Below are positions 1 through 64,000 of a stretch of 64,000 nt of DNA, piece after piece. Each line of letters starts with the position of its first letter. The stretch's first letter is position 1. A program made the position numbers and the translations under genes. The notes under the pieces are model-generated. The model saw only the letters and a list, made by a program, of their open reading frames with translations. It made no database searches and was not told where the DNA came from. The stretch is from Candidatus Sericytochromatia bacterium (GTDB taxonomy: Bacteria; Cyanobacteriota; Sericytochromatia; S15B-MN24; VGJW01): contig JAYKHS010000028.1 in NCBI GenBank assembly GCA_035285865.1, positions 96,001 to 160,000 of the forward strand, given 5' to 3'.

Positions 1-1091
1 CCGAAGACCGTGCCGTGCGTCTCAGGTGGGGCCAACTGGCTCAGATAGGGGCGGACGATGGTGCCCGTCCCCCCCATGCACCAGCCGATGGCCGGACCCA
101 CCACCCAGCGGAAGAGGTCGGCGTCCCGGATGCCCACGGCAAGGGCCAAGGCCACCGCCCATGAGCCGAGACAGAGGTGCAGCGCCCTGCCGGGCCCCCA
201 TGCGTCGGTCATTCTGCCCCACGCGAAGGCCCCGCCAATGGCGACGATCGTGCTTGTCGCCAACAACAGTTCCACATCGCTTCCCGCCTTGAGGCCGATG
301 GCCCGCGTGGCGTAAGTGGCCATGAACAAGATGACGGTGTTGACGGCATCCATGAAAAGCAGGTTCGCCAGCATGAAGCGCCCCAGGCCCGGATGTCGGG
401 TTGGCGACAGGGTATCCCGAATCATGCGGAAGGTTTCCCGAAGGCCTTCCGGGGCAGGTTCACGGACGGGTGCCCGGTCAGGCAGGAGCAGGAATGCCGG
501 TATGGCGAAGAGCAGGTAAAGCAAGGCCGATGGCACGAAGGCTGCCTCGGGACCACCGCTTCCCCATGGCATGCTCCAGGGGCCCAGTCTTCCGCTGACG
601 AAGGAACCGACCACGGCAAGGCCCAGCAGCGTGCCCATGAACCCCACACCGATCCCGGCAGCCGACCATCGGCCGCGATCGGCAGGAGCCGCAAGGTCCG
701 GAAGAAGCCCGTGGTAGACGGACTGGGACAGCTGGAACCCGATGATCGAGACGCCGAGGAGCGTTGCCGCGACCCAGGTTCCGGCCTGATGGCCCGCCCA
801 GGGGACCAGAATCGTGACGCCGATGCACAGCAGGGCCCACCCTCGCAACAGCACCATGCGCCGGCCGGTGCGGTCCGACCAGGCGCCCTGCAGGGGGGCG
901 ATGACAGCCACCACCACCATGGCCATCGTGACGGTCCAGGCCCAGAGGCTGTCCGAGGCGCCCAGCACGTCTTGCAGGAACAACTGCCCGTGGATGGACA
1001 GCACATCGATGCTCCAGATGATGTACGCGAAGTCGTACAACACCCAGGCCCTCAGGGCCTTCACGTCGCTTTCGGCAGGGCCGGACGTCAC
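1..1091 (-). CDS. MFS transporter (UMF1/ATG22-like), 3' end beyond window
   Basis: Hand translation from GTG at 1091: AWVLYDFA..., APLQGAWSDRTGRR (MFS motif A-like), many hydrophobic helices; frame stays open to position 1. Confidence 0.8.
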   Translation of the reverse strand, partial: MTSGPAESDVKALRAWVLYDFAYIIWSIDVLSIHGQLFLQDVLGASDSLWAWTVTMAMVVVAVIAPLQGAWSDRTGRRMVLLRGWALLCIGVTILVPWAGHQAGTWVAATLLGVSIIGFQLSQSVYHGLLPDLAAPADRGRWSAAGIGVGFMGTLLGLAVVGSFVSGRLGPWSMPWGSGGPEAAFVPSALLYLLFAIPAFLLLPDRAPVREPAPEGLRETFRMIRDTLSPTRHPGLGRFMLANLLFMDAVNTVILFMATYATRAIGLKAGSDVELLLATSTIVAIGGAFAWGRMTDAWGPGRALHLCLGSWAVALALAVGIRDADLFRWVVGPAIGWCMGGTGTIVRPYLSQLAPPETHGTVF

Positions 1092-1108
1092 GGTGCCCGG
1101 GAGGCCGC

Positions 1109-1783
1109 TCAGCCCGGCTTCTTCCACGTGCCCCCCGATTCGATCCGACGGCGGACATTGCGTGCGATGTCACGAGTACCTTGCTGTTGCAGGCCCGAGA
1201 TGACCCAGCCCGGGATCAGGTTGCCTGTCGTGTCGACCCCCAAGGCATATTCCAAACAGGCGCCTTCGCCGAGAGGATGCATCTGCCAGCGTCCTTCGAG
1301 CCGGCGGAAAGGCGTCCGGACCTGGACCCAGCGAATGGTGCGCGTGGCAGGAACACCCCAGCGCCGAATCGTCAGGTCCGGCGCGAAGGGAACCTGGCTG
1401 ACCATCCGCAACACGGTGCCGTCCGGTTGCTCGCCAAGAACCCGCACCGAGTGCAAGCTGGGCATGAAGTCGGCCAACTTGGCCGGATCCGCAAGGATCT
1501 TGAAGCACTCATCCGGGGAAGCCTTGGCCCAGAAGCGGAGGACCGATCCCCTGAGGCCGTCGGCGTGTTCGAAGTTCCGGGTGAGGACCTGACCTGACTG
1601 CAACCGGGCGGCGTCCGCCTCACTGGGTACGGCGATCGTTTCGGGCAGCCCCGATTCGCCGCTCTCGGCCCAAGCGGGCTGTTGCAGCAGCACGGACAAC
1701 AGGAGCGCCGTGAGCAGCTGGCCCGGATTGGAGAAGAAGTTGCCCGCCTTAGAAGTTGTTGCCGAAAGGATTGCTGATACCAC
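1109..1783 (-). CDS. SRPBCC/START (polyketide cyclase-like) protein, probably exported; start uncertain (1783 or 1699)
   Basis: C-terminal part of ORF 1109..2128: signal-like LLTALLLSVLLQQPAWA, then LADFMPSL...PFRRLEGRW...LEYAL pattern typical of START folds. Confidence 0.65.
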   Translation of the reverse strand: MVSAILSATTSKAGNFFSNPGQLLTALLLSVLLQQPAWAESGESGLPETIAVPSEADAARLQSGQVLTRNFEHADGLRGSVLRFWAKASPDECFKILADPAKLADFMPSLHSVRVLGEQPDGTVLRMVSQVPFAPDLTIRRWGVPATRTIRWVQVRTPFRRLEGRWQMHPLGEGACLEYALGVDTTGNLIPGWVISGLQQQGTRDIARNVRRRIESGGTWKKPG

Positions 1784-2585
1784 CGTTGTTGAAGGGATTC
1801 TGGAAGTTGCCCGGAGTCGGATAGCTGTATCCCGGGGCCACCAGCTGGTCGGAGGGTGTCGGGCTGGGCGTGAGTGCTGCCTTGGGGGCATCGGCGGACA
1901 CGACGAGGTCCACACGCCTGTTGAGGGCGCGGTGCTGGGCCGTATCGTTCGGGAAAAGCGGGCGGAACTCCGCATAGCTCGTGGCCGAGAGGCGCTTGGG
2001 CGCAATCTTGCCTTCGCGAACGAGAAACTCCACGACCTTGATGGAACGATCGCCTGCAAGTCGCCAATTGGTGCCCGCTGCCCCGCCCGGCGAGATATTG
2101 TCGGTGTGTCCCTCGACGCTGATGGCATTGGGCATCTTCTGCAGGGCCTGGGCCGCCTTGCGCAGGGCTTGCTTGAGCGCCGGCTTCAGGTCCGTGGAAT
2201 TTGCATCGAAGAAGGCCGTGTCGTACAGGCTGATGACGAGACCCCGATCCTGAAGGTCGACGCGAACCTGGGAGCGTCCGTCGAACTTCGCGATGGCCTG
2301 CTTGACCCGTGCCTGCGCCTCCTGGATCTGGTCCGTCTTCACGGTGGCCGGGGTGTTCGCGAAGATGTCCTGGCCTTCCTTCTTCTTGATGCTCGAGGCC
2401 TGCTTCATGGACTGGGTGATCTTGGCGAAGTTCTCCACCGAGATACGGCTCGACATCGCGTACATGACGACGAAGAAGACCATCAGGAGGGTGATGAAGT
2501 CCGCGTAGGTAATGAGCCACCGTTCGCGGTCGTTATGCTGCTCTTCTTCCCCTTCGCGCTGAAGGCGCCAGTCCTTGGCCCTCAT
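1749..2585 (-). CDS. motB: Flagellar stator protein MotB
   Basis: RWLITYADFITLLMVFFVVMYAMS TM with the essential Asp; OmpA-like PG-binding domain (VEGHTDN, NWRLAGDR, NRRVD). Confidence 0.93.
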   Translation of the reverse strand: MRAKDWRLQREGEEEQHNDRERWLITYADFITLLMVFFVVMYAMSSRISVENFAKITQSMKQASSIKKKEGQDIFANTPATVKTDQIQEAQARVKQAIAKFDGRSQVRVDLQDRGLVISLYDTAFFDANSTDLKPALKQALRKAAQALQKMPNAISVEGHTDNISPGGAAGTNWRLAGDRSIKVVEFLVREGKIAPKRLSATSYAEFRPLFPNDTAQHRALNRRVDLVVSADAPKAALTPSPTPSDQLVAPGYSYPTPGNFQNPFNNGGISNPFGNNF

Positions 2586-2588
2586 GCG

Positions 2589-3437
2589 TCAGCCCTCGTC
2601 GTACTGGGGCACGGCCATCTCGGGTTCTGCACCGCCGAGGCCCGCCGTGGGGCCTGCGTTGCGTCGGGTCTTTGCCGAGGCCCGGATCGTCTTGCGGGTG
2701 GACGGGGGCAGGCTGACCTGAAGGCGTTCGTTGATCAGCCTCGGGTTCGCACCCGCTTGCATGGCGAGGATGATCTCGACCATGACCCAGCGGATGCGCA
2801 GTTCCTCCTCCGAGTTCTTGCGCAGCTTGTTGGCCAGCGGCAGAAAGAACAGGTTGGCGGCACCGACACCATAGAGGGTGGCCACCATGGCCGTCGCGAT
2901 TTCGGGGCCGAGTTGCTCCGGTTTGTCGAGGTTTCCGAGGACGGAGACCATGCTCAGGACCGTACCGAGGATGCCCAAGGTCGGACAGTAGGCCCCCAAG
3001 GACTCAAATACCGCAATGTTGGTACGGTGTCGGCCCCGTATCGCGAGCATCTCGGCCTCGAGCAGGTCCTGGATCTCCTGAGAGTCGAAGCCTTCCGTGA
3101 TGTACTGCATCCCGCGCTTCAGGAACGGATCCTCGATGTTGCCGATGTCCTTCATCGTGCCCTGGATGCCGGCCGTGCGCAGACGGGTGGAGAGCTTCAT
3201 GAGCTTGGCCACCACTTCGACCATCTCGATGCTGGCAGGTTTGAGCGCTTCCCAAGTCAGGCGCGGGATGGCCAGGACCCGATCGGCGGGAAAGGACATG
3301 AACGCCGCAGTTGCCGACCCGCCCAGCACGATGACGAAGGCATGCCACGACCACAGGGCGGCGGCGCTGCCGCCTTGCAGGGCCAGGGCGCTGAGCAGGA
3401 AGAAGATGAGGGCCACGAGGCCGAACATGTTCCGCAT
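2589..3437 (-). CDS. motA: Flagellar stator protein MotA
   Basis: AFVIVLGGS, DPFLKRG, PTLGILGTVL, ATLYGVGAANLFFLPLANKL; directly upstream of motB. Confidence 0.93.
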   Translation of the reverse strand: MRNMFGLVALIFFLLSALALQGGSAAALWSWHAFVIVLGGSATAAFMSFPADRVLAIPRLTWEALKPASIEMVEVVAKLMKLSTRLRTAGIQGTMKDIGNIEDPFLKRGMQYITEGFDSQEIQDLLEAEMLAIRGRHRTNIAVFESLGAYCPTLGILGTVLSMVSVLGNLDKPEQLGPEIATAMVATLYGVGAANLFFLPLANKLRKNSEEELRIRWVMVEIILAMQAGANPRLINERLQVSLPPSTRKTIRASAKTRRNAGPTAGLGGAEPEMAVPQYDEG

Positions 3438-3487
3438 CGCCGTTTCCTCGGTCGGTCAGGGCACCCTAGGATACCCGACCGTTGCCT

Positions 3488-4555
3488 CTAGCGCACACCA
3501 GCCGTCCTGGGACGGGGCATCGCCCAGCTCGTCCGGTTGTCCCGGGGACCGGCCAGGGCCGGTTCGGGTGTCGTGCTGGAGCGAAGGTCGGCCGTGGGCT
3601 GCAGTTTCTTGACCAGGTCGAACTGGAAGCGAGCACGCAGCGGATCGCCGGCTGCCATCGCGGTCTGGCCAAGATAGTAGCGTGCCACGCTGTTGCTCGA
3701 GTCGAACCCGACCGCGCGCTCGAGGAATCGATTGGCTTCCGCCATGCGACCCGCATCGAAGGCCATGATGCCCAGCCAAGCGTTGGTGTCCGACGCCTCC
3801 GGGGCGAGGCGCCACGCCTGCCCGAAGGCCTCGAACGCCTTGGCGCCCTGTCCACGAAGGTAGGCCAACCGGCCCATGGCCAGCCACGCTTCGGTGCTGT
3901 CCGGTCGGTCGGAGACGACGGTGGTCAGATGGGGTTCGGCCTCGAGGTACTGGCCCGAATCCGTCAGCAGTTTGCCCAGCAGGGCCCGCGACTCCAGATC
4001 CCCCGGATGAGCCAACGCTTGCTGGCGCAGGATGGCAAGCGCACGGGGTTGTTGCCCTGCGGCCAGAAGGGTCCGGACGCTCTGCAGTCGGCCTTGCCGA
4101 TGACGCACCTGATCTCCGGGAGCGAGGACAAGGCGCGCGAGCCAGGTCGTTGCCTTGTCGATGCCCTCGGCCAGGCGATTGAGGAGGTCCGGTGCACTCA
4201 GACGGCCATCGGCCTGACGTTCTGCGGCATGCTGCCACGCCTCGAGGACCCGGACCCTCGGATGGTCGCCCAGACCGCGGCGACGCAAGCCTTCGAGCAA
4301 CTCCCGGGAGGCCTCGGCATCTTCCAGGCGTCGCGTGACCTGCGCGGAGCGTTGAAACGTGTCCTGCGGCAGCAGGGGAGCCGTGCGCGCCGCCGGAGAG
4401 TTTTCCCAACTCATGCGGGTGCGCGCGCCTCGAAGCGGCGTACGGGTATCGCGAGGCAGGCGGATGGCATCCTGCTGCGGTACGGTCGGAGTGGCAATGG
4501 ACGCCGGATTGGCCGCCAGGGCCAGCGCGCGGAAGTCTGCCTCGATGCGACGCAT
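3488..4555 (-). CDS. Tetratricopeptide repeat protein
   Basis: Several TPR-like repeats (EAWLAMGRLAY, AWLGIMAF, ARYYLGQ); co-oriented upstream of motA. Confidence 0.75.
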   Translation of the reverse strand: MRRIEADFRALALAANPASIATPTVPQQDAIRLPRDTRTPLRGARTRMSWENSPAARTAPLLPQDTFQRSAQVTRRLEDAEASRELLEGLRRRGLGDHPRVRVLEAWQHAAERQADGRLSAPDLLNRLAEGIDKATTWLARLVLAPGDQVRHRQGRLQSVRTLLAAGQQPRALAILRQQALAHPGDLESRALLGKLLTDSGQYLEAEPHLTTVVSDRPDSTEAWLAMGRLAYLRGQGAKAFEAFGQAWRLAPEASDTNAWLGIMAFDAGRMAEANRFLERAVGFDSSNSVARYYLGQTAMAAGDPLRARFQFDLVKKLQPTADLRSSTTPEPALAGPRDNRTSWAMPRPRTAGVR

Positions 4556-4802
4556 GCTCGGGATCTGTACCCGGGCCCGCGCGTTCGCGAAACCTTTTAG
4601 GGAATCTTGGTCGGGGGTGAAAAGGTTGTTGCAGGCGCCCGGGGAGGGGCGACGCGGGTATGGACCATGCAGAACGCCTCTCCCGACCCGGCGGTCCTAA
4701 GTGTTGCCCGAGGATTAAGCTTAGCGGCGCCCGGAGAGGACGCGGCGACAAGTCGGGTGTGAAGGCCAGGGCCCCGGGGGGGGAGCCCAGCGCAACGAGG
4801 AG

Positions 4803-6140
4803 ATGACGATGTCCAGCATTCAGGGCGGGTCGACCTGGACCCCGAGTTTCGACACGGTGAAGATGACGCCGAATGCGTCGGTGCCCCAGATCAAGGACGA
4901 GGCCGCCGTCGTGCCCACGGGTTCCTCCGAGGAGCGTGGTGCTCAGGAAGAAGTCGTCACGGAACTGCCCACCGGTGGCGTCACCCTCGACCGTCCGACT
5001 GTCGAGGGCGATGTCGTGGGGGGCAACATCGTTCCGGACCGTGGTGGGTTCGTGGACGATCGCAACGCCATCGGCGGCAACCAGCAGGTGGATGGCAGCC
5101 GCGTGCCCGATTATGCGACGGCTGTGCAGAATCCCGCCCGCCCCACCAATCTGGGGGTGGATCAGCTGGGCTCGGACCCGCGTAGCACCGCTCCCGAACT
5201 GCCTCGGACGCCCATCAACACGGTCGTGGGCGGCATCGGCCAGGTGCTGGATCGGGTCAGCAACGGCGAGCGGGGTGACAAGATGGCCGGCGACCTGTCG
5301 TCGCTCATCGACAAGTTCAAGGACGATCCCGCCCTGCAGAAGCTGCTCATGAAGCTGTACGAGATCGCGATGGGCCAGGGTAATCCGTATGACGTCGCCG
5401 GGATCATCAAGGAGATCGAAGGTTACCTGAACAGCAAGGCGAAGATCATGTTCCCGCAGCATGAGCCCTGGGAGGCCATCGTCCAGCGCCCCGACGGTTC
5501 CAGCGAGCGCGTTTCCGTCCCGCCTGGCACCACCGAGGCTTCGTACAACGCCAATCCCTTCCCGCTCAATACGTCCCGTGGCCCGGCGACCGCGGGCGGG
5601 GGCACCGGCACCCATGATCCGCTCAAGATCACGCTGGACGGCACGGACGCGAAGGTCAACACGACGGACAACAGCCAGATTCGCCTCGACGACGGCCGCG
5701 AAGTGACCATGTCGGGCGGTCTCAACGACAACGAGGCCTGGCTGGTCAAGGACCGCAACGGCGACGGCACGTCCAAGAACAATGGCGTCATCGACGGCAA
5801 CGAGATCTTCGGCGACCACCTGGGCAAGTTCAAGAACGCCTATGACGAACTGGCTCATGAGTACGCCGCCGAGCTCAAGACGGACGAGCAGGGCCGCAAG
5901 TACATCGATCTTGCGGACCCGAACTCGGTCGCGGCCAAGGAACTCAAGCTGATGGACAAGGCCGGCAACTACATCCACGCCGCGGACAAGCTGCAGAAGC
6001 TCTACGTGTCGTGGGACGAGGTGAACATCCAGGCTGGCGACGGCCAAACCTCGCTGCGTCAGCAGGCCCTTGTCCAGTACAACGATGGCAAGGTGGCGAA
6101 GTCGGCCGACCAGTGGTTCGGCGAGAAGCAGGCCGCCTGA
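4803..6140 (+). CDS. Hypothetical protein with Ca-binding-like C-terminal domain (DPLxxxLDG / DRNGDG / GNEIFGD)
   Basis: GAGGAG SD just upstream; strong GC3 codon bias; motif set resembles the domain seen in RTX/hemolysin-type Ca-binding proteins. Confidence 0.75.
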   Translation: MTMSSIQGGSTWTPSFDTVKMTPNASVPQIKDEAAVVPTGSSEERGAQEEVVTELPTGGVTLDRPTVEGDVVGGNIVPDRGGFVDDRNAIGGNQQVDGSRVPDYATAVQNPARPTNLGVDQLGSDPRSTAPELPRTPINTVVGGIGQVLDRVSNGERGDKMAGDLSSLIDKFKDDPALQKLLMKLYEIAMGQGNPYDVAGIIKEIEGYLNSKAKIMFPQHEPWEAIVQRPDGSSERVSVPPGTTEASYNANPFPLNTSRGPATAGGGTGTHDPLKITLDGTDAKVNTTDNSQIRLDDGREVTMSGGLNDNEAWLVKDRNGDGTSKNNGVIDGNEIFGDHLGKFKNAYDELAHEYAAELKTDEQGRKYIDLADPNSVAAKELKLMDKAGNYIHAADKLQKLYVSWDEVNIQAGDGQTSLRQQALVQYNDGKVAKSADQWFGEKQAA

Positions 6141-6150
6141 GTCGCTGGTG

Positions 6151-6193
6151 ACGGGGGGCGTTCCGCTCGTGGGCGGGACGTCCCCCGTTGTTT
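6151..6193 (+). terminator. Intrinsic terminator
   Basis: GC-rich stem ACGGGGGGCGTTCCGCTC / GGCGGGACGTCCCCCGT followed by TGTTT, 10 nt after the stop at 6140. Confidence 0.7.
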
Positions 6194-6227
6194 GGTCCAT
6201 TCCTGCCGCGGGAACGCTGAAGTCATC

Positions 6228-7172
6228 ATGACTGCTGCATTGTCCCGGCCTCTCAGTCGTCTGGCCCTGGCCTTGGCCGTGACGACGATGCCTCTGCCGG
6301 TTCTGGCGGCCGGTCTCGAAAGCGATGCCTCCGACCTGCATCGAGAGGTCTTGGTTCGCCTCGCGGACCAGCTGATCGGGCTGGGTTACGTGCAGTCCGG
6401 CGAACGGGTCTGGTGGGAACCGGAGCACGCGGGCTCAACGGATTCGGACGCCGATATCCTGCGTGCCATGTTGGCGCGCGCCCTGATGATGCGCGGCGTG
6501 GTGCTGGTCGACCGGGAGCCGGATGCCCAGGTGCGCCTCGAGGCGCGCATGCTCCGTGGACCCGGGGAGGTCGTCTATCGGCCCGAGCTTGTCGAGGGGC
6601 GTCCGGGACCCAGCTACACGGTGACGCACCGCCTCGTGGTCCGCTCCGTCGAGTCGGGCTCGAAGCAGGTGCGTGGGGCGGATGTCCTGGTCGTTCAACT
6701 TCAGCCTTTTGCCCCGATTGAGGTTCTTGCGCCCGCAGGGGCACCGGGCGCACAGCGACCCGGGGTGCCGCACCCGGTCCGGGAGCTCCAGGGGGTGGGG
6801 CTTGCAGTGTCCAATCTGTCGGGTTCCGGCTTCTCCTATCGGCGCTGGACCGCATCCGGGCTTGGCTATCAGATATCGGGCTTTCCCTATGTCAATGGCC
6901 CGGATACGTTCTTCAACGCGGGCGGACAGGTGATGCAGTCCTTCTTCGAAGCTCCGTGGGGCCGAGGATACGGGCTTGGCTCGGCCGGTGCCGGATTCGG
7001 CAGTGTCGCGGATCGCTGGTTCGGCGGCACGGCATGGAACCTCAGTGTCGGAGGCGGGCTCGATCTGCGCCTTGCCGGCAACCTGGTGCTGTGCGCGCAA
7101 CTCGCCTACAGCATCTCTGCGGGAAACCGCGTCGGTCCCGGCGTGGGTGCCGGAGCCTACATCGAGTTCTGA
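6228..7172 (+). CDS. Putative outer-membrane beta-barrel protein with N-terminal periplasmic domain (paralog 1)
   Basis: Signal peptide ending PVLA; Gly/aromatic alternating strands; terminal AYIEF fits a BAM beta-signal. Confidence 0.65.
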   Translation: MTAALSRPLSRLALALAVTTMPLPVLAAGLESDASDLHREVLVRLADQLIGLGYVQSGERVWWEPEHAGSTDSDADILRAMLARALMMRGVVLVDREPDAQVRLEARMLRGPGEVVYRPELVEGRPGPSYTVTHRLVVRSVESGSKQVRGADVLVVQLQPFAPIEVLAPAGAPGAQRPGVPHPVRELQGVGLAVSNLSGSGFSYRRWTASGLGYQISGFPYVNGPDTFFNAGGQVMQSFFEAPWGRGYGLGSAGAGFGSVADRWFGGTAWNLSVGGGLDLRLAGNLVLCAQLAYSISAGNRVGPGVGAGAYIEF

Positions 7173-7200
7173 TGAGCCTCTTGAACGGGTGGAACGAGCG

Positions 7201-8241
7201 ATGCGCTTAGAGCAGTTTCTGACCGGATGCATGGCCGCTCCTTGCCTTGCGATGGCCTTGGGCGCCGTGGCTGTCGCGGCCCCGCCACCCGATGCCACGA
7301 CGTTCCATCGCGTCAACATGGAGGATGTGGCAGACCGTCTGCTGGGAGGGGAGCAGCCTTGGCTCAGGAAGGGGGAGCGTGTGTGGCTGTCGGATTCGGC
7401 CTCGCTTCGTACCGCGCGGGATAACGATGCACGGGCTTTGAAGCACATGTTGATGGCAGCGCTCGCGCGTCGCGGGATTGTGTTCACGGCCTCCGAGGAG
7501 CGTGCCGATGTGATGCTGGCTCTGTCCTTCCCGGATGTGCAAGGGGAGAATCTGTTCTTCCGGCAGGAGTTGCTGGGTGTCCGGCCGGGTCCGTCCTGGC
7601 AACTTCGTGATCGCTTGACCGTCCGTGCGGTCGACCGGGCTACCGGGCGTGTCCGGGGCGAAGACTACCTTGTCTCCGAGTACATGCCGTTCGGGGGCGG
7701 GACTGCCGTGCCTGGGTCCGAGGCTTCCGGAACCGCTAGTCCTTCCGTGCCGGACCTTGGCTCGGTCCAGGCCGAGCTGACAGGCTACGGACTGTCTGTC
7801 TCGTGGCTTTCGGGATCGGGCTTTGCCTGGCGGCGCTGGTTGTCGGACGGCTGGGGCTGGCAGTTGGCGGGCATCCCCTACAGCGATGGCACGTACTACT
7901 TCCACAATGCCGGGGGGCAGGTGATGCGCCAGCTGTTCGAGGGGCGGCCCGGACGACTCTATCTGCTCGGGGCCGTCGGTGCGGCCTATGGGACAACCGG
8001 TCCCACCGGCTGGGATCAGTTGTCCGATGACGGGAGCACCTACAACCGTCAGCCAACCTTGCTCTGGAACCTCAGCGCCGGACTCGGGGCCGACCTTCGT
8101 CTGAGTCCAAACTTTGTGGTCGCGCTCGGGGCGGGCTACAGCATGAGCCCCCGGGCCAGCATCGACGCCAGCTACCGTGTCCGGACGGAAAGCGTGGGGG
8201 TCACGCCGGCATTCTCCGCAGGGACGTTCCTCGAGTTCTGA
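7201..8241 (+). CDS. Putative outer-membrane beta-barrel protein (paralog 2)
   Basis: Shares LSGSGF.(Y/W)RRW, NAGGQVM and WNLS.G.G.DLRL with paralog 1; ends TFLEF. Confidence 0.65.
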   Translation: MRLEQFLTGCMAAPCLAMALGAVAVAAPPPDATTFHRVNMEDVADRLLGGEQPWLRKGERVWLSDSASLRTARDNDARALKHMLMAALARRGIVFTASEERADVMLALSFPDVQGENLFFRQELLGVRPGPSWQLRDRLTVRAVDRATGRVRGEDYLVSEYMPFGGGTAVPGSEASGTASPSVPDLGSVQAELTGYGLSVSWLSGSGFAWRRWLSDGWGWQLAGIPYSDGTYYFHNAGGQVMRQLFEGRPGRLYLLGAVGAAYGTTGPTGWDQLSDDGSTYNRQPTLLWNLSAGLGADLRLSPNFVVALGAGYSMSPRASIDASYRVRTESVGVTPAFSAGTFLEF

Positions 8242-8257
8242 GCCGTGTCGGGCGGGC

Positions 8258-9058
8258 TCAGATCGACAGGTTGCGTCGCCTGAAGACCTGCCAGGCTCCG
8301 ATCAGGGTGGCGAGGGGCAGGCCAGCGAGGCACAGCCACGCGGTCCAGGCCGTTTCCTTCCCCGCGAGGGGTTCGTAGGGCCTGAACCATGTGAACGGGG
8401 ACAGGGGTTTCAGAGGTTCGAGTGCCCGAAAGACATCCCCGAACAGGCTCACGAAGAGCGCGACCATCATGATGGCAATGGCGGGCCGGAAGGCGTTTGC
8501 CGATTCACTCGTGGCCGACGAGATCAGCATCGTGATGCCGCCGAAACCCATCATGAGCAGCAACGCCTGAAGTGCGGTCAGCAGCCAGCCGACGGGCCCG
8601 CCCGGCAGGTTCACGCCATGCCACGCGAGCATGCCGGCGACGGCACCGACACACGCGGTTACCGTCACGGCTTGGCCAAGCACCAGGATGCCGATCTGGG
8701 CAAGGATGAACCTGCCGCGTGTGATGGGGCCCGACAGGGTGAAGGAGAGCGTGCCCCGTTCGATGGCCCCGGCGATCGCCGCTGACGGTATGCCGATGGC
8801 CCACGTCGCCAGCATCGCGAGGCTCAGTGGATGAATCAGGACCCAGGACACGTAGCCTTCGGGGCGTGCCATGGACACCCTGGCGCCCATCATCTTCTTG
8901 ATGAACGAGGGCAGGAGTTTCATCGAGACTTCTGCCTGGGCCCGGTATTCCGGATACCACCACGCCACCATCCCGAGAAACAGCGCGAGGCCTGTGGCGA
9001 GCGCCAGCATGGTCGGCCAGCGGTCCTTGAGGGCACGCAGGAAGACGGCGGCGGTCAT
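8258..9058 (-). CDS. ABC-2 type exporter permease
   Basis: About six TM helices; IAGAIERGTLSFTLSGPITR motif; LSPF near the C-terminus; overlaps the ATPase stop. Confidence 0.85.
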   Translation of the reverse strand: MTAAVFLRALKDRWPTMLALATGLALFLGMVAWWYPEYRAQAEVSMKLLPSFIKKMMGARVSMARPEGYVSWVLIHPLSLAMLATWAIGIPSAAIAGAIERGTLSFTLSGPITRGRFILAQIGILVLGQAVTVTACVGAVAGMLAWHGVNLPGGPVGWLLTALQALLLMMGFGGITMLISSATSESANAFRPAIAIMMVALFVSLFGDVFRALEPLKPLSPFTWFRPYEPLAGKETAWTAWLCLAGLPLATLIGAWQVFRRRNLSI

Positions 9059-9945
9059 GCGTAGTACTCCAGAAACGAGTCCTCGAGCCGGGCCGGTTCG
9101 ATGGCCACGTCCCGGACCGGCAGGGTGGCCAGCAAGCCGAGCAGGGGCCGGATGTTTCCCTTGACCTCCAGGACCGCGCCGGCGCTTTCCCAGCGGACGA
9201 CACGGGCGTCCGGCAGGATGGCAGTCACAGCTTCCCTCGAGACGTCCTCATCGAGGACGAGGCTGACGCGTCGCGCCATTTTGGCCTTGAGGGCTTCCGT
9301 CCGGGCGACCTCGACGATGCGGCCGTCCCGAATGATGGCGACCTGGTCGCAGAGGCGTTCCACTTCGGAGAGCACGTGGCTCGACATGAAGATCGTGCCG
9401 CCCTCGTCCCGGTAGTTCTGCAAAAGGCCGTGGAAAGCCTGTTGCATCAGTGGGTCGAGGCCTTCGGTGGGCTCGTCGAGGATGACCAACTCCCGCGCCA
9501 GCAACAGGGCGTGGATGATGGCGATCTTCTGCTTGTTGCCCTTCGAGAGCGTCTTGAGTTTCTGGTCGAGGTTGGCGTCCAAAGCCTGGACCATCGGGTC
9601 GAGTCGGGCTTCGGGAAGTTTCATGCCACGAAGGTGGGCGGCGTAGTTCAAGAATGCGCGACCTGTCAGGCCTTCCGGAAGATGTACCTCGCCGGGCAGA
9701 TAGCCGATGCGTCGCCGGACCTCCGGACCTTCACGCCATGGATTTCGTCCGAGGACCGTGGCCACACCGGCCTGCGGGCGCAGGAAATCGAGCAGCAACC
9801 GGATGGTGGTCGACTTGCCGGCGCCGTTTGGGCCGAGGAAACCGAAGATGCTGCCCTCGGGCACGTCCAGCACAAGGTCGCGCACGCCCTTGCCGCCCGG
9901 ATGCAGGTGCGTGAGGCGTTGGAGGGTGATGGCCATGGCGGACAT
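9055..9945 (-). CDS. ABC transporter ATP-binding protein
   Basis: Walker A GPNGAGKS, signature LSKGNKQK, Walker B VILDEP, SSH switch. Confidence 0.95.
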   Translation of the reverse strand: MSAMAITLQRLTHLHPGGKGVRDLVLDVPEGSIFGFLGPNGAGKSTTIRLLLDFLRPQAGVATVLGRNPWREGPEVRRRIGYLPGEVHLPEGLTGRAFLNYAAHLRGMKLPEARLDPMVQALDANLDQKLKTLSKGNKQKIAIIHALLLARELVILDEPTEGLDPLMQQAFHGLLQNYRDEGGTIFMSSHVLSEVERLCDQVAIIRDGRIVEVARTEALKAKMARRVSLVLDEDVSREAVTAILPDARVVRWESAGAVLEVKGNIRPLLGLLATLPVRDVAIEPARLEDSFLEYYA

Positions 9946-9990
9946 GCCCGTCACAGTAGCACAGCAAGGCCTTCAGGCAGACGTGTTACC

Positions 9991-10539
9991 ATGATCACCA
10001 TGCGTGGACTCATGGTCTTGTGGGCGACCTGCGTGGTGGCCGTCTCGACGGGGTGGGCGCCTGCCTTCGCTGCCGAACCGGTTGGGGCCGATCCGTTGGT
10101 GGCCGTCATCGCGCGTTCTGCCGGGCCAGACAAGGCAAGGCGTTATGCGCCGATGGTGCGCGCCGCGTCTCGCAAGCATGGCGTGCCCGAGTTGCTCGTG
10201 GCGGGCATCATCCGTCAGGAGTCCGACTGGGACCCGACGTGCCGGACCGGTCCCTCGCGAGGCCTGATGCAGGTCAATCGCGGGCACGCGCGTCGCGGGG
10301 ACAACCTCTTCGATCCGAAGACGAACCTGGACTACGGCTGCCGGATCCTGCGCGAGTACCGGGATTGGGCCGCCAGGCGCATGCCCAAGGGGTCGTCCGA
10401 ACGATCCATCTGGCACAAGGCACTCACGGCATATAACTTCGGACCTATTGCCGTCGCGCACCGGGGCCTGTATCGCAGTCGCTACAGCGCCAAGGTGATG
10501 GGGTCCTACGAAAAGGCCGAGGCTGCGCCTCGGCGCTGA
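9991..10539 (+). CDS. Lytic transglycosylase (SLT domain), exported
   Basis: Signal peptide; IIRQES (catalytic Glu), GLMQV, ALTAYNFG motifs. Confidence 0.88.
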   Translation: MITMRGLMVLWATCVVAVSTGWAPAFAAEPVGADPLVAVIARSAGPDKARRYAPMVRAASRKHGVPELLVAGIIRQESDWDPTCRTGPSRGLMQVNRGHARRGDNLFDPKTNLDYGCRILREYRDWAARRMPKGSSERSIWHKALTAYNFGPIAVAHRGLYRSRYSAKVMGSYEKAEAAPRR

Positions 10540-10568
10540 AATCGCATCGGGGCGCGCCGCTTCGTGCT

Positions 10569-12035
10569 CTAGAAGCGGAAGAACAGTCCAAGGATCGGCG
10601 ATAGCCCCCCGTCCTGGACCGTGGCGTTCTGCAAGGCGTCCGCGGCCACGGGCGTGCTGGAACCGGACGTGTTGTTGTTGGCCCCGCTGCCGAGGCGCCA
10701 ATCCTGATAGATGGTCTCCGGACGCCACTGGACACCGGCACGGAGGTTGAGCGGGCCCCAGAGGCGCAGGTCCAACGCCGCTCCGGCAACACCGGAGATC
10801 GTCGACGCGCCCGCAGTGCTGACGGTCTCACCGCTCACCGGGACGGGTTTCTTGAGGGGCTGGCTGACTGCGTTCAGACCCACGCCACCCTGAAGGTTCA
10901 GGCGCAGCCTTTCCGAGAGGGGCAGTTGCCACTGTGCCAGCAGGTCGAGCTTGAATGGCGAGACGCCCTGGCCGTAGGTGCCCCCGGCGAAGCCGAGCGC
11001 CACGCCAAAGCTCTGGCCGGACCAAGGTTCCAGAAGGTCGATCTCGAATTGGGCGCGGCCCAGCGAGGCGACGGCAACTGCCGCACTTGCGCCGAGGATC
11101 TTGGCGTTTTGCATCTGAGCACCGGCGAAGAGCCCCAGCCGCAGAAGCGATGCGCGGGGGTCCTCGACCAGCAGGTCGTCGTCGCGGATTCTGTCCTGAC
11201 CTTCGATGATGACGCCGGTCGCGGTACCCGGGAAGACGCGCGTGACGGCGATGCGCCCGACTTCCGTCGTCGGGACCTGGAACACAGCCCCGCCAACCGG
11301 CTGGGACGTCGGGGTCATGCCACGTATCGCCGTAAGGATGTAGCCCTCTTGCATGCCCTGTTCCGAGCCCATGGCCAGCTGGATAAGGCGGCCCTGGCGC
11401 CCGACGATGCGCGTTTGCAGGCGGAACACGTCCCTGAAACCGCCTATGGCCTCGGCCACGAATTGGTCGGCCGCACGTCCCCTCGCCTGGGCCATCGAGT
11501 CACCGGATGCCTGGGAGTTGATGGCGAAGGAGCGTGCCACGATGCCCCGACGCACCTCGATGAGCCTGCAGGAGCCGATCCACTGGTCGTTGTAGATGAT
11601 CGCCCGGCCCTCGCCCCTCTGGGTGGCGATTTCGTTGGACACGTGGATCTCGATCAGGTAGTCCACGCCCTCGAGCCTGCTCAGTCGATCACGCTCCCCA
11701 AGCAGGCCGTCGATGCCCAGTTGCCGCTCCCGAAGAAGGGCGTCGATGCGGCCACGTTCGACGACCGAGAAGCGTCCGAGGTTGGCCAGCGCGTTGCCCA
11801 GGCGCTCATAGGCCATGTCCTCGTCATCGGCGAAATTGCTGTAGCGTTCGGGACGCAGCAGGGCGATCCGCGGGAGGGCAACGGCCACGTTCGCCATGGG
11901 AACGGCGGCGTTCTGGCCCGCCGCGGACGAGCCCTGGGCTCCCTCTCCGTTTGACCGCCGGATCTGCGCGGTGGCGGGAAGCGCACTTAGAATGCCGACG
12001 GAAAGGGCAAGTGCAATCGACAGGGCACGATTCAC
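10569..12035 (-). CDS. Exported protein: CsgG-like domain + FlgT-C-like domain + C-terminal beta-barrel
   Basis: Signal peptide; LGRFSVVERGRIDALLRE (CsgG-like); IQLAMGSEQG...EVGRIAVTRV (FlgT C-terminal-like); ends GLFFRF. Confidence 0.65.
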   Translation of the reverse strand: MNRALSIALALSVGILSALPATAQIRRSNGEGAQGSSAAGQNAAVPMANVAVALPRIALLRPERYSNFADDEDMAYERLGNALANLGRFSVVERGRIDALLRERQLGIDGLLGERDRLSRLEGVDYLIEIHVSNEIATQRGEGRAIIYNDQWIGSCRLIEVRRGIVARSFAINSQASGDSMAQARGRAADQFVAEAIGGFRDVFRLQTRIVGRQGRLIQLAMGSEQGMQEGYILTAIRGMTPTSQPVGGAVFQVPTTEVGRIAVTRVFPGTATGVIIEGQDRIRDDDLLVEDPRASLLRLGLFAGAQMQNAKILGASAAVAVASLGRAQFEIDLLEPWSGQSFGVALGFAGGTYGQGVSPFKLDLLAQWQLPLSERLRLNLQGGVGLNAVSQPLKKPVPVSGETVSTAGASTISGVAGAALDLRLWGPLNLRAGVQWRPETIYQDWRLGSGANNNTSGSSTPVAADALQNATVQDGGLSPILGLFFRF

Positions 12036-12132
12036 GAAGGATTCCTCGAGGGTAGCGCGACAGAGGGTTTCCTACCCGGTCGACGACACCATCACGCGAT
12101 GGGTTCCCTGAGCGCTAGGTCGAAAGACCGCC

Positions 12133-12435
12133 CTAGTGGGTCCGGGGGCGATCGGTCCGCTGCGCAAGGGTCTCGGCGAGGTTATCCGCTTCGACCCTGG
12201 CCCGTTCGACCATGGCCTTCATCTGCTCGTCCTGACGTTTGCGCCGACGCTCCTGCCTGGCTGCAACGCCAGCTGCTTCCTGACGTTCGGCCTGTATCGC
12301 GATGGGTTTGGACAGCAGGAGCCCCTTGAGTGCCCCGGTCACGCGCGCACGAGCAGCCTCGGCTGCCTCGCCGACCTTGCGTGCCACGAGCACGGCTGCC
12401 GCGACGATGCCGAGCGTGGCGGCCCTGCGGGCCAT
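12133..12435 (-). CDS. Small hypothetical protein with N-terminal hydrophobic helix and charged coiled coil
   Basis: ATG at 12435 within ORF 12133..12576; plausible composition; no family recognised. Confidence 0.45.
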   Translation of the reverse strand: MARRAATLGIVAAAVLVARKVGEAAEAARARVTGALKGLLLSKPIAIQAERQEAAGVAARQERRRKRQDEQMKAMVERARVEADNLAETLAQRTDRPRTH

Positions 12436-12640
12436 TTTGCCGTCCGTCCCCCCCTCGAGGGCGAGGCGATCGCCGGCGGGTCGGGCGGGCTCGGATGCAT
12501 CCCGGAGCCCTGGGTCGCCCGCGCTGCGGCGCAGGTCCTTGGCGGGCTGATGGCCCGGGCGGGCTTCCGTGCGCATGGGGGCCTCCGTCTGCAGAAACTA
12601 TCGGGAGCGGACCAGGCGAACTTGCGGAGAAGCGCCATGA

Positions 12641-12721
12641 TGCCCGAGGCGAGAGTCGAACTCGCACGCCTTTCGGCGCCAGATCCTAAGTCTGGTGCGT
12701 CTGCCATTCCGCCACTCGGGC
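12641..12721 (-). tRNA. tRNA-Leu (anticodon TAG); CCA not encoded
   Basis: Reverse complement GCCCGAGTGGCGGAATGGCAGACGCACCAGACTTAGGATCTGGCGCCGAAAGGCGTGCGAGTTCGACTCTCGCCTCGGGCA: acceptor stem, long variable arm, GTTCGA T-loop. Confidence 0.95.
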
Positions 12722-12847
12722 CCGGTACCCAGAGTACCGCTTCTCCGGGCGGCATGGGGGCTTCATTAAACGTCGATTAACTGTTACGATGGAACTGGCT
12801 GATTCAACGGCGAGCGGCCCCGTAGCTATCGAAGAGGACGGTCATTG

Positions 12848-14449
12848 ATGAGTATTTCGGACAAGGGATTGCTGGCGTTGGGGCTCGGTGGCCTCGGGCA
12901 GGTCCACCTGAACCTGTCGCGTGCCGCCCTGATTGAAGAGGCCATCAAGCGTGGCGAGGGGCGCCTGTCTGCGGGAGGCGCGCTGGTCTGCGAGACCGGC
13001 CATCACACCGGACGTTCCCCCAATGACAAGTTCATCGTCGAAGAACCGTCGTCCAAGGATCGCATCTGGTGGGGCAAGGTCAATCGGCCAGTGTCCGAGG
13101 AGACCTTCGATCGCCTCCTGGGGCGTGTGCAGGCCTACCTTCAGGGTCGCGAGGTCTTCGTCCAGGACCTTTTCGCCGGGGCCGATCCCCAGTTCCGCCT
13201 CCCGATCCGCGTCGTGACCCAGCACGCTTGGCATGCCGCCTTTGCGAACAACATGTTCGTCCGGCCTTCCGGCACCGAGCGCGAGGGCCTGGAGGCCGAG
13301 GCCACGGTCCTGCATGTGCCTGATTTCGAGGCCGTTCCTGAGCTTGATGGCACGAACAGCAGCACGTTCATCATGGTCCACTTCGGACGCCGACTGGTCC
13401 TGATTGGCGGCACGCAGTACGCAGGCGAAATCAAGAAGTCCATCTTCACGTTGATGAACTACCTGCTGCCGCAGCGCGGCGTCATGAGCATGCACGCTTC
13501 CTCCAACATCGGGGCTCAGGGTGACGTGGCGGTGTTCTTCGGTCTTTCCGGAACCGGCAAGACCACCCTGTCCGCCGATCCGGACCGCAAGCTCATCGGC
13601 GACGACGAGCATGGCTGGGCTGATGGCGGTGTCTTCAACGTCGAGGGCGGTTGCTACGCCAAGGTCATCAAGCTTTCGCGGACTGCCGAGCCTGAAATCT
13701 ATGCCACAACGGCCATGCACGGCACCATCCTCGAGAACGTGGTGATGGACCCCGTGAACCGTCAGCTCGATTTGGACAGCGATGCCCGGACCGAGAACAC
13801 GCGTGCTGCCTACCAGCTGGATGCCATCCCAAACTACGAGTCCACCGGCAAGGGTGGGCATCCTCGGACCATCCTGATGCTGACCTGCGATGCCTTCGGC
13901 GTGATGCCGCCGCTGGCCAAGCTGACGCCCGAGCAGGCCATGTACCACTTTCTCGCCGGCTACACGGCCAAGGTCGCGGGCACCGAGCGGGGGGTCAAGG
14001 AGCCTTCGGCCACCTTCAGCACCTGCTTCGGTGCGCCCTTCATGTCGTTGCATCCCACCGTCTATGCCAAGCTGCTTGGCGAGAAGATCGCCCGGCACGG
14101 CACCACCTGCTACCTGGTCAACACGGGCTGGAGCGGCGGCGCCTACGGCGTCGGCAGCCGCATGAAGATTGCGCACACCCGTGCCTTGGTCCGTGCGGCG
14201 CTATCCGGCGAGTTGGACAAGGCCGAGTTCGAGCAGGAAGCCGCCTTCGGTTTCCAGGTGCCCAAGGCCGTCGATGGCGTACCTGCCGAGGTCTTGCTGC
14301 CCCGCAACACCTGGACGGACAAGGCTGCCTATGATGCCACCGCTGCAAGGCTCTCGGGCATGTTCCGCGACGCCATCGCCCAGTTCGAGGGCATGGTGGA
14401 CGGGCACATCCTCGAGGCGGGTCCGAAGGCCATCGCCGCCGCCCACTGA
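12848..14449 (+). CDS. pckA: Phosphoenolpyruvate carboxykinase (ATP)
   Basis: TGRSPNDKF, YAGEIKKS, FFGLSGTGKTTLSADP, LIGDDEHGW, EGGCYAK. Confidence 0.97.
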   Translation: MSISDKGLLALGLGGLGQVHLNLSRAALIEEAIKRGEGRLSAGGALVCETGHHTGRSPNDKFIVEEPSSKDRIWWGKVNRPVSEETFDRLLGRVQAYLQGREVFVQDLFAGADPQFRLPIRVVTQHAWHAAFANNMFVRPSGTEREGLEAEATVLHVPDFEAVPELDGTNSSTFIMVHFGRRLVLIGGTQYAGEIKKSIFTLMNYLLPQRGVMSMHASSNIGAQGDVAVFFGLSGTGKTTLSADPDRKLIGDDEHGWADGGVFNVEGGCYAKVIKLSRTAEPEIYATTAMHGTILENVVMDPVNRQLDLDSDARTENTRAAYQLDAIPNYESTGKGGHPRTILMLTCDAFGVMPPLAKLTPEQAMYHFLAGYTAKVAGTERGVKEPSATFSTCFGAPFMSLHPTVYAKLLGEKIARHGTTCYLVNTGWSGGAYGVGSRMKIAHTRALVRAALSGELDKAEFEQEAAFGFQVPKAVDGVPAEVLLPRNTWTDKAAYDATAARLSGMFRDAIAQFEGMVDGHILEAGPKAIAAAH

Positions 14450-14481
14450 CCGGTGTCCGAAACGCGAGCTGTGCCGCTCCT

Positions 14482-16176
14482 TCAGAGGCGCAGCTCGCGT
14501 TTCAGTTCCGCGAGGCTCGTCTGGACAGCGTCCGCCGTCAGCTCGGCATAGCGGGCCGGCAGATAGCGTCGGCTCGAGCTTTCGTAAACGGCGAGCAGTT
14601 CCATGAACCGGATCATGGAGGTGTTGCGGTTCGGCACGAACTCGTCCAAGGCCGCGAGGACATGTTCGGCGGCCAGGGGGAGGCCACCTGCCCCGGCCTC
14701 CTCGGCGAGACGCGCGGCAAGCAAGAGGACGGCCTCGATTTCCGCGGCCGAATAGCCTTCCGTGCGGCTGGCGAAGGTGTCGGCGTCCCAGTTCTCGGCG
14801 GTGGCCAGGCGATGCTTGCGGAGCTGTGCCTGCAGGATGCGCAAGCGTTCTTCCTCCTGCCACGGCAGGAAGAAGGGAATCTTCTCGTCGAAACGGCCCG
14901 GGCGCTTGAGGTCGATGTCGAGCTTGTCCGGGCGATTGCTCATCACCATCCAGAGCACCTTGCCCCGCTGGCTGGTGTCGCTCATGAAGGTCTTGAGTCG
15001 CGCGAACACTCGGGAAGAGACGCCTGAGTCCCCGTCTTCCCCTCCCAGCGCGCGGTCCACTTCATCCACGAGGACGAGGACCGATCCCAGACCTCGGATC
15101 ATGCCCAGGATCTTTTCGAGGTTGGCTTCGGTAGAGCCTACCCAGCGATCGCGGAAATTCTTCAAGGCCAGGCAAGTGAGTCCCGAGTCGCGCGCGAAGG
15201 CTTCGGCAAGCCAGGTCTTGCCCGTGCCCATGGGGCCCACGAGGAAGATGCCCATCGGCACCTCGCGATGGCGTCCGTCGTGGATGGCGCGCGCGATGCG
15301 CTCCAGCCGCCGTTTCACGGCATCCTGTCCGCCGACCGCTTCAAGGCCATGGTCGGGCTCGATGAGTTCCACCAGACCATGGCATTCCTGTTCGATGATC
15401 TCCTTGCGCTTGCGCGCCAGCATGCCGAGGTCAAGAGGCGTTCTTTGTCCCTTGGCCCAGCGCACGATGCCCTCCAGCTGGATCCGCCGGAGCCCGCTGG
15501 ACAAGCGGGCGAGCTGGGGAAGGGGAGCCCCTGCCGCCACTTCATGGCGCTGGAGGGCGCGTTCGAGGAATGCGTGGCGTTCGCCTTCGTCCGGCAGGGG
15601 GATCTCGATGGGGATGACTTGAGCGTTGCGCACCACTCTCTGGTTGACGCTGCCGAGCTGTTCGGCAACCAGCAGGATGATGTTGTGCGAGTGCAGCATC
15701 CGGGGTTCGTGGGCCCACCGCTCCAAGGTCACGAGCGCGGCACGATCGTCGGCGGACATGTGCGCGGGTTCTCCGGCAGGGACCAGCGTCTCGACGTAGT
15801 CGATGACCAGTCCGCAGCGTTGGCCTGGCAAGGAAAGGAAGGCCTCGAGCTGGGGCAGCACCCGGCGGGCCTCGCGCACGCCCTCCGTCAAGGGGGGCTC
15901 GCCCGTCAGGGCTTGCCGCACCTCGCCCGCCGTGCGGGCCTTGTCCCGCATGGCGGGACTGGCGAAGGTCAGGCCCTCCGAGATGTCATAGCGCAGGACG
16001 ATGTCCTTGGCGGGCTTGAGCAGCGCTTCTTCAAGGAAGGTGGCGAGCGGTACGTCCTGATCCTGCCACGGCACGAGGTCTCGGACATTGCCGTGAAGGA
16101 GGAACTGCACGGCCTCACCGGCCAGGTAGCGGCTGCGGAGGTCTTCGGCCCAGGCCGGTAGCACGGGAGGATTCAC
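14482..16176 (-). CDS. AAA+ ATPase (degenerate N-terminal module + classical AAA domain)
   Basis: Walker A GPMGTGKT, pore loop RWVG, Walker B VLVDEVD, SRH SNRPDKLD..LKRPGRFD. Confidence 0.9.
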   Translation of the reverse strand: MNPPVLPAWAEDLRSRYLAGEAVQFLLHGNVRDLVPWQDQDVPLATFLEEALLKPAKDIVLRYDISEGLTFASPAMRDKARTAGEVRQALTGEPPLTEGVREARRVLPQLEAFLSLPGQRCGLVIDYVETLVPAGEPAHMSADDRAALVTLERWAHEPRMLHSHNIILLVAEQLGSVNQRVVRNAQVIPIEIPLPDEGERHAFLERALQRHEVAAGAPLPQLARLSSGLRRIQLEGIVRWAKGQRTPLDLGMLARKRKEIIEQECHGLVELIEPDHGLEAVGGQDAVKRRLERIARAIHDGRHREVPMGIFLVGPMGTGKTWLAEAFARDSGLTCLALKNFRDRWVGSTEANLEKILGMIRGLGSVLVLVDEVDRALGGEDGDSGVSSRVFARLKTFMSDTSQRGKVLWMVMSNRPDKLDIDLKRPGRFDEKIPFFLPWQEEERLRILQAQLRKHRLATAENWDADTFASRTEGYSAAEIEAVLLLAARLAEEAGAGGLPLAAEHVLAALDEFVPNRNTSMIRFMELLAVYESSSRRYLPARYAELTADAVQTSLAELKRELRL

Positions 16177-17000
16177 GACCGGTCTTGCTCCTGCTGACGT
16201 TGGGTAGGCTGAGCGCCGGACGGACCGTCCTCCAGCGCCATTTCGAGGGCACGCATCTCGGCGAGGGTGCGCTCGGCCACGGTCAGCCCCGAGAACAGGG
16301 CCTCCAGATCCGTGTCCCGGGACGGATCGGCCTTCATGGCGAGGATCTGTTCATATGCGAGGTCAAGTGCGTCTTCCAGTACCTGGATGCGTGCCGCAAG
16401 GACCTGGACTTCGTCCTCCAATTCGCGAAGGCGCGCCTGACGCTTCTCAAGGATGGCGAGGTTTTCCTCGAGGGCCTCACGGTGCGCGTTGGATGCGGGG
16501 GACGCCAGGTCCCTGCAGACCTGATCGATTTCCCGGCGGATCCGTTGCGTGTCGTTCTGGCCAAGGTGAAGGCGTTGGCGATGCATCAGGCTGAGGAGCT
16601 GCAGGTGGGCATCTTCAAGGGCTTCGAGGCGCTCGAGCTCCGACATCATGAGGTCACGGGCCTGAGCGCCCTGCAGCACCAGCAGCTCGCGCAGGGCACC
16701 GATGCGTTCCCCGAAGGCCCTTGACTGCTTGGTCATCGCCGCGGACAGGTCGGCGCGCAGCGCCTTGCGCCGGGTTTCCCGTTCTTGATGTTCGCGGGTG
16801 ACGGCTTCGCGGGACAGGGTTTCGGCAACGTGCGTGCGCCAGCGCGGCAGCAAGGGAGCCAGCAAGAGCCAGATGCCCGATCCTAGTGCGGCGATGAGCA
16901 GCAGGCGCAGGCCCATCCGGCTACCTGTGGCGAGTCCCGTCAGCCCGAACAGCCCCACCAGAACCCACCAAAGCAGATGGGGCCCTGCCAGCAGGGTCAT
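16173..17000 (-). CDS. Membrane-anchored coiled-coil protein
   Basis: ATG 17000; two N-terminal TM helices then a long heptad-rich region; stop overlaps the AAA start (GTGA). Confidence 0.7.
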   Translation of the reverse strand: MTLLAGPHLLWWVLVGLFGLTGLATGSRMGLRLLLIAALGSGIWLLLAPLLPRWRTHVAETLSREAVTREHQERETRRKALRADLSAAMTKQSRAFGERIGALRELLVLQGAQARDLMMSELERLEALEDAHLQLLSLMHRQRLHLGQNDTQRIRREIDQVCRDLASPASNAHREALEENLAILEKRQARLRELEDEVQVLAARIQVLEDALDLAYEQILAMKADPSRDTDLEALFSGLTVAERTLAEMRALEMALEDGPSGAQPTQRQQEQDRS

Positions 17001-17031
17001 ACGCCAGCCAGCAGCCCCGAAGGCAGCGGAA

Positions 17032-17769
17032 TCAGGACTGGCCAAGGCTCTCGGACGACTGCCCCAGCTGACGCTCGGTTTCGGCGGCAGGCGCCTGAAT
17101 GCCGAGCTGGCGCTTGTACTCTTCCAGCTTGGCCTTCGCATCGACACTGCGCATCTTGTCATCGAGACTGGCCATCTTGCCGGACAGCGAGCTCTGGTTC
17201 ATGTCACGGGCCAACTCGGCCTGGGCTTCCGTCTTCGCGACGGATTCCCGGATACCGTCCAGGGCTTTCAAGTCCGCGTCCACGGACATCCCGGAGAGTT
17301 GTTCCTGAACCTTCAGGCGTGCCTTGGCACTCTCGTGGCGGGCGAGCGTCTGGTCCCGTTCGGACTTGAGCTTTTCGATCTCGGCCTTGAAGGACTCGAG
17401 GTCGTGCTTGTGGCGCTCGGCATCCGATGCGATGCGTTCGAGCTCTCCGCGCAGCCGCGTGATGTCCGCGTCGACAACGCCCTTGCGCTCGACGGCCTGA
17501 AGGGCCGTGGCCTCATCACCGGCCTGCAGGAACTGGGGAATGCGGGCCTCGAGCGCCGTCGACTCGCTCAGACGATCCTCGAGCTCCTTTTGGGTCTTGT
17601 TCTTGAGGTGGACGATTCCGCTCACGGCCTGCATCAGATTCTGGTACTGCTTCTCGCGGGCCTGGATGGCCGCATCGTAGACGGCGGCGGGGTTGCGTGC
17701 CTCAAGGCCACCGATGAACAGGCCCAAGAATCCCCGAACCAGGTTGACTACACGCTCCACCAAAGCCAT
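17032..17769 (-). CDS. PspA/IM30 (Vipp1) family protein
   Basis: N-terminal amphipathic helix MALVERVVNLVRG, LEARNPAAVYD, GDEATALQA, all coiled coil, ~245 aa. Confidence 0.85.
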   Translation of the reverse strand: MALVERVVNLVRGFLGLFIGGLEARNPAAVYDAAIQAREKQYQNLMQAVSGIVHLKNKTQKELEDRLSESTALEARIPQFLQAGDEATALQAVERKGVVDADITRLRGELERIASDAERHKHDLESFKAEIEKLKSERDQTLARHESAKARLKVQEQLSGMSVDADLKALDGIRESVAKTEAQAELARDMNQSSLSGKMASLDDKMRSVDAKAKLEEYKRQLGIQAPAAETERQLGQSSESLGQS

Positions 17770-17852
17770 CGGACGCCTGTCCTTCCTTGCGCGGGCTACT
17801 CCGCATGCGCCTTGTATCATGCCATGAACGCGCACTCCACGCCGAGACGGAC

Positions 17853-19208
17853 ATGACCCAGAAGATTGCTGCGCCCCGCGGTACCCACGACGTCCTCCCC
17901 CCGGACGAGCATCTGGTTGCGCTGGTCGAGGAGACGGCCGCCAGCCTGTTCGCTCGCCATGGCCTGCGCGAGATCCGGACTCCGATCTTCGAGGCTACCG
18001 AGCTCTTCGCCCGCGGCGTTGGCAACGAAACGGACATGGTCGCCAAGGAGATGTACACCTTCGTGGATCGGGGCGATCGGTCCCTGACGCTGCGCCCGGA
18101 GGGTACGGCTGGCGTCGTTCGGGCCTACGTGGAAGGGCGGCTGGATCAGGCGTTGCCGCAGCCGGCGCGCCTTTGGTACCGGGGAGCCATGTTTCGCTAC
18201 GAGCGGCCTCAGAAGGGCCGCCAGCGCCAGTTTCACCAGATGGGTGCCGAGGTCCTGGGCTCCGGTGCCGCGACCGTCGACGCCGAGATGATTGTCCTGG
18301 CCCACGACCTCCAGCACGCCCTGGTCGAAGCCGTCCGAGCTTGGTTGGTGGCCTGCGATGTCCCCGTGCCCGGAGATTTGCAGCCTGTCCCGCTCGAGGT
18401 TCGGATCAATACGCTTGGAGATGCGAGTTGTCGGCCGGCCTACAGGGATTCCTTGCAGGCATGGCTCAAGGATGGGGCGGAAGCATACTGTGGAGACTGT
18501 CAGCGTCGCATGGAGACCAATCCATTGCGTGTTCTCGACTGCAAGGTGGCTGCTTGTCGTGCCCGGAATGCCGGGGCACCGCGACTCGAGCCTTGTGGGG
18601 CTTGCGTGGAACACATGGCTCAAGTGCGTGCCCTGCTCGAAGCCGCCGAGGTCAGGGTGGTCGAGGATTCCACCTTGGTGCGCGGACTTGATTACTACAG
18701 TCGAACGGTCTTCGAGATGGTACCCGCGGGGGGCGGCGTCGCCGCACAGGCCACGGTGTGCGCGGGTGGACGGTACGACGGGCTGGTTGCCGAACTGGGC
18801 GGGGCAGAAACGCCTGCCTTCGGATGGGCGCTCGGGCTCGAGCGGACCGTGCAACGTCTCGAGTCCATGCTCGAGGGACTGGCTCCCGCAGACCGGGCAC
18901 GCTTGAGGGCGGATCGGCCCGTCCTTTACATGGGAGGTCTGGATGCCGAGGCCCAGCGCGAGGTCTTCAGGATGGGCATCGCATTGCGTCGGCTCGGACT
19001 GGCCGTGCAGTGGCTGCCCGTCCACGCGAAGCCGGATCGGATTCTCAAGGCTGCGCTCAGGACCGAGGCTCGTTCGCTGTTGCTCTTGGGCGGCGACGAG
19101 ATGGCATCCGGAGTCGTCCGAATCAAGGATCTGGTGAGCCGGGACGAGCGCCAAGTGGCTTGGCTGGCGGGCGATCTCGCTGCCGCCCTCGGTGGCGGCA
19201 AACCTTGA
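17853..19208 (+). CDS. hisS: Histidine--tRNA ligase
   Basis: APRGTHD, KEMYTF, LRPEGTA, FRYERPQKGRQRQFHQ, LVRGLDYY, GGRYDGL. Confidence 0.97.
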   Translation: MTQKIAAPRGTHDVLPPDEHLVALVEETAASLFARHGLREIRTPIFEATELFARGVGNETDMVAKEMYTFVDRGDRSLTLRPEGTAGVVRAYVEGRLDQALPQPARLWYRGAMFRYERPQKGRQRQFHQMGAEVLGSGAATVDAEMIVLAHDLQHALVEAVRAWLVACDVPVPGDLQPVPLEVRINTLGDASCRPAYRDSLQAWLKDGAEAYCGDCQRRMETNPLRVLDCKVAACRARNAGAPRLEPCGACVEHMAQVRALLEAAEVRVVEDSTLVRGLDYYSRTVFEMVPAGGGVAAQATVCAGGRYDGLVAELGGAETPAFGWALGLERTVQRLESMLEGLAPADRARLRADRPVLYMGGLDAEAQREVFRMGIALRRLGLAVQWLPVHAKPDRILKAALRTEARSLLLLGGDEMASGVVRIKDLVSRDERQVAWLAGDLAAALGGGKP

Positions 19209-19239
19209 TTGATCGGTCAGTGAATATGGGTTGCGCCTG

Positions 19240-20373
19240 TCAGGCGCACTGGATGGATGGTTCCGTGAACCGCGCGAGGGTGGGAAAGTGCTGGCGTGCC
19301 TCGGCTGCGACCGAGGATGCCTCTGAGCTCAAACCCGCCTGAAGCAGGCAATCCATCAGGTTCTCCCAGGCGTCCTGACGCAAGGGTTCGATCCTCACGA
19401 GTCCCTCGAGGCAACGGATGGCCCTCTCGGTCTCTCCAAGTTGGTGCAGGGTGACGGCGAGGTTGTTCATGGGTTCGGGTGCGTCCGGGTGATGTTGCAG
19501 GATCTGCTCGAAGACCTGTCGTGCCTCCCGGTAACGGCGGTGGGCGAAAAGTTGCTCGCCCACGGCATTGTGCAGACCGAGGGCTCGTTCGCGGTCCTCG
19601 AGGCCCTGCAAGCCGTGGATGACTCCGGCCGCTTCCGCGCTGCGGTAGGTTCGGAAGATTTGCGCGTTCTCGCGCGCTCCGCGTTCGCGGTTGGCGTGTT
19701 CCACGCTGGTCGGCGACTTGAGGTACAGGCCCAGGACTTCAGGGATGTGCAAGAAGGCGTGAGTTTGTGAGACGCGCAGCCAGAACTCGTAGTCGCCGCT
19801 GGTGACGAAGGAAGGATCGAAGAGCCCGAAGACGTCGTGCAGGGTGCGGCGCCACATGGGTTGGGGGCCCATGAAGCACCCTTCCTCGAGCAGCGTCGTC
19901 CGGTCCCACTCGCGCCAGTTGTAACGCCCGCAGGGCGTGCACGCGTTCAAGGTCTCGTTCTCGTGGAGGGTGATGAGCAGGTCCGCATAGACCAAGGCGA
20001 TGTCCGGATTTGCGTCCAGTGTTTCCGCCATCCGTTCCAGCGCATCGGCGCGGTGGCGATCGTCCGTGTTGGCGTTGGTGAGGTACTTGCCTTGCGCCAG
20101 CTCCACGCCTCGGTTCCAAGCCGCGTAGACGCCTTCGCGTTCCGGGGTCCTGATGTAGCGGATGTTGTTGTGATGTTGCTGGAACTCGCGCACGATGGCG
20201 CCTTCGTCTTCGGGGGATGCGCTGTCGATGACAATGATTTCGAGGCGCTCGCCCAGAGTCTGGGCCACGAGATCCTCCAGACACCCGCGCATGAAGCGCT
20301 CGGACTTGTACGTGGAGACGATGGCCGTCACCAGGTAGGGTGTCTCTGGGGCGTCTTCGGGTGATGCAGGCAT
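19240..20373 (-). CDS. GT2 glycosyltransferase with C-terminal TPR
   Basis: IIVIDSAS, AWNRG, NANTDD (DxD-like), GDYEFWLR; C-terminal NNLAVTL TPR. Confidence 0.88.
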   Translation of the reverse strand: MPASPEDAPETPYLVTAIVSTYKSERFMRGCLEDLVAQTLGERLEIIVIDSASPEDEGAIVREFQQHHNNIRYIRTPEREGVYAAWNRGVELAQGKYLTNANTDDRHRADALERMAETLDANPDIALVYADLLITLHENETLNACTPCGRYNWREWDRTTLLEEGCFMGPQPMWRRTLHDVFGLFDPSFVTSGDYEFWLRVSQTHAFLHIPEVLGLYLKSPTSVEHANRERGARENAQIFRTYRSAEAAGVIHGLQGLEDRERALGLHNAVGEQLFAHRRYREARQVFEQILQHHPDAPEPMNNLAVTLHQLGETERAIRCLEGLVRIEPLRQDAWENLMDCLLQAGLSSEASSVAAEARQHFPTLARFTEPSIQCA

Positions 20374-20536
20374 GGGTCCGATCCGGCTTGCTCGGGCAAG
20401 GGTTCTGTTGGCGGTCTCGTGCGGACCGGTTCAGAATTTCTATCGAATCGTATCCGGGTGACCTTGAGCCACGCCGGGATTTGCCGAACCAATAGAATGG
20501 ATCGACTTTCCCGTCGCCCTCGTCCGGAGATTTTCG

Positions 20537-21547
20537 TTGGCCGATGCCCCTCGTTCCATCCTCGTCACCGGCGCGGATGGCTTCATCGGCTCCCACCTGA
20601 CGGAAGCCTTGGTCCGGCGCGGGCATCGGGTCCGGGCCTTCGTCTTCTATAACTCCTTCGGTCGGCGCGGCTGGCTTGATGAGGCACCTGAGGACATCCA
20701 GGCCGAGCTTGATGTCTTTGCCGGGGACATCAGGGACCCCTACGGAGTCCGGAAAGCCCTCCAGGGTACGGACGTGGTGCTGCATCTCGCGGCCCTGATC
20801 GCGATTCCTTTCTCGTACCACTCTCCGGATGCCTACCTGGACACGAATGTCAGGGGTACGTTGAACGTGTTGCAGGCCGCCCGGGATCTCGGGCTGTCCC
20901 GCGTGGTTCATACGTCGACCAGCGAAGTCTATGGCACGGCCAAATTCGTGCCGATGACCGAGGAGCACCCCCTCCAGGGGCAGTCACCCTACTCGGCGAC
21001 CAAGATCGGGGCGGATCAACTCGCCTTGTCCTTCCATGCGGCATTCGGCCTGCCCGTTTCGGTGATACGTCCCTTCAATACCTACGGTCCGCGCCAGTCG
21101 GCGCGAGCCGTGATTCCAACCATCATTTCCCAGATTGCCTCCGGGATGCGCACCATTCGGCTCGGCTCCTTGCATCCCACTCGGGATTTCAGCTATGTGG
21201 CGGATACGGTCCGTGGCTTCATCGCGATGGCCTCGGCTGATGCGGCTGTTGGCCGCGTGGTGAACCTCGGCAGCGGGTTCGAGGTCTCCGTAGGGGACAC
21301 GGCACGCCTCGTGGCCGCCTGCATGGGAGCCGAGGTTGCGATCGAATCCGAGGATGCCCGGACACGTCCCGAGAAGAGTGAAGTGGAGCGTCTGTGGTCG
21401 GACAATCGCCTCGCCCGTGATCTGCTGGGCTGGTCCCCTGAATATGGCGGACTCGAGGGCTTCAGAAGAGGGCTCGAGGAGACGATCACATGGTTCGGGA
21501 AGTCCGTGGATCGGGTCGGCTATCGGCCGGACCGATACGTCGTGTGA
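20537..21547 (+). CDS. legB: NDP-GlcNAc 4,6-dehydratase, LegB-like
   Basis: GADGFIGSHL, HLAALIAIPFSY, TSTSEVYGTA, QSPYSATK, RPFNTYGPRQSARAVIP; TTG start after GGAG. Confidence 0.85.
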   Translation: MADAPRSILVTGADGFIGSHLTEALVRRGHRVRAFVFYNSFGRRGWLDEAPEDIQAELDVFAGDIRDPYGVRKALQGTDVVLHLAALIAIPFSYHSPDAYLDTNVRGTLNVLQAARDLGLSRVVHTSTSEVYGTAKFVPMTEEHPLQGQSPYSATKIGADQLALSFHAAFGLPVSVIRPFNTYGPRQSARAVIPTIISQIASGMRTIRLGSLHPTRDFSYVADTVRGFIAMASADAAVGRVVNLGSGFEVSVGDTARLVAACMGAEVAIESEDARTRPEKSEVERLWSDNRLARDLLGWSPEYGGLEGFRRGLEETITWFGKSVDRVGYRPDRYVV

Positions 21548-21557
21548 GGGAGGCTCC

Positions 21558-22265
21558 GTGCGTGCCGTGATCCTGGCCGGCGGGAAGGGTACCCGCCTCA
21601 GGCCATACACTCTCGTCCTCCCCAAGCCCTTGGTGCCCATCGGAGACTATCCCATCCTCGAGGTGGTGATCCGGCAACTGGCGGCGAGCGGGTTCACCCA
21701 CGTCACCATGGCCGTGAACCACCTCGCCGAGTTGGTCGAGGCGTTCTTCGGGGACGGTCGACGCTGGGGACTGAAGATCGATTACTCGGTCGAATGTCGG
21801 CCGTTGAGCACGATGGCGCCCCTCAAGCTGATTCGGGATCTGCCCGATGACTTCCTCGTGATGAACGGCGATATCCTGACGGATGCGCCCTTCGAGCGGC
21901 TCTATCAGGAGCATGTCGCCGGGGGCAATCTTTTCACCATTTCCTCCTACCAGCGGGAGGTGCATGTGGACTTCGGGGTCCTGGAAACCGATGGGAACGG
22001 GCTGCTTCGGGGTTTTCAGGAAAAGCCCGTGCAGCGCCATGATGTCAGCATGGGGGTGTATGTCCTGAGCAGGCGGGTGCTTGAACACATCCCTGATGAT
22101 GTGCCGTTCGGTTTCGATGACCTCATGCTGGCCTTGTTGGGCAAAGGTGAGAAGGTCCACCTGCGAGGACATGAGGGTTACTGGCTGGATATCGGACGTC
22201 CGGATGACTACGTCGAGGCGGTCGAGCAGTTCGAACGCCAGAAGCATGCGTTCCTGAGGCAGTGA
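21558..22265 (+). CDS. Sugar-1-phosphate nucleotidyltransferase
   Basis: ILAGGKGTRLRPYT..PKPL, VMNGDIL, WLDIG; GGAGG SD before GTG 21558. Confidence 0.9.
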   Translation: MRAVILAGGKGTRLRPYTLVLPKPLVPIGDYPILEVVIRQLAASGFTHVTMAVNHLAELVEAFFGDGRRWGLKIDYSVECRPLSTMAPLKLIRDLPDDFLVMNGDILTDAPFERLYQEHVAGGNLFTISSYQREVHVDFGVLETDGNGLLRGFQEKPVQRHDVSMGVYVLSRRVLEHIPDDVPFGFDDLMLALLGKGEKVHLRGHEGYWLDIGRPDDYVEAVEQFERQKHAFLRQ

Positions 22266-22266
22266 G

Positions 22267-23322
22267 ATGAGAATCAACAAGGGCAACATCAGCCTGAGCC
22301 GCCTGAAGCAGCTGGGCTTCCATTTGCGGCGTGGTCGTGGGCATCTGCCGCGGTACATGGTCAACCGCTTCAAGTGGCATGTCTTCCCGCGCATCCGGAA
22401 GGTGGCGGACTTCCCCGATCACGTCGATATCGAGATTTCGAGCGCGTGCGACATGAAGTGCCCCATGTGCTACACGATCACTGATGCCTTCAAGGCAAGC
22501 GTCAAGAAGGGGTTGATGGACTGGGATCTCTACACGAAGCTCGTGGACGAGTGTGCTCGGAACGGGGTGTATTCGATTCGCCTCAGCCTGCGGGGAGAGC
22601 CTTTCGTGCATCCCCGCATCATCGACATGATCCGGTACGCCAAGGAGAAGGGCATACGGGAGGTTTCCACGCTGACGAACGGGCTCAAGCTCAATCCCGA
22701 GAAGTTCACCCAAGCGCTGGAGGCTGGTCTGGATTGGCTGACGATATCCTTTGACGGCCTTGGCGAAACTTATGAGAAGATTCGGCGCCCGGCCAAGTTC
22801 GAGGAGGCCCTGGCCAAGATCCGCGAGTACAAGGCCATCAAGGATGCCCGTCAGTCCGTGAAGCCCGTCATCAAGATCCAGTCGGTCTGGCCGGCCATCA
22901 AGGACGATCCCGAGGCCTTCTTCAGTACCTTTGCGCCTATCGCGGATGAGGTCGCGTCCAACCCTCTGATCGATTACCTCCACAACGACCAGGAAATCGA
23001 GTACGAGGAGCGATTCGAGTGTCCGGTGCTCTACCAGCGGCTGGTGGTCGGCTCGGATGGTCGGGTGCTGCTTTGCGTCAACGATGAGATGGGCAAGCAC
23101 ATCGTGGGAGATGCCAATGCCCAGTCCTTGAAGGAAGTGTGGCACGGACCGGCCCTGATGCAGGCGAGGGCGGACCATATGCGGCATCTGGGCGTGGCGA
23201 AGTACGATGCCTGTCGCGAGTGCTTCCTGCCACGCAAGACACGTGCCGTGCCGACGGTGGTCGGGGGTACCAAGGTCGCGATGGAGGAGTACGTGAATCG
23301 ACCTCAGGAGGTCGGCAAGTAA
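22267..23322 (+). CDS. Radical SAM protein with SPASM/twitch domain
   Basis: CDMKCPMC (CxxxCxxC), GEP, TNG; C-terminal C...C...CREC. Confidence 0.92.
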   Translation: MRINKGNISLSRLKQLGFHLRRGRGHLPRYMVNRFKWHVFPRIRKVADFPDHVDIEISSACDMKCPMCYTITDAFKASVKKGLMDWDLYTKLVDECARNGVYSIRLSLRGEPFVHPRIIDMIRYAKEKGIREVSTLTNGLKLNPEKFTQALEAGLDWLTISFDGLGETYEKIRRPAKFEEALAKIREYKAIKDARQSVKPVIKIQSVWPAIKDDPEAFFSTFAPIADEVASNPLIDYLHNDQEIEYEERFECPVLYQRLVVGSDGRVLLCVNDEMGKHIVGDANAQSLKEVWHGPALMQARADHMRHLGVAKYDACRECFLPRKTRAVPTVVGGTKVAMEEYVNRPQEVGK

Positions 23323-23323
23323 C

Positions 23324-24187
23324 GTGCGCCTGGTGCTGACGGGGGCGACCGGATTTCTGGGGGCTGCCGCGGCACGTGCCTTCGGGGCCGCCGGTCACGA
23401 GGTCGTGCCCTTCGCCCGGTCGCTCGGGCACGACTTGGGCACGGGGCAGGCCGTGCCCGCCATAGTTGCTGCCGCACCGGACGCCATCGTGCACCTTGCC
23501 GGTCGTACCTTCGTGCCCGAGAGTTGGCGTGAGCCGGCCCTCTTCGTCCGGGACAACGTGATGGCGACCCAGGAGGTTCTCGATGCCTGTCGGTTGACCG
23601 GCGCTTCCCTGCTGCACGTCAGTGCCTATGTGTACGGGCAACCGTGCTACCTGCCCATCGACGAGCGTCACCCGGTCGCGCCGGGGACCCCCTACGCGCA
23701 CAGCAAGTGGCTGGCCGAAGAGTTGTGCCGTTTCCAGGCCGGCGCCTTCGGCGTGCCCCTTACGGTGTTGCGCCCCTTCAACATCTACGGACCCGGCCAG
23801 CGTCCGCCGATGCTGGTGGCCGATCTCGCGAGCCAGTTGCTTCGTGACGGCCGGATGAAGGTCCTGGATCTGGAGCCTCGGCGCGATTTTCTGCATGTGG
23901 ACGACTTCTCAGCCGCCTTGGTCCGGATTCTGGATGCAGGCGCCTGGGGCCATACCTTCAATGTCGGGTCGGGACGTTCCCATTCGGTCCGGGAGGTGGT
24001 CGAGATTCTGGCCGCGGCCTGGCCTGGGGGTGCCGACTGGGCTTGCTCGGAACAGGTGCGTCCCGCCGAGGTTCCCGATGTGGTGGCCGACTGCGGGGCG
24101 CTTCGCGATGTCGTCGGCTGGGCGCCTTCCGTGACATTCGAGAAAGGGTTGCAGGCGATGATTCGCGAAATGCAGGTGCCGGCATGA
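23324..24187 (+). CDS. Extended SDR epimerase/reductase (4-keto-6-deoxy sugar reductase-like)
   Basis: TGATGFLG, YAHSK (YxxxK), RPFNIYGPGQ, RDFLHVDD. Confidence 0.85.
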   Translation: MRLVLTGATGFLGAAAARAFGAAGHEVVPFARSLGHDLGTGQAVPAIVAAAPDAIVHLAGRTFVPESWREPALFVRDNVMATQEVLDACRLTGASLLHVSAYVYGQPCYLPIDERHPVAPGTPYAHSKWLAEELCRFQAGAFGVPLTVLRPFNIYGPGQRPPMLVADLASQLLRDGRMKVLDLEPRRDFLHVDDFSAALVRILDAGAWGHTFNVGSGRSHSVREVVEILAAAWPGGADWACSEQVRPAEVPDVVADCGALRDVVGWAPSVTFEKGLQAMIREMQVPA

Positions 24188-25215
24188 CAGCCATCGTCGT
24201 TGAGGGGCGCCCCATCGGGCCGGGGCATCCGGTCTATGTGATTGCCGAAATCGGGGGCAATTTCACGACGGTCGATCAGGCCGTCGCGCTCATCGATGCT
24301 GCCGCGGCCAGCGGAGTCGATGCCGTGAAGTTGCAGACCTATCGGGCCGAGACCCTGTCCTCGACCCGTGCCATGTTCGACATGGAAAATACCGGCGTGA
24401 CCTCCCAGCATGCCTTGTTCAAGGCCTATGAGATCGATGCCGAGGCCCACGCATCCATCTTCGCGTACGCGCGGAGCCTTGGGCTTACGGTCTTCTCGAC
24501 GCCTTCTCATGCCACCGACGCCGACATGCTGCTCAGCTTGGGGGTGCCGGCCACCAAGGTGGGCTCGGACGATGCAGTGAATCTCCCCTTCCTTGCGCAC
24601 CTGGCACGTCAGGGACTGCCGATGCTGCTGTCTACCGGCATGTGCACGATGGCCGAGGTCGCGGACTCCGTTTCCACCATCCTGGGCGAGGGGCTCGACC
24701 AGCTGGTGCTGCTGCACGCCGTGACCAGCTATCCAACGCATCCGGATCACGTCAACCTGCGTGCCATGGTGGCCATGGGGCAGGCCTTCGGCTTGCCGGT
24801 CGGCTACTCGGATCACACGTTGGGGCCGGTTGCGTGCCTGGGTGCCGTCGCACTCGGCGCTTGCGTGATCGAGAAGCACTTCACGCTGGACAAGGCGGCC
24901 GAGGGCCCGGACCACATGCTTTCGGCCGACCCGGTCGAGATGGCGGCGCTCGTGGCCCAGGTGCGTGCGCTCGAGCGCATGTTGGGCGACGGGGTGAAGC
25001 GGCCTGCGGCAAGCGAGCGAACCACGCGGCTCAACAACCGCAAGAGTCTCGTGGTCCTTCGCGACCTGCAGGCCGGTGCGGTGCTGCGTGCCGATGATCT
25101 CGGGATCAAGCGCCCAGGTACCGGAATCGCCCCGAAGGACCTGCGTCAGGTCCTGGGTAGGGTCCTGCGCCGGGAGTTGGCTGCGGACGACGTCCTTACC
25201 TGGGATCACCTTTGA
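24184..25215 (+). CDS. NeuB-family nonulosonic acid synthase with C-terminal SAF domain
   Basis: YVIAEIGGN, DAVKLQT, LSTGM, VGYSDHT, IEKHFTLD, GPDH, KRPGTGI. Confidence 0.93.
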   Translation: MTAIVVEGRPIGPGHPVYVIAEIGGNFTTVDQAVALIDAAAASGVDAVKLQTYRAETLSSTRAMFDMENTGVTSQHALFKAYEIDAEAHASIFAYARSLGLTVFSTPSHATDADMLLSLGVPATKVGSDDAVNLPFLAHLARQGLPMLLSTGMCTMAEVADSVSTILGEGLDQLVLLHAVTSYPTHPDHVNLRAMVAMGQAFGLPVGYSDHTLGPVACLGAVALGACVIEKHFTLDKAAEGPDHMLSADPVEMAALVAQVRALERMLGDGVKRPAASERTTRLNNRKSLVVLRDLQAGAVLRADDLGIKRPGTGIAPKDLRQVLGRVLRRELAADDVLTWDHL

Positions 25216-25892
25216 GCCGCGTCGGTGTCGTGCTGCAGGCCCGGATGGGCTCGTCTCGCCTGCCCGGCAAGGTGCTGGCGCCGATCGCCGGAAGGCCGAT
25301 GCTGCTTCACATCCTCGACAGGCTGCGTGCCGCATCGACGCCGGATCGGATCATCGTGGCCACCAGTGTCACTCCTGCGGATGACGTGGTTGCGGGCCTC
25401 GTTGCCGACTATGGCGTGGCTTGTTACCGCGGTGATGCGGCGGACGTGCTTGATCGATATTGGCAGGCTACCCTCGTGCATGATTTGGCTCTGATCGTAC
25501 GGGCGACCGCAGACAATCCCCTGGTGGATCCGGTCGAATTGGATCGCCTGGTGGCGTTGCATGGCGCCACGGATGCAGACTACTGCCACGCGTTCGGTCG
25601 GCTGCCCTTGGGCGTTGGCGTGGAGAGCTTCTCGAGGGCTGCGCTCGCGCGTTCGTGGCGGGAGGGCCGGGCCCCGAATCATCGCGAGCACGTCAACGAG
25701 TACATCCAGGAGCGGCCGGACATTTTCGACATCCGCGCGTTGGACGTGCCTGAGGCCAAGGTTGCTCCGCACCTGCGCCTGACGGTCGACACCCCCGAGG
25801 ATCTGGAGCGTGCGCGGCGTGTCTATGACCGGCTTCATAGACCCGGTACCCAGATCCGGACCGAGGAGGTGATTGCGTTCTGCGCATCCTGA
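25212..25892 (+). CDS. SpsF-like cytidylyltransferase 1
   Basis: LQARMGSSRLPGKVL, RATADNPL, REHV, RLTVDTPED. Confidence 0.88.
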   Translation: MSRVGVVLQARMGSSRLPGKVLAPIAGRPMLLHILDRLRAASTPDRIIVATSVTPADDVVAGLVADYGVACYRGDAADVLDRYWQATLVHDLALIVRATADNPLVDPVELDRLVALHGATDADYCHAFGRLPLGVGVESFSRAALARSWREGRAPNHREHVNEYIQERPDIFDIRALDVPEAKVAPHLRLTVDTPEDLERARRVYDRLHRPGTQIRTEEVIAFCAS

Positions 25893-26863
25893 TTGCCTTC
25901 GAGGCCTCCCATCATCGTGGTCTCGGTCATCTGTTCCGAACGCTCACGCTGGCACGGGCGCTTCGGGGCCGTGGGCACGACATTTGCCTGGTCGCCAATC
26001 CCGAGCCTGTTGCGCGGAGCCGTTGCGCGTCCGATGGCTTCGAGTTGGTCGAGGTGCCTGGTCTGGACGGGACGGACTGGCAGCTTGCCCTTCTTCGCGC
26101 TCGTTCTCCGGATGTCTGGGTCGACGATCGTCTGGACACGACCCGAGCGCATGCCTTGGCACTGGGTGGCTTGCCGCGCCTCACCTTCGACGATCAGGGC
26201 GAAGGAGGGAGTCTCGCGCGTGCGAATGTCTGCGGGATGGTGCCGCCGTCTCCCGATGCGTCGGCCAATGCCTACCGGGGACCGGACTTCCTGGTGCTCG
26301 ACGAGCGCCTTACGACCTGGACACCAGCCGACCCGGCCGAGAAAGCGCCGTTGCTGCTGACCTTCGGGGGAAGCGATACCCACGGTCTCACGCCCAGGAT
26401 TCTGGCTGCCCTGGGGGGGGGATGGACCGGAGCGATGCCGGTTCATGTGATTACGGGACCGGCCTTTCGGCACGAAGAAGCGCTACTCGAAGCGTTGCGA
26501 CGATTTTCGGGCGAGATCGTCCACGCGTCTGCGGTGCCGGATTTGCTGCCTCTGATCGCCGGTGCCGGCATGGTCGTCTGTGCCGGGGGACTGACGGCCC
26601 ACGAATCGGCTGCGTTGGGCAGGGCCACCCTCGTCGTGGCCAGCGAGCCCCATGAAATTCCCCCGGCGCGTTACCTGGCCGATCGGGGCGCGTGCCGTTA
26701 CCTGGGCTATCGGGACGAAGATGTCGAGGCTCGCCTGGAGCGGGAGGTGCGTGCGTGGCTCGAGCATCCCGAAGCACGCGCGCGCGATGGCGCGATGGGC
26801 CGGGCCGTGGTCGACGGTCGGGGGCTCGAGCGCGTGGTGGCTATTCTTGAGGCGTGTGCGTGA
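25880..26863 (+). CDS. PseG/SpsG-like nucleotide-sugar hydrolase (GT-B fold); probable CTG start
   Basis: In-frame extension of ORF 26045..26863 gives LRILIAFEASHHRGLGHLFRTLTLA (G-x-GH motif); LTFGGSD; VDGRGLERV. Confidence 0.8.
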   Translation: MRILIAFEASHHRGLGHLFRTLTLARALRGRGHDICLVANPEPVARSRCASDGFELVEVPGLDGTDWQLALLRARSPDVWVDDRLDTTRAHALALGGLPRLTFDDQGEGGSLARANVCGMVPPSPDASANAYRGPDFLVLDERLTTWTPADPAEKAPLLLTFGGSDTHGLTPRILAALGGGWTGAMPVHVITGPAFRHEEALLEALRRFSGEIVHASAVPDLLPLIAGAGMVVCAGGLTAHESAALGRATLVVASEPHEIPPARYLADRGACRYLGYRDEDVEARLEREVRAWLEHPEARARDGAMGRAVVDGRGLERVVAILEACA

Positions 26864-27567
26864 GCCGTCGGCGGGTCGTCATCCATCAGCCGGACTTCCT
26901 GCCCTATCTGGGGTTCTTCGACCGGCTGCTCGACTGCGATTTGTTCATCCTTCTCGACCATGTGCAGTTCACCAAAGGTGGCTGGCATAACCGGGATCGC
27001 ATCAAGTCTCCCGAGGGACCGCGCTGGCTCACGGTTCCCGTCCAGTCGCCCACGGGGTTGGCCATCGCCGAAGTCCGCCTGACTGCTGATGCGACGTGGC
27101 CTGATCGTCATCTGCGGCAGTTGGCGGAAGCCTATCGCAAGGCGCCCGGCTACGCCGAGGTTCGGGGAAGCCTGGAGGCACTCTATCGGGACCTGCCTGC
27201 GGGCCTCGCGGATTTCAACATGCGGGGACTGGTGTGGCTGATGGAGGTTTTCGGCATCACGGTTCCTGTTGTCCGCTCCTCCAGCCTCCGGCCGCAGGGC
27301 CGAAGCAATGCGATGCTTGTCGATCTGCTGCAGAAGGTCGGCGCCACCGAGTACCTGTCGGGGGTGGGGGCACGAGCGTACTTCGACCCCGAGGTATTCG
27401 CCAAGGTCGGCGTGCCCGTGCTCTGGCAGGATTTCCGGCATCCATTCCATCCCCAGCTGCACGGAGCCTTCGAGCCTTTCCTCAGCAGCATCGATCTGCT
27501 GATGAACCTGGGCCTGACAGAGGCTCGACGGGTGCTGAGAGAGGGGGCAAGGTCACCTGTGCGCTGA
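26860..27567 (+). CDS. WbqC family protein
   Basis: HQPDFLPYLGFF, LDHVQF, NRDRI, WLTVP, YLSG.GA..Y, LSSIDLLMN. Confidence 0.9.
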   Translation: MSRRRVVIHQPDFLPYLGFFDRLLDCDLFILLDHVQFTKGGWHNRDRIKSPEGPRWLTVPVQSPTGLAIAEVRLTADATWPDRHLRQLAEAYRKAPGYAEVRGSLEALYRDLPAGLADFNMRGLVWLMEVFGITVPVVRSSSLRPQGRSNAMLVDLLQKVGATEYLSGVGARAYFDPEVFAKVGVPVLWQDFRHPFHPQLHGAFEPFLSSIDLLMNLGLTEARRVLREGARSPVR

Positions 27568-27590
27568 GATCTCCCGGGATCCAATCAGGA

Positions 27591-28502
27591 TTATCTGTGT
27601 GCTGTCCCTGTCTTCCGGAGCAGATAGACGCTGTACATGCTGAAGGATCCTGGCCAAGTCCGGGCCAGGGCGTGGCATATACGGACCAGGATTGGGCTGC
27701 AACCGGATTGGGCCGTCAGGTCTTCGAGGATATTTTGGGGATGCTCCCTTCCTGACTCGCTTTCTGCCTTTCCGAAGGTGCGATGGTACTTGGCCATGCT
27801 CAGGTAGCGGACAGCCTCCAGAACACCATAATCGTCGCCAGTTTCCAGGACTTCCTCGATGATCAAGCCGGTATCCTGCAGTGCGTTGCGAACATCGTTC
27901 CTGGTGAAATAGACGGCCATGAAGTCTTCGGGCAACCGAGTTCGGGTCATTCGCGCCAGCAGGCGGGACAGCTTGATGGATGCGACAAGCAGCGGGGCCT
28001 GGTTCCAGACGATGAGGACCAACGTGCCATTTTCTGTCAGGATTCTTGACGATTCACGCAGCAATGCTTGCTGCGATTTTCGGTCTTCATAGAGGATCAG
28101 CAAGCTTGCCATGATGGCCATGTCGAAGCTTTTGCTCTCGATTCCGGTGTTGAACGCGTCTCCTGTGATAAATTTTGCTTCTGGATAGGATTTTTTAGCG
28201 GCAATTATGCTGTTTTCGGCATAATCTAGGCCAGTATATTCTATTTCTGGGAATATCCTAGAAATAGGCAGGTTTACTCCGTTACCGCATCCTATGTCGA
28301 TAATTCTTTGGGGGTTTTTTCTTAAAATTGCATTATATACGTGATTTATTGTATTATGGAATCTGTTTTTGACTAGGTGGTCCATGTTGGTGAAGTCGCT
28401 GCCGAACTCGCGTTCGTTGGAGAATCTCCTGTAGAAGGACTTGTAGTCATCGATGGGATTTTCGTCGTTGTGCTGGCGAAGGTAGCTGAAGGCACGAAAC
28501 AC
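27591..28502 (-). CDS. Class I SAM-dependent methyltransferase, inverted and partly AT-rich
   Basis: IIDIGCGNG motif I, GLD, GDA, RILTENG. Confidence 0.85.
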   Translation of the reverse strand: MFRAFSYLRQHNDENPIDDYKSFYRRFSNEREFGSDFTNMDHLVKNRFHNTINHVYNAILRKNPQRIIDIGCGNGVNLPISRIFPEIEYTGLDYAENSIIAAKKSYPEAKFITGDAFNTGIESKSFDMAIMASLLILYEDRKSQQALLRESSRILTENGTLVLIVWNQAPLLVASIKLSRLLARMTRTRLPEDFMAVYFTRNDVRNALQDTGLIIEEVLETGDDYGVLEAVRYLSMAKYHRTFGKAESESGREHPQNILEDLTAQSGCSPILVRICHALARTWPGSFSMYSVYLLRKTGTAHR

Positions 28503-28671
28503 CTGATACCTCTTGCCGGGATGTTCCCGAGAATTTTGCCTTGTGGGTGTTGCTGGAAAACTGTTGATGATACCGTCGAGACCGTGATCGCGCCCCGAAG
28601 CAGCGGTCGGCGGATCTTGTCCTTTGCCGGAAGGGTACGATCAGCATTCCCTGCGATGTGGAAGGATTGCC

Positions 28672-29301
28672 ATGAATGTTCTGGCCATAGGGGCCCACTT
28701 CGATGACATCGAGCTCGGCTGCGGGGGCGCCCTCGCCAAGCACGCAGCGGCAGGAGATCGGGTCCTTGCCTATGTGGCAACGGTGTCAGGATTCTCGAAT
28801 CCTGACAATCAGGTCGTTCGATCCAGCGAACAGGCGCTTGCCGAAGGCCGGATGGCCATGGACGTGCTCTGTGTGCAGCTCATTCCGGGAGGTTTTCAGA
28901 CCTTGCAGGTCGAGTTCACGGACGACCTGAACCGGGAGATCATCAGGATTGTCGAGCGAGAGCAGATCGACCTCGTCTATACACACTGGGCGGGAGACAT
29001 TCACCACGACCACCAATCAGTGGCGCGAGCCTCGCTGCATTCCTGTCGCCACGTCAAGCGCATGTTGATGTACCGGAGCAACTGGTACCACGCGACCGTG
29101 GACTTCCGCGGAAACTTCTACATCGACATAACGGACACCTGGGCCTTGAAGGAGAAGGCGATACTGTGCCATGCATCGGAAGTCGACCGGACGGCTCATC
29201 GGTGGATCGACTTCTTTCGCAATGAGGCGGAGAATGCCGGCCAGCGGATTGGAGTTCGCCGGGCGGAGGTGTTCGAGGTCGTGAAGTGGCTGTGGACGTG
29301 A
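28672..29301 (+). CDS. PIG-L/LmbE family deacetylase
   Basis: AIGAHFDDIELGCGG and HHDH motifs; C-terminal AEVF. Confidence 0.9.
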   Translation: MNVLAIGAHFDDIELGCGGALAKHAAAGDRVLAYVATVSGFSNPDNQVVRSSEQALAEGRMAMDVLCVQLIPGGFQTLQVEFTDDLNREIIRIVEREQIDLVYTHWAGDIHHDHQSVARASLHSCRHVKRMLMYRSNWYHATVDFRGNFYIDITDTWALKEKAILCHASEVDRTAHRWIDFFRNEAENAGQRIGVRRAEVFEVVKWLWT

Positions 29302-29323
29302 TTTGAGGAGGCATGAACGCGGC

Positions 29324-30082
29324 ATGAAAATCGTCGCGACCGTCGAGGTCCGAATGGGGTCCAGCAGATTGCCCGGAAAGGCCATGATGGACGTTGTCGG
29401 ACGGCCATTGTTGGCGCGTGTGATAGAGCGTATCCGCCTCTGTCCCTCGATCGGGCATATCGTGGTGGCTACGACGGTTCATCCGGATGACGACGTGATT
29501 GAATCGTTCTGCTTGCAGTCAGGCGTGGCCGTTCATCGAGGCAGTGAGGAGGACGTGCTCCAGCGGGTCGTGGATGCCGCCGAGGGGGCGGGAGCCGACC
29601 TCGTTGTCCAGTTCGGAGGGGACTCTCCGTTCATCGACTGGCAGTTGGTGGAGGAACTTCTGCGTGCATACAGGTCCGATCCGTCCGTCGATCTCCTGAC
29701 CAACTGCCTGACGCTCACCTATCCCCTCGGGGTTTACACCTTCGTGGTGCCGATGGCCAATCTGAGACTCATCGCGCTCGAGGCGAAGAGGCCGGACGAG
29801 CGGGAAGATGTCACTCGGGCCATCTGGGAACATCCGGAACGATGGCGTTTGCGCAACTTGGAGGCTCCTGATGCCTTGCGTCGGCCACATGTCCGATTGA
29901 CGGTGGATTACCCCGAGGACCTCGCGCTGACCCGGGAACTCTACGCGCGTCTCCTGCCGACGCGTCCCGCCTTCACGACACGGGATGTTCTGGCGGTGCT
30001 CGACGCCGAGCCGACCCTTGCCCGCATCAATGCCCATTGCGTGCAACGTTCGGCACCCCACATTCCTCGGGATGGGGCCTGA
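29324..30082 (+). CDS. SpsF-like cytidylyltransferase 2
   Basis: RMGSSRLPGK, GSEEDVLQR, GDSPFID, RLTVDYPED. Confidence 0.85.
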   Translation: MKIVATVEVRMGSSRLPGKAMMDVVGRPLLARVIERIRLCPSIGHIVVATTVHPDDDVIESFCLQSGVAVHRGSEEDVLQRVVDAAEGAGADLVVQFGGDSPFIDWQLVEELLRAYRSDPSVDLLTNCLTLTYPLGVYTFVVPMANLRLIALEAKRPDEREDVTRAIWEHPERWRLRNLEAPDALRRPHVRLTVDYPEDLALTRELYARLLPTRPAFTTRDVLAVLDAEPTLARINAHCVQRSAPHIPRDGA

Positions 30083-31120
30083 ATGGCCGTAGGTCTGCGG
30101 GTCGCCATCGCCGGCTGCGGAGCCATTGCCGGCGGTTACGACGAGGCAAGCGGATTCGCCCATGCCTACACCCACGCGGGTGCGGTTCGTCGTCATCCCC
30201 GCTTCGACCTGGTTGCGGTCGCCGAGCCTAGGGAAGACCGGCGTGCGGCCTTCCGGAAGGCATGGAACGTACCAGTCGCGCACGCCACCGTCGGGGCCAT
30301 GCTCGATCAGGGGCCGTTCGATCTCCTTTGTATCTGCGTGCCCGACGCGCATCACGGGAGCGTGGTGAGGCTTGCCCTTGAGCGGGGCGGCGCGCGCGCC
30401 ATTCTTGTCGAGAAGCCTCTGGCCATGACGGCTGAGGAGGCGGTTGCGTTGGCGGATCGGGCAGCGGATGCCGGTGTGTCGCTCTACGTCAACTACAATC
30501 GGCGATGGGACCCCTTGCACGAGCGGGTTCGGACTTGGATTGCCGACGGGGGGCTGGGCGTGCTCCAAGGTGGCATCGGACATTACGTGCGTGGCTTGCG
30601 GCACAACGGCACCACGATGGTCCAGACGCTTCGCCGCCTCCTCTCCAGGGAGGTCCGTTCCGTCCGTGCCATCCGCTCCGAGCCTTCCTCACTGGACGGG
30701 GATCTGGCACTCGATGGAGTCCTCGAGTTTTCGTGCGGTACTGCAGTCTGGCTGCAGGCTGCCGATAAAGCCGAGTACGGACACAGTGTCTTCGAGATCG
30801 ACCTCATGGGCAACAGGGGTCGGGTGCGCCTGCATGACAACGGCTATCAGGTTGAGGTGTCGCAAACGGCCGAGTACCGACGGTACCCTGGCTTTCGGGA
30901 GCTGGTCCGCTGGCCGGAACTTGAGGCCACCTGGCCCGAGGGACGCATGAGGGAAACCTTGCTGGCGACGCTCGACGAGGTGGCCGACGGCCTCGACCGC
31001 AATGTGCTCTCGCTGTCGCATGCCCGCGATGCCTGTCGGGACCTGAGAGTGGTTGAGGCGCTGGAGCGTTCGTGGCGTGCGGATGGGGCGCGTTGTGCCC
31101 CCGTGGTCGATTCGAGGTAG
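30083..31120 (+). CDS. Gfo/Idh/MocA family oxidoreductase
   Basis: GCGAIA Rossmann motif, VEKP, VNYNRR. Confidence 0.9.
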   Translation: MAVGLRVAIAGCGAIAGGYDEASGFAHAYTHAGAVRRHPRFDLVAVAEPREDRRAAFRKAWNVPVAHATVGAMLDQGPFDLLCICVPDAHHGSVVRLALERGGARAILVEKPLAMTAEEAVALADRAADAGVSLYVNYNRRWDPLHERVRTWIADGGLGVLQGGIGHYVRGLRHNGTTMVQTLRRLLSREVRSVRAIRSEPSSLDGDLALDGVLEFSCGTAVWLQAADKAEYGHSVFEIDLMGNRGRVRLHDNGYQVEVSQTAEYRRYPGFRELVRWPELEATWPEGRMRETLLATLDEVADGLDRNVLSLSHARDACRDLRVVEALERSWRADGARCAPVVDSR

Positions 31121-31123
31121 CTC

Positions 31124-32413
31124 ATGTCGAAGTTGGCATTGTTCGGCGGTTCGCCGGTCCGCACCCGACCCTTCCCGGCCTACAACTCAATCGGGGACGA
31201 AGAGAAGCGGGCCGCACTCGAGGTCCTCGACACGGGCCGGCTGTCCGAGTTCATCGGGCGCCGCTGCGAGCTCTTCGGCGGGGGACGCAAGGTCCTCGAG
31301 CTGGAGGCGCTGGTCCAGGAACGCTTCAAGGTGCGCCACGCCGTGAGCATGAACTCGGCGACTTCCTGCATCTATGCGGCCCTGGGGGCCATCGGCATCG
31401 GTGCAGGTGACGAAGTCATCGTTTCGCCCTACAGCATGTGCATCTCGGCCACGGCACCCTTCCTGTATCAGGCAATTCCGGTCTTCGCTGATCTCGAGCC
31501 CGACTATTTTTGCCTGGACCCGGAGAGTGTGAGGCGCAACATCACCCCGCGTACTCGGGCCATTCTGACGGTCGACACGTTTGGCCAGAGTTCTGCCATG
31601 GAAGAGTTGCGAGCCATCGCGGATGCCCACGGCCTCAAGATCATCGTGGACTGTGCCCACGCGATGGGCGTCGACTACCAGGGGCGGTCGGCCGGAACGC
31701 TTGGCGACATCGGCATCTACAGCTTGAACGCACACAAGATTATCCAATGCGGCGAGGGAGGCCTTGCAGTAACGGACGATGACGATCTCGCCTTGAAGAT
31801 GAAGCTGATTCGAAACCACGCGGAAGCGGCAGCCGAGGATTTCGGCGTCGACCTCGTGAACATGCTGGGCCAGAACTACCGCATGCCCGAGATCGAAGCG
31901 GCTATTGCCATTGAGCAGGTTCGCAAGATGGATGGGCTCATCGCCCAGCGGGTGGAGTTGGCCGAACATCTGTCGCGTCGCCTGGCAGCCATCGACGGCC
32001 TCACGCCGCCGGCAATTCGCCCGGGTGCCACGCACGCCTATTACATCTATCCCATCAAGTACGACCAAGTCCGCATGGGTGTTCCGCGCGAGCGCATCCT
32101 CGAGGCACTGCGCGCAGAGGGTATTCCGATGTATCGGTTTGCCGGTGGCTATGTCCGGCCGCAGTATTACGAGGCGATTTTCCGGGAGCGGACGGTCTTC
32201 GCCAAGGGCCTGCCCTTCTCGTTGCCCCAGTGCGCGCGCATTCCCGATTACAGTGCGGCGGCCTGCCCTGTCATCGACAGGTTGTATCGCGAAGAGATGA
32301 TTGTCTTCCATCTGATCTATCCACCACTGACGATTGCCGACATGGATGAGATCGCCGACGCCTTCGAGAAGGTCTTCGCCCATATCGACGACCTGCGATG
32401 CGTGCCCGCCTGA
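31124..32413 (+). CDS. DegT/DnrJ/EryC1/StrS PLP aminotransferase
   Basis: NSATS, GDEVIV, DCAHA, SLNAHKIIQCGEGG (catalytic Lys), GQNYRM. Confidence 0.93.
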   Translation: MSKLALFGGSPVRTRPFPAYNSIGDEEKRAALEVLDTGRLSEFIGRRCELFGGGRKVLELEALVQERFKVRHAVSMNSATSCIYAALGAIGIGAGDEVIVSPYSMCISATAPFLYQAIPVFADLEPDYFCLDPESVRRNITPRTRAILTVDTFGQSSAMEELRAIADAHGLKIIVDCAHAMGVDYQGRSAGTLGDIGIYSLNAHKIIQCGEGGLAVTDDDDLALKMKLIRNHAEAAAEDFGVDLVNMLGQNYRMPEIEAAIAIEQVRKMDGLIAQRVELAEHLSRRLAAIDGLTPPAIRPGATHAYYIYPIKYDQVRMGVPRERILEALRAEGIPMYRFAGGYVRPQYYEAIFRERTVFAKGLPFSLPQCARIPDYSAAACPVIDRLYREEMIVFHLIYPPLTIADMDEIADAFEKVFAHIDDLRCVPA

Positions 32414-33444
32414 TCGTCTTCTCGTCCGACCCCGGTGGGGCGTCATGCCTGATTCCGGTTCTCAAGGACCTGCCCGAATCGTGGGCACTCAAGGTCTTTG
32501 CCGGCCGGGATGCCCGAGAAGCGTTTGCGAACGCGGGGTTCGATCCTGTCGCGACGGAGCCCGATTCGATTGACGAGATGCTAGAGGGTCGCGTCACTGC
32601 CGTCCTGACGTCGGCATCGAGTCTTCCGGAGCGGGACATGACGGAGAAGCGATTGTGGCGACGCGCCGCGGAACGCGATGTTCCTTCTTTGGCCGTGCTG
32701 GACCAGTGGCAATGCTACGTCGCGCGCTTCAGTGGTCCGCAGGGTCGGGAGCCTCTCGGATACCTGCCGACGGCCATTGCCGTGATGGATGAACAGGCCA
32801 GGACCGAGATGATCCGCGAAGGGTTTCCGGAAGATCGGCTCGTCGTGACGGGCCAACCGGCACTCGGGGTCGTTCGGGAACGGGTTGTATCACTGAAGGC
32901 TGCGGATTCGACCCCCGGGGCCCGGGTGACTTGGTTCAGCCAGCCGCTGCGTGCTCTGTTCGGGCGTGATCTTGGCTTCGACGAACACGACATGCTTGGC
33001 ATCGTGCGCACGGCCATGGGCATGCTGGGAGAGGGTCGCCCTCGTCTCGTCTGCAAGTTGCATCCGCGGGAGCGTCGCGAGGACTTTCCGCCCGATGAGG
33101 CGGATTTCGAGGTCGTGGCGGGCGATCGGGACAATGATGCCTTGCTGGCGGCCAGTGACGTCGTGCTCGGGATGAGCACGGTCATGCTCGTGCATGCCGT
33201 CCTTGCCGGGATCCCGACCTTGAGTGTCTCGCCGGACACCGGCGACGCCCGCAACCGTTGCCATCCTGTGGAGATGGGGGTGGTGGCCCGTCTGGCCACC
33301 CCGGATGCGGTTGCGGAACACCTGCAGGGTCTGCTGAATGACCCGGAGTGTCGGCGCGCCGCCGTCGCCAGGTTGGCCTCATTCCCGTCGCATGAAGGTG
33401 CCGTGGATGCGGTCCTGGCCCTACTTTCGCGGTTGGTGGCATGA
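32398..33444 (+). CDS. GT-B-fold protein (glycosyl/glycerophosphotransferase-like)
   Basis: SDPGGA, VTGQP, KLHPRE and SDVVLGMST pattern; coupled to neighbouring genes. Confidence 0.6.
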   Translation: MRARLIVFSSDPGGASCLIPVLKDLPESWALKVFAGRDAREAFANAGFDPVATEPDSIDEMLEGRVTAVLTSASSLPERDMTEKRLWRRAAERDVPSLAVLDQWQCYVARFSGPQGREPLGYLPTAIAVMDEQARTEMIREGFPEDRLVVTGQPALGVVRERVVSLKAADSTPGARVTWFSQPLRALFGRDLGFDEHDMLGIVRTAMGMLGEGRPRLVCKLHPRERREDFPPDEADFEVVAGDRDNDALLAASDVVLGMSTVMLVHAVLAGIPTLSVSPDTGDARNRCHPVEMGVVARLATPDAVAEHLQGLLNDPECRRAAVARLASFPSHEGAVDAVLALLSRLVA

Positions 33445-34469
33445 GCAAGTTCGACACTGGAGTCGACAAGGAACTGCGTCGGCTAATCCGGCAAATGGAG
33501 CGGACCTGCTCGGAGATGATGGAGCGTGAGCGACGCGCTCCCGGCACCGTGCTCGAGTCTCGTGCTTGTCCGGCATGTGGTGAGGAGCGGAGCTCGGGTC
33601 AGCTTGCAGGCAGCCTTTTTCCCTACGTGCGCTGCGCGACCTGCACCCTGCTGTACATGAGCCCTGCGCTGCCGGCAACCACCGTGGAGGCCGGTTTCAG
33701 CCACGAGGACACCTGGACCCGTGAATACTGGTCCTTGATGAAGGCCAGGATTCGTCTCGACGACATTCCGGGCCCCGTGCAGGCGCGGCAGCACCCGGTG
33801 CTGCGGGAAGTCCTGAGTCATCGTTCGGGCGGGCGTCTTCTGGATGTCGGATGTTCCTTCGGGCAGTTCATGGCGCACGCACGGCACTTCTTTGAGGTGG
33901 AAGGTCTCGAGATCAATCCGGAAACGGCAGCCATGGCGCGAGCGCGTGGTCTTGTCGTGCATGAGGGCCGCATCGAAGACAGGGAGGGAAAGGACGTCTA
34001 CGACGTCATCACGCTCAACCAGTTACTGTACGGCCTTCACGACCCGCTGGCTCTTGTTCGCGAGACTGCTCGGCTGCTGCGGCCGGGAGGTCTGCTCTAC
34101 ATCAATACGCCTCATGCGGACTCGTTGGCCATGCGTTGGTTCGCCGGCAAGCACTGCCATGTCCTCGGCAAGGTGAACCTGAATGTATTCAACCGACGGT
34201 CCCTGATGACGATGGCCGGTAGGGCGGGGCTCGAGCCGGTGGCCTTTCATACCGAGTGGCTGAATCTGTATGGGCCGGACATTCTGGTTCATGCGCTGCT
34301 ACCTCGGGCGTTCGTGCACCGACGAAATACGTTCGTGCCTGCCTATTCGGCCTGGTGCCGAATGGACGAGTGGCTTCAGCGCCGCTTGATGGGCAACAGA
34401 TTTCCGGCACTTGGTGACTACGCCGTGGCCGTCTTCTGCAAGCCGGGAAGGGTGGTTGTCGGTGCTTGA
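33441..34469 (+). CDS. Class I SAM methyltransferase with N-terminal Zn ribbon
   Basis: CPACG...CATC, LLDVGCSFG, GLEIN, LRPGG. Confidence 0.88.
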   Translation: MSKFDTGVDKELRRLIRQMERTCSEMMERERRAPGTVLESRACPACGEERSSGQLAGSLFPYVRCATCTLLYMSPALPATTVEAGFSHEDTWTREYWSLMKARIRLDDIPGPVQARQHPVLREVLSHRSGGRLLDVGCSFGQFMAHARHFFEVEGLEINPETAAMARARGLVVHEGRIEDREGKDVYDVITLNQLLYGLHDPLALVRETARLLRPGGLLYINTPHADSLAMRWFAGKHCHVLGKVNLNVFNRRSLMTMAGRAGLEPVAFHTEWLNLYGPDILVHALLPRAFVHRRNTFVPAYSAWCRMDEWLQRRLMGNRFPALGDYAVAVFCKPGRVVVGA

Positions 34470-34586
34470 CGCAAGCGGCGAACGCCTCGATCGGCATCTG
34501 TATTGGCGTACAATGGCCGCAGTCGGTCCCACGCACTGGGTGCTCTCGCCGAGGGCAGGGTGTTCGCAAGGCGGATGGCAGGAGCG

Positions 34587-37597
<3,011 letters not shown>

Positions 37598-37601
<4 letters not shown>

Positions 37602-39271
37602 TCATCGTCGGCAACAGCCATGTCTCGGTATTCTCGGGCGGCTGCCAGCTTCGAGGCCAGCCGGCCCTGCCCGTTGCGGTCCATTGGGTGGGGGCGCTCG
37701 AGATTGAGCACTTCTACCGGGACCATCCGGCCGCCGGCAAGGTCCGGAAGTTGCTGGCCTCCGAGCGGGACCGGCTCTTCCTGATGATGGGCAACCACGA
37801 CATTTTCCGTCTCTGCGTCCTTGCCGGTCGCCACGGGCGCGAGGCCGCTCTTGCCCATGTGCTGCAGCGCTACCGGGAGGTTTTCAGCGAGCTGTCGGCC
37901 GACGGCAAGCTGGTCTGGCTTGTGGGGCCGCAGCAGGCAGACAACGTGGCCATCCCCGGCATGGGGCCGCAGGAGATTCTGGCCATCGCCCGGGAGTTCG
38001 TGGATAAGCTTGGCGGGTGGTGTGAGGCCAACGGCATTCCCGTCATCGATCCGGTTCCGGGGATTTCCGGTCCCGACGGCCGTCCCGAGCGCCGGTGGCT
38101 GCAGGCCGACGGACTGCATCTCAAGGCTTCTGCCGCACGGTTCTACTTCGATGCCGTCCGCGAGCGACTGGGGTTGGAGCTCGAGACGCGGCACGAGACC
38201 AATCTTGCATTCGAACCTCTGGACGAGCATGAGTCCTTCTGTTCGCTGGTCCTGCAGGGGCTGGACCTGCCGCCGGAGCGCCGTTCCGGGACGGTCGAGG
38301 ATCTGCGCGGACGCGTCTTGGCCTTCGCTACCGCGCGGCTGGAGGATCGGGGCATCGCGTTCGATCTGGGGCTGGACACCGACTTCGTCGATGCGGGGCT
38401 GTTCGACTCGCTTGATCTGGTCGAGATGTATGCGCATGCCACGGAAGTGCTGGGTCTGGATCTTGATTTCGATGTTTCACTTCGGAAGCTCGAGACCCTG
38501 AGCAAGTTGTGCGGTTATCTGGAAGCCCGGACCGCAGCAATCGACCCAGACGAGCCGGTCTTGGCCGACTTCATCCAGTCGATGCGTGGGGAGGCCGACG
38601 ACTCGCTCACCCGCGAGGCGGATGCGCGCATTGCCCGGATGGGGGCGGCGCGCGCGGAGATGTTGCTCGAGGCCGTGACGACAGCCGGGGGCCTCGGCGT
38701 TTACGGCATGCCGCTGTGCTGGCTCGCTCTTGCCTATGATGAGCTGGGGCGCACGGCAGAGGCAGGGCATCTGCTGCGGCAGGCCGTGCAGCCAAGCCTT
38801 CGGTTTCCGGTCCCCGAGGCACGCGCCCGGGCTATCCGGACCGGTCGGGATATTGTGGGCGAGTCCGGTGTCGTGGCCGTGGCGTCAGGCGCGGCCGCCG
38901 TGCTTCCGGATGCGCGTGCCCGCAACGTGTTGGCGGACGATGCCGATCCGGCACTGCTCGAGCGATGGCTTCGCGTCTACCTCTCCAGCTTCTCTCCGGT
39001 CGACGATGTTGCCCTTCATGTGTTTGTCGACGCCGACGAACATAAAGTCGCGGCCCTTGGCCAGTGGATCCTGGACATCGCGGGAACCGCTGCGGAAGCG
39101 ATGGCCGACGTGGTCTTGCACGTGGGCCAACCCGTCGGTGCCCAGATCCAAGCTGCCGATCTCGTCCTTGGCGTGGGACCCATCGCCAGCCTTGCCCGGT
39201 CTCTCGGATGTCCCGTTCGCCCGGTTCCAACCAGTCTCTGGTTTACCGACTCGGACGAATCATCGTCCTGA
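37598..39271 (+). CDS. Fusion: SGNH hydrolase/acyltransferase + acyl carrier protein + helical/TPR segment + GT-like C-terminal domain
   Basis: IVGNSH, GNHD, DGLH (SGNH blocks I/III/V); DTDFVDAGLFDSLDLVEM (phosphopantetheine Ser at ~38408); ATGA overlap with upstream gene. Confidence 0.8.
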
Positions 39272-39390
39272 TTTGTCGTCCGCTTCCGGTGATCGATAGC
39301 TTTCTGTCGGCTGCAGGGTCTGCTCAAGTTTAAACACCCCTTGAGTCCAGCATAAGAACCTTCCCGGCCTGGACAGGCGATACCTCCGGT

Positions 39391-40890
39391 ATGACGTCTC
39401 CCGTCTCGATCGGCAGCTCGACCGCCTCTTCCCAGGGCCTGGTCGGCGTCCCTTCTTTCGGTGGTTCCGACACGCTCCGCACGCAGATCGAGCCGCCGTT
39501 GAACCTCGGCTTCGATCGCATCTCCCAGGGCCTTGCCAACCTTTTCGGTCAGCAGCAGCCGACCCCGCCTGTCCTGGCTCCCGTGCCGGCCCCGGCTCCC
39601 ACCCCTGGTCCCACCCCGGCCCCTTCTCCGGTTCCTGGGCCTGCGCCTGTCCCTGGTCAGCCTGCGCCCCAGCCTCTGCCGCTGCCCGGGCCGGGTGGGT
39701 CCGACATCCTGAACAACCTGCCCGGCATCATCGGCGGGGTAGTGGGCGTCATCGGTGCGATCGGTGCGATCGGTGGTGCTTTCGGCAAGACCTTTCAGAA
39801 GGACCCCAAGCCGACTCCTCCCGCGCCGGCTCCCGTGCCGCCCGGGACTCCGACCACGCAGCCGCCTTACACTCTGCCGCCCGGCGCCCCGGTCTACGTG
39901 CCGCCTCCGGGTTCGACGATGCCAGCTCCCCAGCCCCGCGAGGGTGCGACTCCGCTGCCCATCGGTCGGCCCCCCGTCCAGGCACCCGTGGCACCGGCTC
40001 CCGCGCCCGTCGCTGCCCCTGTCGCCCCGCCGCCCGCCATCGTCGTGGCTCCGCCGCCGGCAACACCGACGGTCCCGGCCAATCCTCCCGTTCCGGCCGC
40101 GCCTGCTGCCCCGGCCCCTGTGACTCCGGCCCAGCCTGTTGCTCCGGCCTCGCGTACCGTGACGGTCTCGCGTGGCGATACCCTGTGGGCCATCGCTGCC
40201 CGGGAACTGGGTGATGGTCGTCGCTGGCGCGAAATCCACGAGGCCAACCGCGGGCTCATCAAGGACCCCAACCTCATCTATCCGGGGCAGAAGTTCGTGA
40301 TCCCCGGCAAGGTCGCCGAGCCCATCCGACCGGTCGGCGATCGGCCGGCGCCCATCGGCGGAGACGATCGGACCCAAGTTCGCGCCCATACCCCCGGCAT
40401 CAACCAGTATCGTCCCGATGGTGCCGGCGCGGATTACCGCAACGGACCTTCCAACTGCGGCCCGACTTCGATGGCCATGATCGCGCGGGCGATCGGCTGG
40501 CGCGACAGCCTGTCCGAAGCCCGGCTCATCAACACGCTCGGCGATATCGGCGGCACGACGGCGGAAGGCACCAGCATCGGCGGTCTCGGCAAGATGGCGC
40601 AGGCCATGGGTCTTTCGGTCACCAGTCAGGCCGGATCCTACCTTGCCTGGGCCAATGGCCAACTCGCGGCCGGCAAGTGGGTCATCTTCAACGGCGACTA
40701 TCACGAGATGAATCCCCATCGGAATCCTGCGCGGACGTCCGGACACTACGTGCTCTGTTATGGTCTGGAAGATGGCCAGTATCTGGTTCACGATCCTGCG
40801 GACGATCGGGTCAGGCGGGTGTCCCCCGACGAGATGTACCGCTTCGTCAAGGCGCACCCTTCAGGTGGCTTCCAGATCGCTGTCGGCTGA
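39391..40890 (+). CDS. Pro-rich LysM + C39-like cysteine peptidase protein
   Basis: [11 protein letters not shown]...[13 protein letters not shown] LysM ([10 protein letters not shown]); NCGPTS (Cys), GHYV (His), HDP (Asp). Confidence 0.85.
39560..40150 (+). repeat. Low-complexity Pro/Ala-rich coding repeats (PAP, PVAP)
   Basis: Imperfect CCGGCC/GCTCCC units encoding the linker of the LysM protein. Confidence 0.6.
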
Positions 40891-40914
40891 GCGCGCCAGG
40901 TCGCCCGGGCTGAC

Positions 40915-41388
40915 ATGACGGATCCGCTCGGTCACCTGCCGGCGCATGCGGTCCTGAGCGCCGTGCGTTTCGGACCTGCTGCCGGCGACCTGTTGCTGAC
41001 CTTCGCGCACGGCCCGCGGTTGGCTCTGCCCGTGGCCCTGCTGCCTCCGTTGCGGCGACTGACCGCGGAACAGCTCTCTGGCCTCGAGGTAGCCGATGAC
41101 GGCCTCGCGGTGGCGTGGCCGGCCCTCGGGATGGTACTCCCGGTGTCGACCTTGCTGCCGTTGGTCTTCGGCCTTGAAGCCAGGATTGCAGACACGCCGC
41201 AGGATGGTGCGGTGGGACTCGATGGGGCGGGGCCGCTTCCCGGCACGCCGGCGCCCGAGCCATGGACCGAGCAGGACCTGATGAAGGCTTGGGCCCGTGC
41301 CGCCGGTTCGCGGCGCAGTGCGGCCAAGACCGAGGCTGCCCGACGGAATGGACGCAAGGGGGGCCGTCCGCGCAAGGCCAAGGCTTAA
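40915..41388 (+). CDS. DUF2442-like protein with basic C-terminal tail
   Basis: EQLSGLEV..DGLAVAWPAL; C-terminal SAAKTEAARRNGRKGGRPRK. Confidence 0.7.
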   Translation: MTDPLGHLPAHAVLSAVRFGPAAGDLLLTFAHGPRLALPVALLPPLRRLTAEQLSGLEVADDGLAVAWPALGMVLPVSTLLPLVFGLEARIADTPQDGAVGLDGAGPLPGTPAPEPWTEQDLMKAWARAAGSRRSAAKTEAARRNGRKGGRPRKAKA

Positions 41389-41430
41389 TGGGTTGTTTAC
41401 AAGTCCTGAATAAAACCTTATTGTGAGGGC

Positions 41431-42771
41431 ATGCATGCAACCGTGTTTCGGGCCATCCTGCTGGTGGCCGTGACCCTGCTTTCGGCCTGCGGTTCCCCGT
41501 TGCCCCGGGTCGGCCCGGACAGCGCCATCCTGGCGGCAGCTTCCGCCCCCGCAGCCGACCGCGCCGCCTATGTCTCGGGCACCGCGGACGCCCTCGAGAC
41601 CGCCCTGCGCGAGGGTGACGCACGATCCTTCGAGGCATTCGTGGCCTGGGCGGAGGGTGCGGATCCTGATCCGATCGCCACGCGGGCCATCCTTGCGCGC
41701 GTGCTGGAACGGACCTCGGGATCTGCTGTCCTTGCAGCTGGCGCCCGTGCTTGGCGGGTCCGGCTAGCGACCCTCTCGCAGCGGGTGGCCCCCAAAGTGC
41801 GTGCTGTCGCTGCCAAGGCTCCCATCCGCCTGCCCGTCGACGAGACGGCCCACCCGCGTGCCCTGACGGAATGGTGGTACCTGAACGGTCACCTGACGGA
41901 CGGCAAGCGTCGCTACGGCTTTGAGTACACCCTTTTCAAGGTCGGCCCCCTGCTTCGCTGGGCGCACGTGGCCCTTACCGAGGAGTCGTCTGGCCGCTTC
42001 CGCTACTTGCGTGAGCCCATTCGTCGTCGCGAAGCGCTCGAGGCGACAGACAAGCTTGACCTCGCCTACGGCGGCCATCGGTTCCGCGCGATCGGTCCCG
42101 AGGCCTGGTCCCTGACGGGCCGTACCGACGGCGCTCAACTGGACCTCGACTTTTCGACCACCAAGTCGCCGATGCTGATGAACGGTGACGGCATCATAGA
42201 CATGCCGGAAGGCGACTTTTCCTGGTACTACTCGCGCACGCGGCTGGACACTCGTGGCAGCCTCCTGCTTGATGGTCGTCGGCTCGCCGTCACCGGTCTG
42301 TCCTGGTTCGATCACCAGTGGGGTCCGTTCTACGTTACGGGCTTCAAGGAGCGCTGGGACTGGTTCTCCATCCAGACCGACGATGGCACGGATTACAATC
42401 TGTTCGGCTTCCGGAACGGCGACGGTACCGTCGTGGCCCGGTATGCGAACGTGCTGGATGCGGAGGGACGCCTGACGACGGCGCGGGCCTTCGATCTCGA
42501 GCGCCGAGCCTGGTGGCAGAGTCCCCGGACGCGAAAGTGGTACACGACGTCGTGGGCGCTGGCCTTGCCGGATCGTCAGGAGACCTTCCGCCTCGATGCC
42601 ACGGTGCCGGAGCAGGAGCTGGCACGCCGTGTGCCGTTCCTGCTGGATCCATTGCCGGAGTACTGGGAGGGTTCGATGAAGGTGGCCCGTACGGGTCCTG
42701 GCGGCCAAGCCGTGTCAGGATTCGCCTACTGCGAGCACTTCGGCTTCACGGAGCGCCCACAGGCACGCTAG
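41431..42771 (+). CDS. AttH/CrtC-like lipocalin-fold lipoprotein
   Basis: Lipobox LSAC; EWWYLNGHL, SWYYS, SWFDHQWG, WDWF, YWEG. Confidence 0.8.
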   Translation: MHATVFRAILLVAVTLLSACGSPLPRVGPDSAILAAASAPAADRAAYVSGTADALETALREGDARSFEAFVAWAEGADPDPIATRAILARVLERTSGSAVLAAGARAWRVRLATLSQRVAPKVRAVAAKAPIRLPVDETAHPRALTEWWYLNGHLTDGKRRYGFEYTLFKVGPLLRWAHVALTEESSGRFRYLREPIRRREALEATDKLDLAYGGHRFRAIGPEAWSLTGRTDGAQLDLDFSTTKSPMLMNGDGIIDMPEGDFSWYYSRTRLDTRGSLLLDGRRLAVTGLSWFDHQWGPFYVTGFKERWDWFSIQTDDGTDYNLFGFRNGDGTVVARYANVLDAEGRLTTARAFDLERRAWWQSPRTRKWYTTSWALALPDRQETFRLDATVPEQELARRVPFLLDPLPEYWEGSMKVARTGPGGQAVSGFAYCEHFGFTERPQAR

Positions 42772-42959
42772 CCGTCGAGCGGCTCGGTACTGATGGTGGC
42801 CGAGAAGTCTTCCTCGTCGAACGTGATATGGAACTGCATCGGTCGGCAGCAGACCTGGCAGTCCTCGATGAACTGCTGGCTCATGCCTTGGGACAAGTCG
42901 ACCTCGGTGACGCTCTCTTGGCCACACCAGGCACAGACGTAGGTTGCAGTGGTATCCAT
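42768..42959 (-). CDS. CPXCG-type cysteine-rich small protein
   Basis: CAWCG...QQFIEDCQVCCRP. Confidence 0.8.
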   Translation of the reverse strand: MDTTATYVCAWCGQESVTEVDLSQGMSQQFIEDCQVCCRPMQFHITFDEEDFSATISTEPLDG

Positions 42960-42991
42960 GATTCAGGGTTTACCCGCAGAAGGAGGGCAAG

Positions 42992-43876
42992 ATGCGGGCG
43001 CGAGCCTTGATGGCGTGGTTGCCCTTCGCGACCATGGTGGTGCTGGTCGGTTACATGCTGCGCGGCTGGTTGCGCCCCGAAACACCTGCCTACGTGTTGC
43101 TTCCACTCCTGGGCTTGGCAACCGTCGTCCGATTCACGCTGCTGGCTGGTGGCGCCTGCTGGGTCTACTACGGGCCTGCTGGTCGCTGGGTCGGCGCCCC
43201 ACGAATCCAGCAGGCCTGGCCGACACGCGCGCAGATGCTGCGGGAGCTGGGTTGGTCCGTCAGCACGGCTTTGGTCTTCACGGTGATGGCCGGCATCGTG
43301 TTTCTCGCGGCGCGCGCAGGCGTGACACGGATGCTGACGACTCCACCCGATGCGTGGGAGGTGCTGCGCTTGCCTGTGACCGTGTTGGTCATGCTCGTCC
43401 TGCACGACGGGTACTTCTATGCCCTTCATCGCGCCCTGCACTGGGGGCCACTCTTCCGACTGGCTCATCGGGTGCATCATCGGTCGACGCATCCGACTCC
43501 GCTTGCCGCCTTTGCGTTCCATCCGATCGAGGCCGTGCTCGAAGCTGGAATCTTGCCGTTGTTGGTCTTTCTGCTCCCGTGGCGACCGCTGGATTTGGGG
43601 CTGTTTGCCCTTGCCAGCTTGTCGTTGAACGTCCTCGGTCATCTGGGTCACGAGGTCTTCCGGCCAGATTGGGCGCGGCATCGCTTGCTCGGTTGGCTGA
43701 ACACCTCCACGCACCATAACCTGCATCATCAGCATGTCCGGGGGCACTACGGGCTCTACACCAACATCTGGGATCGTTGGTTCGGCTCCCAGCGAAGCGA
43801 CTATGTGGCGCGTTATGAAGCCGTCCACGCCGAACCGCAAGTGCTCGGCTTGACATTGGGCCAAGTACCCGGGTAG
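42992..43876 (+). CDS. Sterol desaturase/fatty acid hydroxylase family protein
   Basis: His boxes HRALH, HRVHH, HHNLHH; FHPIE; YGLYTNIWDRWFG. Confidence 0.9.
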   Translation: MRARALMAWLPFATMVVLVGYMLRGWLRPETPAYVLLPLLGLATVVRFTLLAGGACWVYYGPAGRWVGAPRIQQAWPTRAQMLRELGWSVSTALVFTVMAGIVFLAARAGVTRMLTTPPDAWEVLRLPVTVLVMLVLHDGYFYALHRALHWGPLFRLAHRVHHRSTHPTPLAAFAFHPIEAVLEAGILPLLVFLLPWRPLDLGLFALASLSLNVLGHLGHEVFRPDWARHRLLGWLNTSTHHNLHHQHVRGHYGLYTNIWDRWFGSQRSDYVARYEAVHAEPQVLGLTLGQVPG

Positions 43877-43897
43877 GGTATCCAAAGGAGGCTGCCC

Positions 43898-44224
43898 ATG
43901 TTCGGTTTCGGTGCTTCATCGGTTCCTGTCCTTTCCCCCGAGTCGCTTGCCAGTCGTCTGGAAGCGGGTGAGAAGCCCTGCATCGTGGATGTCCGTGAGC
44001 CTCATGAGACAGCGGCCGGCCATATCCCGGGTGCGCGCCTCGTGCCCTTGGGGACCCTTGAGGCGCATCTCGGCGAGCTGCCCGCTCAAGAGGAAGTCGT
44101 GATGGTCTGCCGCAGCGGTGGCCGCAGTGCCATGGCGACCCAGATGGCCCTGTCCGCGGGCTTGAAGGCCGTGAACATGTCCGGTGGCATGCTGGCTTGG
44201 CGGGGAGCCGTCGTTCGCCCCTGA
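43898..44224 (+). CDS. Rhodanese-like protein
   Basis: DVREPHE, GHIPGA, CRSGGRS, GGMLAW; AGGAGG SD. Confidence 0.92.
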   Translation: MFGFGASSVPVLSPESLASRLEAGEKPCIVDVREPHETAAGHIPGARLVPLGTLEAHLGELPAQEEVVMVCRSGGRSAMATQMALSAGLKAVNMSGGMLAWRGAVVRP

Positions 44225-45246
44225 TGTCCCCGGTGTCAGCGGGGCTCGGGCGGACAGCAACCGGTCTGCTCCTGGGCGCGATTCTGCTGGTCGGACCGCA
44301 TATCGGTCCTGCCGCACAGGCAGAGGCTCTCGGTCCTTTGGCGCACCTCGAGCAGCGCGCGCGGGCTACGGACGCCGATCAGGTACGTGTCGTCCATCGC
44401 GGGCGTGTCCTGCTGGATCGACAGACAGGTCCGGTAGGTGGCCCGATCGATACGTGGTCCGTCACCAAGGGGGTGGCAGGCCTGGTGCTGGGCCCTCTGC
44501 TTGAATCGGGGCGTATCGGTTCGCTTGACTGGCCGTTGTCGCACTGGTTTCCGGGCCAGCTCCGGGGACGAGGTCGCAAGGCCACTTTGCGTCACGTGCT
44601 CGAGCACGCTTCGGGTCTGGCTTCTTCCGACATGGTTGGGCCGCTGAATCGTGCGCCCGACCGCGTGGCTCGGGCACTTGCTGGCGGCTTCGTGGATGAA
44701 CCGGGCACGGTTTTTGCCTACAACAACGAAGCGACAGCCCTGCTGGCAGCCATCATTGCCCAAGCCGCGGGGATGCCTGCAGACCGATGGACCGAGCGCG
44801 TGCTCTTCCGTCCCTTGGGCATTCGGCGCTGGTCCTGGACCCGGGATCGTGCCGGTCATCCCCCCACGTATTCGGGGCTGGCTCTGACCGCAACCGATCT
44901 GGCACGGATTGGCGAGATGCTGGCTGCCGATGGTGTCTGGAAGGGGCAGCGCGTCATGCCAGCCGAGTGGATCCGGACGATGACCACCCCCAATCGCTTG
45001 CTTCCGTCCGCCGGACTGCTCTGGTGGTTGCTGGGGGATACGCGACCGGAGGCTGCCGGTCCCCGGCGCCAGGCCTTCCTTGCCGATGGCTGGCTTGGCC
45101 AGTACCTGGTGGTCTTCCCTCGGGAGGGCCTGGTTGCCGTAAGGCTCCGCGCCCGGCGAAACGACGACACCCTTGCCGCGCGCCAGCGTCACGCCCAGGA
45201 AGACTTCATCGAGGACGCCTGGCGCCTGGCACAGACTTTACGCTGA
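44224..45246 (+). CDS. Serine hydrolase, beta-lactamase family
   Basis: SVTK (SxxK), YNN, DLARIG; signal peptide; TGATG coupling. Confidence 0.85.
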   Translation: MSPVSAGLGRTATGLLLGAILLVGPHIGPAAQAEALGPLAHLEQRARATDADQVRVVHRGRVLLDRQTGPVGGPIDTWSVTKGVAGLVLGPLLESGRIGSLDWPLSHWFPGQLRGRGRKATLRHVLEHASGLASSDMVGPLNRAPDRVARALAGGFVDEPGTVFAYNNEATALLAAIIAQAAGMPADRWTERVLFRPLGIRRWSWTRDRAGHPPTYSGLALTATDLARIGEMLAADGVWKGQRVMPAEWIRTMTTPNRLLPSAGLLWWLLGDTRPEAAGPRRQAFLADGWLGQYLVVFPREGLVAVRLRARRNDDTLAARQRHAQEDFIEDAWRLAQTLR

Positions 45247-45582
45247 GTCATCCGCCGCAAGGTGGCGCGTGGTGCGTCGCAGCCATTTGCGTGTCCCGAA
45301 GGTATCCCCGGAAGCCGAACCTGTAGCCAGGGGAGCACGTGCCGGAAGCCCTTGGATACTGCGCAGGTGGCGGTCCTGGAGGCCGGAGTCCTCCATGGCT
45401 TGCATCAGGCGCCGAGCAGCGTCCGAGAGCGCCTTGAGCGCACGCAGCCTTTGCACGCGGGCGGCTGGCTGCCCTTGGATGAGCTGAATGGCAGAGAGCA
45501 GTTGTCCATGCCCGCCGGGACCGACGAACGGACGCGTGCCTTGGGCGGGGCGGGGGGAGTCCTGAAAAGGTAAAGTTCGCAC
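45238..45582 (-). CDS. Hypothetical protein
   Basis: Best ORF filling the gap; no family recognised. Confidence 0.3.
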   Translation of the reverse strand: MRTLPFQDSPRPAQGTRPFVGPGGHGQLLSAIQLIQGQPAARVQRLRALKALSDAARRLMQAMEDSGLQDRHLRSIQGLPARAPLATGSASGDTFGTRKWLRRTTRHLAADDSA

Positions 45583-45670
45583 AGAGGCCTTGTCGGTCGA
45601 TGACCCGCTCGTCGGAAGCTTTCCGCTCGATTTTCAGCGAGCCTTAACCCGCATCGGCGCGTTCTCGCCC

Positions 45671-45715
45671 AAAGACAACGGGCGCCTCGTCTGCGGAAGG
45701 ATGACGAAGCGCCCG
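45671..45715 (-). terminator. Intrinsic terminator after the S8 protease
   Basis: Minus strand CGGGCGCTTCGTC-loop-GACGAGGCGCCCG followed by TTGTCTTT. Confidence 0.7.
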
Positions 45716-45729
45716 CCTGAATCCGTGGC

Positions 45730-46983
45730 TTAGAGCTGGACGGCCTTGAGTGCGTTGATGCGGCCGTGGCCGAAACGGACGTCGAAACCGAGGCCGCCCT
45801 TGTCCTCGGTAGCCTTGTGCAGCAGCTCCTTGACGTCGGCCTGCTTGAGTTCGGGGTGCTGGCTGCGGATCAAGGCCACGACACCGGCCGCGCCAGGGGC
45901 CGCCATGCTGGTGCCGCTCATCTTGCCGTACTTGCCATTGGGCAGGGTCGAGATGATGTCGACGCCGGGGGCCGCGACGGTGACGGTCTTGCCCCAGTTG
46001 CTGAAGGAAGCGGTCTTGTCCTTGCTGTCCGTGGCGGCCACCTCGATGACGCCGGGGTAGGTCGAGGGCAGGTGGGGCTTCTTGACGGGGTCGTTCTCCG
46101 CACCATTATTGCCGGCAGAGGCCACGATCGAGCAGTCCCGATCGAGGGCATACTGCAGGGCCTCCTCGATGACCTTGTCCGAGCGATAGATGCCGAGGCT
46201 GGCGCTGATGACCTTGGCGCCCTGATCAGCGGCGTAGATGAAGCCGGCGGCGATGGACTTGGAATCGCCGGAACCGTTGGCGTCCAGGACCTGAATGGCC
46301 ATCAGCGAGACGCCGGGAGCCATGCCTGCACCGCCTTCGCGGTTGTTCGCGGCTGCCGCGGCGATGCCGGCGGTATGCGTGCCGTGGCCGTGGCTGTCGG
46401 AAACCTTGGCATCCTTGGTGAAGACGTTGTAGAGGCCGACTTGGGGATCGAGCTGCGGCACCAGGTCAGGATGCTTGGGGTCGATGCCGGTGTCGACGAC
46501 CGCGAGGCGAACCGACTTCTGTCCGGGCTGGATGTCCCACGCCTTCTCGGCTTCGGTAAGCGCCAGATGGTACTGGGCGCCGGCCTGGGGATCGTTCAGG
46601 ACGAACTTCGGGGCGAAAGCGGCGGGGAGGAAGGTCTCCACGCTCACCGGCCGATCGAAGGTGTAGCGGCGATTCAGCGAGGCGCCGGCGACGCCGGACT
46701 TGCCGGCGAGGGCGGCCACTACGGCCTCTGGCGACTGACCCTGGGGCACGGCCACGCTGATCACGCCGAGCCGCTCGAGGCTGCGATCGAGAACCTTGTA
46801 GGGAAGCGCGGCATCGGCCATCGGGTTTGCCAGTCGGACGAGCACTTCACGCGTCGAGACGCCATCTGCCCGGAAGTCGCCCTGGCGAAGGCCGGCGATC
46901 TGCAGACCGGGCTGCGTGGCGACGGCCGCGCCGCAGCCGGCGAGGACAGAGGCAGTGACGCTGGCGGCGACGAGAGCACGCAT
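45730..46983 (-). CDS. Subtilisin-like S8 serine protease, lipoprotein
   Basis: Lipobox LAGC; AVVDTG (Asp), HGTHTAG (His), SAGN, GTSMAAP (Ser). Confidence 0.93.
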   Translation of the reverse strand: MRALVAASVTASVLAGCGAAVATQPGLQIAGLRQGDFRADGVSTREVLVRLANPMADAALPYKVLDRSLERLGVISVAVPQGQSPEAVVAALAGKSGVAGASLNRRYTFDRPVSVETFLPAAFAPKFVLNDPQAGAQYHLALTEAEKAWDIQPGQKSVRLAVVDTGIDPKHPDLVPQLDPQVGLYNVFTKDAKVSDSHGHGTHTAGIAAAAANNREGGAGMAPGVSLMAIQVLDANGSGDSKSIAAGFIYAADQGAKVISASLGIYRSDKVIEEALQYALDRDCSIVASAGNNGAENDPVKKPHLPSTYPGVIEVAATDSKDKTASFSNWGKTVTVAAPGVDIISTLPNGKYGKMSGTSMAAPGAAGVVALIRSQHPELKQADVKELLHKATEDKGGLGFDVRFGHGRINALKAVQL

Positions 46984-47079
46984 CTTCACGGGGAACTCCT
47001 GAGGGGGGCAGCTGAGGGTTACTTGTCTCGATATTAACAGACTTTTAATGGTCGTCAATACTTTTTAGAAAGATTCTCC

Positions 47080-47123
47080 AGAAAGCCGAAAACCCCGTGG
47101 CCACAAGGGTCATCGGGGTTTTC
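47080..47123 (-). terminator. Probable (possibly bidirectional) intrinsic terminator after the M16 genes
   Basis: Inverted repeat GAAAACCCCG...CGGGGTTTTC at 47088-47123. Confidence 0.65.
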
Positions 47124-47166
47124 CCGCGCGCTTCGCCGGTGTCGGATTATTAAATCCGTGTCTCGT

Positions 47167-48597
47167 TCAGTCCAGCAGGCTCGTCGCCTCGGTGCGGGTC
47201 ACGGTGCCGAAGCGCCCGAGGCCTGGCGCAACGGATTCCTCAGGGCCTACCACCGTCAGGCTGTAGCGGCCGGTCCTCAGGTATTGCGCGGCAACCCCCT
47301 GGATGCGGGAAGCCGTCAGGCTGCGGATCCGCTCCGGATAGGCCCGGAACCAGTCTTCGCCCAGATCGTGGAACCGCATCGCCGCGACCTGCCCGGCCAC
47401 GTCCGCGCCGGATTCGAACCGGCTGCCCCAGGATCCTGTCAGGTACTCCTTCGCGGCTTCGAGCTCCGTCCGGGTCGGGCCTTGCTCGGCCATCCGCCGC
47501 ATCTGCCCGAGCAGGCTGTCGATGGCCTTGCCGGCACTGGCCGTCTTGGTCTGCAGTTCCAGGACGAGGCGACCCTCTGCGGCCTGAGCCTGTTGGGAGG
47601 CGTAGGCGCCGTACGCGAGGCCCTGCTTGTCCCGGATGTCGGCGTAGAGGCGTCCGCGAGACGAGCCTCCGAGGATGTAGGCCATCACCGCGAGGGGCAG
47701 ATGGTCGGGATGGCGACGCGCCACCGAGGGCAGGTCCAGCTGGATGTAGGCCTGGGTCACGGGCATCGGCACGAAGAGCACCCGGCGTCCGGCCGAGACG
47801 CGGTGGGGCGGCAGGGGGCGGGCCGCATCCGCCCGGGGGCCTTCGCGCCAGCTCCCGAGCGCCGTGCGTAGCGCAGTTGCCAGGCGCTGCGGATCCAGGT
47901 CGCCGACGGCCACGAACTCGATGTTGCCCGGACGGATGGCCGTGTCGCGGAAGCGGAGAAGGTCGGCGGTCGTGATGGCTCCGAGGCCACTCCGCGTTCC
48001 TTGGCCAGGATGCGCGTATGGATGGGTGCCGAAGTGATTACGGGCAGCAGCCAGGCCCACGATGGCATTGGCGTCATCGAGGGTGCTGCGCATGGCCGCA
48101 AGGCGCTGGTCGCGCGCCAACTCGAGCTCGGCCGCGGGAAAGTCGGGTCGCGTCAGCATGTCGGCCAGCAGCGTGGTGCCGAGGTCCAGATGCTCGGACA
48201 GGCCGGTGAATCGCACGAGCATGCGATCGTCGTCGACTTCGACTGCCACGTCCGCCCCCACGGCATCGAGCATCTCGTCGATCTCGGCACCGGTACGGCC
48301 GGCTGCGCCACGCTTGAGCAGGGCCCCGGCCAAGCTCGCGAGGCCGATGCGGTCTTGGGGATCCTGGGCCGACCCGGTGCGGACGAGCGCCAGCAGGGTC
48401 ACGACAGGCATGCCGGGGCGACGCACGACGTGCAGCGGCAGGCCCGAGCCGATGGTCAGCTTCTCGGGGCGCGGCAGGGCATCGCTCGCCCGGGCAAGCT
48501 GGCCGGGGGCGGCGCTGGCCGCGAGCGGTCCTCCGACGATCGTACCCGAGGCGAGCCCGAGCACGGCGACCATCAGGCCAAGTGGTGAACGCGGCAT
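47167..48597 (-). CDS. M16 peptidase, non-catalytic subunit
   Basis: M16 fold motifs (HPY, LGGSSRGRLY..IRDKQGLAYG) but no HxxEH. Confidence 0.85.
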   Translation of the reverse strand: MPRSPLGLMVAVLGLASGTIVGGPLAASAAPGQLARASDALPRPEKLTIGSGLPLHVVRRPGMPVVTLLALVRTGSAQDPQDRIGLASLAGALLKRGAAGRTGAEIDEMLDAVGADVAVEVDDDRMLVRFTGLSEHLDLGTTLLADMLTRPDFPAAELELARDQRLAAMRSTLDDANAIVGLAAARNHFGTHPYAHPGQGTRSGLGAITTADLLRFRDTAIRPGNIEFVAVGDLDPQRLATALRTALGSWREGPRADAARPLPPHRVSAGRRVLFVPMPVTQAYIQLDLPSVARRHPDHLPLAVMAYILGGSSRGRLYADIRDKQGLAYGAYASQQAQAAEGRLVLELQTKTASAGKAIDSLLGQMRRMAEQGPTRTELEAAKEYLTGSWGSRFESGADVAGQVAAMRFHDLGEDWFRAYPERIRSLTASRIQGVAAQYLRTGRYSLTVVGPEESVAPGLGRFGTVTRTEATSLLD

Positions 48598-48598
48598 C

Positions 48599-49969
48599 TC
48601 AGCGGCCCCCAGTCTCGCCGGAACCCGTGGCATCGGGCTCGAGGACAATCACGGAACGATTGGCCTTGCGGAAGGTTCGCGCCGCGACCTCGCGGACCTT
48701 TTCCGGTGTCACGGCCGCGAGACCCGGGACCACGTCGAACGCTCGGCGCCAGTCCCCGAGCATGGCGGCGGTGCCAAGCTCGATGCCAAGGTCGTGGTTT
48801 TTTTCCATGCCCATCAGGTGGGCCGCCCGTGCCTGGTCGAAGGCCTTCTGGCGCTCCCGCTCGGTGATGGGCTCCCGGGCCAGACGGTCCAGGGCAGCCT
48901 GCAGTTCCATTTCGAGTTCTTCCGCGGTGTGACCGGGCATCGGCACGGCATACACGAGGAAAAGTCCGGGGTCGAGTCCGGCCATCGCGCTGGCGCCCAC
49001 GTCCTGGGCCAGTTTGCGGGTATCCACCAGGTCCTTCTGCAGGCGCGAGGAGCGCCCTGAGGACAGGATGCGCTCGGCCATCACGAGGGCATGGTAGTCC
49101 GCATCCGCGCGATTGCCGATGTGATAGGCGAGCATGACGGCAGGTGCCTGCACCGGTCGTAGGAGCGTGGTCCGGCGCTCGCCGCGCTGCGGAGGCTCCA
49201 CGGGAACCGCCCGGTCGACCTTGGGGCCACGCGGGATGTTCCCGAACGCCGTCGCGACACTCCGGAAGGCGACGTCCGGCTTGACGTCCCCGGTCACGAC
49301 GACGACGGCCTGGTCAGGGTGATAGTGCCGCTTGTAGTAGGCCATGGCCCGGTCCCGGGTCATCCGATCGAGGTCGTCCATCCAACCGACGACGGGCCAT
49401 CGGTAGGGATGCTGGACATAGGCGGTGGCGCCGAGCATCTCCCACATCATCCCGAAGGGGTCGTTCTCTGTACGCCAGCGTCGCTCCTCCTTGACCACCG
49501 AGAGTTCCGAACCGAATTTTTCGGTCGGCATGAGCAGGCCGCGCATCCGGTCCGCCTCGAGCGAGGCCGCAAGCGCGAGGCGATCCGCCGGCAGGTCGAC
49601 GTAGTAGGCCGTGAAGTCCTCGGTGGTGAAGGCATTGTTGCTGCCGCCGTTGCGTTCGACCAGCTCGTCGTAGCGACCGGTCGGATAACCGGGCGAGCCT
49701 TGGAACATCAGGTGTTCGACGAGGTGCGAGATGCCGGACTCGCCGATGGCCTCGTCTCTGGAGCCTGCGCGATACCAGACCTGAAAGCTGATCAGCGGGG
49801 CGTGATGGCGCGGGGCCACCAACACCTCGAGTCCGTTCGCCAGCTTGCGCTGATGAACGACCACGCCATCGGCATCCGCTCGTGCATGCTTTGCGAGGGC
49901 AGGCACGGCAACGACAAGCCCGGCGAGTGCCAGGGCCCAGGCAACGACTCGTCGCGACATCGGTGTCAC
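48599..49969 (-). CDS. M16 zinc peptidase, catalytic subunit
   Basis: [11 protein letters not shown] (HxxEH), NAFT, EERR, HPY; signal peptide. Confidence 0.92.
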
Positions 49970-50640
49970 GCCTCCTGTGGCTCGGGGAGCCGCATCTCGT
50001 GGACGTCCTCCGCCACCCGAAGCGGCACGCCGGTGCGGGCGCGGACTTCATCCACCGTGACTCCCGGGGCCGTCTCCAGCAGGACGAGGCCTTCCGAGTC
50101 CACCTCAATCACGGCCAAGTCCGACACGATTAGCGACACGCAGCCGCGTGCGGTGAGCGGCAGCGTGCATTCGGGCAAGATCTTGGGGCTGCCGTCCTTG
50201 GCGCAATGCTCCATCGCCACCACGACCCGTCGCGCCCCCGCCACGAGGTCCATCGCGCCACCCATCCCCTTGACCATCTTGCCGGGGATGAGCCAGTTGG
50301 CGAGATCGCCCTTCCCGGAGACCTGCATCGCGCCCAGCACCGTCAGGTCGACATGCCCGCCCCGGATCATGGCAAAGGAGTCAGCCGAGCTGAAGTATGC
50401 CGAGCCGGGCACATCCGTGATGGTCTGCTTGCCTGCGTTGATCAGATCCGGGTCTTCCTCGCCTTCGAAGGGAAAGGGACCGATGCCGAGCAGGCCATTC
50501 TCGCTCTGGAGGACCACGTCCATGCCGGCCGGTATGTGGTTGGCGACGAGGGTGGGGATACCGATCCCCAGGTTGACGTAGTAGCCGTCGCGCAGTTCCT
50601 GCGCGATGCGTCGGGCGATCTGATGCCTATCGAGGGCCAT
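49966..50640 (-). CDS. scoB: 3-oxoacid CoA-transferase subunit B
   Basis: [14 protein letters not shown] (catalytic Glu), GMGGAMDL. Confidence 0.9.
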
Positions 50641-50649
50641 GAGGTGCTC

Positions 50650-51363
50650 CTAAGCCCGGGCTGCCGCGCGGGGGCGTGTCGTGCGCTGCTCGATCCGCTT
50701 CTCGTAGTGCGTGCCGTGGATGATGCGTTGCACATAAATCCCCGGCGTATGCACGTGGTCGGGATCCAGCGTGCCGGGCTTCACCAGATGCTCGACCTCT
50801 GCCACCGTGACTCGGGCGGCTGTCGCCATCATCGGGTTGAAGTTGCGCGTGGTCTTGCGGTAGACAAGGTTGCCCGTCGTGTCGCCGGTCCACGCTTTGA
50901 CCACGGCGAGGTCGGCGAACAGCGCCCGCTCCATCACGTACCAGCGGCCGTCGAATTCGCGAGTTTCCTTGCCTTCGGCCACGAGCGTGCCGTAGCCCGT
51001 CGGGGTGTAGAAAGCCGGGATTCCGGCTCCGCCTGCGCGAATGCGTTCGGCGAGCGTCCCTTGCGGGACCAGTTCGATCTCGAGTTCGCCGGAGAGGACC
51101 AGTTCCTCGAAGAGCTTGTTCTCGCCCACGTAGGAACTGACCATCTTGCGGACCTGGCGCCGCTGCAGAAGCAGGCCGATCCCGAAGTCGTCCACGCCAG
51201 CATTGTTGGAGATGAAGGTCAGGTCACGGACCCCGGAATCCCGGATGGCCAGCAGCAGGTGCTCGGGCAGTCCGCACAGCCCGAAGCCGCCGGCCATGAT
51301 GGTCATGCCGTCGTGCAACAGGCCGGAAAGCGCCTCGACGGCGTCCTTGCGAACCTTGTTCAT
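50650..51363 (-). CDS. scoA: 3-oxoacid CoA-transferase subunit A
   Basis: GGFGLCG, SNNAG, PQGTLAERIRAGGAGIPAFY, RNFNP. Confidence 0.9.
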   Translation of the reverse strand: MNKVRKDAVEALSGLLHDGMTIMAGGFGLCGLPEHLLLAIRDSGVRDLTFISNNAGVDDFGIGLLLQRRQVRKMVSSYVGENKLFEELVLSGELEIELVPQGTLAERIRAGGAGIPAFYTPTGYGTLVAEGKETREFDGRWYVMERALFADLAVVKAWTGDTTGNLVYRKTTRNFNPMMATAARVTVAEVEHLVKPGTLDPDHVHTPGIYVQRIIHGTHYEKRIEQRTTRPRAAARA

Positions 51364-52052
51364 CATTTGCCGTCCTGAAGGATCCGGGCCTTGACGATGC
51401 GATCGGGCTTCACGCCGGGCCGGGGAGCGTTGTCCGGCGTCATCGTGCGGGTCAGCTTGGCGAGCACGGCCTGGCCCTTGATGACCTGGCCGAAGACCAC
51501 GTAGCCCCCGATGGGCTGGCCCTTGTCGTCCAGCCGGGTGTCCAGCTGGGGCAGGGGCACGAAGTCGATGAAGAACTGGCTTCCGGCCGAGTCCAGCGAC
51601 GCAGAGCGCGCCATCCCGATGGCACCGGGGATGTGCTTGAGGGGCGTGCGCTCGAACCTGATGGTGTAGCCAGGGCCGCCAGTCCCGGTGCCGGTGGGGT
51701 CTCCGCCCTGGGCGACGAAGCCCTCGATGACCCGATGGAAGGGCGTGTTGTCGTAAAAGCCCTTGCGCACCAGACGCAGGAAATTGTCCGTGGTCTTGGG
51801 GGCGTCCTTCTCGAAGAGTCCGATGACGAGGTTGCCCTTGGTGGTCTGCACCTCGACCCTGCGGCCGAGGACCAGCTTCTTGCCTGCTGCCCCGGAGGCC
51901 GCGGCCAAGGCTTCCGCCTCTTCGGTCACGACCGTCGGCCGCTTGCGCTTGGTCTCCTGAGCAGGGACGGCCTTCTTCGCCGCCATCGCGGGCGCGGCCG
52001 CGACGGAAAGCAGGGTCAGGGCCACGAGGGCAGGCTTGATGCGACGGTGCAT
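51363..52052 (-). CDS. Cyclophilin-type peptidyl-prolyl isomerase, exported
   Basis: Signal peptide; FHRVIEGFVAQGGDP, GMAR, AGSQFFI, YVVFGQV. Confidence 0.93.
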   Translation of the reverse strand: MHRRIKPALVALTLLSVAAAPAMAAKKAVPAQETKRKRPTVVTEEAEALAAASGAAGKKLVLGRRVEVQTTKGNLVIGLFEKDAPKTTDNFLRLVRKGFYDNTPFHRVIEGFVAQGGDPTGTGTGGPGYTIRFERTPLKHIPGAIGMARSASLDSAGSQFFIDFVPLPQLDTRLDDKGQPIGGYVVFGQVIKGQAVLAKLTRTMTPDNAPRPGVKPDRIVKARILQDGK

Positions 52053-52121
52053 GTTCGACTCCTTCACGATGCCCCACGATAACGCAACGGCAAGGAGATC
52101 GTCGAACGTCAGGGTGGGGTC

Positions 52122-52739
52122 ATGCCGCGTCGCGAAGATCTACCGGTACTCGTCGTCTGGGGCCTCGTGCTCGTGCTCGCCGTCCGTGCCTGGACCGCTG
52201 CGCCGGGCCTTGCGCCGACCCTGCTCGTGCTCTTCCAGGGGCTCGTGCTGAGACAGTTGCTTGGCCGGGCGCCTGCCGTCTCGCGGGGCGGCGTGCGTGC
52301 CACGCTGTTCGCCTTTCTGGGTACCGCCACACCTCTGCTGTTCCGCCCCGCCCCGGTGCCATGGCCGGAACCGTGGGCTCCGGCCGTGGCCGTCCTCGCA
52401 GGCCTCGTGCAGGTGTCTGGATTGCTGCTGATGCTGGCTGCCGTCGTGGCCTTGGGACGATCATTCGGGGTACGTCCGGCCTTGCGACGCCTCGTCACCA
52501 TCGGTCCCTACGCGCGGATGCGCCATCCGCTCTATGTCGGGGAGTGGCTTTGTGCGGCTGGCCTCTGCCTCGCCCATCCTTCGGCGTGGAATCTGCTGGT
52601 CCTTCTCTGTACCGGTTGCCTGTTGGCCCTGCGGGCGTGGCTCGAGGAGCGGGTGCTCGCGGCCGATTCGGCGTGGTCAGGCTATGCTCGGCGCGTGCCG
52701 GCGTGGCCTCGGCGGCTCAGGCAGCCCCCGGTGGCGTAG
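52122..52739 (+). CDS. ICMT/PEMT-family membrane methyltransferase
   Basis: LVTIGPYARMRHPLY and EERVL motifs; several TM helices. Confidence 0.8.
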   Translation: MPRREDLPVLVVWGLVLVLAVRAWTAAPGLAPTLLVLFQGLVLRQLLGRAPAVSRGGVRATLFAFLGTATPLLFRPAPVPWPEPWAPAVAVLAGLVQVSGLLLMLAAVVALGRSFGVRPALRRLVTIGPYARMRHPLYVGEWLCAAGLCLAHPSAWNLLVLLCTGCLLALRAWLEERVLAADSAWSGYARRVPAWPRRLRQPPVA

Positions 52740-52749
52740 AATCGGAGGC

Positions 52750-53928
52750 ATGGAAGAACAGGAAGAGGGCAAGGGCAAGTCCAAGGGGCCGTCCCCTGTC
52801 GAGCGCATCAAGGCCCTGCTCGAGCGTTTCCCGTTGCCCAAGGTGGACATCGGCATCATCGCCGGTGCCCTGGTCATCGCCGGTCTCTCCGCCGGGGCGT
52901 CGGTGCTGGGCGTGCGGATCTTCATGCCCGAACATCAGGTCAAGATGGCCGCCCCGGGCCACGAGGTCCAGAAGGCCCGCCGCCTCAACCCCTTCGGCCT
53001 GCAGGGTTTCACCATCGGTCCGAACGTGCCCACGTCCTTCGTCACGCATCTGGCCGATCCGCAGGTTGCGGACGATGCCTTCGTCCACCCCCAGGCCACG
53101 GTCGTCGGTGCCGTGACGATCGAACCCGAGGTCCTCGTTGCGCCACAGGCGAGCATTCGCGGGGATGAGGGGCAGGGCATCCAACTTGCTACGGCTTCGG
53201 CCGTGCTCGACGGTGCCGTCATCACCGGCCGACCCACCGAGCAGCGGGGCCTTTTCCTCGAGCGCAACACCGTCCGTGTCAACTATGTGCGCTACTCGGT
53301 GCATGTCGGTGCACGCACGACGGTGGGGGCCCACGCCGTGCTGCGCGGTCCCGTGGCCCTGGGCGAGGACGTCTGGGTCGGTCCCCAGTCCGTCGTGGAC
53401 GATGCGACCATCGGTCGGGGATGCATCCTCGAACCGCGCGTGGTCGTGCAAGGTGGCGTCCGCATCGGAGAAGGGCGCTACGTGCCCGCTGGGCGCATCG
53501 TCTCGAACCAGGCCGAAGCCGATGCCCTGCCCGCAGTCACGGCGGCCTACGCAAGGCGAGACGAGGCCGTGCGTGCCGCAGAGGTGAACCGCAGCCTGGC
53601 CTTGGCTTATGGAGCACTCTATCCGCGATCCGGCCTCGAAGCGGTCGGCCACGACGCGCACCACGGCGACGCCGAGGGGCACGGTGCCCCGGTCCACGGC
53701 TCCCCGGCCCGCCAGCCGGTCACGCCTGAACACGAGCCTGTGGGCTCAGGCCATGATGCCGGTGCGGCCGAGGCTCCACCACCGGATACCCACGGCGCCT
53801 CGGAGCAAGGCACGGGCACCGATCATGCGGCGCCCCCCCCGGGGGTCCACGAGGAACATCTGCCGGCTCAGGGGACGCCGGCGGCCGCGCATGACGAGGG
53901 CAGCGCCCACGAGGGGCACGGACCCTAG
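52750..53928 (+). CDS. Cam-like gamma-carbonic anhydrase homologue with N-terminal TM and His-rich tail, probably inactive
   Basis: GGAGG SD; hexapeptide repeats, ASIRGDEG, GRYVPAG..V.NQAEAD.LP, VNRSLA..Y. Confidence 0.8.
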   Translation: MEEQEEGKGKSKGPSPVERIKALLERFPLPKVDIGIIAGALVIAGLSAGASVLGVRIFMPEHQVKMAAPGHEVQKARRLNPFGLQGFTIGPNVPTSFVTHLADPQVADDAFVHPQATVVGAVTIEPEVLVAPQASIRGDEGQGIQLATASAVLDGAVITGRPTEQRGLFLERNTVRVNYVRYSVHVGARTTVGAHAVLRGPVALGEDVWVGPQSVVDDATIGRGCILEPRVVVQGGVRIGEGRYVPAGRIVSNQAEADALPAVTAAYARRDEAVRAAEVNRSLALAYGALYPRSGLEAVGHDAHHGDAEGHGAPVHGSPARQPVTPEHEPVGSGHDAGAAEAPPPDTHGASEQGTGTDHAAPPPGVHEEHLPAQGTPAAAHDEGSAHEGHGP

Positions 53929-54938
53929 TAGGGCATCAGGCGCCACAGTGTCCGGCCCCGGCTGCCGGCGAGGGCGCTGCCGTCCTCGAGCAGGTGCAAC
54001 CACGGCTGGACCGTGGCGAAGAGGGCGATGTCTCCTTCGAGCCAGGACTGTCCGCCGTCAAGGGTCGTGAGCAGGCCGATCCGTGACAGGATCATCCCGC
54101 GTCCCTCCGCGCCGAAGGCCATGGCCTGGGCCGTGGGCTGTCTGAGCCATCGGTCCTGGGTCGCCAGCGTCATCACGGAGTCCCAGGTATTGCCGCCGTC
54201 CATGCTCTGCAGCAGGCGATTGCCGCTGCCGATGGCCCACAGCTCCTGTCCGGCGTCATCGACGGCATGCAGGCTGACGAGGCCGCTGATCGTGCCCAGG
54301 TGTGCGAGACCGTAGGGGCCCCAGTGCATGATGCGTCTGTCGTCATGCAGCAGCACCGTCCCGTCACGAAGCACCTGCAAGTGGTCGGCCCCGGTCGTCA
54401 TGCGCGGGGTCCACGTCCGTCCGCCGTCCGTGGTGGTGATCAAGGTGCCTTCCCCGGTCAGGGCGTAGCCGCGGGACATGTCCCCGAAGCCGACGGCGAC
54501 GAGATCCTCGTCGGTTCCGGCATCCTGCAGGGTCCAACGCGCGCCGCCGTCGTCCGTTCGGAACACGACGCCCCCACGGCCGACGGCGACGGCGGTGGTC
54601 TCGCCGAGGGCGGCCACGGCCAGCAGGTCGAGGCGTCCCCGGTCCTGGATGGCCCACGTCACACCGCCGTCCTCGGTGCGCCTGAGGACAGCCCTTCCTG
54701 ACGCGGACTGGACCTTGCCGACCAGCCAGCCTCGGCCGGAGGCCTGCATGGCCACCGCTTCGAAGGCGACGCCGGGTGTCAGTTCGCGCCACCGCAGGCG
54801 TGTCGGGAAGCCTGACGCGGGGGAATCCGGGCCGGGCTGCAGGATGGAGGAGCCCGTCCGTGGCAGCGTGCCTGTCGTCTGGATCACGCAACCGCCCAGC
54901 GTCAGGGCCGCGAGGACGGGGAGCAGCAAGCGAATCAT
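53925..54938 (-). CDS. BNR/Ycf48-like beta-propeller lipoprotein
   Basis: Lipobox-like LGGC; five T/S-x-DGG-x-x-W Asp-box repeats. Confidence 0.8.
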   Translation of the reverse strand: MIRLLLPVLAALTLGGCVIQTTGTLPRTGSSILQPGPDSPASGFPTRLRWRELTPGVAFEAVAMQASGRGWLVGKVQSASGRAVLRRTEDGGVTWAIQDRGRLDLLAVAALGETTAVAVGRGGVVFRTDDGGARWTLQDAGTDEDLVAVGFGDMSRGYALTGEGTLITTTDGGRTWTPRMTTGADHLQVLRDGTVLLHDDRRIMHWGPYGLAHLGTISGLVSLHAVDDAGQELWAIGSGNRLLQSMDGGNTWDSVMTLATQDRWLRQPTAQAMAFGAEGRGMILSRIGLLTTLDGGQSWLEGDIALFATVQPWLHLLEDGSALAGSRGRTLWRLMPY

Positions 54939-54944
54939 GGCGAG

Positions 54945-56060
54945 TTACCTCGAGGAGGGGGGCAGGACGGCAGGAGTCCCTGTGTCGGAGAGGGCCCAGG
55001 CGGTGCCGTCGGGCCCGAGAGAGAAGCGGGTGTGATCGATGGCCATCCCCGCGGGAAGGGGCAGCACCCGCCAAGGGCTGTCCTCGTCCTGAATCAGGAT
55101 CTGGCCGGACTGCACGACGAGCGTTCGCGAGCCGCCCTCCTGGACCGTCGTGACGTCGCGCAGGGTAAGGAACCGATCTTCGAGCGGAATCCTGACAAGC
55201 GGCATCCACGTTCCCGAGGCGTCCCGTCGCTCGAGCGTTCTGCCGGACAGGCGGTGGCGGACCGGACCGGGCGAGGCATCGACTGTCGCGGCGGCGGCCG
55301 TTGCCCAGCGCAGGCCGTCTCCGGAGCGCTCGACTGCCCCCGACCCGTCCCGCAGCCACCAGCCATTCGGATCGTGTCCCGCTGCCACGGGCAGTCGGGA
55401 GGTCCAGGCTCCCGCGATCCAACTGCCGCCACCGTCCATGGTGCGGTCGATGCGATGGCCCGAGCCTTCGCGACGCCAGGCCAGCGCCTGCCGTGCAGAA
55501 CCCGGCACGAGCAACGCGACCTGTCCGGGATGGGGCACCCGATACCAGGTGGGTGCGCGCCCCGGGATGGGCTGGGGCGGTGCTGGGGCGAGGCTGGGGG
55601 AGGCCTCGCCGACGATGCGGAAAACGGGTTGTCCCATCGTGCTGCGTCCCTCGGCATCGATCACGAGCGTCATGGTCCCGGAGCGGGCACCGCCGGTCGG
55701 GCTGCTGACGAGAACCTGAACGAGATGCGTTCCGGCCTCGCGGGGTGGGGTCCACCACGTCCGCGTCCCCGCGGTGGCAGACAGCAGGCCCCCCGAAGCC
55801 GACCAGTGGAAGGACGGTGTTCCTGCGCGGTCGACGGCTTCGGCGACGAGCTGCCAGCGGGCCACGATTCCGCCGGTGTCACCGGGGATGGCTTCCAGAC
55901 GCTGCAGGACCGGCACGGAAACGCTTTCCGTGGGTGTGGCGGCTGCCGTCGGCGTGGCTGCGGTGCTGGCGTGGGTCGGCGCGGGTAGCGTGCGTGCCGT
56001 CACGACGGTGCATCCGGGGATCAGGAGACCCGGCAGGAGCATCGGCCAGAGCGTGCGCAT
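54945..56060 (-). CDS. Lipoprotein with Ig-like domain and BNR-like repeats
   Basis: IPGC lipobox-like; WSASGG...WTPP..G Ig/PKD-like segment; TMDGGGSW and SGDGLRW. Confidence 0.55.
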   Translation of the reverse strand: MRTLWPMLLPGLLIPGCTVVTARTLPAPTHASTAATPTAAATPTESVSVPVLQRLEAIPGDTGGIVARWQLVAEAVDRAGTPSFHWSASGGLLSATAGTRTWWTPPREAGTHLVQVLVSSPTGGARSGTMTLVIDAEGRSTMGQPVFRIVGEASPSLAPAPPQPIPGRAPTWYRVPHPGQVALLVPGSARQALAWRREGSGHRIDRTMDGGGSWIAGAWTSRLPVAAGHDPNGWWLRDGSGAVERSGDGLRWATAAAATVDASPGPVRHRLSGRTLERRDASGTWMPLVRIPLEDRFLTLRDVTTVQEGGSRTLVVQSGQILIQDEDSPWRVLPLPAGMAIDHTRFSLGPDGTAWALSDTGTPAVLPPSSR

Positions 56061-56131
56061 GCCTGATGGACGAGGGCCGGGTCGTGCAAGTTCCGTCGTT
56101 TGGTACACTGCCCCATGTGCAAGCGAGCCGG

Positions 56132-57355
56132 ATGGGGCGTGTCCTCCAGACCCGGGCCTTCCGCTGGCTCTGGCTCGGCCAGGTCTTCAGCCAGGTGCCC
56201 GACAAGGTCTATTTCGTCCTGATGCTGGAATTGGTCGGGCGGCGGACCGACCGGGACCCGACGTGGACCAGTGCCGTCCTGCTGGCCTATACCTTGCCCA
56301 CGGTGCTCTTCGGAGCGTTCGCGGGTGCGCTTGTCGACCGTTGGCACCCCGTGGTCACACAGGTCGTGTCGAACCTTCTCCGGGCCGGGTGCATCGCGCT
56401 CGTGCCTTGGGTCATGCCCGATTCGCCCTGGCCGGTGGTCATCCTGTCCTTTCTCGTGTCCACGTTCTCCCAGCCCTACTCCCCGGCGGAGGGCGCCACG
56501 ATCCCGAGGGTCGTGGCCCGTGAGGACCTGCTCGGGGCCAATGCCCTTTTTGCCGCGACGGTCATCGGGTCAATCCTCGTCGGCTTCCTGCTCGGCGAGC
56601 CGATCGTCGTCCGCCTTGTGCCGGACTCGCCCTGGATGCCGGCCTTGGCCGTGACGGCGATGTATCTCGTCTCGACGGCATTTCTCGCGCTGGTCCGCCT
56701 CCCGCCGGGGGATCCCGCGCCTGCGGCCCGAGGGGGGTCTTTGCTCGGGGACTTCCGCGAGGGGATGGCCTATCTTGTCCGCGAGGAGGCCATCCGGGGA
56801 GCCATCCTCCGACAGGTGGCCCTGTACGCGATGTTCGCGGCCGTGGCGACCCTGGCCATCCTGTATGCTCGGCAGCGATTCTCCGTGCCGTATACGTGGC
56901 TGCTCTCGTCCGCAGGTGTCGGCATGGCCGCGGGATCGTGGCTGGTCGGGCGCTGGGGAGGCGAGCGTTCCCGCTTTGCGATGATGCGCGGGGGCTTCCT
57001 CGGGGCGGGCGTGGCCCTCGCGGCCATGGCGACGTGGGTGTTCGGCGACGTACCGACCCTGCTCGGAGGCGGCATCGCCTTGCCGTGCCTGATGGCCGTG
57101 GGTGTCGGGATAGCGTCCGCCTGGGTGGCGATACCGGCCCAGACCCTGCTGCAGGAGGAAGTGCCCGATGTCCTGAGGGGCAAGGTCTTCGCGGCCCGTG
57201 ACGTGGCCACGAACCTCGCGACCTCCCTGCCCATGGGCGGCGTGGGGCCCTTGTCCGTCCAGGCTGGCCTCGCCCCGGTCCTGGCGGCGATGGGCGTGGG
57301 CATGTTCATGCTGGCTGCGTGGCCCTCTCCGCGGCGTTCCCGATCGGAGGTCTGA
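56132..57355 (+). CDS. MFS transporter
   Basis: FRWLWLGQVFSQ, AGALVDRW, PAEGATIP, RGKVF; ~12 TM helices. Confidence 0.88.
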   Translation: MGRVLQTRAFRWLWLGQVFSQVPDKVYFVLMLELVGRRTDRDPTWTSAVLLAYTLPTVLFGAFAGALVDRWHPVVTQVVSNLLRAGCIALVPWVMPDSPWPVVILSFLVSTFSQPYSPAEGATIPRVVAREDLLGANALFAATVIGSILVGFLLGEPIVVRLVPDSPWMPALAVTAMYLVSTAFLALVRLPPGDPAPAARGGSLLGDFREGMAYLVREEAIRGAILRQVALYAMFAAVATLAILYARQRFSVPYTWLLSSAGVGMAAGSWLVGRWGGERSRFAMMRGGFLGAGVALAAMATWVFGDVPTLLGGGIALPCLMAVGVGIASAWVAIPAQTLLQEEVPDVLRGKVFAARDVATNLATSLPMGGVGPLSVQAGLAPVLAAMGVGMFMLAAWPSPRRSRSEV

Positions 57356-57356
57356 C

Positions 57357-58577
57357 GTGCGCCTGCTTTACGTGGCCGACATGTACTACCCCCCCACGCT
57401 CGGGGGCAGTGCCATCGCGGTGCGGCGCCTCGCCCACGGCATGGCCGCGCGGGGCCACGAGGTCCAGGTGGTGGCACCCGGCCAGGCGCTGTTCGACATG
57501 GCCGAGAAGGATGGCCGTACCGTGGTCATCCGCTGTGGAGCCATTCCGGATCTGCGCCCCGGCATGGACCCGCGCAAGACCGGCATCCGTCTGCCCTTGC
57601 TGCCGGCCTTGGCCATCCGTCGGGCGATGGACCGCTTCCGACCGGATCTGATCCATCTGCAGGTGCCCGGTTACACGGCGGCGACCGCGGCGTTGCTCGC
57701 CCGGCTCGAGGGCATGCCGCTCGTTGCCACGTGTCATGGGATCCCGGAGAATTTCTGGGCGCCGGGCGATCGCAATCAGCCACTGTTCCAGGCTTTCGGG
57801 CGCTTCATCTGGTCGTTGATCCTCGAGAATCTCGAACGCTGCGATGCGGTGCTGGCTCCGACCCGTATCGCAGCGGACCTGCTGCGGGCCCAGGGCCTCA
57901 GGAAGGCGGCGATCCCGGTGTCGAACGGGGTGGACCTCGAGGTGTATCGCCCGCCTGCGGACGAGGCGGAGCGGCGGATGTTGCGCGAGCGGTTCGGCCT
58001 GCCGGCCGATGGGCCCGTGGTGCTGTACGCCGGCCGCTTCGCGCCCGAGAAGCGACTCGAGGTACTTTTCGATGCGATGGCGCGCATGAGGGTGAGCAGC
58101 AAGGCCACCTGGGCTTTCGTGGGCAGGGGTGTGCTCGATCCGATGGCCGAGCTCGAGCGTCGCGGCGTCGCGGTCGCGGACGTGCGCATGCTCGGTCTGC
58201 TGACGGATCAGGACATGCCGCTCATCTATCGCGCGGTCGATGTGCTGGTCCTGCCGAGCGAGGCCGAACTTCAGGGTCTGGTGCTGCTCGAGGCGGCTGC
58301 CAGCGGGTGTGCCCTGGTGGGCGCGCGTGCGCTGGCCATTCCCGAGGCCATTGCCGATGGCGAGACCGGCTTCCTGCATGAGCCAGGTGATGCCGATGGT
58401 CTTGCCGGAGCCCTCGATCGTCTGGTCCGGGATCCCGCGTTGAGGCAGCGCATGGGGCAGGCCGCGCTCGAGGCCGTGCGCATCCACGCCATCCCGGCCT
58501 GCATCGACCGGACGCTGGCAATCTATGAAGAAGTCATGGCGCGTCGGGGGGGGGCGTCTCGGTCCGCAGGCGGCTGA
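57357..58577 (+). CDS. GT4 glycosyltransferase (glycolipid synthase-like)
   Basis: DMYYP..GG, SNGVD, GRFAPEKR, ELQGLVLLEA (Ex7E). Confidence 0.9.
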   Translation: MRLLYVADMYYPPTLGGSAIAVRRLAHGMAARGHEVQVVAPGQALFDMAEKDGRTVVIRCGAIPDLRPGMDPRKTGIRLPLLPALAIRRAMDRFRPDLIHLQVPGYTAATAALLARLEGMPLVATCHGIPENFWAPGDRNQPLFQAFGRFIWSLILENLERCDAVLAPTRIAADLLRAQGLRKAAIPVSNGVDLEVYRPPADEAERRMLRERFGLPADGPVVLYAGRFAPEKRLEVLFDAMARMRVSSKATWAFVGRGVLDPMAELERRGVAVADVRMLGLLTDQDMPLIYRAVDVLVLPSEAELQGLVLLEAAASGCALVGARALAIPEAIADGETGFLHEPGDADGLAGALDRLVRDPALRQRMGQAALEAVRIHAIPACIDRTLAIYEEVMARRGGASRSAGG

Positions 58578-60249
58578 CGATTTCCGGGTCGGGCGTGACC
58601 CGGACGGTCCGGGCGTTGCGATGCAGGACCTTTCCTGGCGGCAGGCCCTTGGCCTTGCGGAGGTGACGCCGCTGGGTCACGAGGACGTTCACTCGTGTGT
58701 CCTCCCTGCCGCTCGATCGGCACGCCGCCCACGTGGCCGCCTCCGTGAGCGTGCGCTCCGGCAGAGGCTGTCCGGGTACCGGCGGACGTGCGAAGACGTG
58801 GCCCCCGGCCAAGCGATCGGCGTGAAACCACCAATCATCGGGCTGTGCCCAGTCCCGCAGCAGGGCGTCGCTTTCCTTCGGTGAGCGTCCGGCCACCAGC
58901 AGCCAGCCGTCCGAGGAGCGACCCCTGAGGCCGGGGCCACGAGGTCGCGGAGCAGGCAGCGTGCCTTCCGTCCCACGGTCCGGATCCTGAGGCGTCCCCC
59001 CGTTCGAGGCGAACTCGAGCGTGCGGCAGGCCGACTCGGCTGCAGCAAGTCTCGGCAACGTGTGACGGCGGGTGCGCTCGGCCTTGCGTATCGCGGCATA
59101 ACGCCGTGACGCCTCCGCCGAGGCCGTTGGGCCACCATCGAGTCTGACCGTGCGCGCCGTACCCTCGGCGGGGTCCTCGAGGTCCACGCTTTCGGCACCG
59201 CGTCCGAGCGCCTCGTCGACCGTGGCCACCCACGTCAGGATGAGGTCGGCCTCGTGGCGCAGACTGTCGAGATCAGGCAACTCCTCGAGGATGCGCCGCA
59301 GTTGGTCGGCTTCGGCGCGTCGCTCGCGGATCAGGTGTTCCTGCCCTTGCCGCAGGCGTTCCTGCTCCTGCTCGGCTCGCATGGCGCGTGCGGCCTCCGC
59401 CATGATCGCCTCGACGATGGGGCCGGCGGGCGTGCTTGTCCGAGGGCCGAGCCTCCAGTCGCCCGGAGTCGTTCTCTGCGGGAGGAGCCTGCCGGCCTCC
59501 GCCTCCCGGCGCAGCAGTGCCAGATGGTTGCCGAGGCGGAGCCAGTCGTCCGGCACCAGGCGACTTGCCGGAAGATCCGGGGGAATATCTGCCTCAGCTG
59601 TTCGCTCGCGGGCATCCTGTCGGGACAACCCCTGGACGAGCGCAGGCAGGGCCTCGGCGATCGGCAGGTCCGGCAGGGGGCTGTCCCCGGGCAGCGTTGC
59701 CCCGGGGACGACACTGCCGGGGCGAACGGGTGGCAGGGCGTACGGCAGGCCCGGCAGGATGCGCCGGACGCGGCTCAAGTGCCCGGGTACCCGCCGATCG
59801 GCCTCCACGACGATGTCGGTCGCATCGGTCAGCACGATGTTGCCGTGGCGTCCCGTCATCTCGACATGGAGGCGCCACGTCCGCAGGTCCCCGAGGACGT
59901 CACGGCCCCTGAACGTCAGCGTGAGCATGCGCTCCCCGCCAGGCTGGGCGACTTCCTCGAGCGTGGCGCCTGTCAGGTGGCGCCTGAGTGCACCAAGGAA
60001 GGCATCCGCTTCGCCCCCGTCCTTCGGCTCGGGCGTGTCGCTTCGGTCCACGAGCGTGACCCTGGCGATCCGTCCGGCGGCACAGAGGACCAGGATGGCC
60101 TGTCGCGGTTTCAGCCTGAGGACCAGATGGCCGGGCCCGAGACGACGCACCCGGTCGACCCGAAGTCCCAGTCCTCGTTCCCGCAGGTCGGCCGCCAGAG
60201 CCGTGACGGCGAGGCCGTCCAGCGGGCGGGGGGCCCTACTCGAGGACAC
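58534..60249 (-). CDS. rqcH: RqcH/FbpA (NFACT) ribosome quality-control protein
   Basis: N-terminal LDGL, ERMLTL, EMTGRHGNIVL, ILPGLPY; C-terminal GRSPKESD, WFH....GGHV (NFACT-R). Confidence 0.8.
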   Translation of the reverse strand: MSSSRAPRPLDGLAVTALAADLRERGLGLRVDRVRRLGPGHLVLRLKPRQAILVLCAAGRIARVTLVDRSDTPEPKDGGEADAFLGALRRHLTGATLEEVAQPGGERMLTLTFRGRDVLGDLRTWRLHVEMTGRHGNIVLTDATDIVVEADRRVPGHLSRVRRILPGLPYALPPVRPGSVVPGATLPGDSPLPDLPIAEALPALVQGLSRQDARERTAEADIPPDLPASRLVPDDWLRLGNHLALLRREAEAGRLLPQRTTPGDWRLGPRTSTPAGPIVEAIMAEAARAMRAEQEQERLRQGQEHLIRERRAEADQLRRILEELPDLDSLRHEADLILTWVATVDEALGRGAESVDLEDPAEGTARTVRLDGGPTASAEASRRYAAIRKAERTRRHTLPRLAAAESACRTLEFASNGGTPQDPDRGTEGTLPAPRPRGPGLRGRSSDGWLLVAGRSPKESDALLRDWAQPDDWWFHADRLAGGHVFARPPVPGQPLPERTLTEAATWAACRSSGREDTRVNVLVTQRRHLRKAKGLPPGKVLHRNARTVRVTPDPEIVSRLRTETPPPDAP

Positions 60250-60595
60250 GCTCCAGCGTCCGGAGCACGTCCTCGGCCTGGAAGGGCTTGCCGATGAAGG
60301 CTGCTGCACCTCCGGCCAGACAACGATGGATGATCTCGTCCTGCACCTGGGAACTGCAGACGATGACCCGGGCAGAGGGGTCCCGGCCACGGATGGTGGC
60401 CAGAGCCGTCTCGCCATCCATCATCGGCATCGCAAGGTCGAGGGTAAGGATGTCAGGCCTGTGCGTCACCCACGCGTCTACCCCGCTGACTCCGTCTCCG
60501 GCTTCGGCCAGCACCTGGTGGCCGGCTCGCGAGACGATGTCCCTCAGCATGCGCCGCATGAATGAGGAGTCGTCGACGATGACGAGGGTCGCCAT
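60236..60595 (-). CDS. cheY: Single-domain response regulator (CheY-like)
   Basis: IVDDSSFMR, PDILTLDLAMPMMDG, FIGKPF; Bacillus/Thermotoga-type CheY pattern. Confidence 0.8.
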   Translation of the reverse strand: MATLVIVDDSSFMRRMLRDIVSRAGHQVLAEAGDGVSGVDAWVTHRPDILTLDLAMPMMDGETALATIRGRDPSARVIVCSSQVQDEIIHRCLAGGAAAFIGKPFQAEDVLRTLERVLE

Positions 60596-60618
60596 GTCCC
60601 GATTGTGCGCCTCCGGAC

Positions 60619-61533
60619 TCAGGCGCGCAACCTGAGGGCACCGGGCAGGACACCAAAGGTCGCCGGTGTCGTCCCCAGCACCTCGCCGTCGGCCTCGAGC
60701 GGCATGCGCACGGCACTGCTGACCTTCACGGTCGCGCCCATCATGACCTCGACGCGCGGGTGCAGCAGGTGCTGGCCCCGCAACAGCGCCAGCAGCAAGG
60801 AAGGCAGGTGCCACGCCGGCAAGGCACCCAGCAGCGCGATGTCGAGTTGGCCATCATCGGCAAGCGCCTGGGGCATGACGGGCAACCCGCCACCGAAGGC
60901 TCGGCCGTTGGCGATGACAATCTCCGACAGCGGCAGGGCACGCGTCCATGTATCGTCGACCTCGACCACGGCGTGGTCGGCAACCAGCTGGCTCCACGAG
61001 GCAAGGGTCGCCAGGACGTAGCTGGCCTTGCCCCAGCGTTTGCCGGTCCGCGCCAGCCGATCCGCGACCCGAGCCCCGAGACCGATCTCCGCCACGTTCA
61101 GGAAGGCGCGTTCGCACCATTCGCCATCCTCGCCCACGCAGCGGACCCAGCCGACATCGACGTTGCGGACGGGGACGCTGAGCAATCGGGCCACAGGATC
61201 CCCTGCAGCCCCCTCGAAGGGCAGGGCCTCAAGCGTGTCGTTCGCAGTACCGAGTGGCAACCAGGACAGGATACCTGCGCCGCTGGTCTGCCTGCCGTCC
61301 GTGAAACAGCCCTGCAGGGCCTCGTGCAGGGTGCCGTCCCCCCCGACGACAAGGACCTCGGGTGCCCCCTCGCGAAATGCCTCGCGTACCCCGCGCGCGA
61401 TGGCACCCGGGGCCGAGGCCACGTGGGCGTGGCACGTCCATCCGGCGGCGCGGAGCCGAGGTTCCATCCGATGCCATAGCTCGCGGGCCCGATGGTTGGC
61501 CGCGGCAGGATTGATGAAGGTGGGGAGGGTCAT
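60619..61533 (-). CDS. Diacylglycerol/lipid kinase family (YegS/BmrU)
   Basis: INPAA, GGDGTLHE, PLGTAND, NGRAFGGG, ADGE. Confidence 0.9.
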   Translation of the reverse strand: MTLPTFINPAAANHRARELWHRMEPRLRAAGWTCHAHVASAPGAIARGVREAFREGAPEVLVVGGDGTLHEALQGCFTDGRQTSGAGILSWLPLGTANDTLEALPFEGAAGDPVARLLSVPVRNVDVGWVRCVGEDGEWCERAFLNVAEIGLGARVADRLARTGKRWGKASYVLATLASWSQLVADHAVVEVDDTWTRALPLSEIVIANGRAFGGGLPVMPQALADDGQLDIALLGALPAWHLPSLLLALLRGQHLLHPRVEVMMGATVKVSSAVRMPLEADGEVLGTTPATFGVLPGALRLRA

Positions 61534-61844
61534 GGCGGATTTGTGAAAAATATTTCTTCAGACACGCAAGGTTGCGGAAAGATAAGACTATATTAACCTC
61601 AAGTTAAAGCCCCAGCGCACCGGGTCTACCGGGCCGAACAGGAACGTTTCCCCCGTGATCAAGTCTTCCGCACACGTTTACCACCCCGCTCGTCGTGGCC
61701 TGTCGATGACCTATTCCTACACCCGGCCGCTGGCCGTCCCCACCCGGGCCGCCGTGACGACCCCGCTCGATCCCGCCGTGCTCCAGTCCGATTGGCGCTC
61801 CAACCTGGGCCGTCTGGTCCACGGTGCGGCCCGGCGTCTGGGCT

Positions 61845-63170
61845 TCACCAGCGGTGCACCAGCCACCAGGCAACTCCCCAGAGGTTGATCACGGCGGCGA
61901 CGATCCCCAGGCCCAGGGTCCAGGCCGGCAGGCGTCGCGGCCAGGCGCAGGCGAGAGCCACGATGAGCCAAGGCGTGTAGTCGAGGCTGTATCGGGCGCC
62001 GAATTGGCGCCAGCCGTCACCGAAGTAGACGAGATAGAGCGCAGCCGAGGGCAACAGGGCCAGCCACGCCCAGCGGGCCCACGTCAGCAGGCGCGCTGCA
62101 CTGTCGGGGTCCACCGGCGGTTCCGGATTGTCGGTGGCCAGAGGTGCCGCCGCAGACGCGTGCACGCGGTTGCCCTCGCCTGCAGGCACAAGCCACGCGT
62201 GCGGTGCCACGACGGGCTCCGGTGCCGGCGTCGCCACAGCCGAGGCCGGGAGCCAGCCCATTCGTCCGAGCAGCAGGCGTGCCGCCGGCAGCAGGGCAAG
62301 GAATGCCGGGGTGGTCCAGAACAGCCCCAGCCCGTGGTCCGTGACGGATACGGGGGGCCAGCCCGCGTGGAAGTCGGGTCCGCGCCAGATGTAGGCCGGC
62401 AGCATCCTGATGAGGTGGTGCAGGCTGAACGGGCCGTGCTGGTAGTTCCCGTGTATCGCGCCCCAGGCTTCGTTTCCGGCGCCGTACCCGCTGTCGAGCG
62501 GATGCCCGAAGCGCGCCATGTTGAAGGCCATGTCGCATCCCGCCAGCAAGGCAGCCATCAAGGCAGCCCCGCCGACGCGCTTCGCCTTTCCGGGACCCGG
62601 CAGTAGCAGCGCGAGGATCGCCGGGCTGGCCACCACGATGGCCTCACGGGAGAGGATGGCGAGGCAGAACCAGAGGCTGACGAGCGCGCCACGCCGAGGG
62701 CCGGCGAGCTCATGGAGGGAGAGCCACAGGAACAGGTTGGCGACCAGATGTGCGTACACCCAGCTGTTGCCGTGGCTGGCGCACCACCACGCCACCGTCC
62801 CGAAGCCGTACAGGAACGTCAGGCCGTGCGTCACGCCAGGCGCGAGGGGCAGCCGCCTCAGCGTCAAGTGCGCGACCGCCACGGCAGCCGCGCCCACCAG
62901 CTTGGAAACGAGGCCCAGATCCAGGTTCAGGTGCCAGATGGCCGCCAGCGGCACCAGCAGGACCGAGGGCGCGGGGCCGAAGTAGACGTGGGCCTTGCCA
63001 TCTTTCCACGCCAGCTCGTTGAGCCAGGACGGTGGTGTGCCGATATCCAGCCTGCCTTGCAGGAAGGCCTCTGCCTGGTGCAGGTGGTAGTTGAAGTGCA
63101 TGAACTGGCCGCTGCCCGACAGCAGGTAAACGATCAGCGTGCCGATGAACCACCACAAGGCCGTGGGCAC
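61845..63170 (-). CDS. Polytopic membrane protein, GT-C-like
   Basis: Many TM helices; QAEAFLQGRL, YFGPAP, NMARFG, FGARYSLD. Confidence 0.6.
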   Translation of the reverse strand: MPTALWWFIGTLIVYLLSGSGQFMHFNYHLHQAEAFLQGRLDIGTPPSWLNELAWKDGKAHVYFGPAPSVLLVPLAAIWHLNLDLGLVSKLVGAAAVAVAHLTLRRLPLAPGVTHGLTFLYGFGTVAWWCASHGNSWVYAHLVANLFLWLSLHELAGPRRGALVSLWFCLAILSREAIVVASPAILALLLPGPGKAKRVGGAALMAALLAGCDMAFNMARFGHPLDSGYGAGNEAWGAIHGNYQHGPFSLHHLIRMLPAYIWRGPDFHAGWPPVSVTDHGLGLFWTTPAFLALLPAARLLLGRMGWLPASAVATPAPEPVVAPHAWLVPAGEGNRVHASAAAPLATDNPEPPVDPDSAARLLTWARWAWLALLPSAALYLVYFGDGWRQFGARYSLDYTPWLIVALACAWPRRLPAWTLGLGIVAAVINLWGVAWWLVHRW

Positions 63171-63171
63171 C

Positions 63172-63654
63172 TCAGCCCCTCCGTTCCTGCTGGTAGCGCC
63201 GCACGGCCGCGACGGCCAGCTTGTCACAACGTTCGTTGTAGGGGTGGCCGGCATGGCCCTTGACCCACTGCCAATCGACCTCATGCCGTGCCGCCAGCTC
63301 CTGCAGGCGCTGCCAGAGGTCCTGGTTGGCCACCGGGTCGCCCCCTGCCGTGCGCCAGCCCTTGCGCACCCAGCCGGCCATCCACTTGGTCATGCCGTCG
63401 ACGAGATAGCGAGAATCGCTCGTGATCGTGATGCGCGTCGGGCGCTTGAGCTGTTCGAGCACGAGGATGCCGCCCTTGAGTTCTTCGCGTTGGTTGGTCG
63501 TCAGGGCAGTCACGTCCGAGACGACCTCGATCTCGCGGGCGACGAGCTGCCCGTCGCGGGCCACCAGGATGGCGGCGGCAGCCCCGGGACCCGGGTTGCC
63601 CGAGCAGGACGCATCGCAGAAACCTTCGACCAGCACGACCTTATGATAGGCCAT
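63172..63654 (-). CDS. rnhA: Ribonuclease HI
   Basis: CDASCSGNPGPG, TTNQREEL, SDSRY, NQDLW, WVKGHAGHPYNERCD. Confidence 0.95.
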   Translation of the reverse strand: MAYHKVVLVEGFCDASCSGNPGPGAAAAILVARDGQLVAREIEVVSDVTALTTNQREELKGGILVLEQLKRPTRITITSDSRYLVDGMTKWMAGWVRKGWRTAGGDPVANQDLWQRLQELAARHEVDWQWVKGHAGHPYNERCDKLAVAAVRRYQQERRG

Positions 63655-64000
63655 GGGCGAGGATGTGCCCCGCAGCAGCGGCAAGGTCGGGAAAGACGGC
63701 CGTGGCCAGAGGGCCCAGCTCGTCCGCTGTCGCGACACCGCATGTGACGGCGTAGGCTCGGGCAGCGCCGCCAGCCCGCGCCATCTCGAGGTCGCCCGGA
63801 GTGTCGCCGATGGCCAGAGTGCGGTAGGCAGCCACTCCGGCCCGACGGCAGGCCTCGAGCAGGAGGTCGGGTGCCGGCTTGGCCTGCCGGACCTCGTCGC
63901 CGCCGACGAGGAGCGAAGGCAGTGGGGACAGGCCGGCTCGTGCGAGGCTCTCGAGGGCGTGGGCACGGGTGTCGGAGGTCGCAACGGCAAGCGTCCACCC
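63641..64000 (-). CDS. HAD-family hydrolase, 5' end beyond window
   Basis: KPAPD (63864-63878) and IGDTPGD HAD motifs; frame runs off the window end. Confidence 0.75.
   Translation of the reverse strand, partial: GWTLAVATSDTRAHALESLARAGLSPLPSLLVGGDEVRQAKPAPDLLLEACRRAGVAAYRTLAIGDTPGDLEMARAGGAARAYAVTCGVATADELGPLATAVFPDLAAAAGHILAHGLS

Follow-up and report, generated by a model that had tools for sequence, protein, structure and literature searches.

The window analysed here is a stretch of 64,000 nucleotides from the genome of a Candidatus Sericytochromatia bacterium, a member of a non-photosynthetic class of Cyanobacteriota. On its minus strand it contains three genes, whose coordinates we give below together with those of the parts of their products that matter for the argument.

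17032..17769, minus strand: pspA, 245 aa, with its ATG at 17769 and its stop ending at 17032; matches PF04012
17035..17082, minus strand: C-terminal tail of PspA, degenerate in the window's genus
16173..17000, minus strand: middle gene, a 275-aa helical protein with two predicted transmembrane (TM) helices, ATG at 17000
14482..16176, minus strand: tandem AAA+ ATPase, 564 aa, GTG start at 16176; a D1 predicted to be dead, an active D2 and conserved C-terminal helices
15361..16176, minus strand: D1 of the ATPase, about residues 1-272, with an AAA-like fold and predicted to be inactive
14632..15354, minus strand: D2 of the ATPase, about residues 275-515, with intact Walker A and B, the pore loop RWVG, sensor 1 and Arg fingers

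A gap of 31 nt (17001-17031) separates pspA from the middle gene, and the stop of the latter overlaps the start of the ATPase gene in the sequence GTGA (16176-16173). The minus-strand ORF coordinates thus bear out the arrangement of three co-oriented genes described in an earlier sequence-only reading of this DNA. We found no match to a sigma70-type promoter or to a terminator within 14300-18000. The operon is flanked by hisS (divergent) and pckA (convergent); therefore no regulator is adjacent to it, which agrees, as far as the locus itself goes, with the earlier statement that PspF, PspBC or LiaRS-type regulators are missing beside it. The three-gene order, whose conservation the same reading had proposed to survey, was found again in seven other genomes of the class.

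Judged by its sequence, the first gene product is a divergent member of the PspA/IM30 family, within the ESCRT-III superfamily. It scores 62.6 bits against PF04012 (cut-off 33.9), its closest PDB matches are Vipp1/PspA (E 1.6e-10), and it stays below the E. coli-type equivalog TIGR02977 (30.2 vs 242.95 bits). Across 41 genomes of the class the PspAs fell into two types with separate score ranges, 167-204 bits for the canonical and 63-76 bits for the divergent one, in a comparison that left out one split canonical gene (in G008) and three sub-threshold rows. The single PspA detected in the window genome is of the divergent type. In a PspA tree of 56 rows, from which the tails had been removed before building, the divergent subfamily is a branch apart from canonical PspA. 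By analogy with PspA and Vipp1 biology, the window protein would polymerise on stressed membrane and remodel it.

Regarding the third gene, its product matches PF00004 at residues 310-435 and carries in D2 the motifs GPMGTGKT, LVDE, DRWVG and MSNRPDKLDIDLKRPGRFD. The classical-clade AAA domain with an aromatic pore loop (RWVG) and an SRH that had been read from the sequence is therefore there; what had been overlooked is a second, inactive AAA-like module at residues 1-270. The AF2 model of the ATPase (pLDDT 92.5) matches the D1+D2 of p97/Cdc48 over its whole length in Foldseek (TM 0.63-0.64, about 590 columns). We assigned D1 on this fold match and on motif positions, the D1-versus-D2 profile comparison being not significant (probability 2%) and the likeness to the Ycf46 N-domain profile being weak (hhalign probability 57%, E 1e-4). 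In D1, HGNVRD occupies the Walker A position, DY or DF stands at the Walker B DE and the Arg finger is missing; on sequence and model, this domain is predicted to be catalytically dead. Homologues of 808-828 aa were considered as possible PspA fusions and ruled out, their extra module resembling the dead D1 instead.

Searches for MIT (at E<=0.1), Vps4_C and Cdc48 N-domains gave no match in the ATPase, and neither did those for DNA-binding or sigma54 domains. The protein scored 64.9 bits with the CdvC model NF041006, whose cut-off is 650, and 99.2 vs 802.65 bits with the Cdc48/p97 model TIGR01243. The link to Vps4 proposed earlier fails on the unmatched MIT and Vps4_C, on the CdvC score (65 against 650) and on the fold, which is tandem and p97-like. 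An aromatic-hydrophobic-Gly pore loop is also found in a ubiquitin-operon paralogue, in plasmid ATPases and in CDC48; since it is common to other classical AAA proteins, the aromatic loop is not diagnostic of Vps4. From what is known of p97-class AAA+ proteins, the enzyme would be hexameric and would thread its substrates.

We placed the ATPase in a 46-row tree of D2 domains, which carries a long-branch warning. PspA-associated ATPases form one clade in it (28 rows, support 100/99), and the long variants with a TM-helical gene (L059, L201-L203) belong to the same clade as the window. Next to it, with 85/94 support, stand ubiquitin-operon paralogues together with ATPases of Bacillales plasmids, and Ycf46, CDC48 and FtsH fall outside the group made up of the clade and its sisters. 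Of the phylogenetic comparison called for in the sequence-only reading, the separation from Ycf46 and CDC48 is thus in place, and the rows of this tree include no Vps4. The sister clades sit in ubiquitin-like operons, with a paralogue in an operon of E1/E2/JAB/vWA genes (a setting reminiscent of p97), and on Bacillales megaplasmids. As they serve contexts other than PspA, the ATPase family is not PspA-specific. The PspA and ATPase trees present similar groupings, a similarity that may reflect shared descent alone.

Orthologues of the ATPase, called at E<=1e-150 in the class and at 43% identity or more in a second phylum, were found in 15 of the 41 class genomes and were not found in 70 genomes sampled in the rest of the phylum, outside the non-photosynthetic class. 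Divergent PspA is present in 14 of these 15 genomes, the missing one being 75% complete, and in 0 of the 26 class genomes without the orthologue. Both genes are linked in 11/15; in G007 they are split at contig ends, and in G030 and G036 they lie apart. The second phylum, that of G043, is probably Myxococcota, judging by how a related locus is labelled. There, 32 of 121 genomes carry the ATPase, with a deeper subgroup in three more, and the PspA subfamily occurs in all 32, in 10 of them linked to the ATPase within 5 kb. Since only 10/32 are linked and 32/32 are co-present, the pair persists without an operon. Twelve further genomes of this phylum have a sister PspA, and the absence of the ATPase was confirmed by profile search in 12/12. 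Among metagenome ATPase loci with at least 2 kb of upstream sequence, PspA is adjacent in 3/34 and the middle gene in 1/34. All these counts are to be read with related genomes as non-independent and with some candidates per genome scored. Co-occurrence in two phyla and the similar tree groupings support the earlier view of PspA and the ATPase as a conserved pair. According to these results, the core unit is PspA plus the ATPase, and the middle gene is optional.

In the tail-bearing PspAs, the last conserved helix is followed by a linker of variable length (14-29 aa) and then by the terminal residues K-[T/S/N]-[L/M/I]-COOH. Written as [KR]-x-[LIM]-COOH, the motif is present in 10/13, 32/32, 3/3 and 6/6 PspAs from ATPase-bearing genomes or loci (51/54 in total), and 49 of the 51 have Lys at position -3. 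None of 30 canonical PspAs and none of 12 PspAs from ATPase-less genomes carry it; among the ORFs of the window's own genome, the background is 20 of 1897. Besides, the ATPase-less PspA clade is nested inside the tail-bearing one (support 97/98 in the 56-row tree), and therefore tail and ATPase were lost together once. In that clade, genes for a sigma54 response regulator and kinases precede pspA. As evidence, this double loss amounts to one event. Within the deeper ATPase subgroup, the very divergent PspA of G160, encoded in an operon with the ATPase, ends in K-T-L, and the PspA of G155, one of two such PspAs, is without the terminal motif.

The window's genus is an exception to the tail motif. 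In its 4/4 genomes the ATPase is kept and the terminal motif is absent, the tail showing an internal R-Q-L followed by a short extension. This genus also has long branches in both the PspA and the ATPase trees.

Threading AAA+ enzymes take hold of short motifs carried by a flexible linker at a free end. The distribution of the motif suggests that the PspA tail may be a recognition handle for the ATPase. A complex prediction for the G004 ATPase and its 35-residue PspA tail, run without controls, scored 0.30 (mark 0.32) and speaks neither for nor against binding. We show here, as a new observation, that the tail motif tracks the ATPase by its distribution. The motif is unmentioned in the accessible text of PMC11237479, and a search of titles and abstract openings, which leaves subscription journals mostly uncovered, returned no test of the tandem ATPase and no PspA tail motif.

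The middle gene encodes a protein with two N-terminal TM helices predicted by hydropathy and a cytoplasmic helical bundle, and its AF2 model is all helical (pLDDT 89). The family is widespread, with 102 matches in a 50%-representative library, and no Pfam or NCBIfam family is consistent across its 106 members. A fold search gave generic helical-bundle matches (top Z 10.3), with no ESCRT-III among the matches listed. The label 'divergent Snf7', which appears in the accessible part of PMC11237479, is unsupported for this gene: PF03357 and PF04012 match 0/106 members, and hhalign gives a probability of 8.8% against the PspA profile. Its nearest named atlas cluster is Rv2743c/PspM (0.92, 207/256 features, with the family on 40% of members). 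The PspM HMM, PF25587, had no match in the window genome or in the 106 members, and we treat kinship with PspM as a lead only.

Among the 15 class genomes with the ATPase, the middle gene stands between the two partners in eight (including two short forms, of which one was assigned by eye) and elsewhere in the genome in G030 and G036; it was not found in any of the three dyad-only genomes (G012, G018 and G024). Of the 121 genomes of the second phylum, 17 yielded the gene, including 13 of the 32 with the ATPase, and in this phylum it mostly belongs to a binding-protein/ABC operon. Eight loci away from the ATPase place it next to a binding-protein-like gene in 8/8 and next to ABC genes in 7/8 (by eye). 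It is found directly upstream of the ATPase in 3/3 loci of the deeper subgroup, and likewise in G048, G087 and G116. A binding-protein/permease set was not found in the window genome, which is 83% complete. Hence, from the minimal three-gene module proposed earlier, the pair stands and the requirement for three genes falls, given a middle gene that was not found in 3/3 dyad-only genomes and was found in only 13/32 of the second phylum. Its adjacency and a layout like that of PspM suggest that the middle protein may bind PspA or the ATPase. The gene is an accessory, possibly left over from the long operon, and its product is likely an optional, candidate membrane anchor.

We favour, with a probability of about 0.6, a reading in which the ATPase is a dedicated remodeller or disassemblase of PspA polymers that engages their tails, the middle protein likely being an optional membrane anchor. 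PspA would polymerise on the stressed membrane, and the ATPase, as a p97-like hexamer whose first domain is predicted to be dead, would grip its free C-terminal tail. PspA subunits would then be pulled through the D2 pore and the polymer taken apart, with the 2-TM protein as an optional anchor at the membrane. Several findings weigh against this reading: the window's genus and G155 combine an ATPase with a PspA devoid of the motif, the paired loss happened once, sister ATPases work in other contexts, few metagenome loci have PspA next to the ATPase, and the middle gene is dispensable and associated more with binding-protein/ABC genes. From the earlier picture of polymer, adaptor and disassembly ATPase, the disassembly role is kept as the best inference and the relation to Vps4 is given up; the disassemblase would have arisen independently of Vps4, being analogous and not homologous at the family level. 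A bolder version, which we advance tentatively, is that of a bacterial Vps4 analogue: the tandem AAA+ protein, sister to the ubiquitin-operon ATPases and Ycf46-like in layout, would read K-T-[LMI]-COOH on one PspA subfamily, the only ESCRT-III detected in this Sericytochromatia family, and disassemble its polymers, the 2-TM partner being a remote PspM relative.

One could argue that the ATPase instead extracts membrane proteins or acts as an unfoldase in quality control, under shared regulation with PspA and with clients other than PspA: the 2-TM protein, components of the ABC or binding-protein type, or TerB-like partners. PspA would then seal or mark damaged membrane and its tail would be at most a docking site. 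Long versions of the operon do contain further genes, for a binding protein-OmpA, an ABC permease, an ABC ATPase and TerB, the 2-TM gene is directly upstream of the ATPase in the deeper-subgroup loci and the three other genomes named above, and the paralogue of the E1/E2/JAB/vWA operon sits in a p97-like context. However, PspA accompanies the ATPase in 32/32 genomes and the 2-TM gene in 13/32, ABC genes are often absent, the dyad-only loci do without the 2-TM gene, and the window genome, at 83% completeness, yielded no binding-protein/permease set. We consider this explanation unlikely.

A regulatory role is less probable. PspF, an unrelated AAA+ protein, inhibits PspA assembly when bound, according to the accessible part of PMC7619361, and the sigma54 response regulator and kinases ahead of pspA in the ATPase-less clade hint at a functional replacement. 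The ATPase might thus control PspA stoichiometrically, holding monomers off the membrane or chaperoning assembly; against this, no DNA-binding or sigma54 domain was detected in it, and it has retained the pore loop and the Arg fingers of a translocating AAA+ enzyme, which makes such a role improbable in our view. We give the least credence to pspA and the ATPase being merely co-inherited stress genes, with a tail meant for a tail-specific protease or for polymer contact. The degenerate tail beside an intact ATPase in the window's genus and the mostly unlinked pair of the second phylum would fit it, but strict co-presence without linkage speaks against it, as does the disappearance of the tail on the branch where the ATPase was lost.

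In the portions available, a 2025 review (PMC7619361) states that bacteria seem to have no Vps4-like ATPase, and PMC10936438 describes ESCRT-III+Vps4 systems as restricted to archaea and eukaryotes. If disassembly of PspA polymers by the tandem ATPase holds true, ATP-driven ESCRT-III disassembly arose twice. The operon itself is not new, since the pairing of PspA with a tandem AAA protein has already been predicted in print. The tail motif makes that prediction (Ravi 2024) directly testable with two proteins, and the PspA of the ATPase-less clade is a built-in negative control.

With the ESCRT-III/Vps4 systems (CdvB/CdvC), the locus has in common a polymer of ESCRT-III fold and a classical-clade AAA+ protein with an aromatic pore loop. 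Unlike Vps4 and CdvC, which have a single AAA domain, the window ATPase is tandem and lacks MIT and Vps4_C. ESCRT-III polymers also bear a short conserved motif in a flexible C-terminus (MIM), analogous to the PspA tail; the PspA motif differs in lying at the extreme C-terminus and in having three residues. Cdc48/p97/VAT proteins give the closest sequence and fold matches and have the same D1+D2 layout, whereas the window ATPase has no N-domain, a D1 predicted to be dead and a position outside the CDC48 branch. In oxygenic cyanobacteria, the best match of the ATPase family profile (E about 1e-43) is a protein that we take to be Ycf46 from its sequence and its DUF1257/ycf35 neighbour. Ycf46 shares a dead N-terminal AAA-like module and an active D2, but the window ATPase belongs to a separate, fully supported clade with other neighbours (no DUF1257), and PspA is adjacent at 0/3 Ycf46 loci.

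The order of pspA followed by a 2-TM gene is shared with the mycobacterial ClgR-PspA-PspM system, from which the window operon differs in having no ClgR. PspM (Rv2743c) is a proven membrane partner of PspA that keeps a PspA species at the membrane, as reported in the accessible text of bioRxiv 10.64898/2026.09.09.750162, where the term 'AAA' does not occur; in that of PMC9239133 it occurs only among the references. The middle protein, with its two TM segments and a gene that comes immediately after pspA, matches the definition of PspM given in the PMC11237479 supplement.

The closest counterpart comes from Ravi et al. 2024 (PMC11237479), whose available text predicts neighbourhoods of PspA with 'inactive-classical-AAA + classical-AAA' proteins (e.g. 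AEY64321/AEY64320 and OGG56892) and proposes ATP-dependent membrane remodelling for them. The sequence-only reading was therefore right in that such neighbourhoods had been noted computationally. A dead D1 with an intact D2, and no MIT, Vps4_C or Cdc48 N-domain, identify the window ATPase as the 'inactive AAA + AAA' protein of that work and not as Vps4. In both cases PspA stands beside a two-domain AAA+ protein whose N-terminal copy is predicted to be dead, with an optional membrane-anchored helical gene. The long form described there, with PBPB-OmpA, permease and ABC ATPase, is present in G116, G155, G091 and G160, whereas the window holds a compact three-gene form without the transporter.

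An extra module resembling the dead D1 domain is present in homologues of 808-828 aa of the tandem AAA+ ATPase encoded beside pspA (P0043, P0048, P0069, P0072, P0113 and P0114; loci L147:5175-8463 and L148), and at L147 and L148 an additional stand-alone D1-like gene of 274-275 aa lies immediately upstream of the long homologue. On Bacillales megaplasmids (L114-L116), the genes around full-length homologues of the ATPase are hypothetical, and the annotation shows no PspA within 6 kb of them. At individual loci, we observed a tandem pspA pair in genome G163 (L077, G163:C380), both copies bearing the C-terminal tail motif, and a run of N that breaks the ATPase gene of G036 (L013, G036:C406).

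Regarding the neighbours, the PspA-ATPase pair of one subgroup is flanked by a gene of the TerB family, about 150-160 aa in length (L057-L062, L186, L190, L199 and L204-L207). Besides, an unassigned gene with an amphipathic-looking N-terminus stands upstream of the operon encoding a binding protein, ABC components and the 2-TM protein, whether PspA is present or absent:

L256, L259, L260, L262, L263, L059 and L063: gene of about 220-260 aa before the binding-protein/ABC/2-TM operon

Four of these genes were searched against the genome of the window, and none of the four matched.

In the PspA clade from genomes lacking the ATPase, pspA is immediately preceded, among the loci listed, by a sigma54-type response regulator and one or more histidine kinases (L044-L055; Pfam run on two of these neighbourhoods), which looks like a change to transcriptional control of the PspF type.

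Elsewhere in the window, 1749-3437 and 19240-30000 hold, as judged by eye, a gene pair resembling motA/motB and a cluster of sugar-nucleotide/glycosylation genes, the latter including a lower-GC stretch (0.56 at 28001-30000).

Outside the window, the same genome encodes a full-length ATPase paralogue with about 31% identity (G000:C3:116036-123413). This gene heads an operon with genes for a vWA membrane protein, ThiF/E1, a small ubiquitin-like ORF, and E2-like and JAB-like proteins, and the same arrangement occurs at L216, L217, L019 and L020. Pfam was run on the G013 copy, where the E2 and JAB matches were weak. The paralogue is a p97-like tandem AAA+ protein within a bacterial ubiquitination operon.

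Follow-up and report, generated by a model that had tools for sequence, protein, structure and literature searches.

A recurring gene cassette in a Sericytochromatia genome predicted to build an undescribed 7-hydroxy nonulosonic acid

What sugar should be expected from a nonulosonate locus that combines a LegB-type dehydratase, a NeuB-type synthase and a PseG-like hydrolase with a reductase, a radical SAM enzyme and a DegT aminotransferase? This question is posed by an operon in the window, the 64,000-nucleotide stretch of Candidatus Sericytochromatia DNA analyzed here. Gene content and context suggest that it likely specifies an undescribed sugar, with a hydroxyl at C7 where Leg and Pse have a second amine, and likely decorated further. 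We put at roughly 0.6 the probability that the product is a CMP-activated 9-deoxy nonulosonate with a 7-OH group, likely N-aminoacylated and likely carrying an extra amine supplied by an add-on gene block. Root-nodule rhizobia share the enzyme set, whose likely product is a surface sugar with nine carbons that resembles sialic acid. A literature search on radical SAM enzymes and nonulosonates found no paper on the cassette.

RESULTS

The locus combines a conserved core with a portable add-on

All of the genes listed in the initial annotation were present and intact, and all but one methyltransferase lie on the plus strand (Table 1). Neighboring genes touch or overlap, with spacings from -16 to +33 nt, apart from those flanking the minus-strand methyltransferase. 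The GT-B-fold open reading frame had been overlooked, and so had the fact that the PseG-like gene starts with CTG, as it also does in a contig from another study. Judged by gene content and order, the locus is two modules, a conserved core (LegB, nucleotidyltransferase, RMD-like reductase, twitch radical SAM enzyme, NeuB, SpsF, PseG-like hydrolase, WbqC and PIG-L) and a separate, portable add-on (SpsF2, Gfo, DegT and a GT-B-fold transferase). Neither this division nor the core status of the radical SAM enzyme had been seen.

Table 1. Genes of the nonulosonate locus and its flanks (window coordinates)
Feature	Position	Strand	Module	Basis or remark
GT2 + TPR glycosyltransferase	19240..20373	-		divergent from operon
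LegB, GDP-GlcNAc-type 4,6-dehydratase	20537..21547	+	core	TIGR04180, 507 > 475 bits
Nucleotidyltransferase without CBS domains, cassette-specific clade	21558..22265	+	core	PF00483 only
BtrN-like twitch radical SAM/SPASM enzyme	22267..23322	+	core	profile and fold matches, cysteine pattern
RMD-like SDR, predicted GDP-4-keto-6-deoxy-HexNAc 4-reductase	23324..24187	+	core (C4 slot)	6x3b, E 1e-40
Nonulosonate synthase, separate NeuB clade	24184..25215	+	core	tree; below NeuB and PseI cut-offs
SpsF-type cytidylyltransferase 1	25212..25892	+	core	PF02348
PseG/SpsG-like NDP-sugar hydrolase, CTG start	25880..26863	+	core	profile vs PseG 3hbm
WbqC, predicted N-aminoacyl ligase/transferase, BshC/class-I-aaRS-like fold	26854..27567	+	core	PF08889, structure model
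Class I methyltransferase, opposite-strand insertion, 50% GC	27591..28502	-		WbqC directly adjoins PIG-L in other cassettes
PIG-L/BshB-like de-N-acetylase	28672..29301	+	core	PF02585
SpsF-type cytidylyltransferase 2	29303..30082	+	add-on	PF02348
Gfo/Idh/MocA dehydrogenase	30083..31120	+	add-on	family match
DegT aminotransferase, not LegC/PseC	31124..32413	+	add-on	bit scores below cut-offs
GT-B-fold protein, candidate transferase for modified sugar	32398..33444	+	add-on	atlas structural similarity
Class I methyltransferase	33441..34469	+		G981 and G615 loci have one too
DUF115/MptE-like (Maf-like) + TPR + fatty acyl-AMP ligase fusion	34503..37601	+		beyond the initially annotated interval
SGNH + ACP protein	37598..39271	+		homologue in G981 locus; beyond the initially annotated interval

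The synteny of the core recurs in Rhizobium hidalgonense, Neorhizobium, Methylotenera, Methylophilaceae, Rickettsiales, Rhizomicrobium and Geothermobacter. On the chromid of N. galegae HAMBI 1141 the core forms a flanked island without DegT, and in Neorhizobium G205 the one DegT-type match at E<=1e-20 belongs to a different cluster some 21 kb distant. A Maf-like gene comes after PIG-L in most core cassettes; the Maf-like fusion protein of the window gives a weak match to CstII (E 0.12), and its N-terminal domain is a candidate nonulosonate transferase. In the G981 locus, the GT2 domain fused onto the SGNH-ACP protein shares 60% identity with the divergent glycosyltransferase.

Canonical acetyltransferase and NeuC genes fall below cut-offs

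A family scan of the locus ORFs returned no GNAT, hexapeptide acetyltransferase or NeuC/LegG match, in agreement with the initial annotation, which had recognized no PseH-type, NeuD/LegH-type or NeuC/LegG-type gene here. An acetyltransferase was also sought elsewhere in the window's genome (82.7% complete), where nothing scored over the NeuD, PseH or NeuC cut-offs; the best candidates were gamma-carbonic anhydrase, LpxA, LpxD, RimI, CysE, DapD and WecB, the last being the best NeuC-type match. In this genome, C14 also has a separate cluster with a WbpD-like hexapeptide protein, C5 encodes one GNAT (PseH model, E 2e-6, below cut-off), and an aminotransferase on C14, which scores 372 bits on the PseC model, under its cut-off, could cross-feed the pathway. 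LegC, NeuC (TIGR03568) and NeuD each exceeded the cut-off in none of 10 carrier genomes, and a NeuC-like match was missing even at 1e-10 in 5 of them. An optional hexapeptide gene (71 bits) occurs in five cassettes and is absent from the rest. A missing NeuC is not by itself a sign of a new sugar, since Bacillus subtilis is reported, within the pathway as outlined, to make Leg through the PseG-like SpsG with no NeuC (PMC7439481).

A reductase occupies the predicted C4 slot

In a quick tree, cassette LegBs were interspersed with canonical LegBs and their monophyly was rejected (p-AU 9e-65), a pattern in favor of the customary substrate, GDP-GlcNAc. The LegB of the window is of the non-inverting type (PseB model, 71 bits against a cut-off of 408; GMD model, 88 bits). 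Cassette nucleotidyltransferases are 55-63% identical to one another, compared with 24-40% to other NTP-transferase matches in NeuB loci; the best NCBIfam match, below cut-off, is mannose-1-phosphate guanylyltransferase.

The closest solved structure to the SDR, in which the GxxGxxG and YxxxK motifs are intact, is GDP-6-deoxy-D-mannose reductase (RMD). Among 15 genomes, the slot after the cassette-type nucleotidyltransferase holds the SDR in 12, DegT plus GNAT in two (G052 and G829) and neither in one, and the G052 NeuB falls within the cassette NeuB clade. This exchange suggests that the reductase likely stands in for C4 amination and acetylation. Reduction of the 4-keto intermediate by the SDR had been proposed earlier; its nearest structure and its position favor that role, the likely outcome being a 7-OH, 9-deoxy nonulosonate. 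Locus L033 has the SDR plus a divergent DegT-like gene, and G615, an incomplete MAG in which no SDR and no NeuB were found, has LegB, the nucleotidyltransferase, the radical SAM enzyme and the add-on DegT.

The radical SAM enzyme resembles BtrN

The radical SAM enzyme is a core member. Its best match by both sequence profile and fold was BtrN (PDB 4m7t; 18% identity), with DesII and BlsE also among the matches. Cysteines C61, C65 and C68 (CxxxCxxC) and C252, C270, C316 and C319 (auxiliary cluster) were present in 120/120 homologues. C96 was found in 112 of 120 close homologues and is absent from rhizobial-type orthologues; no other column exceeded 21/120. An extra conserved cysteine acts as hydrogen-atom donor in radical SAM epimerases such as NeoN (Cys249, PMC10991966) and HygY, and the lack of an invariant eighth cysteine in the cassette enzyme weakens a NeoN-type epimerase role. 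Fusions of the enzyme to NeuB, to SDR and to SpsF were found. Of the 12 cassettes that bear the SDR, 11 have it next to the radical SAM gene, and the two genes are fused in P0124 (SDR 39% identical), so the SDR may serve the radical SAM enzyme and not LegB. The radical SAM enzyme is kept without the SDR in G052 and G829, and the cassette SDR was absent from the examined DNA of 12/12 close metagenomic radical SAM loci. Geothermobacter has the SDR and only distant radical SAM paralogues (26%).

The synthase forms its own clade, and PIG-L and WbqC resemble BshB and BshC

Phylogenetic analysis of NeuB, a check suggested by the initial annotation, placed the cassette synthase in its own clade (SH-aLRT 98 and 96), outside the NeuC-linked and PseI-context clades, these reference clades being named from gene context and not from characterized enzymes. 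The synthase scored 333 bits against 400 for TIGR03569 and 275 against a PseI cut-off of 340. For the hydrolase, PseG (3hbm) was the first profile match (270 positions, E 6e-10; TIGR03590, 71 versus 154 bits), and G14-x-G16-H17, with the N-terminal catalytic-type His17, was invariant. SpsF1 is 39-52% identical to its cassette orthologues.

The WbqC structure model (pLDDT 92) superposed on BshC with a Z score of 14.8 (227 aligned, rmsd 3.2, 13% identity; 237 versus 540 aa), and BshC ranked first in Foldseek (E 4e-3). PIG-L retains the metal motifs HFDD and HHDH, its best NCBIfam match is BshB1 (below cut-off), and it is 59-70% identical to cassette orthologues (46-70% for WbqC and PIG-L together). 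BshB and BshC are the deacetylase and ligase pair of bacillithiol synthesis, and PIG-L and WbqC may echo such a deacetylate-then-aminoacylate pair. The BshC-like fold of the WbqC model suggests that the two enzymes likely exchange the N-acetyl group of the sugar for an aminoacyl group; the acyl group may be glycine, by analogy with the family precedent. Re-acylation of a freed amine by WbqC, as initially envisaged, is therefore consistent with the model, whereas the ACP module named as the other candidate appears not to be required: ACP/FAAL is missing from the examined DNA of most core cassettes.

The add-on also occurs beside canonical nonulosonate clusters

SpsF2, only 36% identical to SpsF1, travels with Gfo and DegT. 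DegT scored 164 bits on LegC (cut-off 420) and 204 bits on PseC (cut-off 423), and is closer to KdnA and cyclitol aminotransferases; its structural matches include PDB 8gyh and, second best, KdnA (5k8b, E 2e-49), and 2-deoxy-scyllo-inosose aminotransferases are also among its matches. The best NCBIfam match of Gfo is inositol 2-dehydrogenase. The GT-B protein has TM scores of 0.76-0.86 to GT-B clusters in a structure atlas, where PF07388 occurs in 13% of the members of the top feature cluster and where it resembles glycerophosphotransferase clusters. Among 13 loci with a DegT orthologue, 11 had Gfo nearby, 11 the GT-B gene, 9 NeuB and 6-7 a second gene of the DegT type; three of those without NeuB are short or at a contig end. 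In one further locus the orthologue neighbors both a LegC-like DegT and a PglD-type acetyltransferase. The block thus also adjoins canonical Leg/Pse clusters that already have an aminotransferase, which fits the earlier suggestion that Gfo/DegT may install an amine elsewhere, likely, by analogy, at C8.

DISCUSSION

In the route we propose, the nucleotidyltransferase and LegB would yield GDP-4-keto-6-deoxy-GlcNAc, the RMD-like SDR would convert the C4 keto group to an alcohol, replacing LegC and LegH or PseC and PseH, and the radical SAM enzyme would perform a backbone redox or epimerization step that covers for the missing LegG or PseB activity. The PseG-like enzyme would strip GDP, the clade-specific NeuB would condense the sugar with PEP, and SpsF1 would form the CMP-sugar. 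PIG-L would take off the N-acetyl group and WbqC attach an amino acid, while the add-on block would oxidize and transaminate another hydroxyl, with C8, as in Kdo8N, the most likely position. Transfer of the sugar would fall to the Maf-like and GT-B proteins, the acceptor probably being flagellin or a different surface protein here and polysaccharide in rhizobia. More tentatively, the cassette may define a further route apart from Neu, Leg and Pse, in which the radical SAM enzyme sets stereochemistry (or removes the C7 oxygen), a slot decides between 7-OH and 7-NHAc, and the 5-N-aminoacyl and 8-amino modules are portable. If so, the product in the window's genome would be a 5-aminoacylamino-8-amino-7-hydroxy-9-deoxy nonulosonic acid that has not been described, and an unreported sialic-acid-like sugar would be displayed by many strains of the Rhizobium leguminosarum complex. 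Precedents for the parts are fusaminic acid, described as a 7-OH trideoxy nonulosonate (PMC13014188), and an 8-amino trideoxy nonulosonate (PMC3210612).

An ordinary 5,7-diamino sugar of the Leg/Pse type, for which the window's DegT (or the C14 aminotransferase) would aminate C4 and WbqC acylate, with the SDR and radical SAM enzyme only tuning stereochemistry, appears rather unlikely. A DegT does lie within the operon, G615 has it with the SDR undetected, the cassette NeuB clade also serves the DegT plus GNAT variant, and the Sps pathway, as outlined, uses a PseG-like hydrolase for Leg (PMC7439481); however, isolates exist whose core cassettes have no internal DegT, and the window's DegT scores far below the LegC and PseC cut-offs and has orthologues that coexist with canonical aminotransferases. 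It is unlikely that the core makes the 7-OH sugar while the add-on makes a separate CMP- or CDP-compound (an aminocyclitol or second ulosonate) without C8 amination. The inositol dehydrogenase and scyllo-inosose aminotransferase matches, the block's own cytidylyltransferase and the glycerophosphotransferase-like transferase would suit such a compound, but neither a cyclitol synthase nor a kinase is encoded in the block, NeuB is usually nearby and KdnA is the second-best structure for DegT.

The radical SAM enzyme and SDR might instead form a dehydratase/reductase pair that removes the C4 oxygen to give a 7-deoxy nonulosonate, AprD4/AprD3 or DesII being the model. Their adjacency and fusion and the DesII and BlsE matches are in keeping with this; yet the radical SAM enzyme occurs without the SDR in G052, G829 and the metagenomic loci, one SDR would have to perform two different reductions, and the top match, BtrN, is a dehydrogenase, making the idea improbable. 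A start from GDP-mannose, giving a nitrogen-free 9-deoxy-Kdn via GDP-D-rhamnose, is very improbable: it would explain the RMD-like SDR and the guanylyltransferase match and need no 2-epimerase for a manno sugar, but the dehydratase is interchangeable with canonical LegB and scores only 88 bits on GMD, and the conserved PIG-L and WbqC require an amine.

Compared with the 7-OH product favored here, fusaminic acid of Fusobacterium nucleatum ATCC 25586 has, in the published sugar descriptions, the same 5-amino-3,5,9-trideoxy skeleton, bears a 5-acetimidoyl group and is tentatively L-glycero-L-gluco, matching a 6-deoxy-L-AltNAc precursor (PMC13014188, PMC7371886). The initially suggested likeness extends to the predicted 7-OH only, as LegB is non-inverting and no amidotransferase for a 5-acetimidoyl group was found among the locus ORFs. 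With the GDP-linked Leg pathway (Campylobacter PtmE, LegB, LegC, LegH, LegG, LegI and LegF) the locus shares a true LegB with an adjoining nucleotidyltransferase, followed by hydrolase, synthase and CMP-activation steps. In contrast to that pathway it has no LegC, LegH or LegG, and has the reductase, radical SAM enzyme and PseG-like hydrolase; its nucleotidyltransferase lacks CBS domains, its cytidylyltransferase is SpsF-type and its NeuB is not part of the NeuC-linked clade. Like the locus, the Sps pathway of B. subtilis (SpsM, C, D, G, E and F) has a non-inverting dehydratase, a PseG-like hydrolase, an SpsF-type cytidylyltransferase and no NeuC; it differs in being UDP-linked, in using the aminotransferase SpsC and the GNAT SpsD and, in the six-enzyme route as described, in lacking a reductase, a radical SAM enzyme, WbqC and PIG-L (PMC7439481). 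The Pse pathway (PseB, C, H, G, I and F) shares the PseG-like hydrolase with its invariant N-terminal histidine and, in some clusters, SpsF-like activation; the locus differs in having LegB instead of PseB, no PseC or PseH, and a synthase that scores under the PseI cut-off and does not group with the PseI-context clade.

Individual enzymes have relatives in other pathways. The pairing of a PIG-L deacetylase with a BshC-fold enzyme is shared with BshB/BshC, although WbqC is much shorter than BshC and lies in a nonulosonate cassette. KdnB, an Fe-type alcohol dehydrogenase, and KdnA carry out 8-amino-Kdo synthesis and, like Gfo and DegT, are a dehydrogenase and a DegT aminotransferase beside a ulosonate pathway; Gfo/DegT may act similarly without belonging to the same families, the dehydrogenase here being of the Gfo/Idh/MocA type and the block bringing its own cytidylyltransferase and GT-B protein. 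BtrN shares CxxxCxxC and four invariant C-terminal cysteines with the distantly related cassette enzyme, which differs in its sugar-nucleotide context.

Gene content of the locus

The locus is a real, conserved and chemically unstudied variant of nonulosonate biosynthesis, and we put at roughly 60% the probability that its product lacks an amine at C7 and is further decorated with an aminoacyl group and an add-on amine. Every gene listed for it in the initial annotation was confirmed, in a single, tightly coupled plus-strand run broken only by a minus-strand methyltransferase gene; that inventory had, however, overlooked an open reading frame (ORF) of GT-B fold. The LegB-type dehydratase exceeded its equivalog cut-off (507 versus 475 bits). 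The synthase scored below both the NeuB (333 versus 400 bits) and PseI (275 versus 340 bits) cut-offs, and the DegT protein fell under those for LegC (164 versus 420 bits) and PseC (204 versus 423 bits).

The apparent CTG start codon of the PseG-like gene lies 10 nucleotides downstream of GAGGAGG and overlaps the end of the first SpsF gene, and the sequence spanning it (positions 25849 to 26003) showed zero differences from a contig of another study. A single-sequence search of the PDB with the PseG-like protein gave no match; a profile built from 16 orthologs returned PseG (3hbm) as its first match, with His17 invariant. The WbqC and PIG-L genes abut in other cassettes, and the minus-strand methyltransferase gene is probably a later insertion. 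Directly downstream of the cluster lie a Maf-like/TPR/fatty acyl-AMP ligase fusion and then an SGNH-ACP protein, which suggest acylation of the glycan. In the comparison genome G981, a 1739-aa protein is a fusion of the SGNH-ACP part with GT2/TPR domains. The GT-B ORF had no Pfam or NCBIfam match, and its atlas matches were mixed GT-B clusters, with one row named Epimerase_2; a role as a hidden LegG was judged unlikely, as the ORF travels with the Gfo and DegT genes and not with the core.

Features of the window discussed in the text
Feature	Position	Strand	Remarks
Nonulosonate locus	20537-34469	+	
PseG-like gene start (CTG)	25880-25882	+	No ATG/GTG/TTG at N terminus
Methyltransferase	27591-28502	-	50% GC, GC3 0.61; between WbqC and PIG-L
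GT-B-fold ORF	32398-33444		
DUF115/Maf-like + TPR + fatty acyl-AMP ligase fusion, then SGNH + ACP protein	34503-39271		
Proline-rich LysM + C39-like peptidase protein	39391-40890		Immediately downstream of cluster
Hexapeptide protein	52534-53928		Carbonic-anhydrase-like, weakly CcmM-like (both below cut-off)

Distribution of the conserved core

Among the best 80 NeuB loci of species-representative genomes, eight encoded synthases 53 to 64% identical to that of the window. A block of dehydratase, SDR, NeuB, SpsF, PseG-like and WbqC genes was present at seven of these eight loci and in Geothermobacter (41%). LegB and the nucleotidyltransferase occurred at all block loci but L036, which has a different dehydratase; PIG-L was seen wherever the contig extends far enough, and only Geothermobacter lacked the cognate radical SAM gene. 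At locus L031 the contig is cut off upstream of NeuB. The core block was likewise found in Rhizobium sp. WYJ-E13 and on the chromid of N. galegae HAMBI 1141, the latter with unrelated flanking genes and no DegT; the portion of the N. galegae genome paper covered does not mention the cluster.

The core is patchy, its radical SAM marker being present in 2/401 genomes of Rhizobiales, 4/401 of Geothermobacter's phylum and 2/47 of the window's class, a lineage that looks like a non-photosynthetic relative of the cyanobacteria. The synthase clade is common among strains of the R. leguminosarum complex, in which a single cluster at 90% identity counts 417 members, a number that overstates the synthase count because the 15 members listed, from 40 read, comprised 12 synthases and 3 cytidylyltransferases. 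In two congeners, G082 (L113, G082:C95:1-20000) and G001 (L111 and L220, on G001:C3), a PseB/PseC-like nonulosonate cluster, including in G082 PIG-L and formyltransferase genes, lies at the same site, next to hisS, which makes this an exchangeable surface-glycan locus.

A predicted reductase in the position of the C4 aminotransferase

The nearest solved structures to the SDR are GDP-6-deoxy-D-mannose reductases (6x3b, E = 1e-40; 2pk3, E = 5e-27). We compared the position that follows the nucleotidyltransferase, here termed the C4 slot, in 15 genomes with a cassette-type nucleotidyltransferase. The SDR lay within the next two genes in 12 of the 15, a count in which related cassettes are non-independent observations. 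In two others (G052 and G829), a DegT gene, with 317 and 328 bits, respectively, on the PseC model, and a GNAT gene stood in its place. The radical SAM gene of G052 is split over two contig ends; on the second contig, NeuB, SpsF and PseG-like genes come next, and this NeuB falls inside the window's NeuB clade. By the slot exchange and the in-clade G052 synthase, the reductase and the aminotransferase-acetyltransferase pair behave as alternatives for one position, and the exchange is the strongest support for the earlier proposal, drawn from sequence, that the SDR would leave a hydroxyl at C7. In contrast, two observations count against this reading: the remaining genome (G615) has neither arrangement in the slot, with no NeuB or SDR found in its 2.1-Mb MAG, and at locus L033 a divergent DegT-like gene accompanies the SDR. 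Two loci of the incomplete G615 genome, L213 and L180, contain core and add-on genes with the SDR and NeuB undetected. A locus of G829 (L214, G829:C22:158000-177999) has three NeuB-like genes, two radical SAM paralogs, and DegT, GNAT, formyltransferase, PIG-L and WbqC genes.

Acetyltransferases, aminotransferases and NeuC were sought elsewhere in the window's genome (82.7% complete) with TIGR03570, TIGR03585, PF02350, PF01041, TIGR04181 and TIGR03568. The absence of an acetyltransferase or NeuC, first noted for the locus, held in this genome-wide profile search, in which no protein passed the NeuD, PseH or NeuC cut-off. None of the 13 candidate proteins identified in this 82.7% complete genome was LegH, PseH or NeuC, and for 3 of the 13 the family match at E ≤ 1e-22 was missing or unrelated. 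The best hexapeptide, GNAT and epimerase matches were housekeeping enzymes or belonged to a separate Wbp-like cluster on contig C14; an unassigned GNAT lies on contig C5. The genome has one NeuB, a second weak match being a DAHP synthase. Across 10 carrier genomes, 7 of them MAGs, the LegC, NeuC and NeuD cut-offs were each passed in none. Encoded in the C14 cluster are a separate dehydratase and an aminotransferase with 372 bits on the PseC model, which could in principle cross-feed the window pathway. This second polysaccharide cluster (L204, G000:C14:4500-14500) contains Gfo, hexapeptide acetyltransferase, DegT and 2-epimerase genes, which we read as WbpB/D/E/I-like, and further holds a membrane dehydratase and another DegT. 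The other hexapeptide protein of the window was rejected as a sugar acetyltransferase, being carbonic-anhydrase-like.

Phylogeny of the synthase and dehydratase

The NeuB phylogeny proposed in the initial annotation was constructed, and the synthase fell in a clade of its own, separate from the PseI-context and NeuC-linked clades (labels taken from gene context only). In a quick tree of 140 rows the clade had 18 rows (SH-aLRT, 98), 2 of which were second fetches of genomes present elsewhere. On rebuilding with 63 rows, after removal of five long branches and two duplicates and with 42 randomly drawn outside rows kept, it had 19 rows and a support of 96. NeuC occurs at none of the loci of this clade, which have PseG-like, SpsF, WbqC or radical SAM genes. 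The cassette LegBs are interspersed with canonical LegBs (12 versus 26 rows; p-AU, 9e-65), and the substrate is therefore probably the usual GDP-GlcNAc.

The radical SAM enzyme and product configuration

Because the cassette has neither the C2 epimerization of LegG nor the C5 inversion of PseB, we favor a role for the radical SAM enzyme in the stereochemistry or redox state of the sugar backbone. By stereochemical bookkeeping without epimerization, a gluco/galacto precursor would give a D-glycero-D-gulo/ido or D-glycero-L-manno/gluco product; an L-altro precursor would lead to the Pse or Fus series. BtrN was the top match of the enzyme by both profile and fold. The family is large (2151 proteins at E ≤ 1e-60, from 3889 candidates); seven cysteines were invariant in 120/120 close homologs, and C96 was present in 112/120 and lost in rhizobial-type orthologs. 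Radical C5 epimerization has a precedent in NeoN, which requires Cys249, according to the part of the source covered (PMC10991966); no invariant equivalent of this residue was found among the 120 homologs.

Fusion proteins join members of this family to NeuB, to SpsF and to an SDR from the family of the cassette SDR (39% identical), and in 12 metagenomic loci with a radical SAM protein of at least 50% identity, NeuB was present in 9, WbqC in 7 and the cassette SDR in none within the fetched DNA. From these fusions and loci, the enzyme's association is with nonulosonate synthesis at large more than with the SDR. Action on the aminoacyl group is a minor option: the radical SAM gene adjoins WbqC in several loci, but the G052 cassette has no WbqC or PIG-L in the following 6 kb, the two WbqC genes of G052 being located on different contigs, and genome G720 lacks WbqC. 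Partners in the fusion proteins P0123, P0124, P0125, P0177, P0178 and P0248 included NeuB, SDR, methyltransferase, cytidylyltransferase and D-2-hydroxyacid dehydrogenases. At loci L124 to L126 and L210, the neighbors of this radical SAM family are a NeuB of another clade, a DUF4910 protein and a GNAT-like ORF, the last two possibly an analogous deacylase/acyltransferase pair in place of PIG-L/WbqC.

A putative N-acyl exchange by PIG-L and WbqC

An AlphaFold model of WbqC (pLDDT, 92; alignment of 14 sequences) matched BshC best (Z, 14.8; 227/237 residues; rmsd, 3.2), followed by class I aminoacyl-tRNA synthetases; Foldseek also ranked BshC first, yet only at E = 4e-3. PIG-L retained its metal motifs and scored highest against BshB1, under the cut-off. 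BshB and BshC are a precedent for deacetylation followed by aminoacylation, and by this analogy the PIG-L/WbqC pair likely swaps an N-acetyl for an aminoacyl group; glycine is a precedent for the acyl group of the WbqC family. An optional hexapeptide acyltransferase, in five cassettes and absent from the window locus, may cap the aminoacyl amine or O-acetylate. No mechanistic study of WbqC was found among titles and abstracts.

Relation to known pathways

In its working the pathway resembles the Leg, Pse and Sps routes, yet it lacks features that define each of them, differing in the reductase slot, the radical SAM step and the tailoring blocks. Nonulosonate pathways in the papers covered are those to Neu, Leg and Pse. 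The PseG-like hydrolase is by itself not new, since B. subtilis reportedly makes Leg via the PseG-like SpsG, in the portion of the source covered (PMC7439481). Fusaminic acid is described in the covered parts of two papers as a natural 7-OH trideoxy sugar (PMC13014188, PMC7371886); it is a 5-acetimidoyl sugar, and its likeness to the predicted window product lies in the 7-OH skeleton. At the level of literature listings, no paper on its biosynthesis was found, and the papers covered do not describe genes of 7-OH members. In openly available article texts, nothing was found that joins radical SAM enzymes with nonulosonic acids or PseG.

The cassette thus offers candidate enzymes for a 7-OH route, for radical chemistry in the synthesis of sialic-acid-like sugars and for the WbqC reaction, with the natural exchange of reductase and aminotransferase/GNAT in one slot as a built-in control. 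Two of its carriers, N. galegae HAMBI 1141 and R. hidalgonense FH14, are plant symbionts that are cultured and tractable, and nodulating bacteria could carry an unreported surface sugar.

The add-on module and the glycan acceptor

An ortholog of the window DegT was present in 12/401 genomes of Geothermobacter's phylum and on one plasmid, and in 1/121 genomes drawn around genome G1010. Around the former 13 were Gfo (11), GT-B (11), SpsF-like (9), NeuB (9) and second DegT-type (6 to 7) genes; at one further locus, a LegC-like DegT accompanies the add-on block, together with a PglD-type acetyltransferase. As the block occurs alongside pathways that already produce a C7 amine, C4 or C8 is left for the add-on amine. 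Among solved relatives of the DegT, the top match was 8gyh, which we take to be a cyclitol aminotransferase, and KdnA was second best. An 8-amino nonulosonate is known in Flexibacter maritimus, from the part of the source covered (PMC3210612). This precedent and the likeness to KdnA would, by analogy, make C8 the likeliest position.

Nearly the entire window locus, core and add-on, is present in G981, where we read the neighboring ORFs as flagellin- and flgK/flgL-like genes. Flagellar genes and a Maf domain are likewise found next to the Geothermobacter cassette, the rhizobial cassette comes after ABC-transporter polysaccharide genes, and the window's own genome has seven matches to flagellin-family genes.
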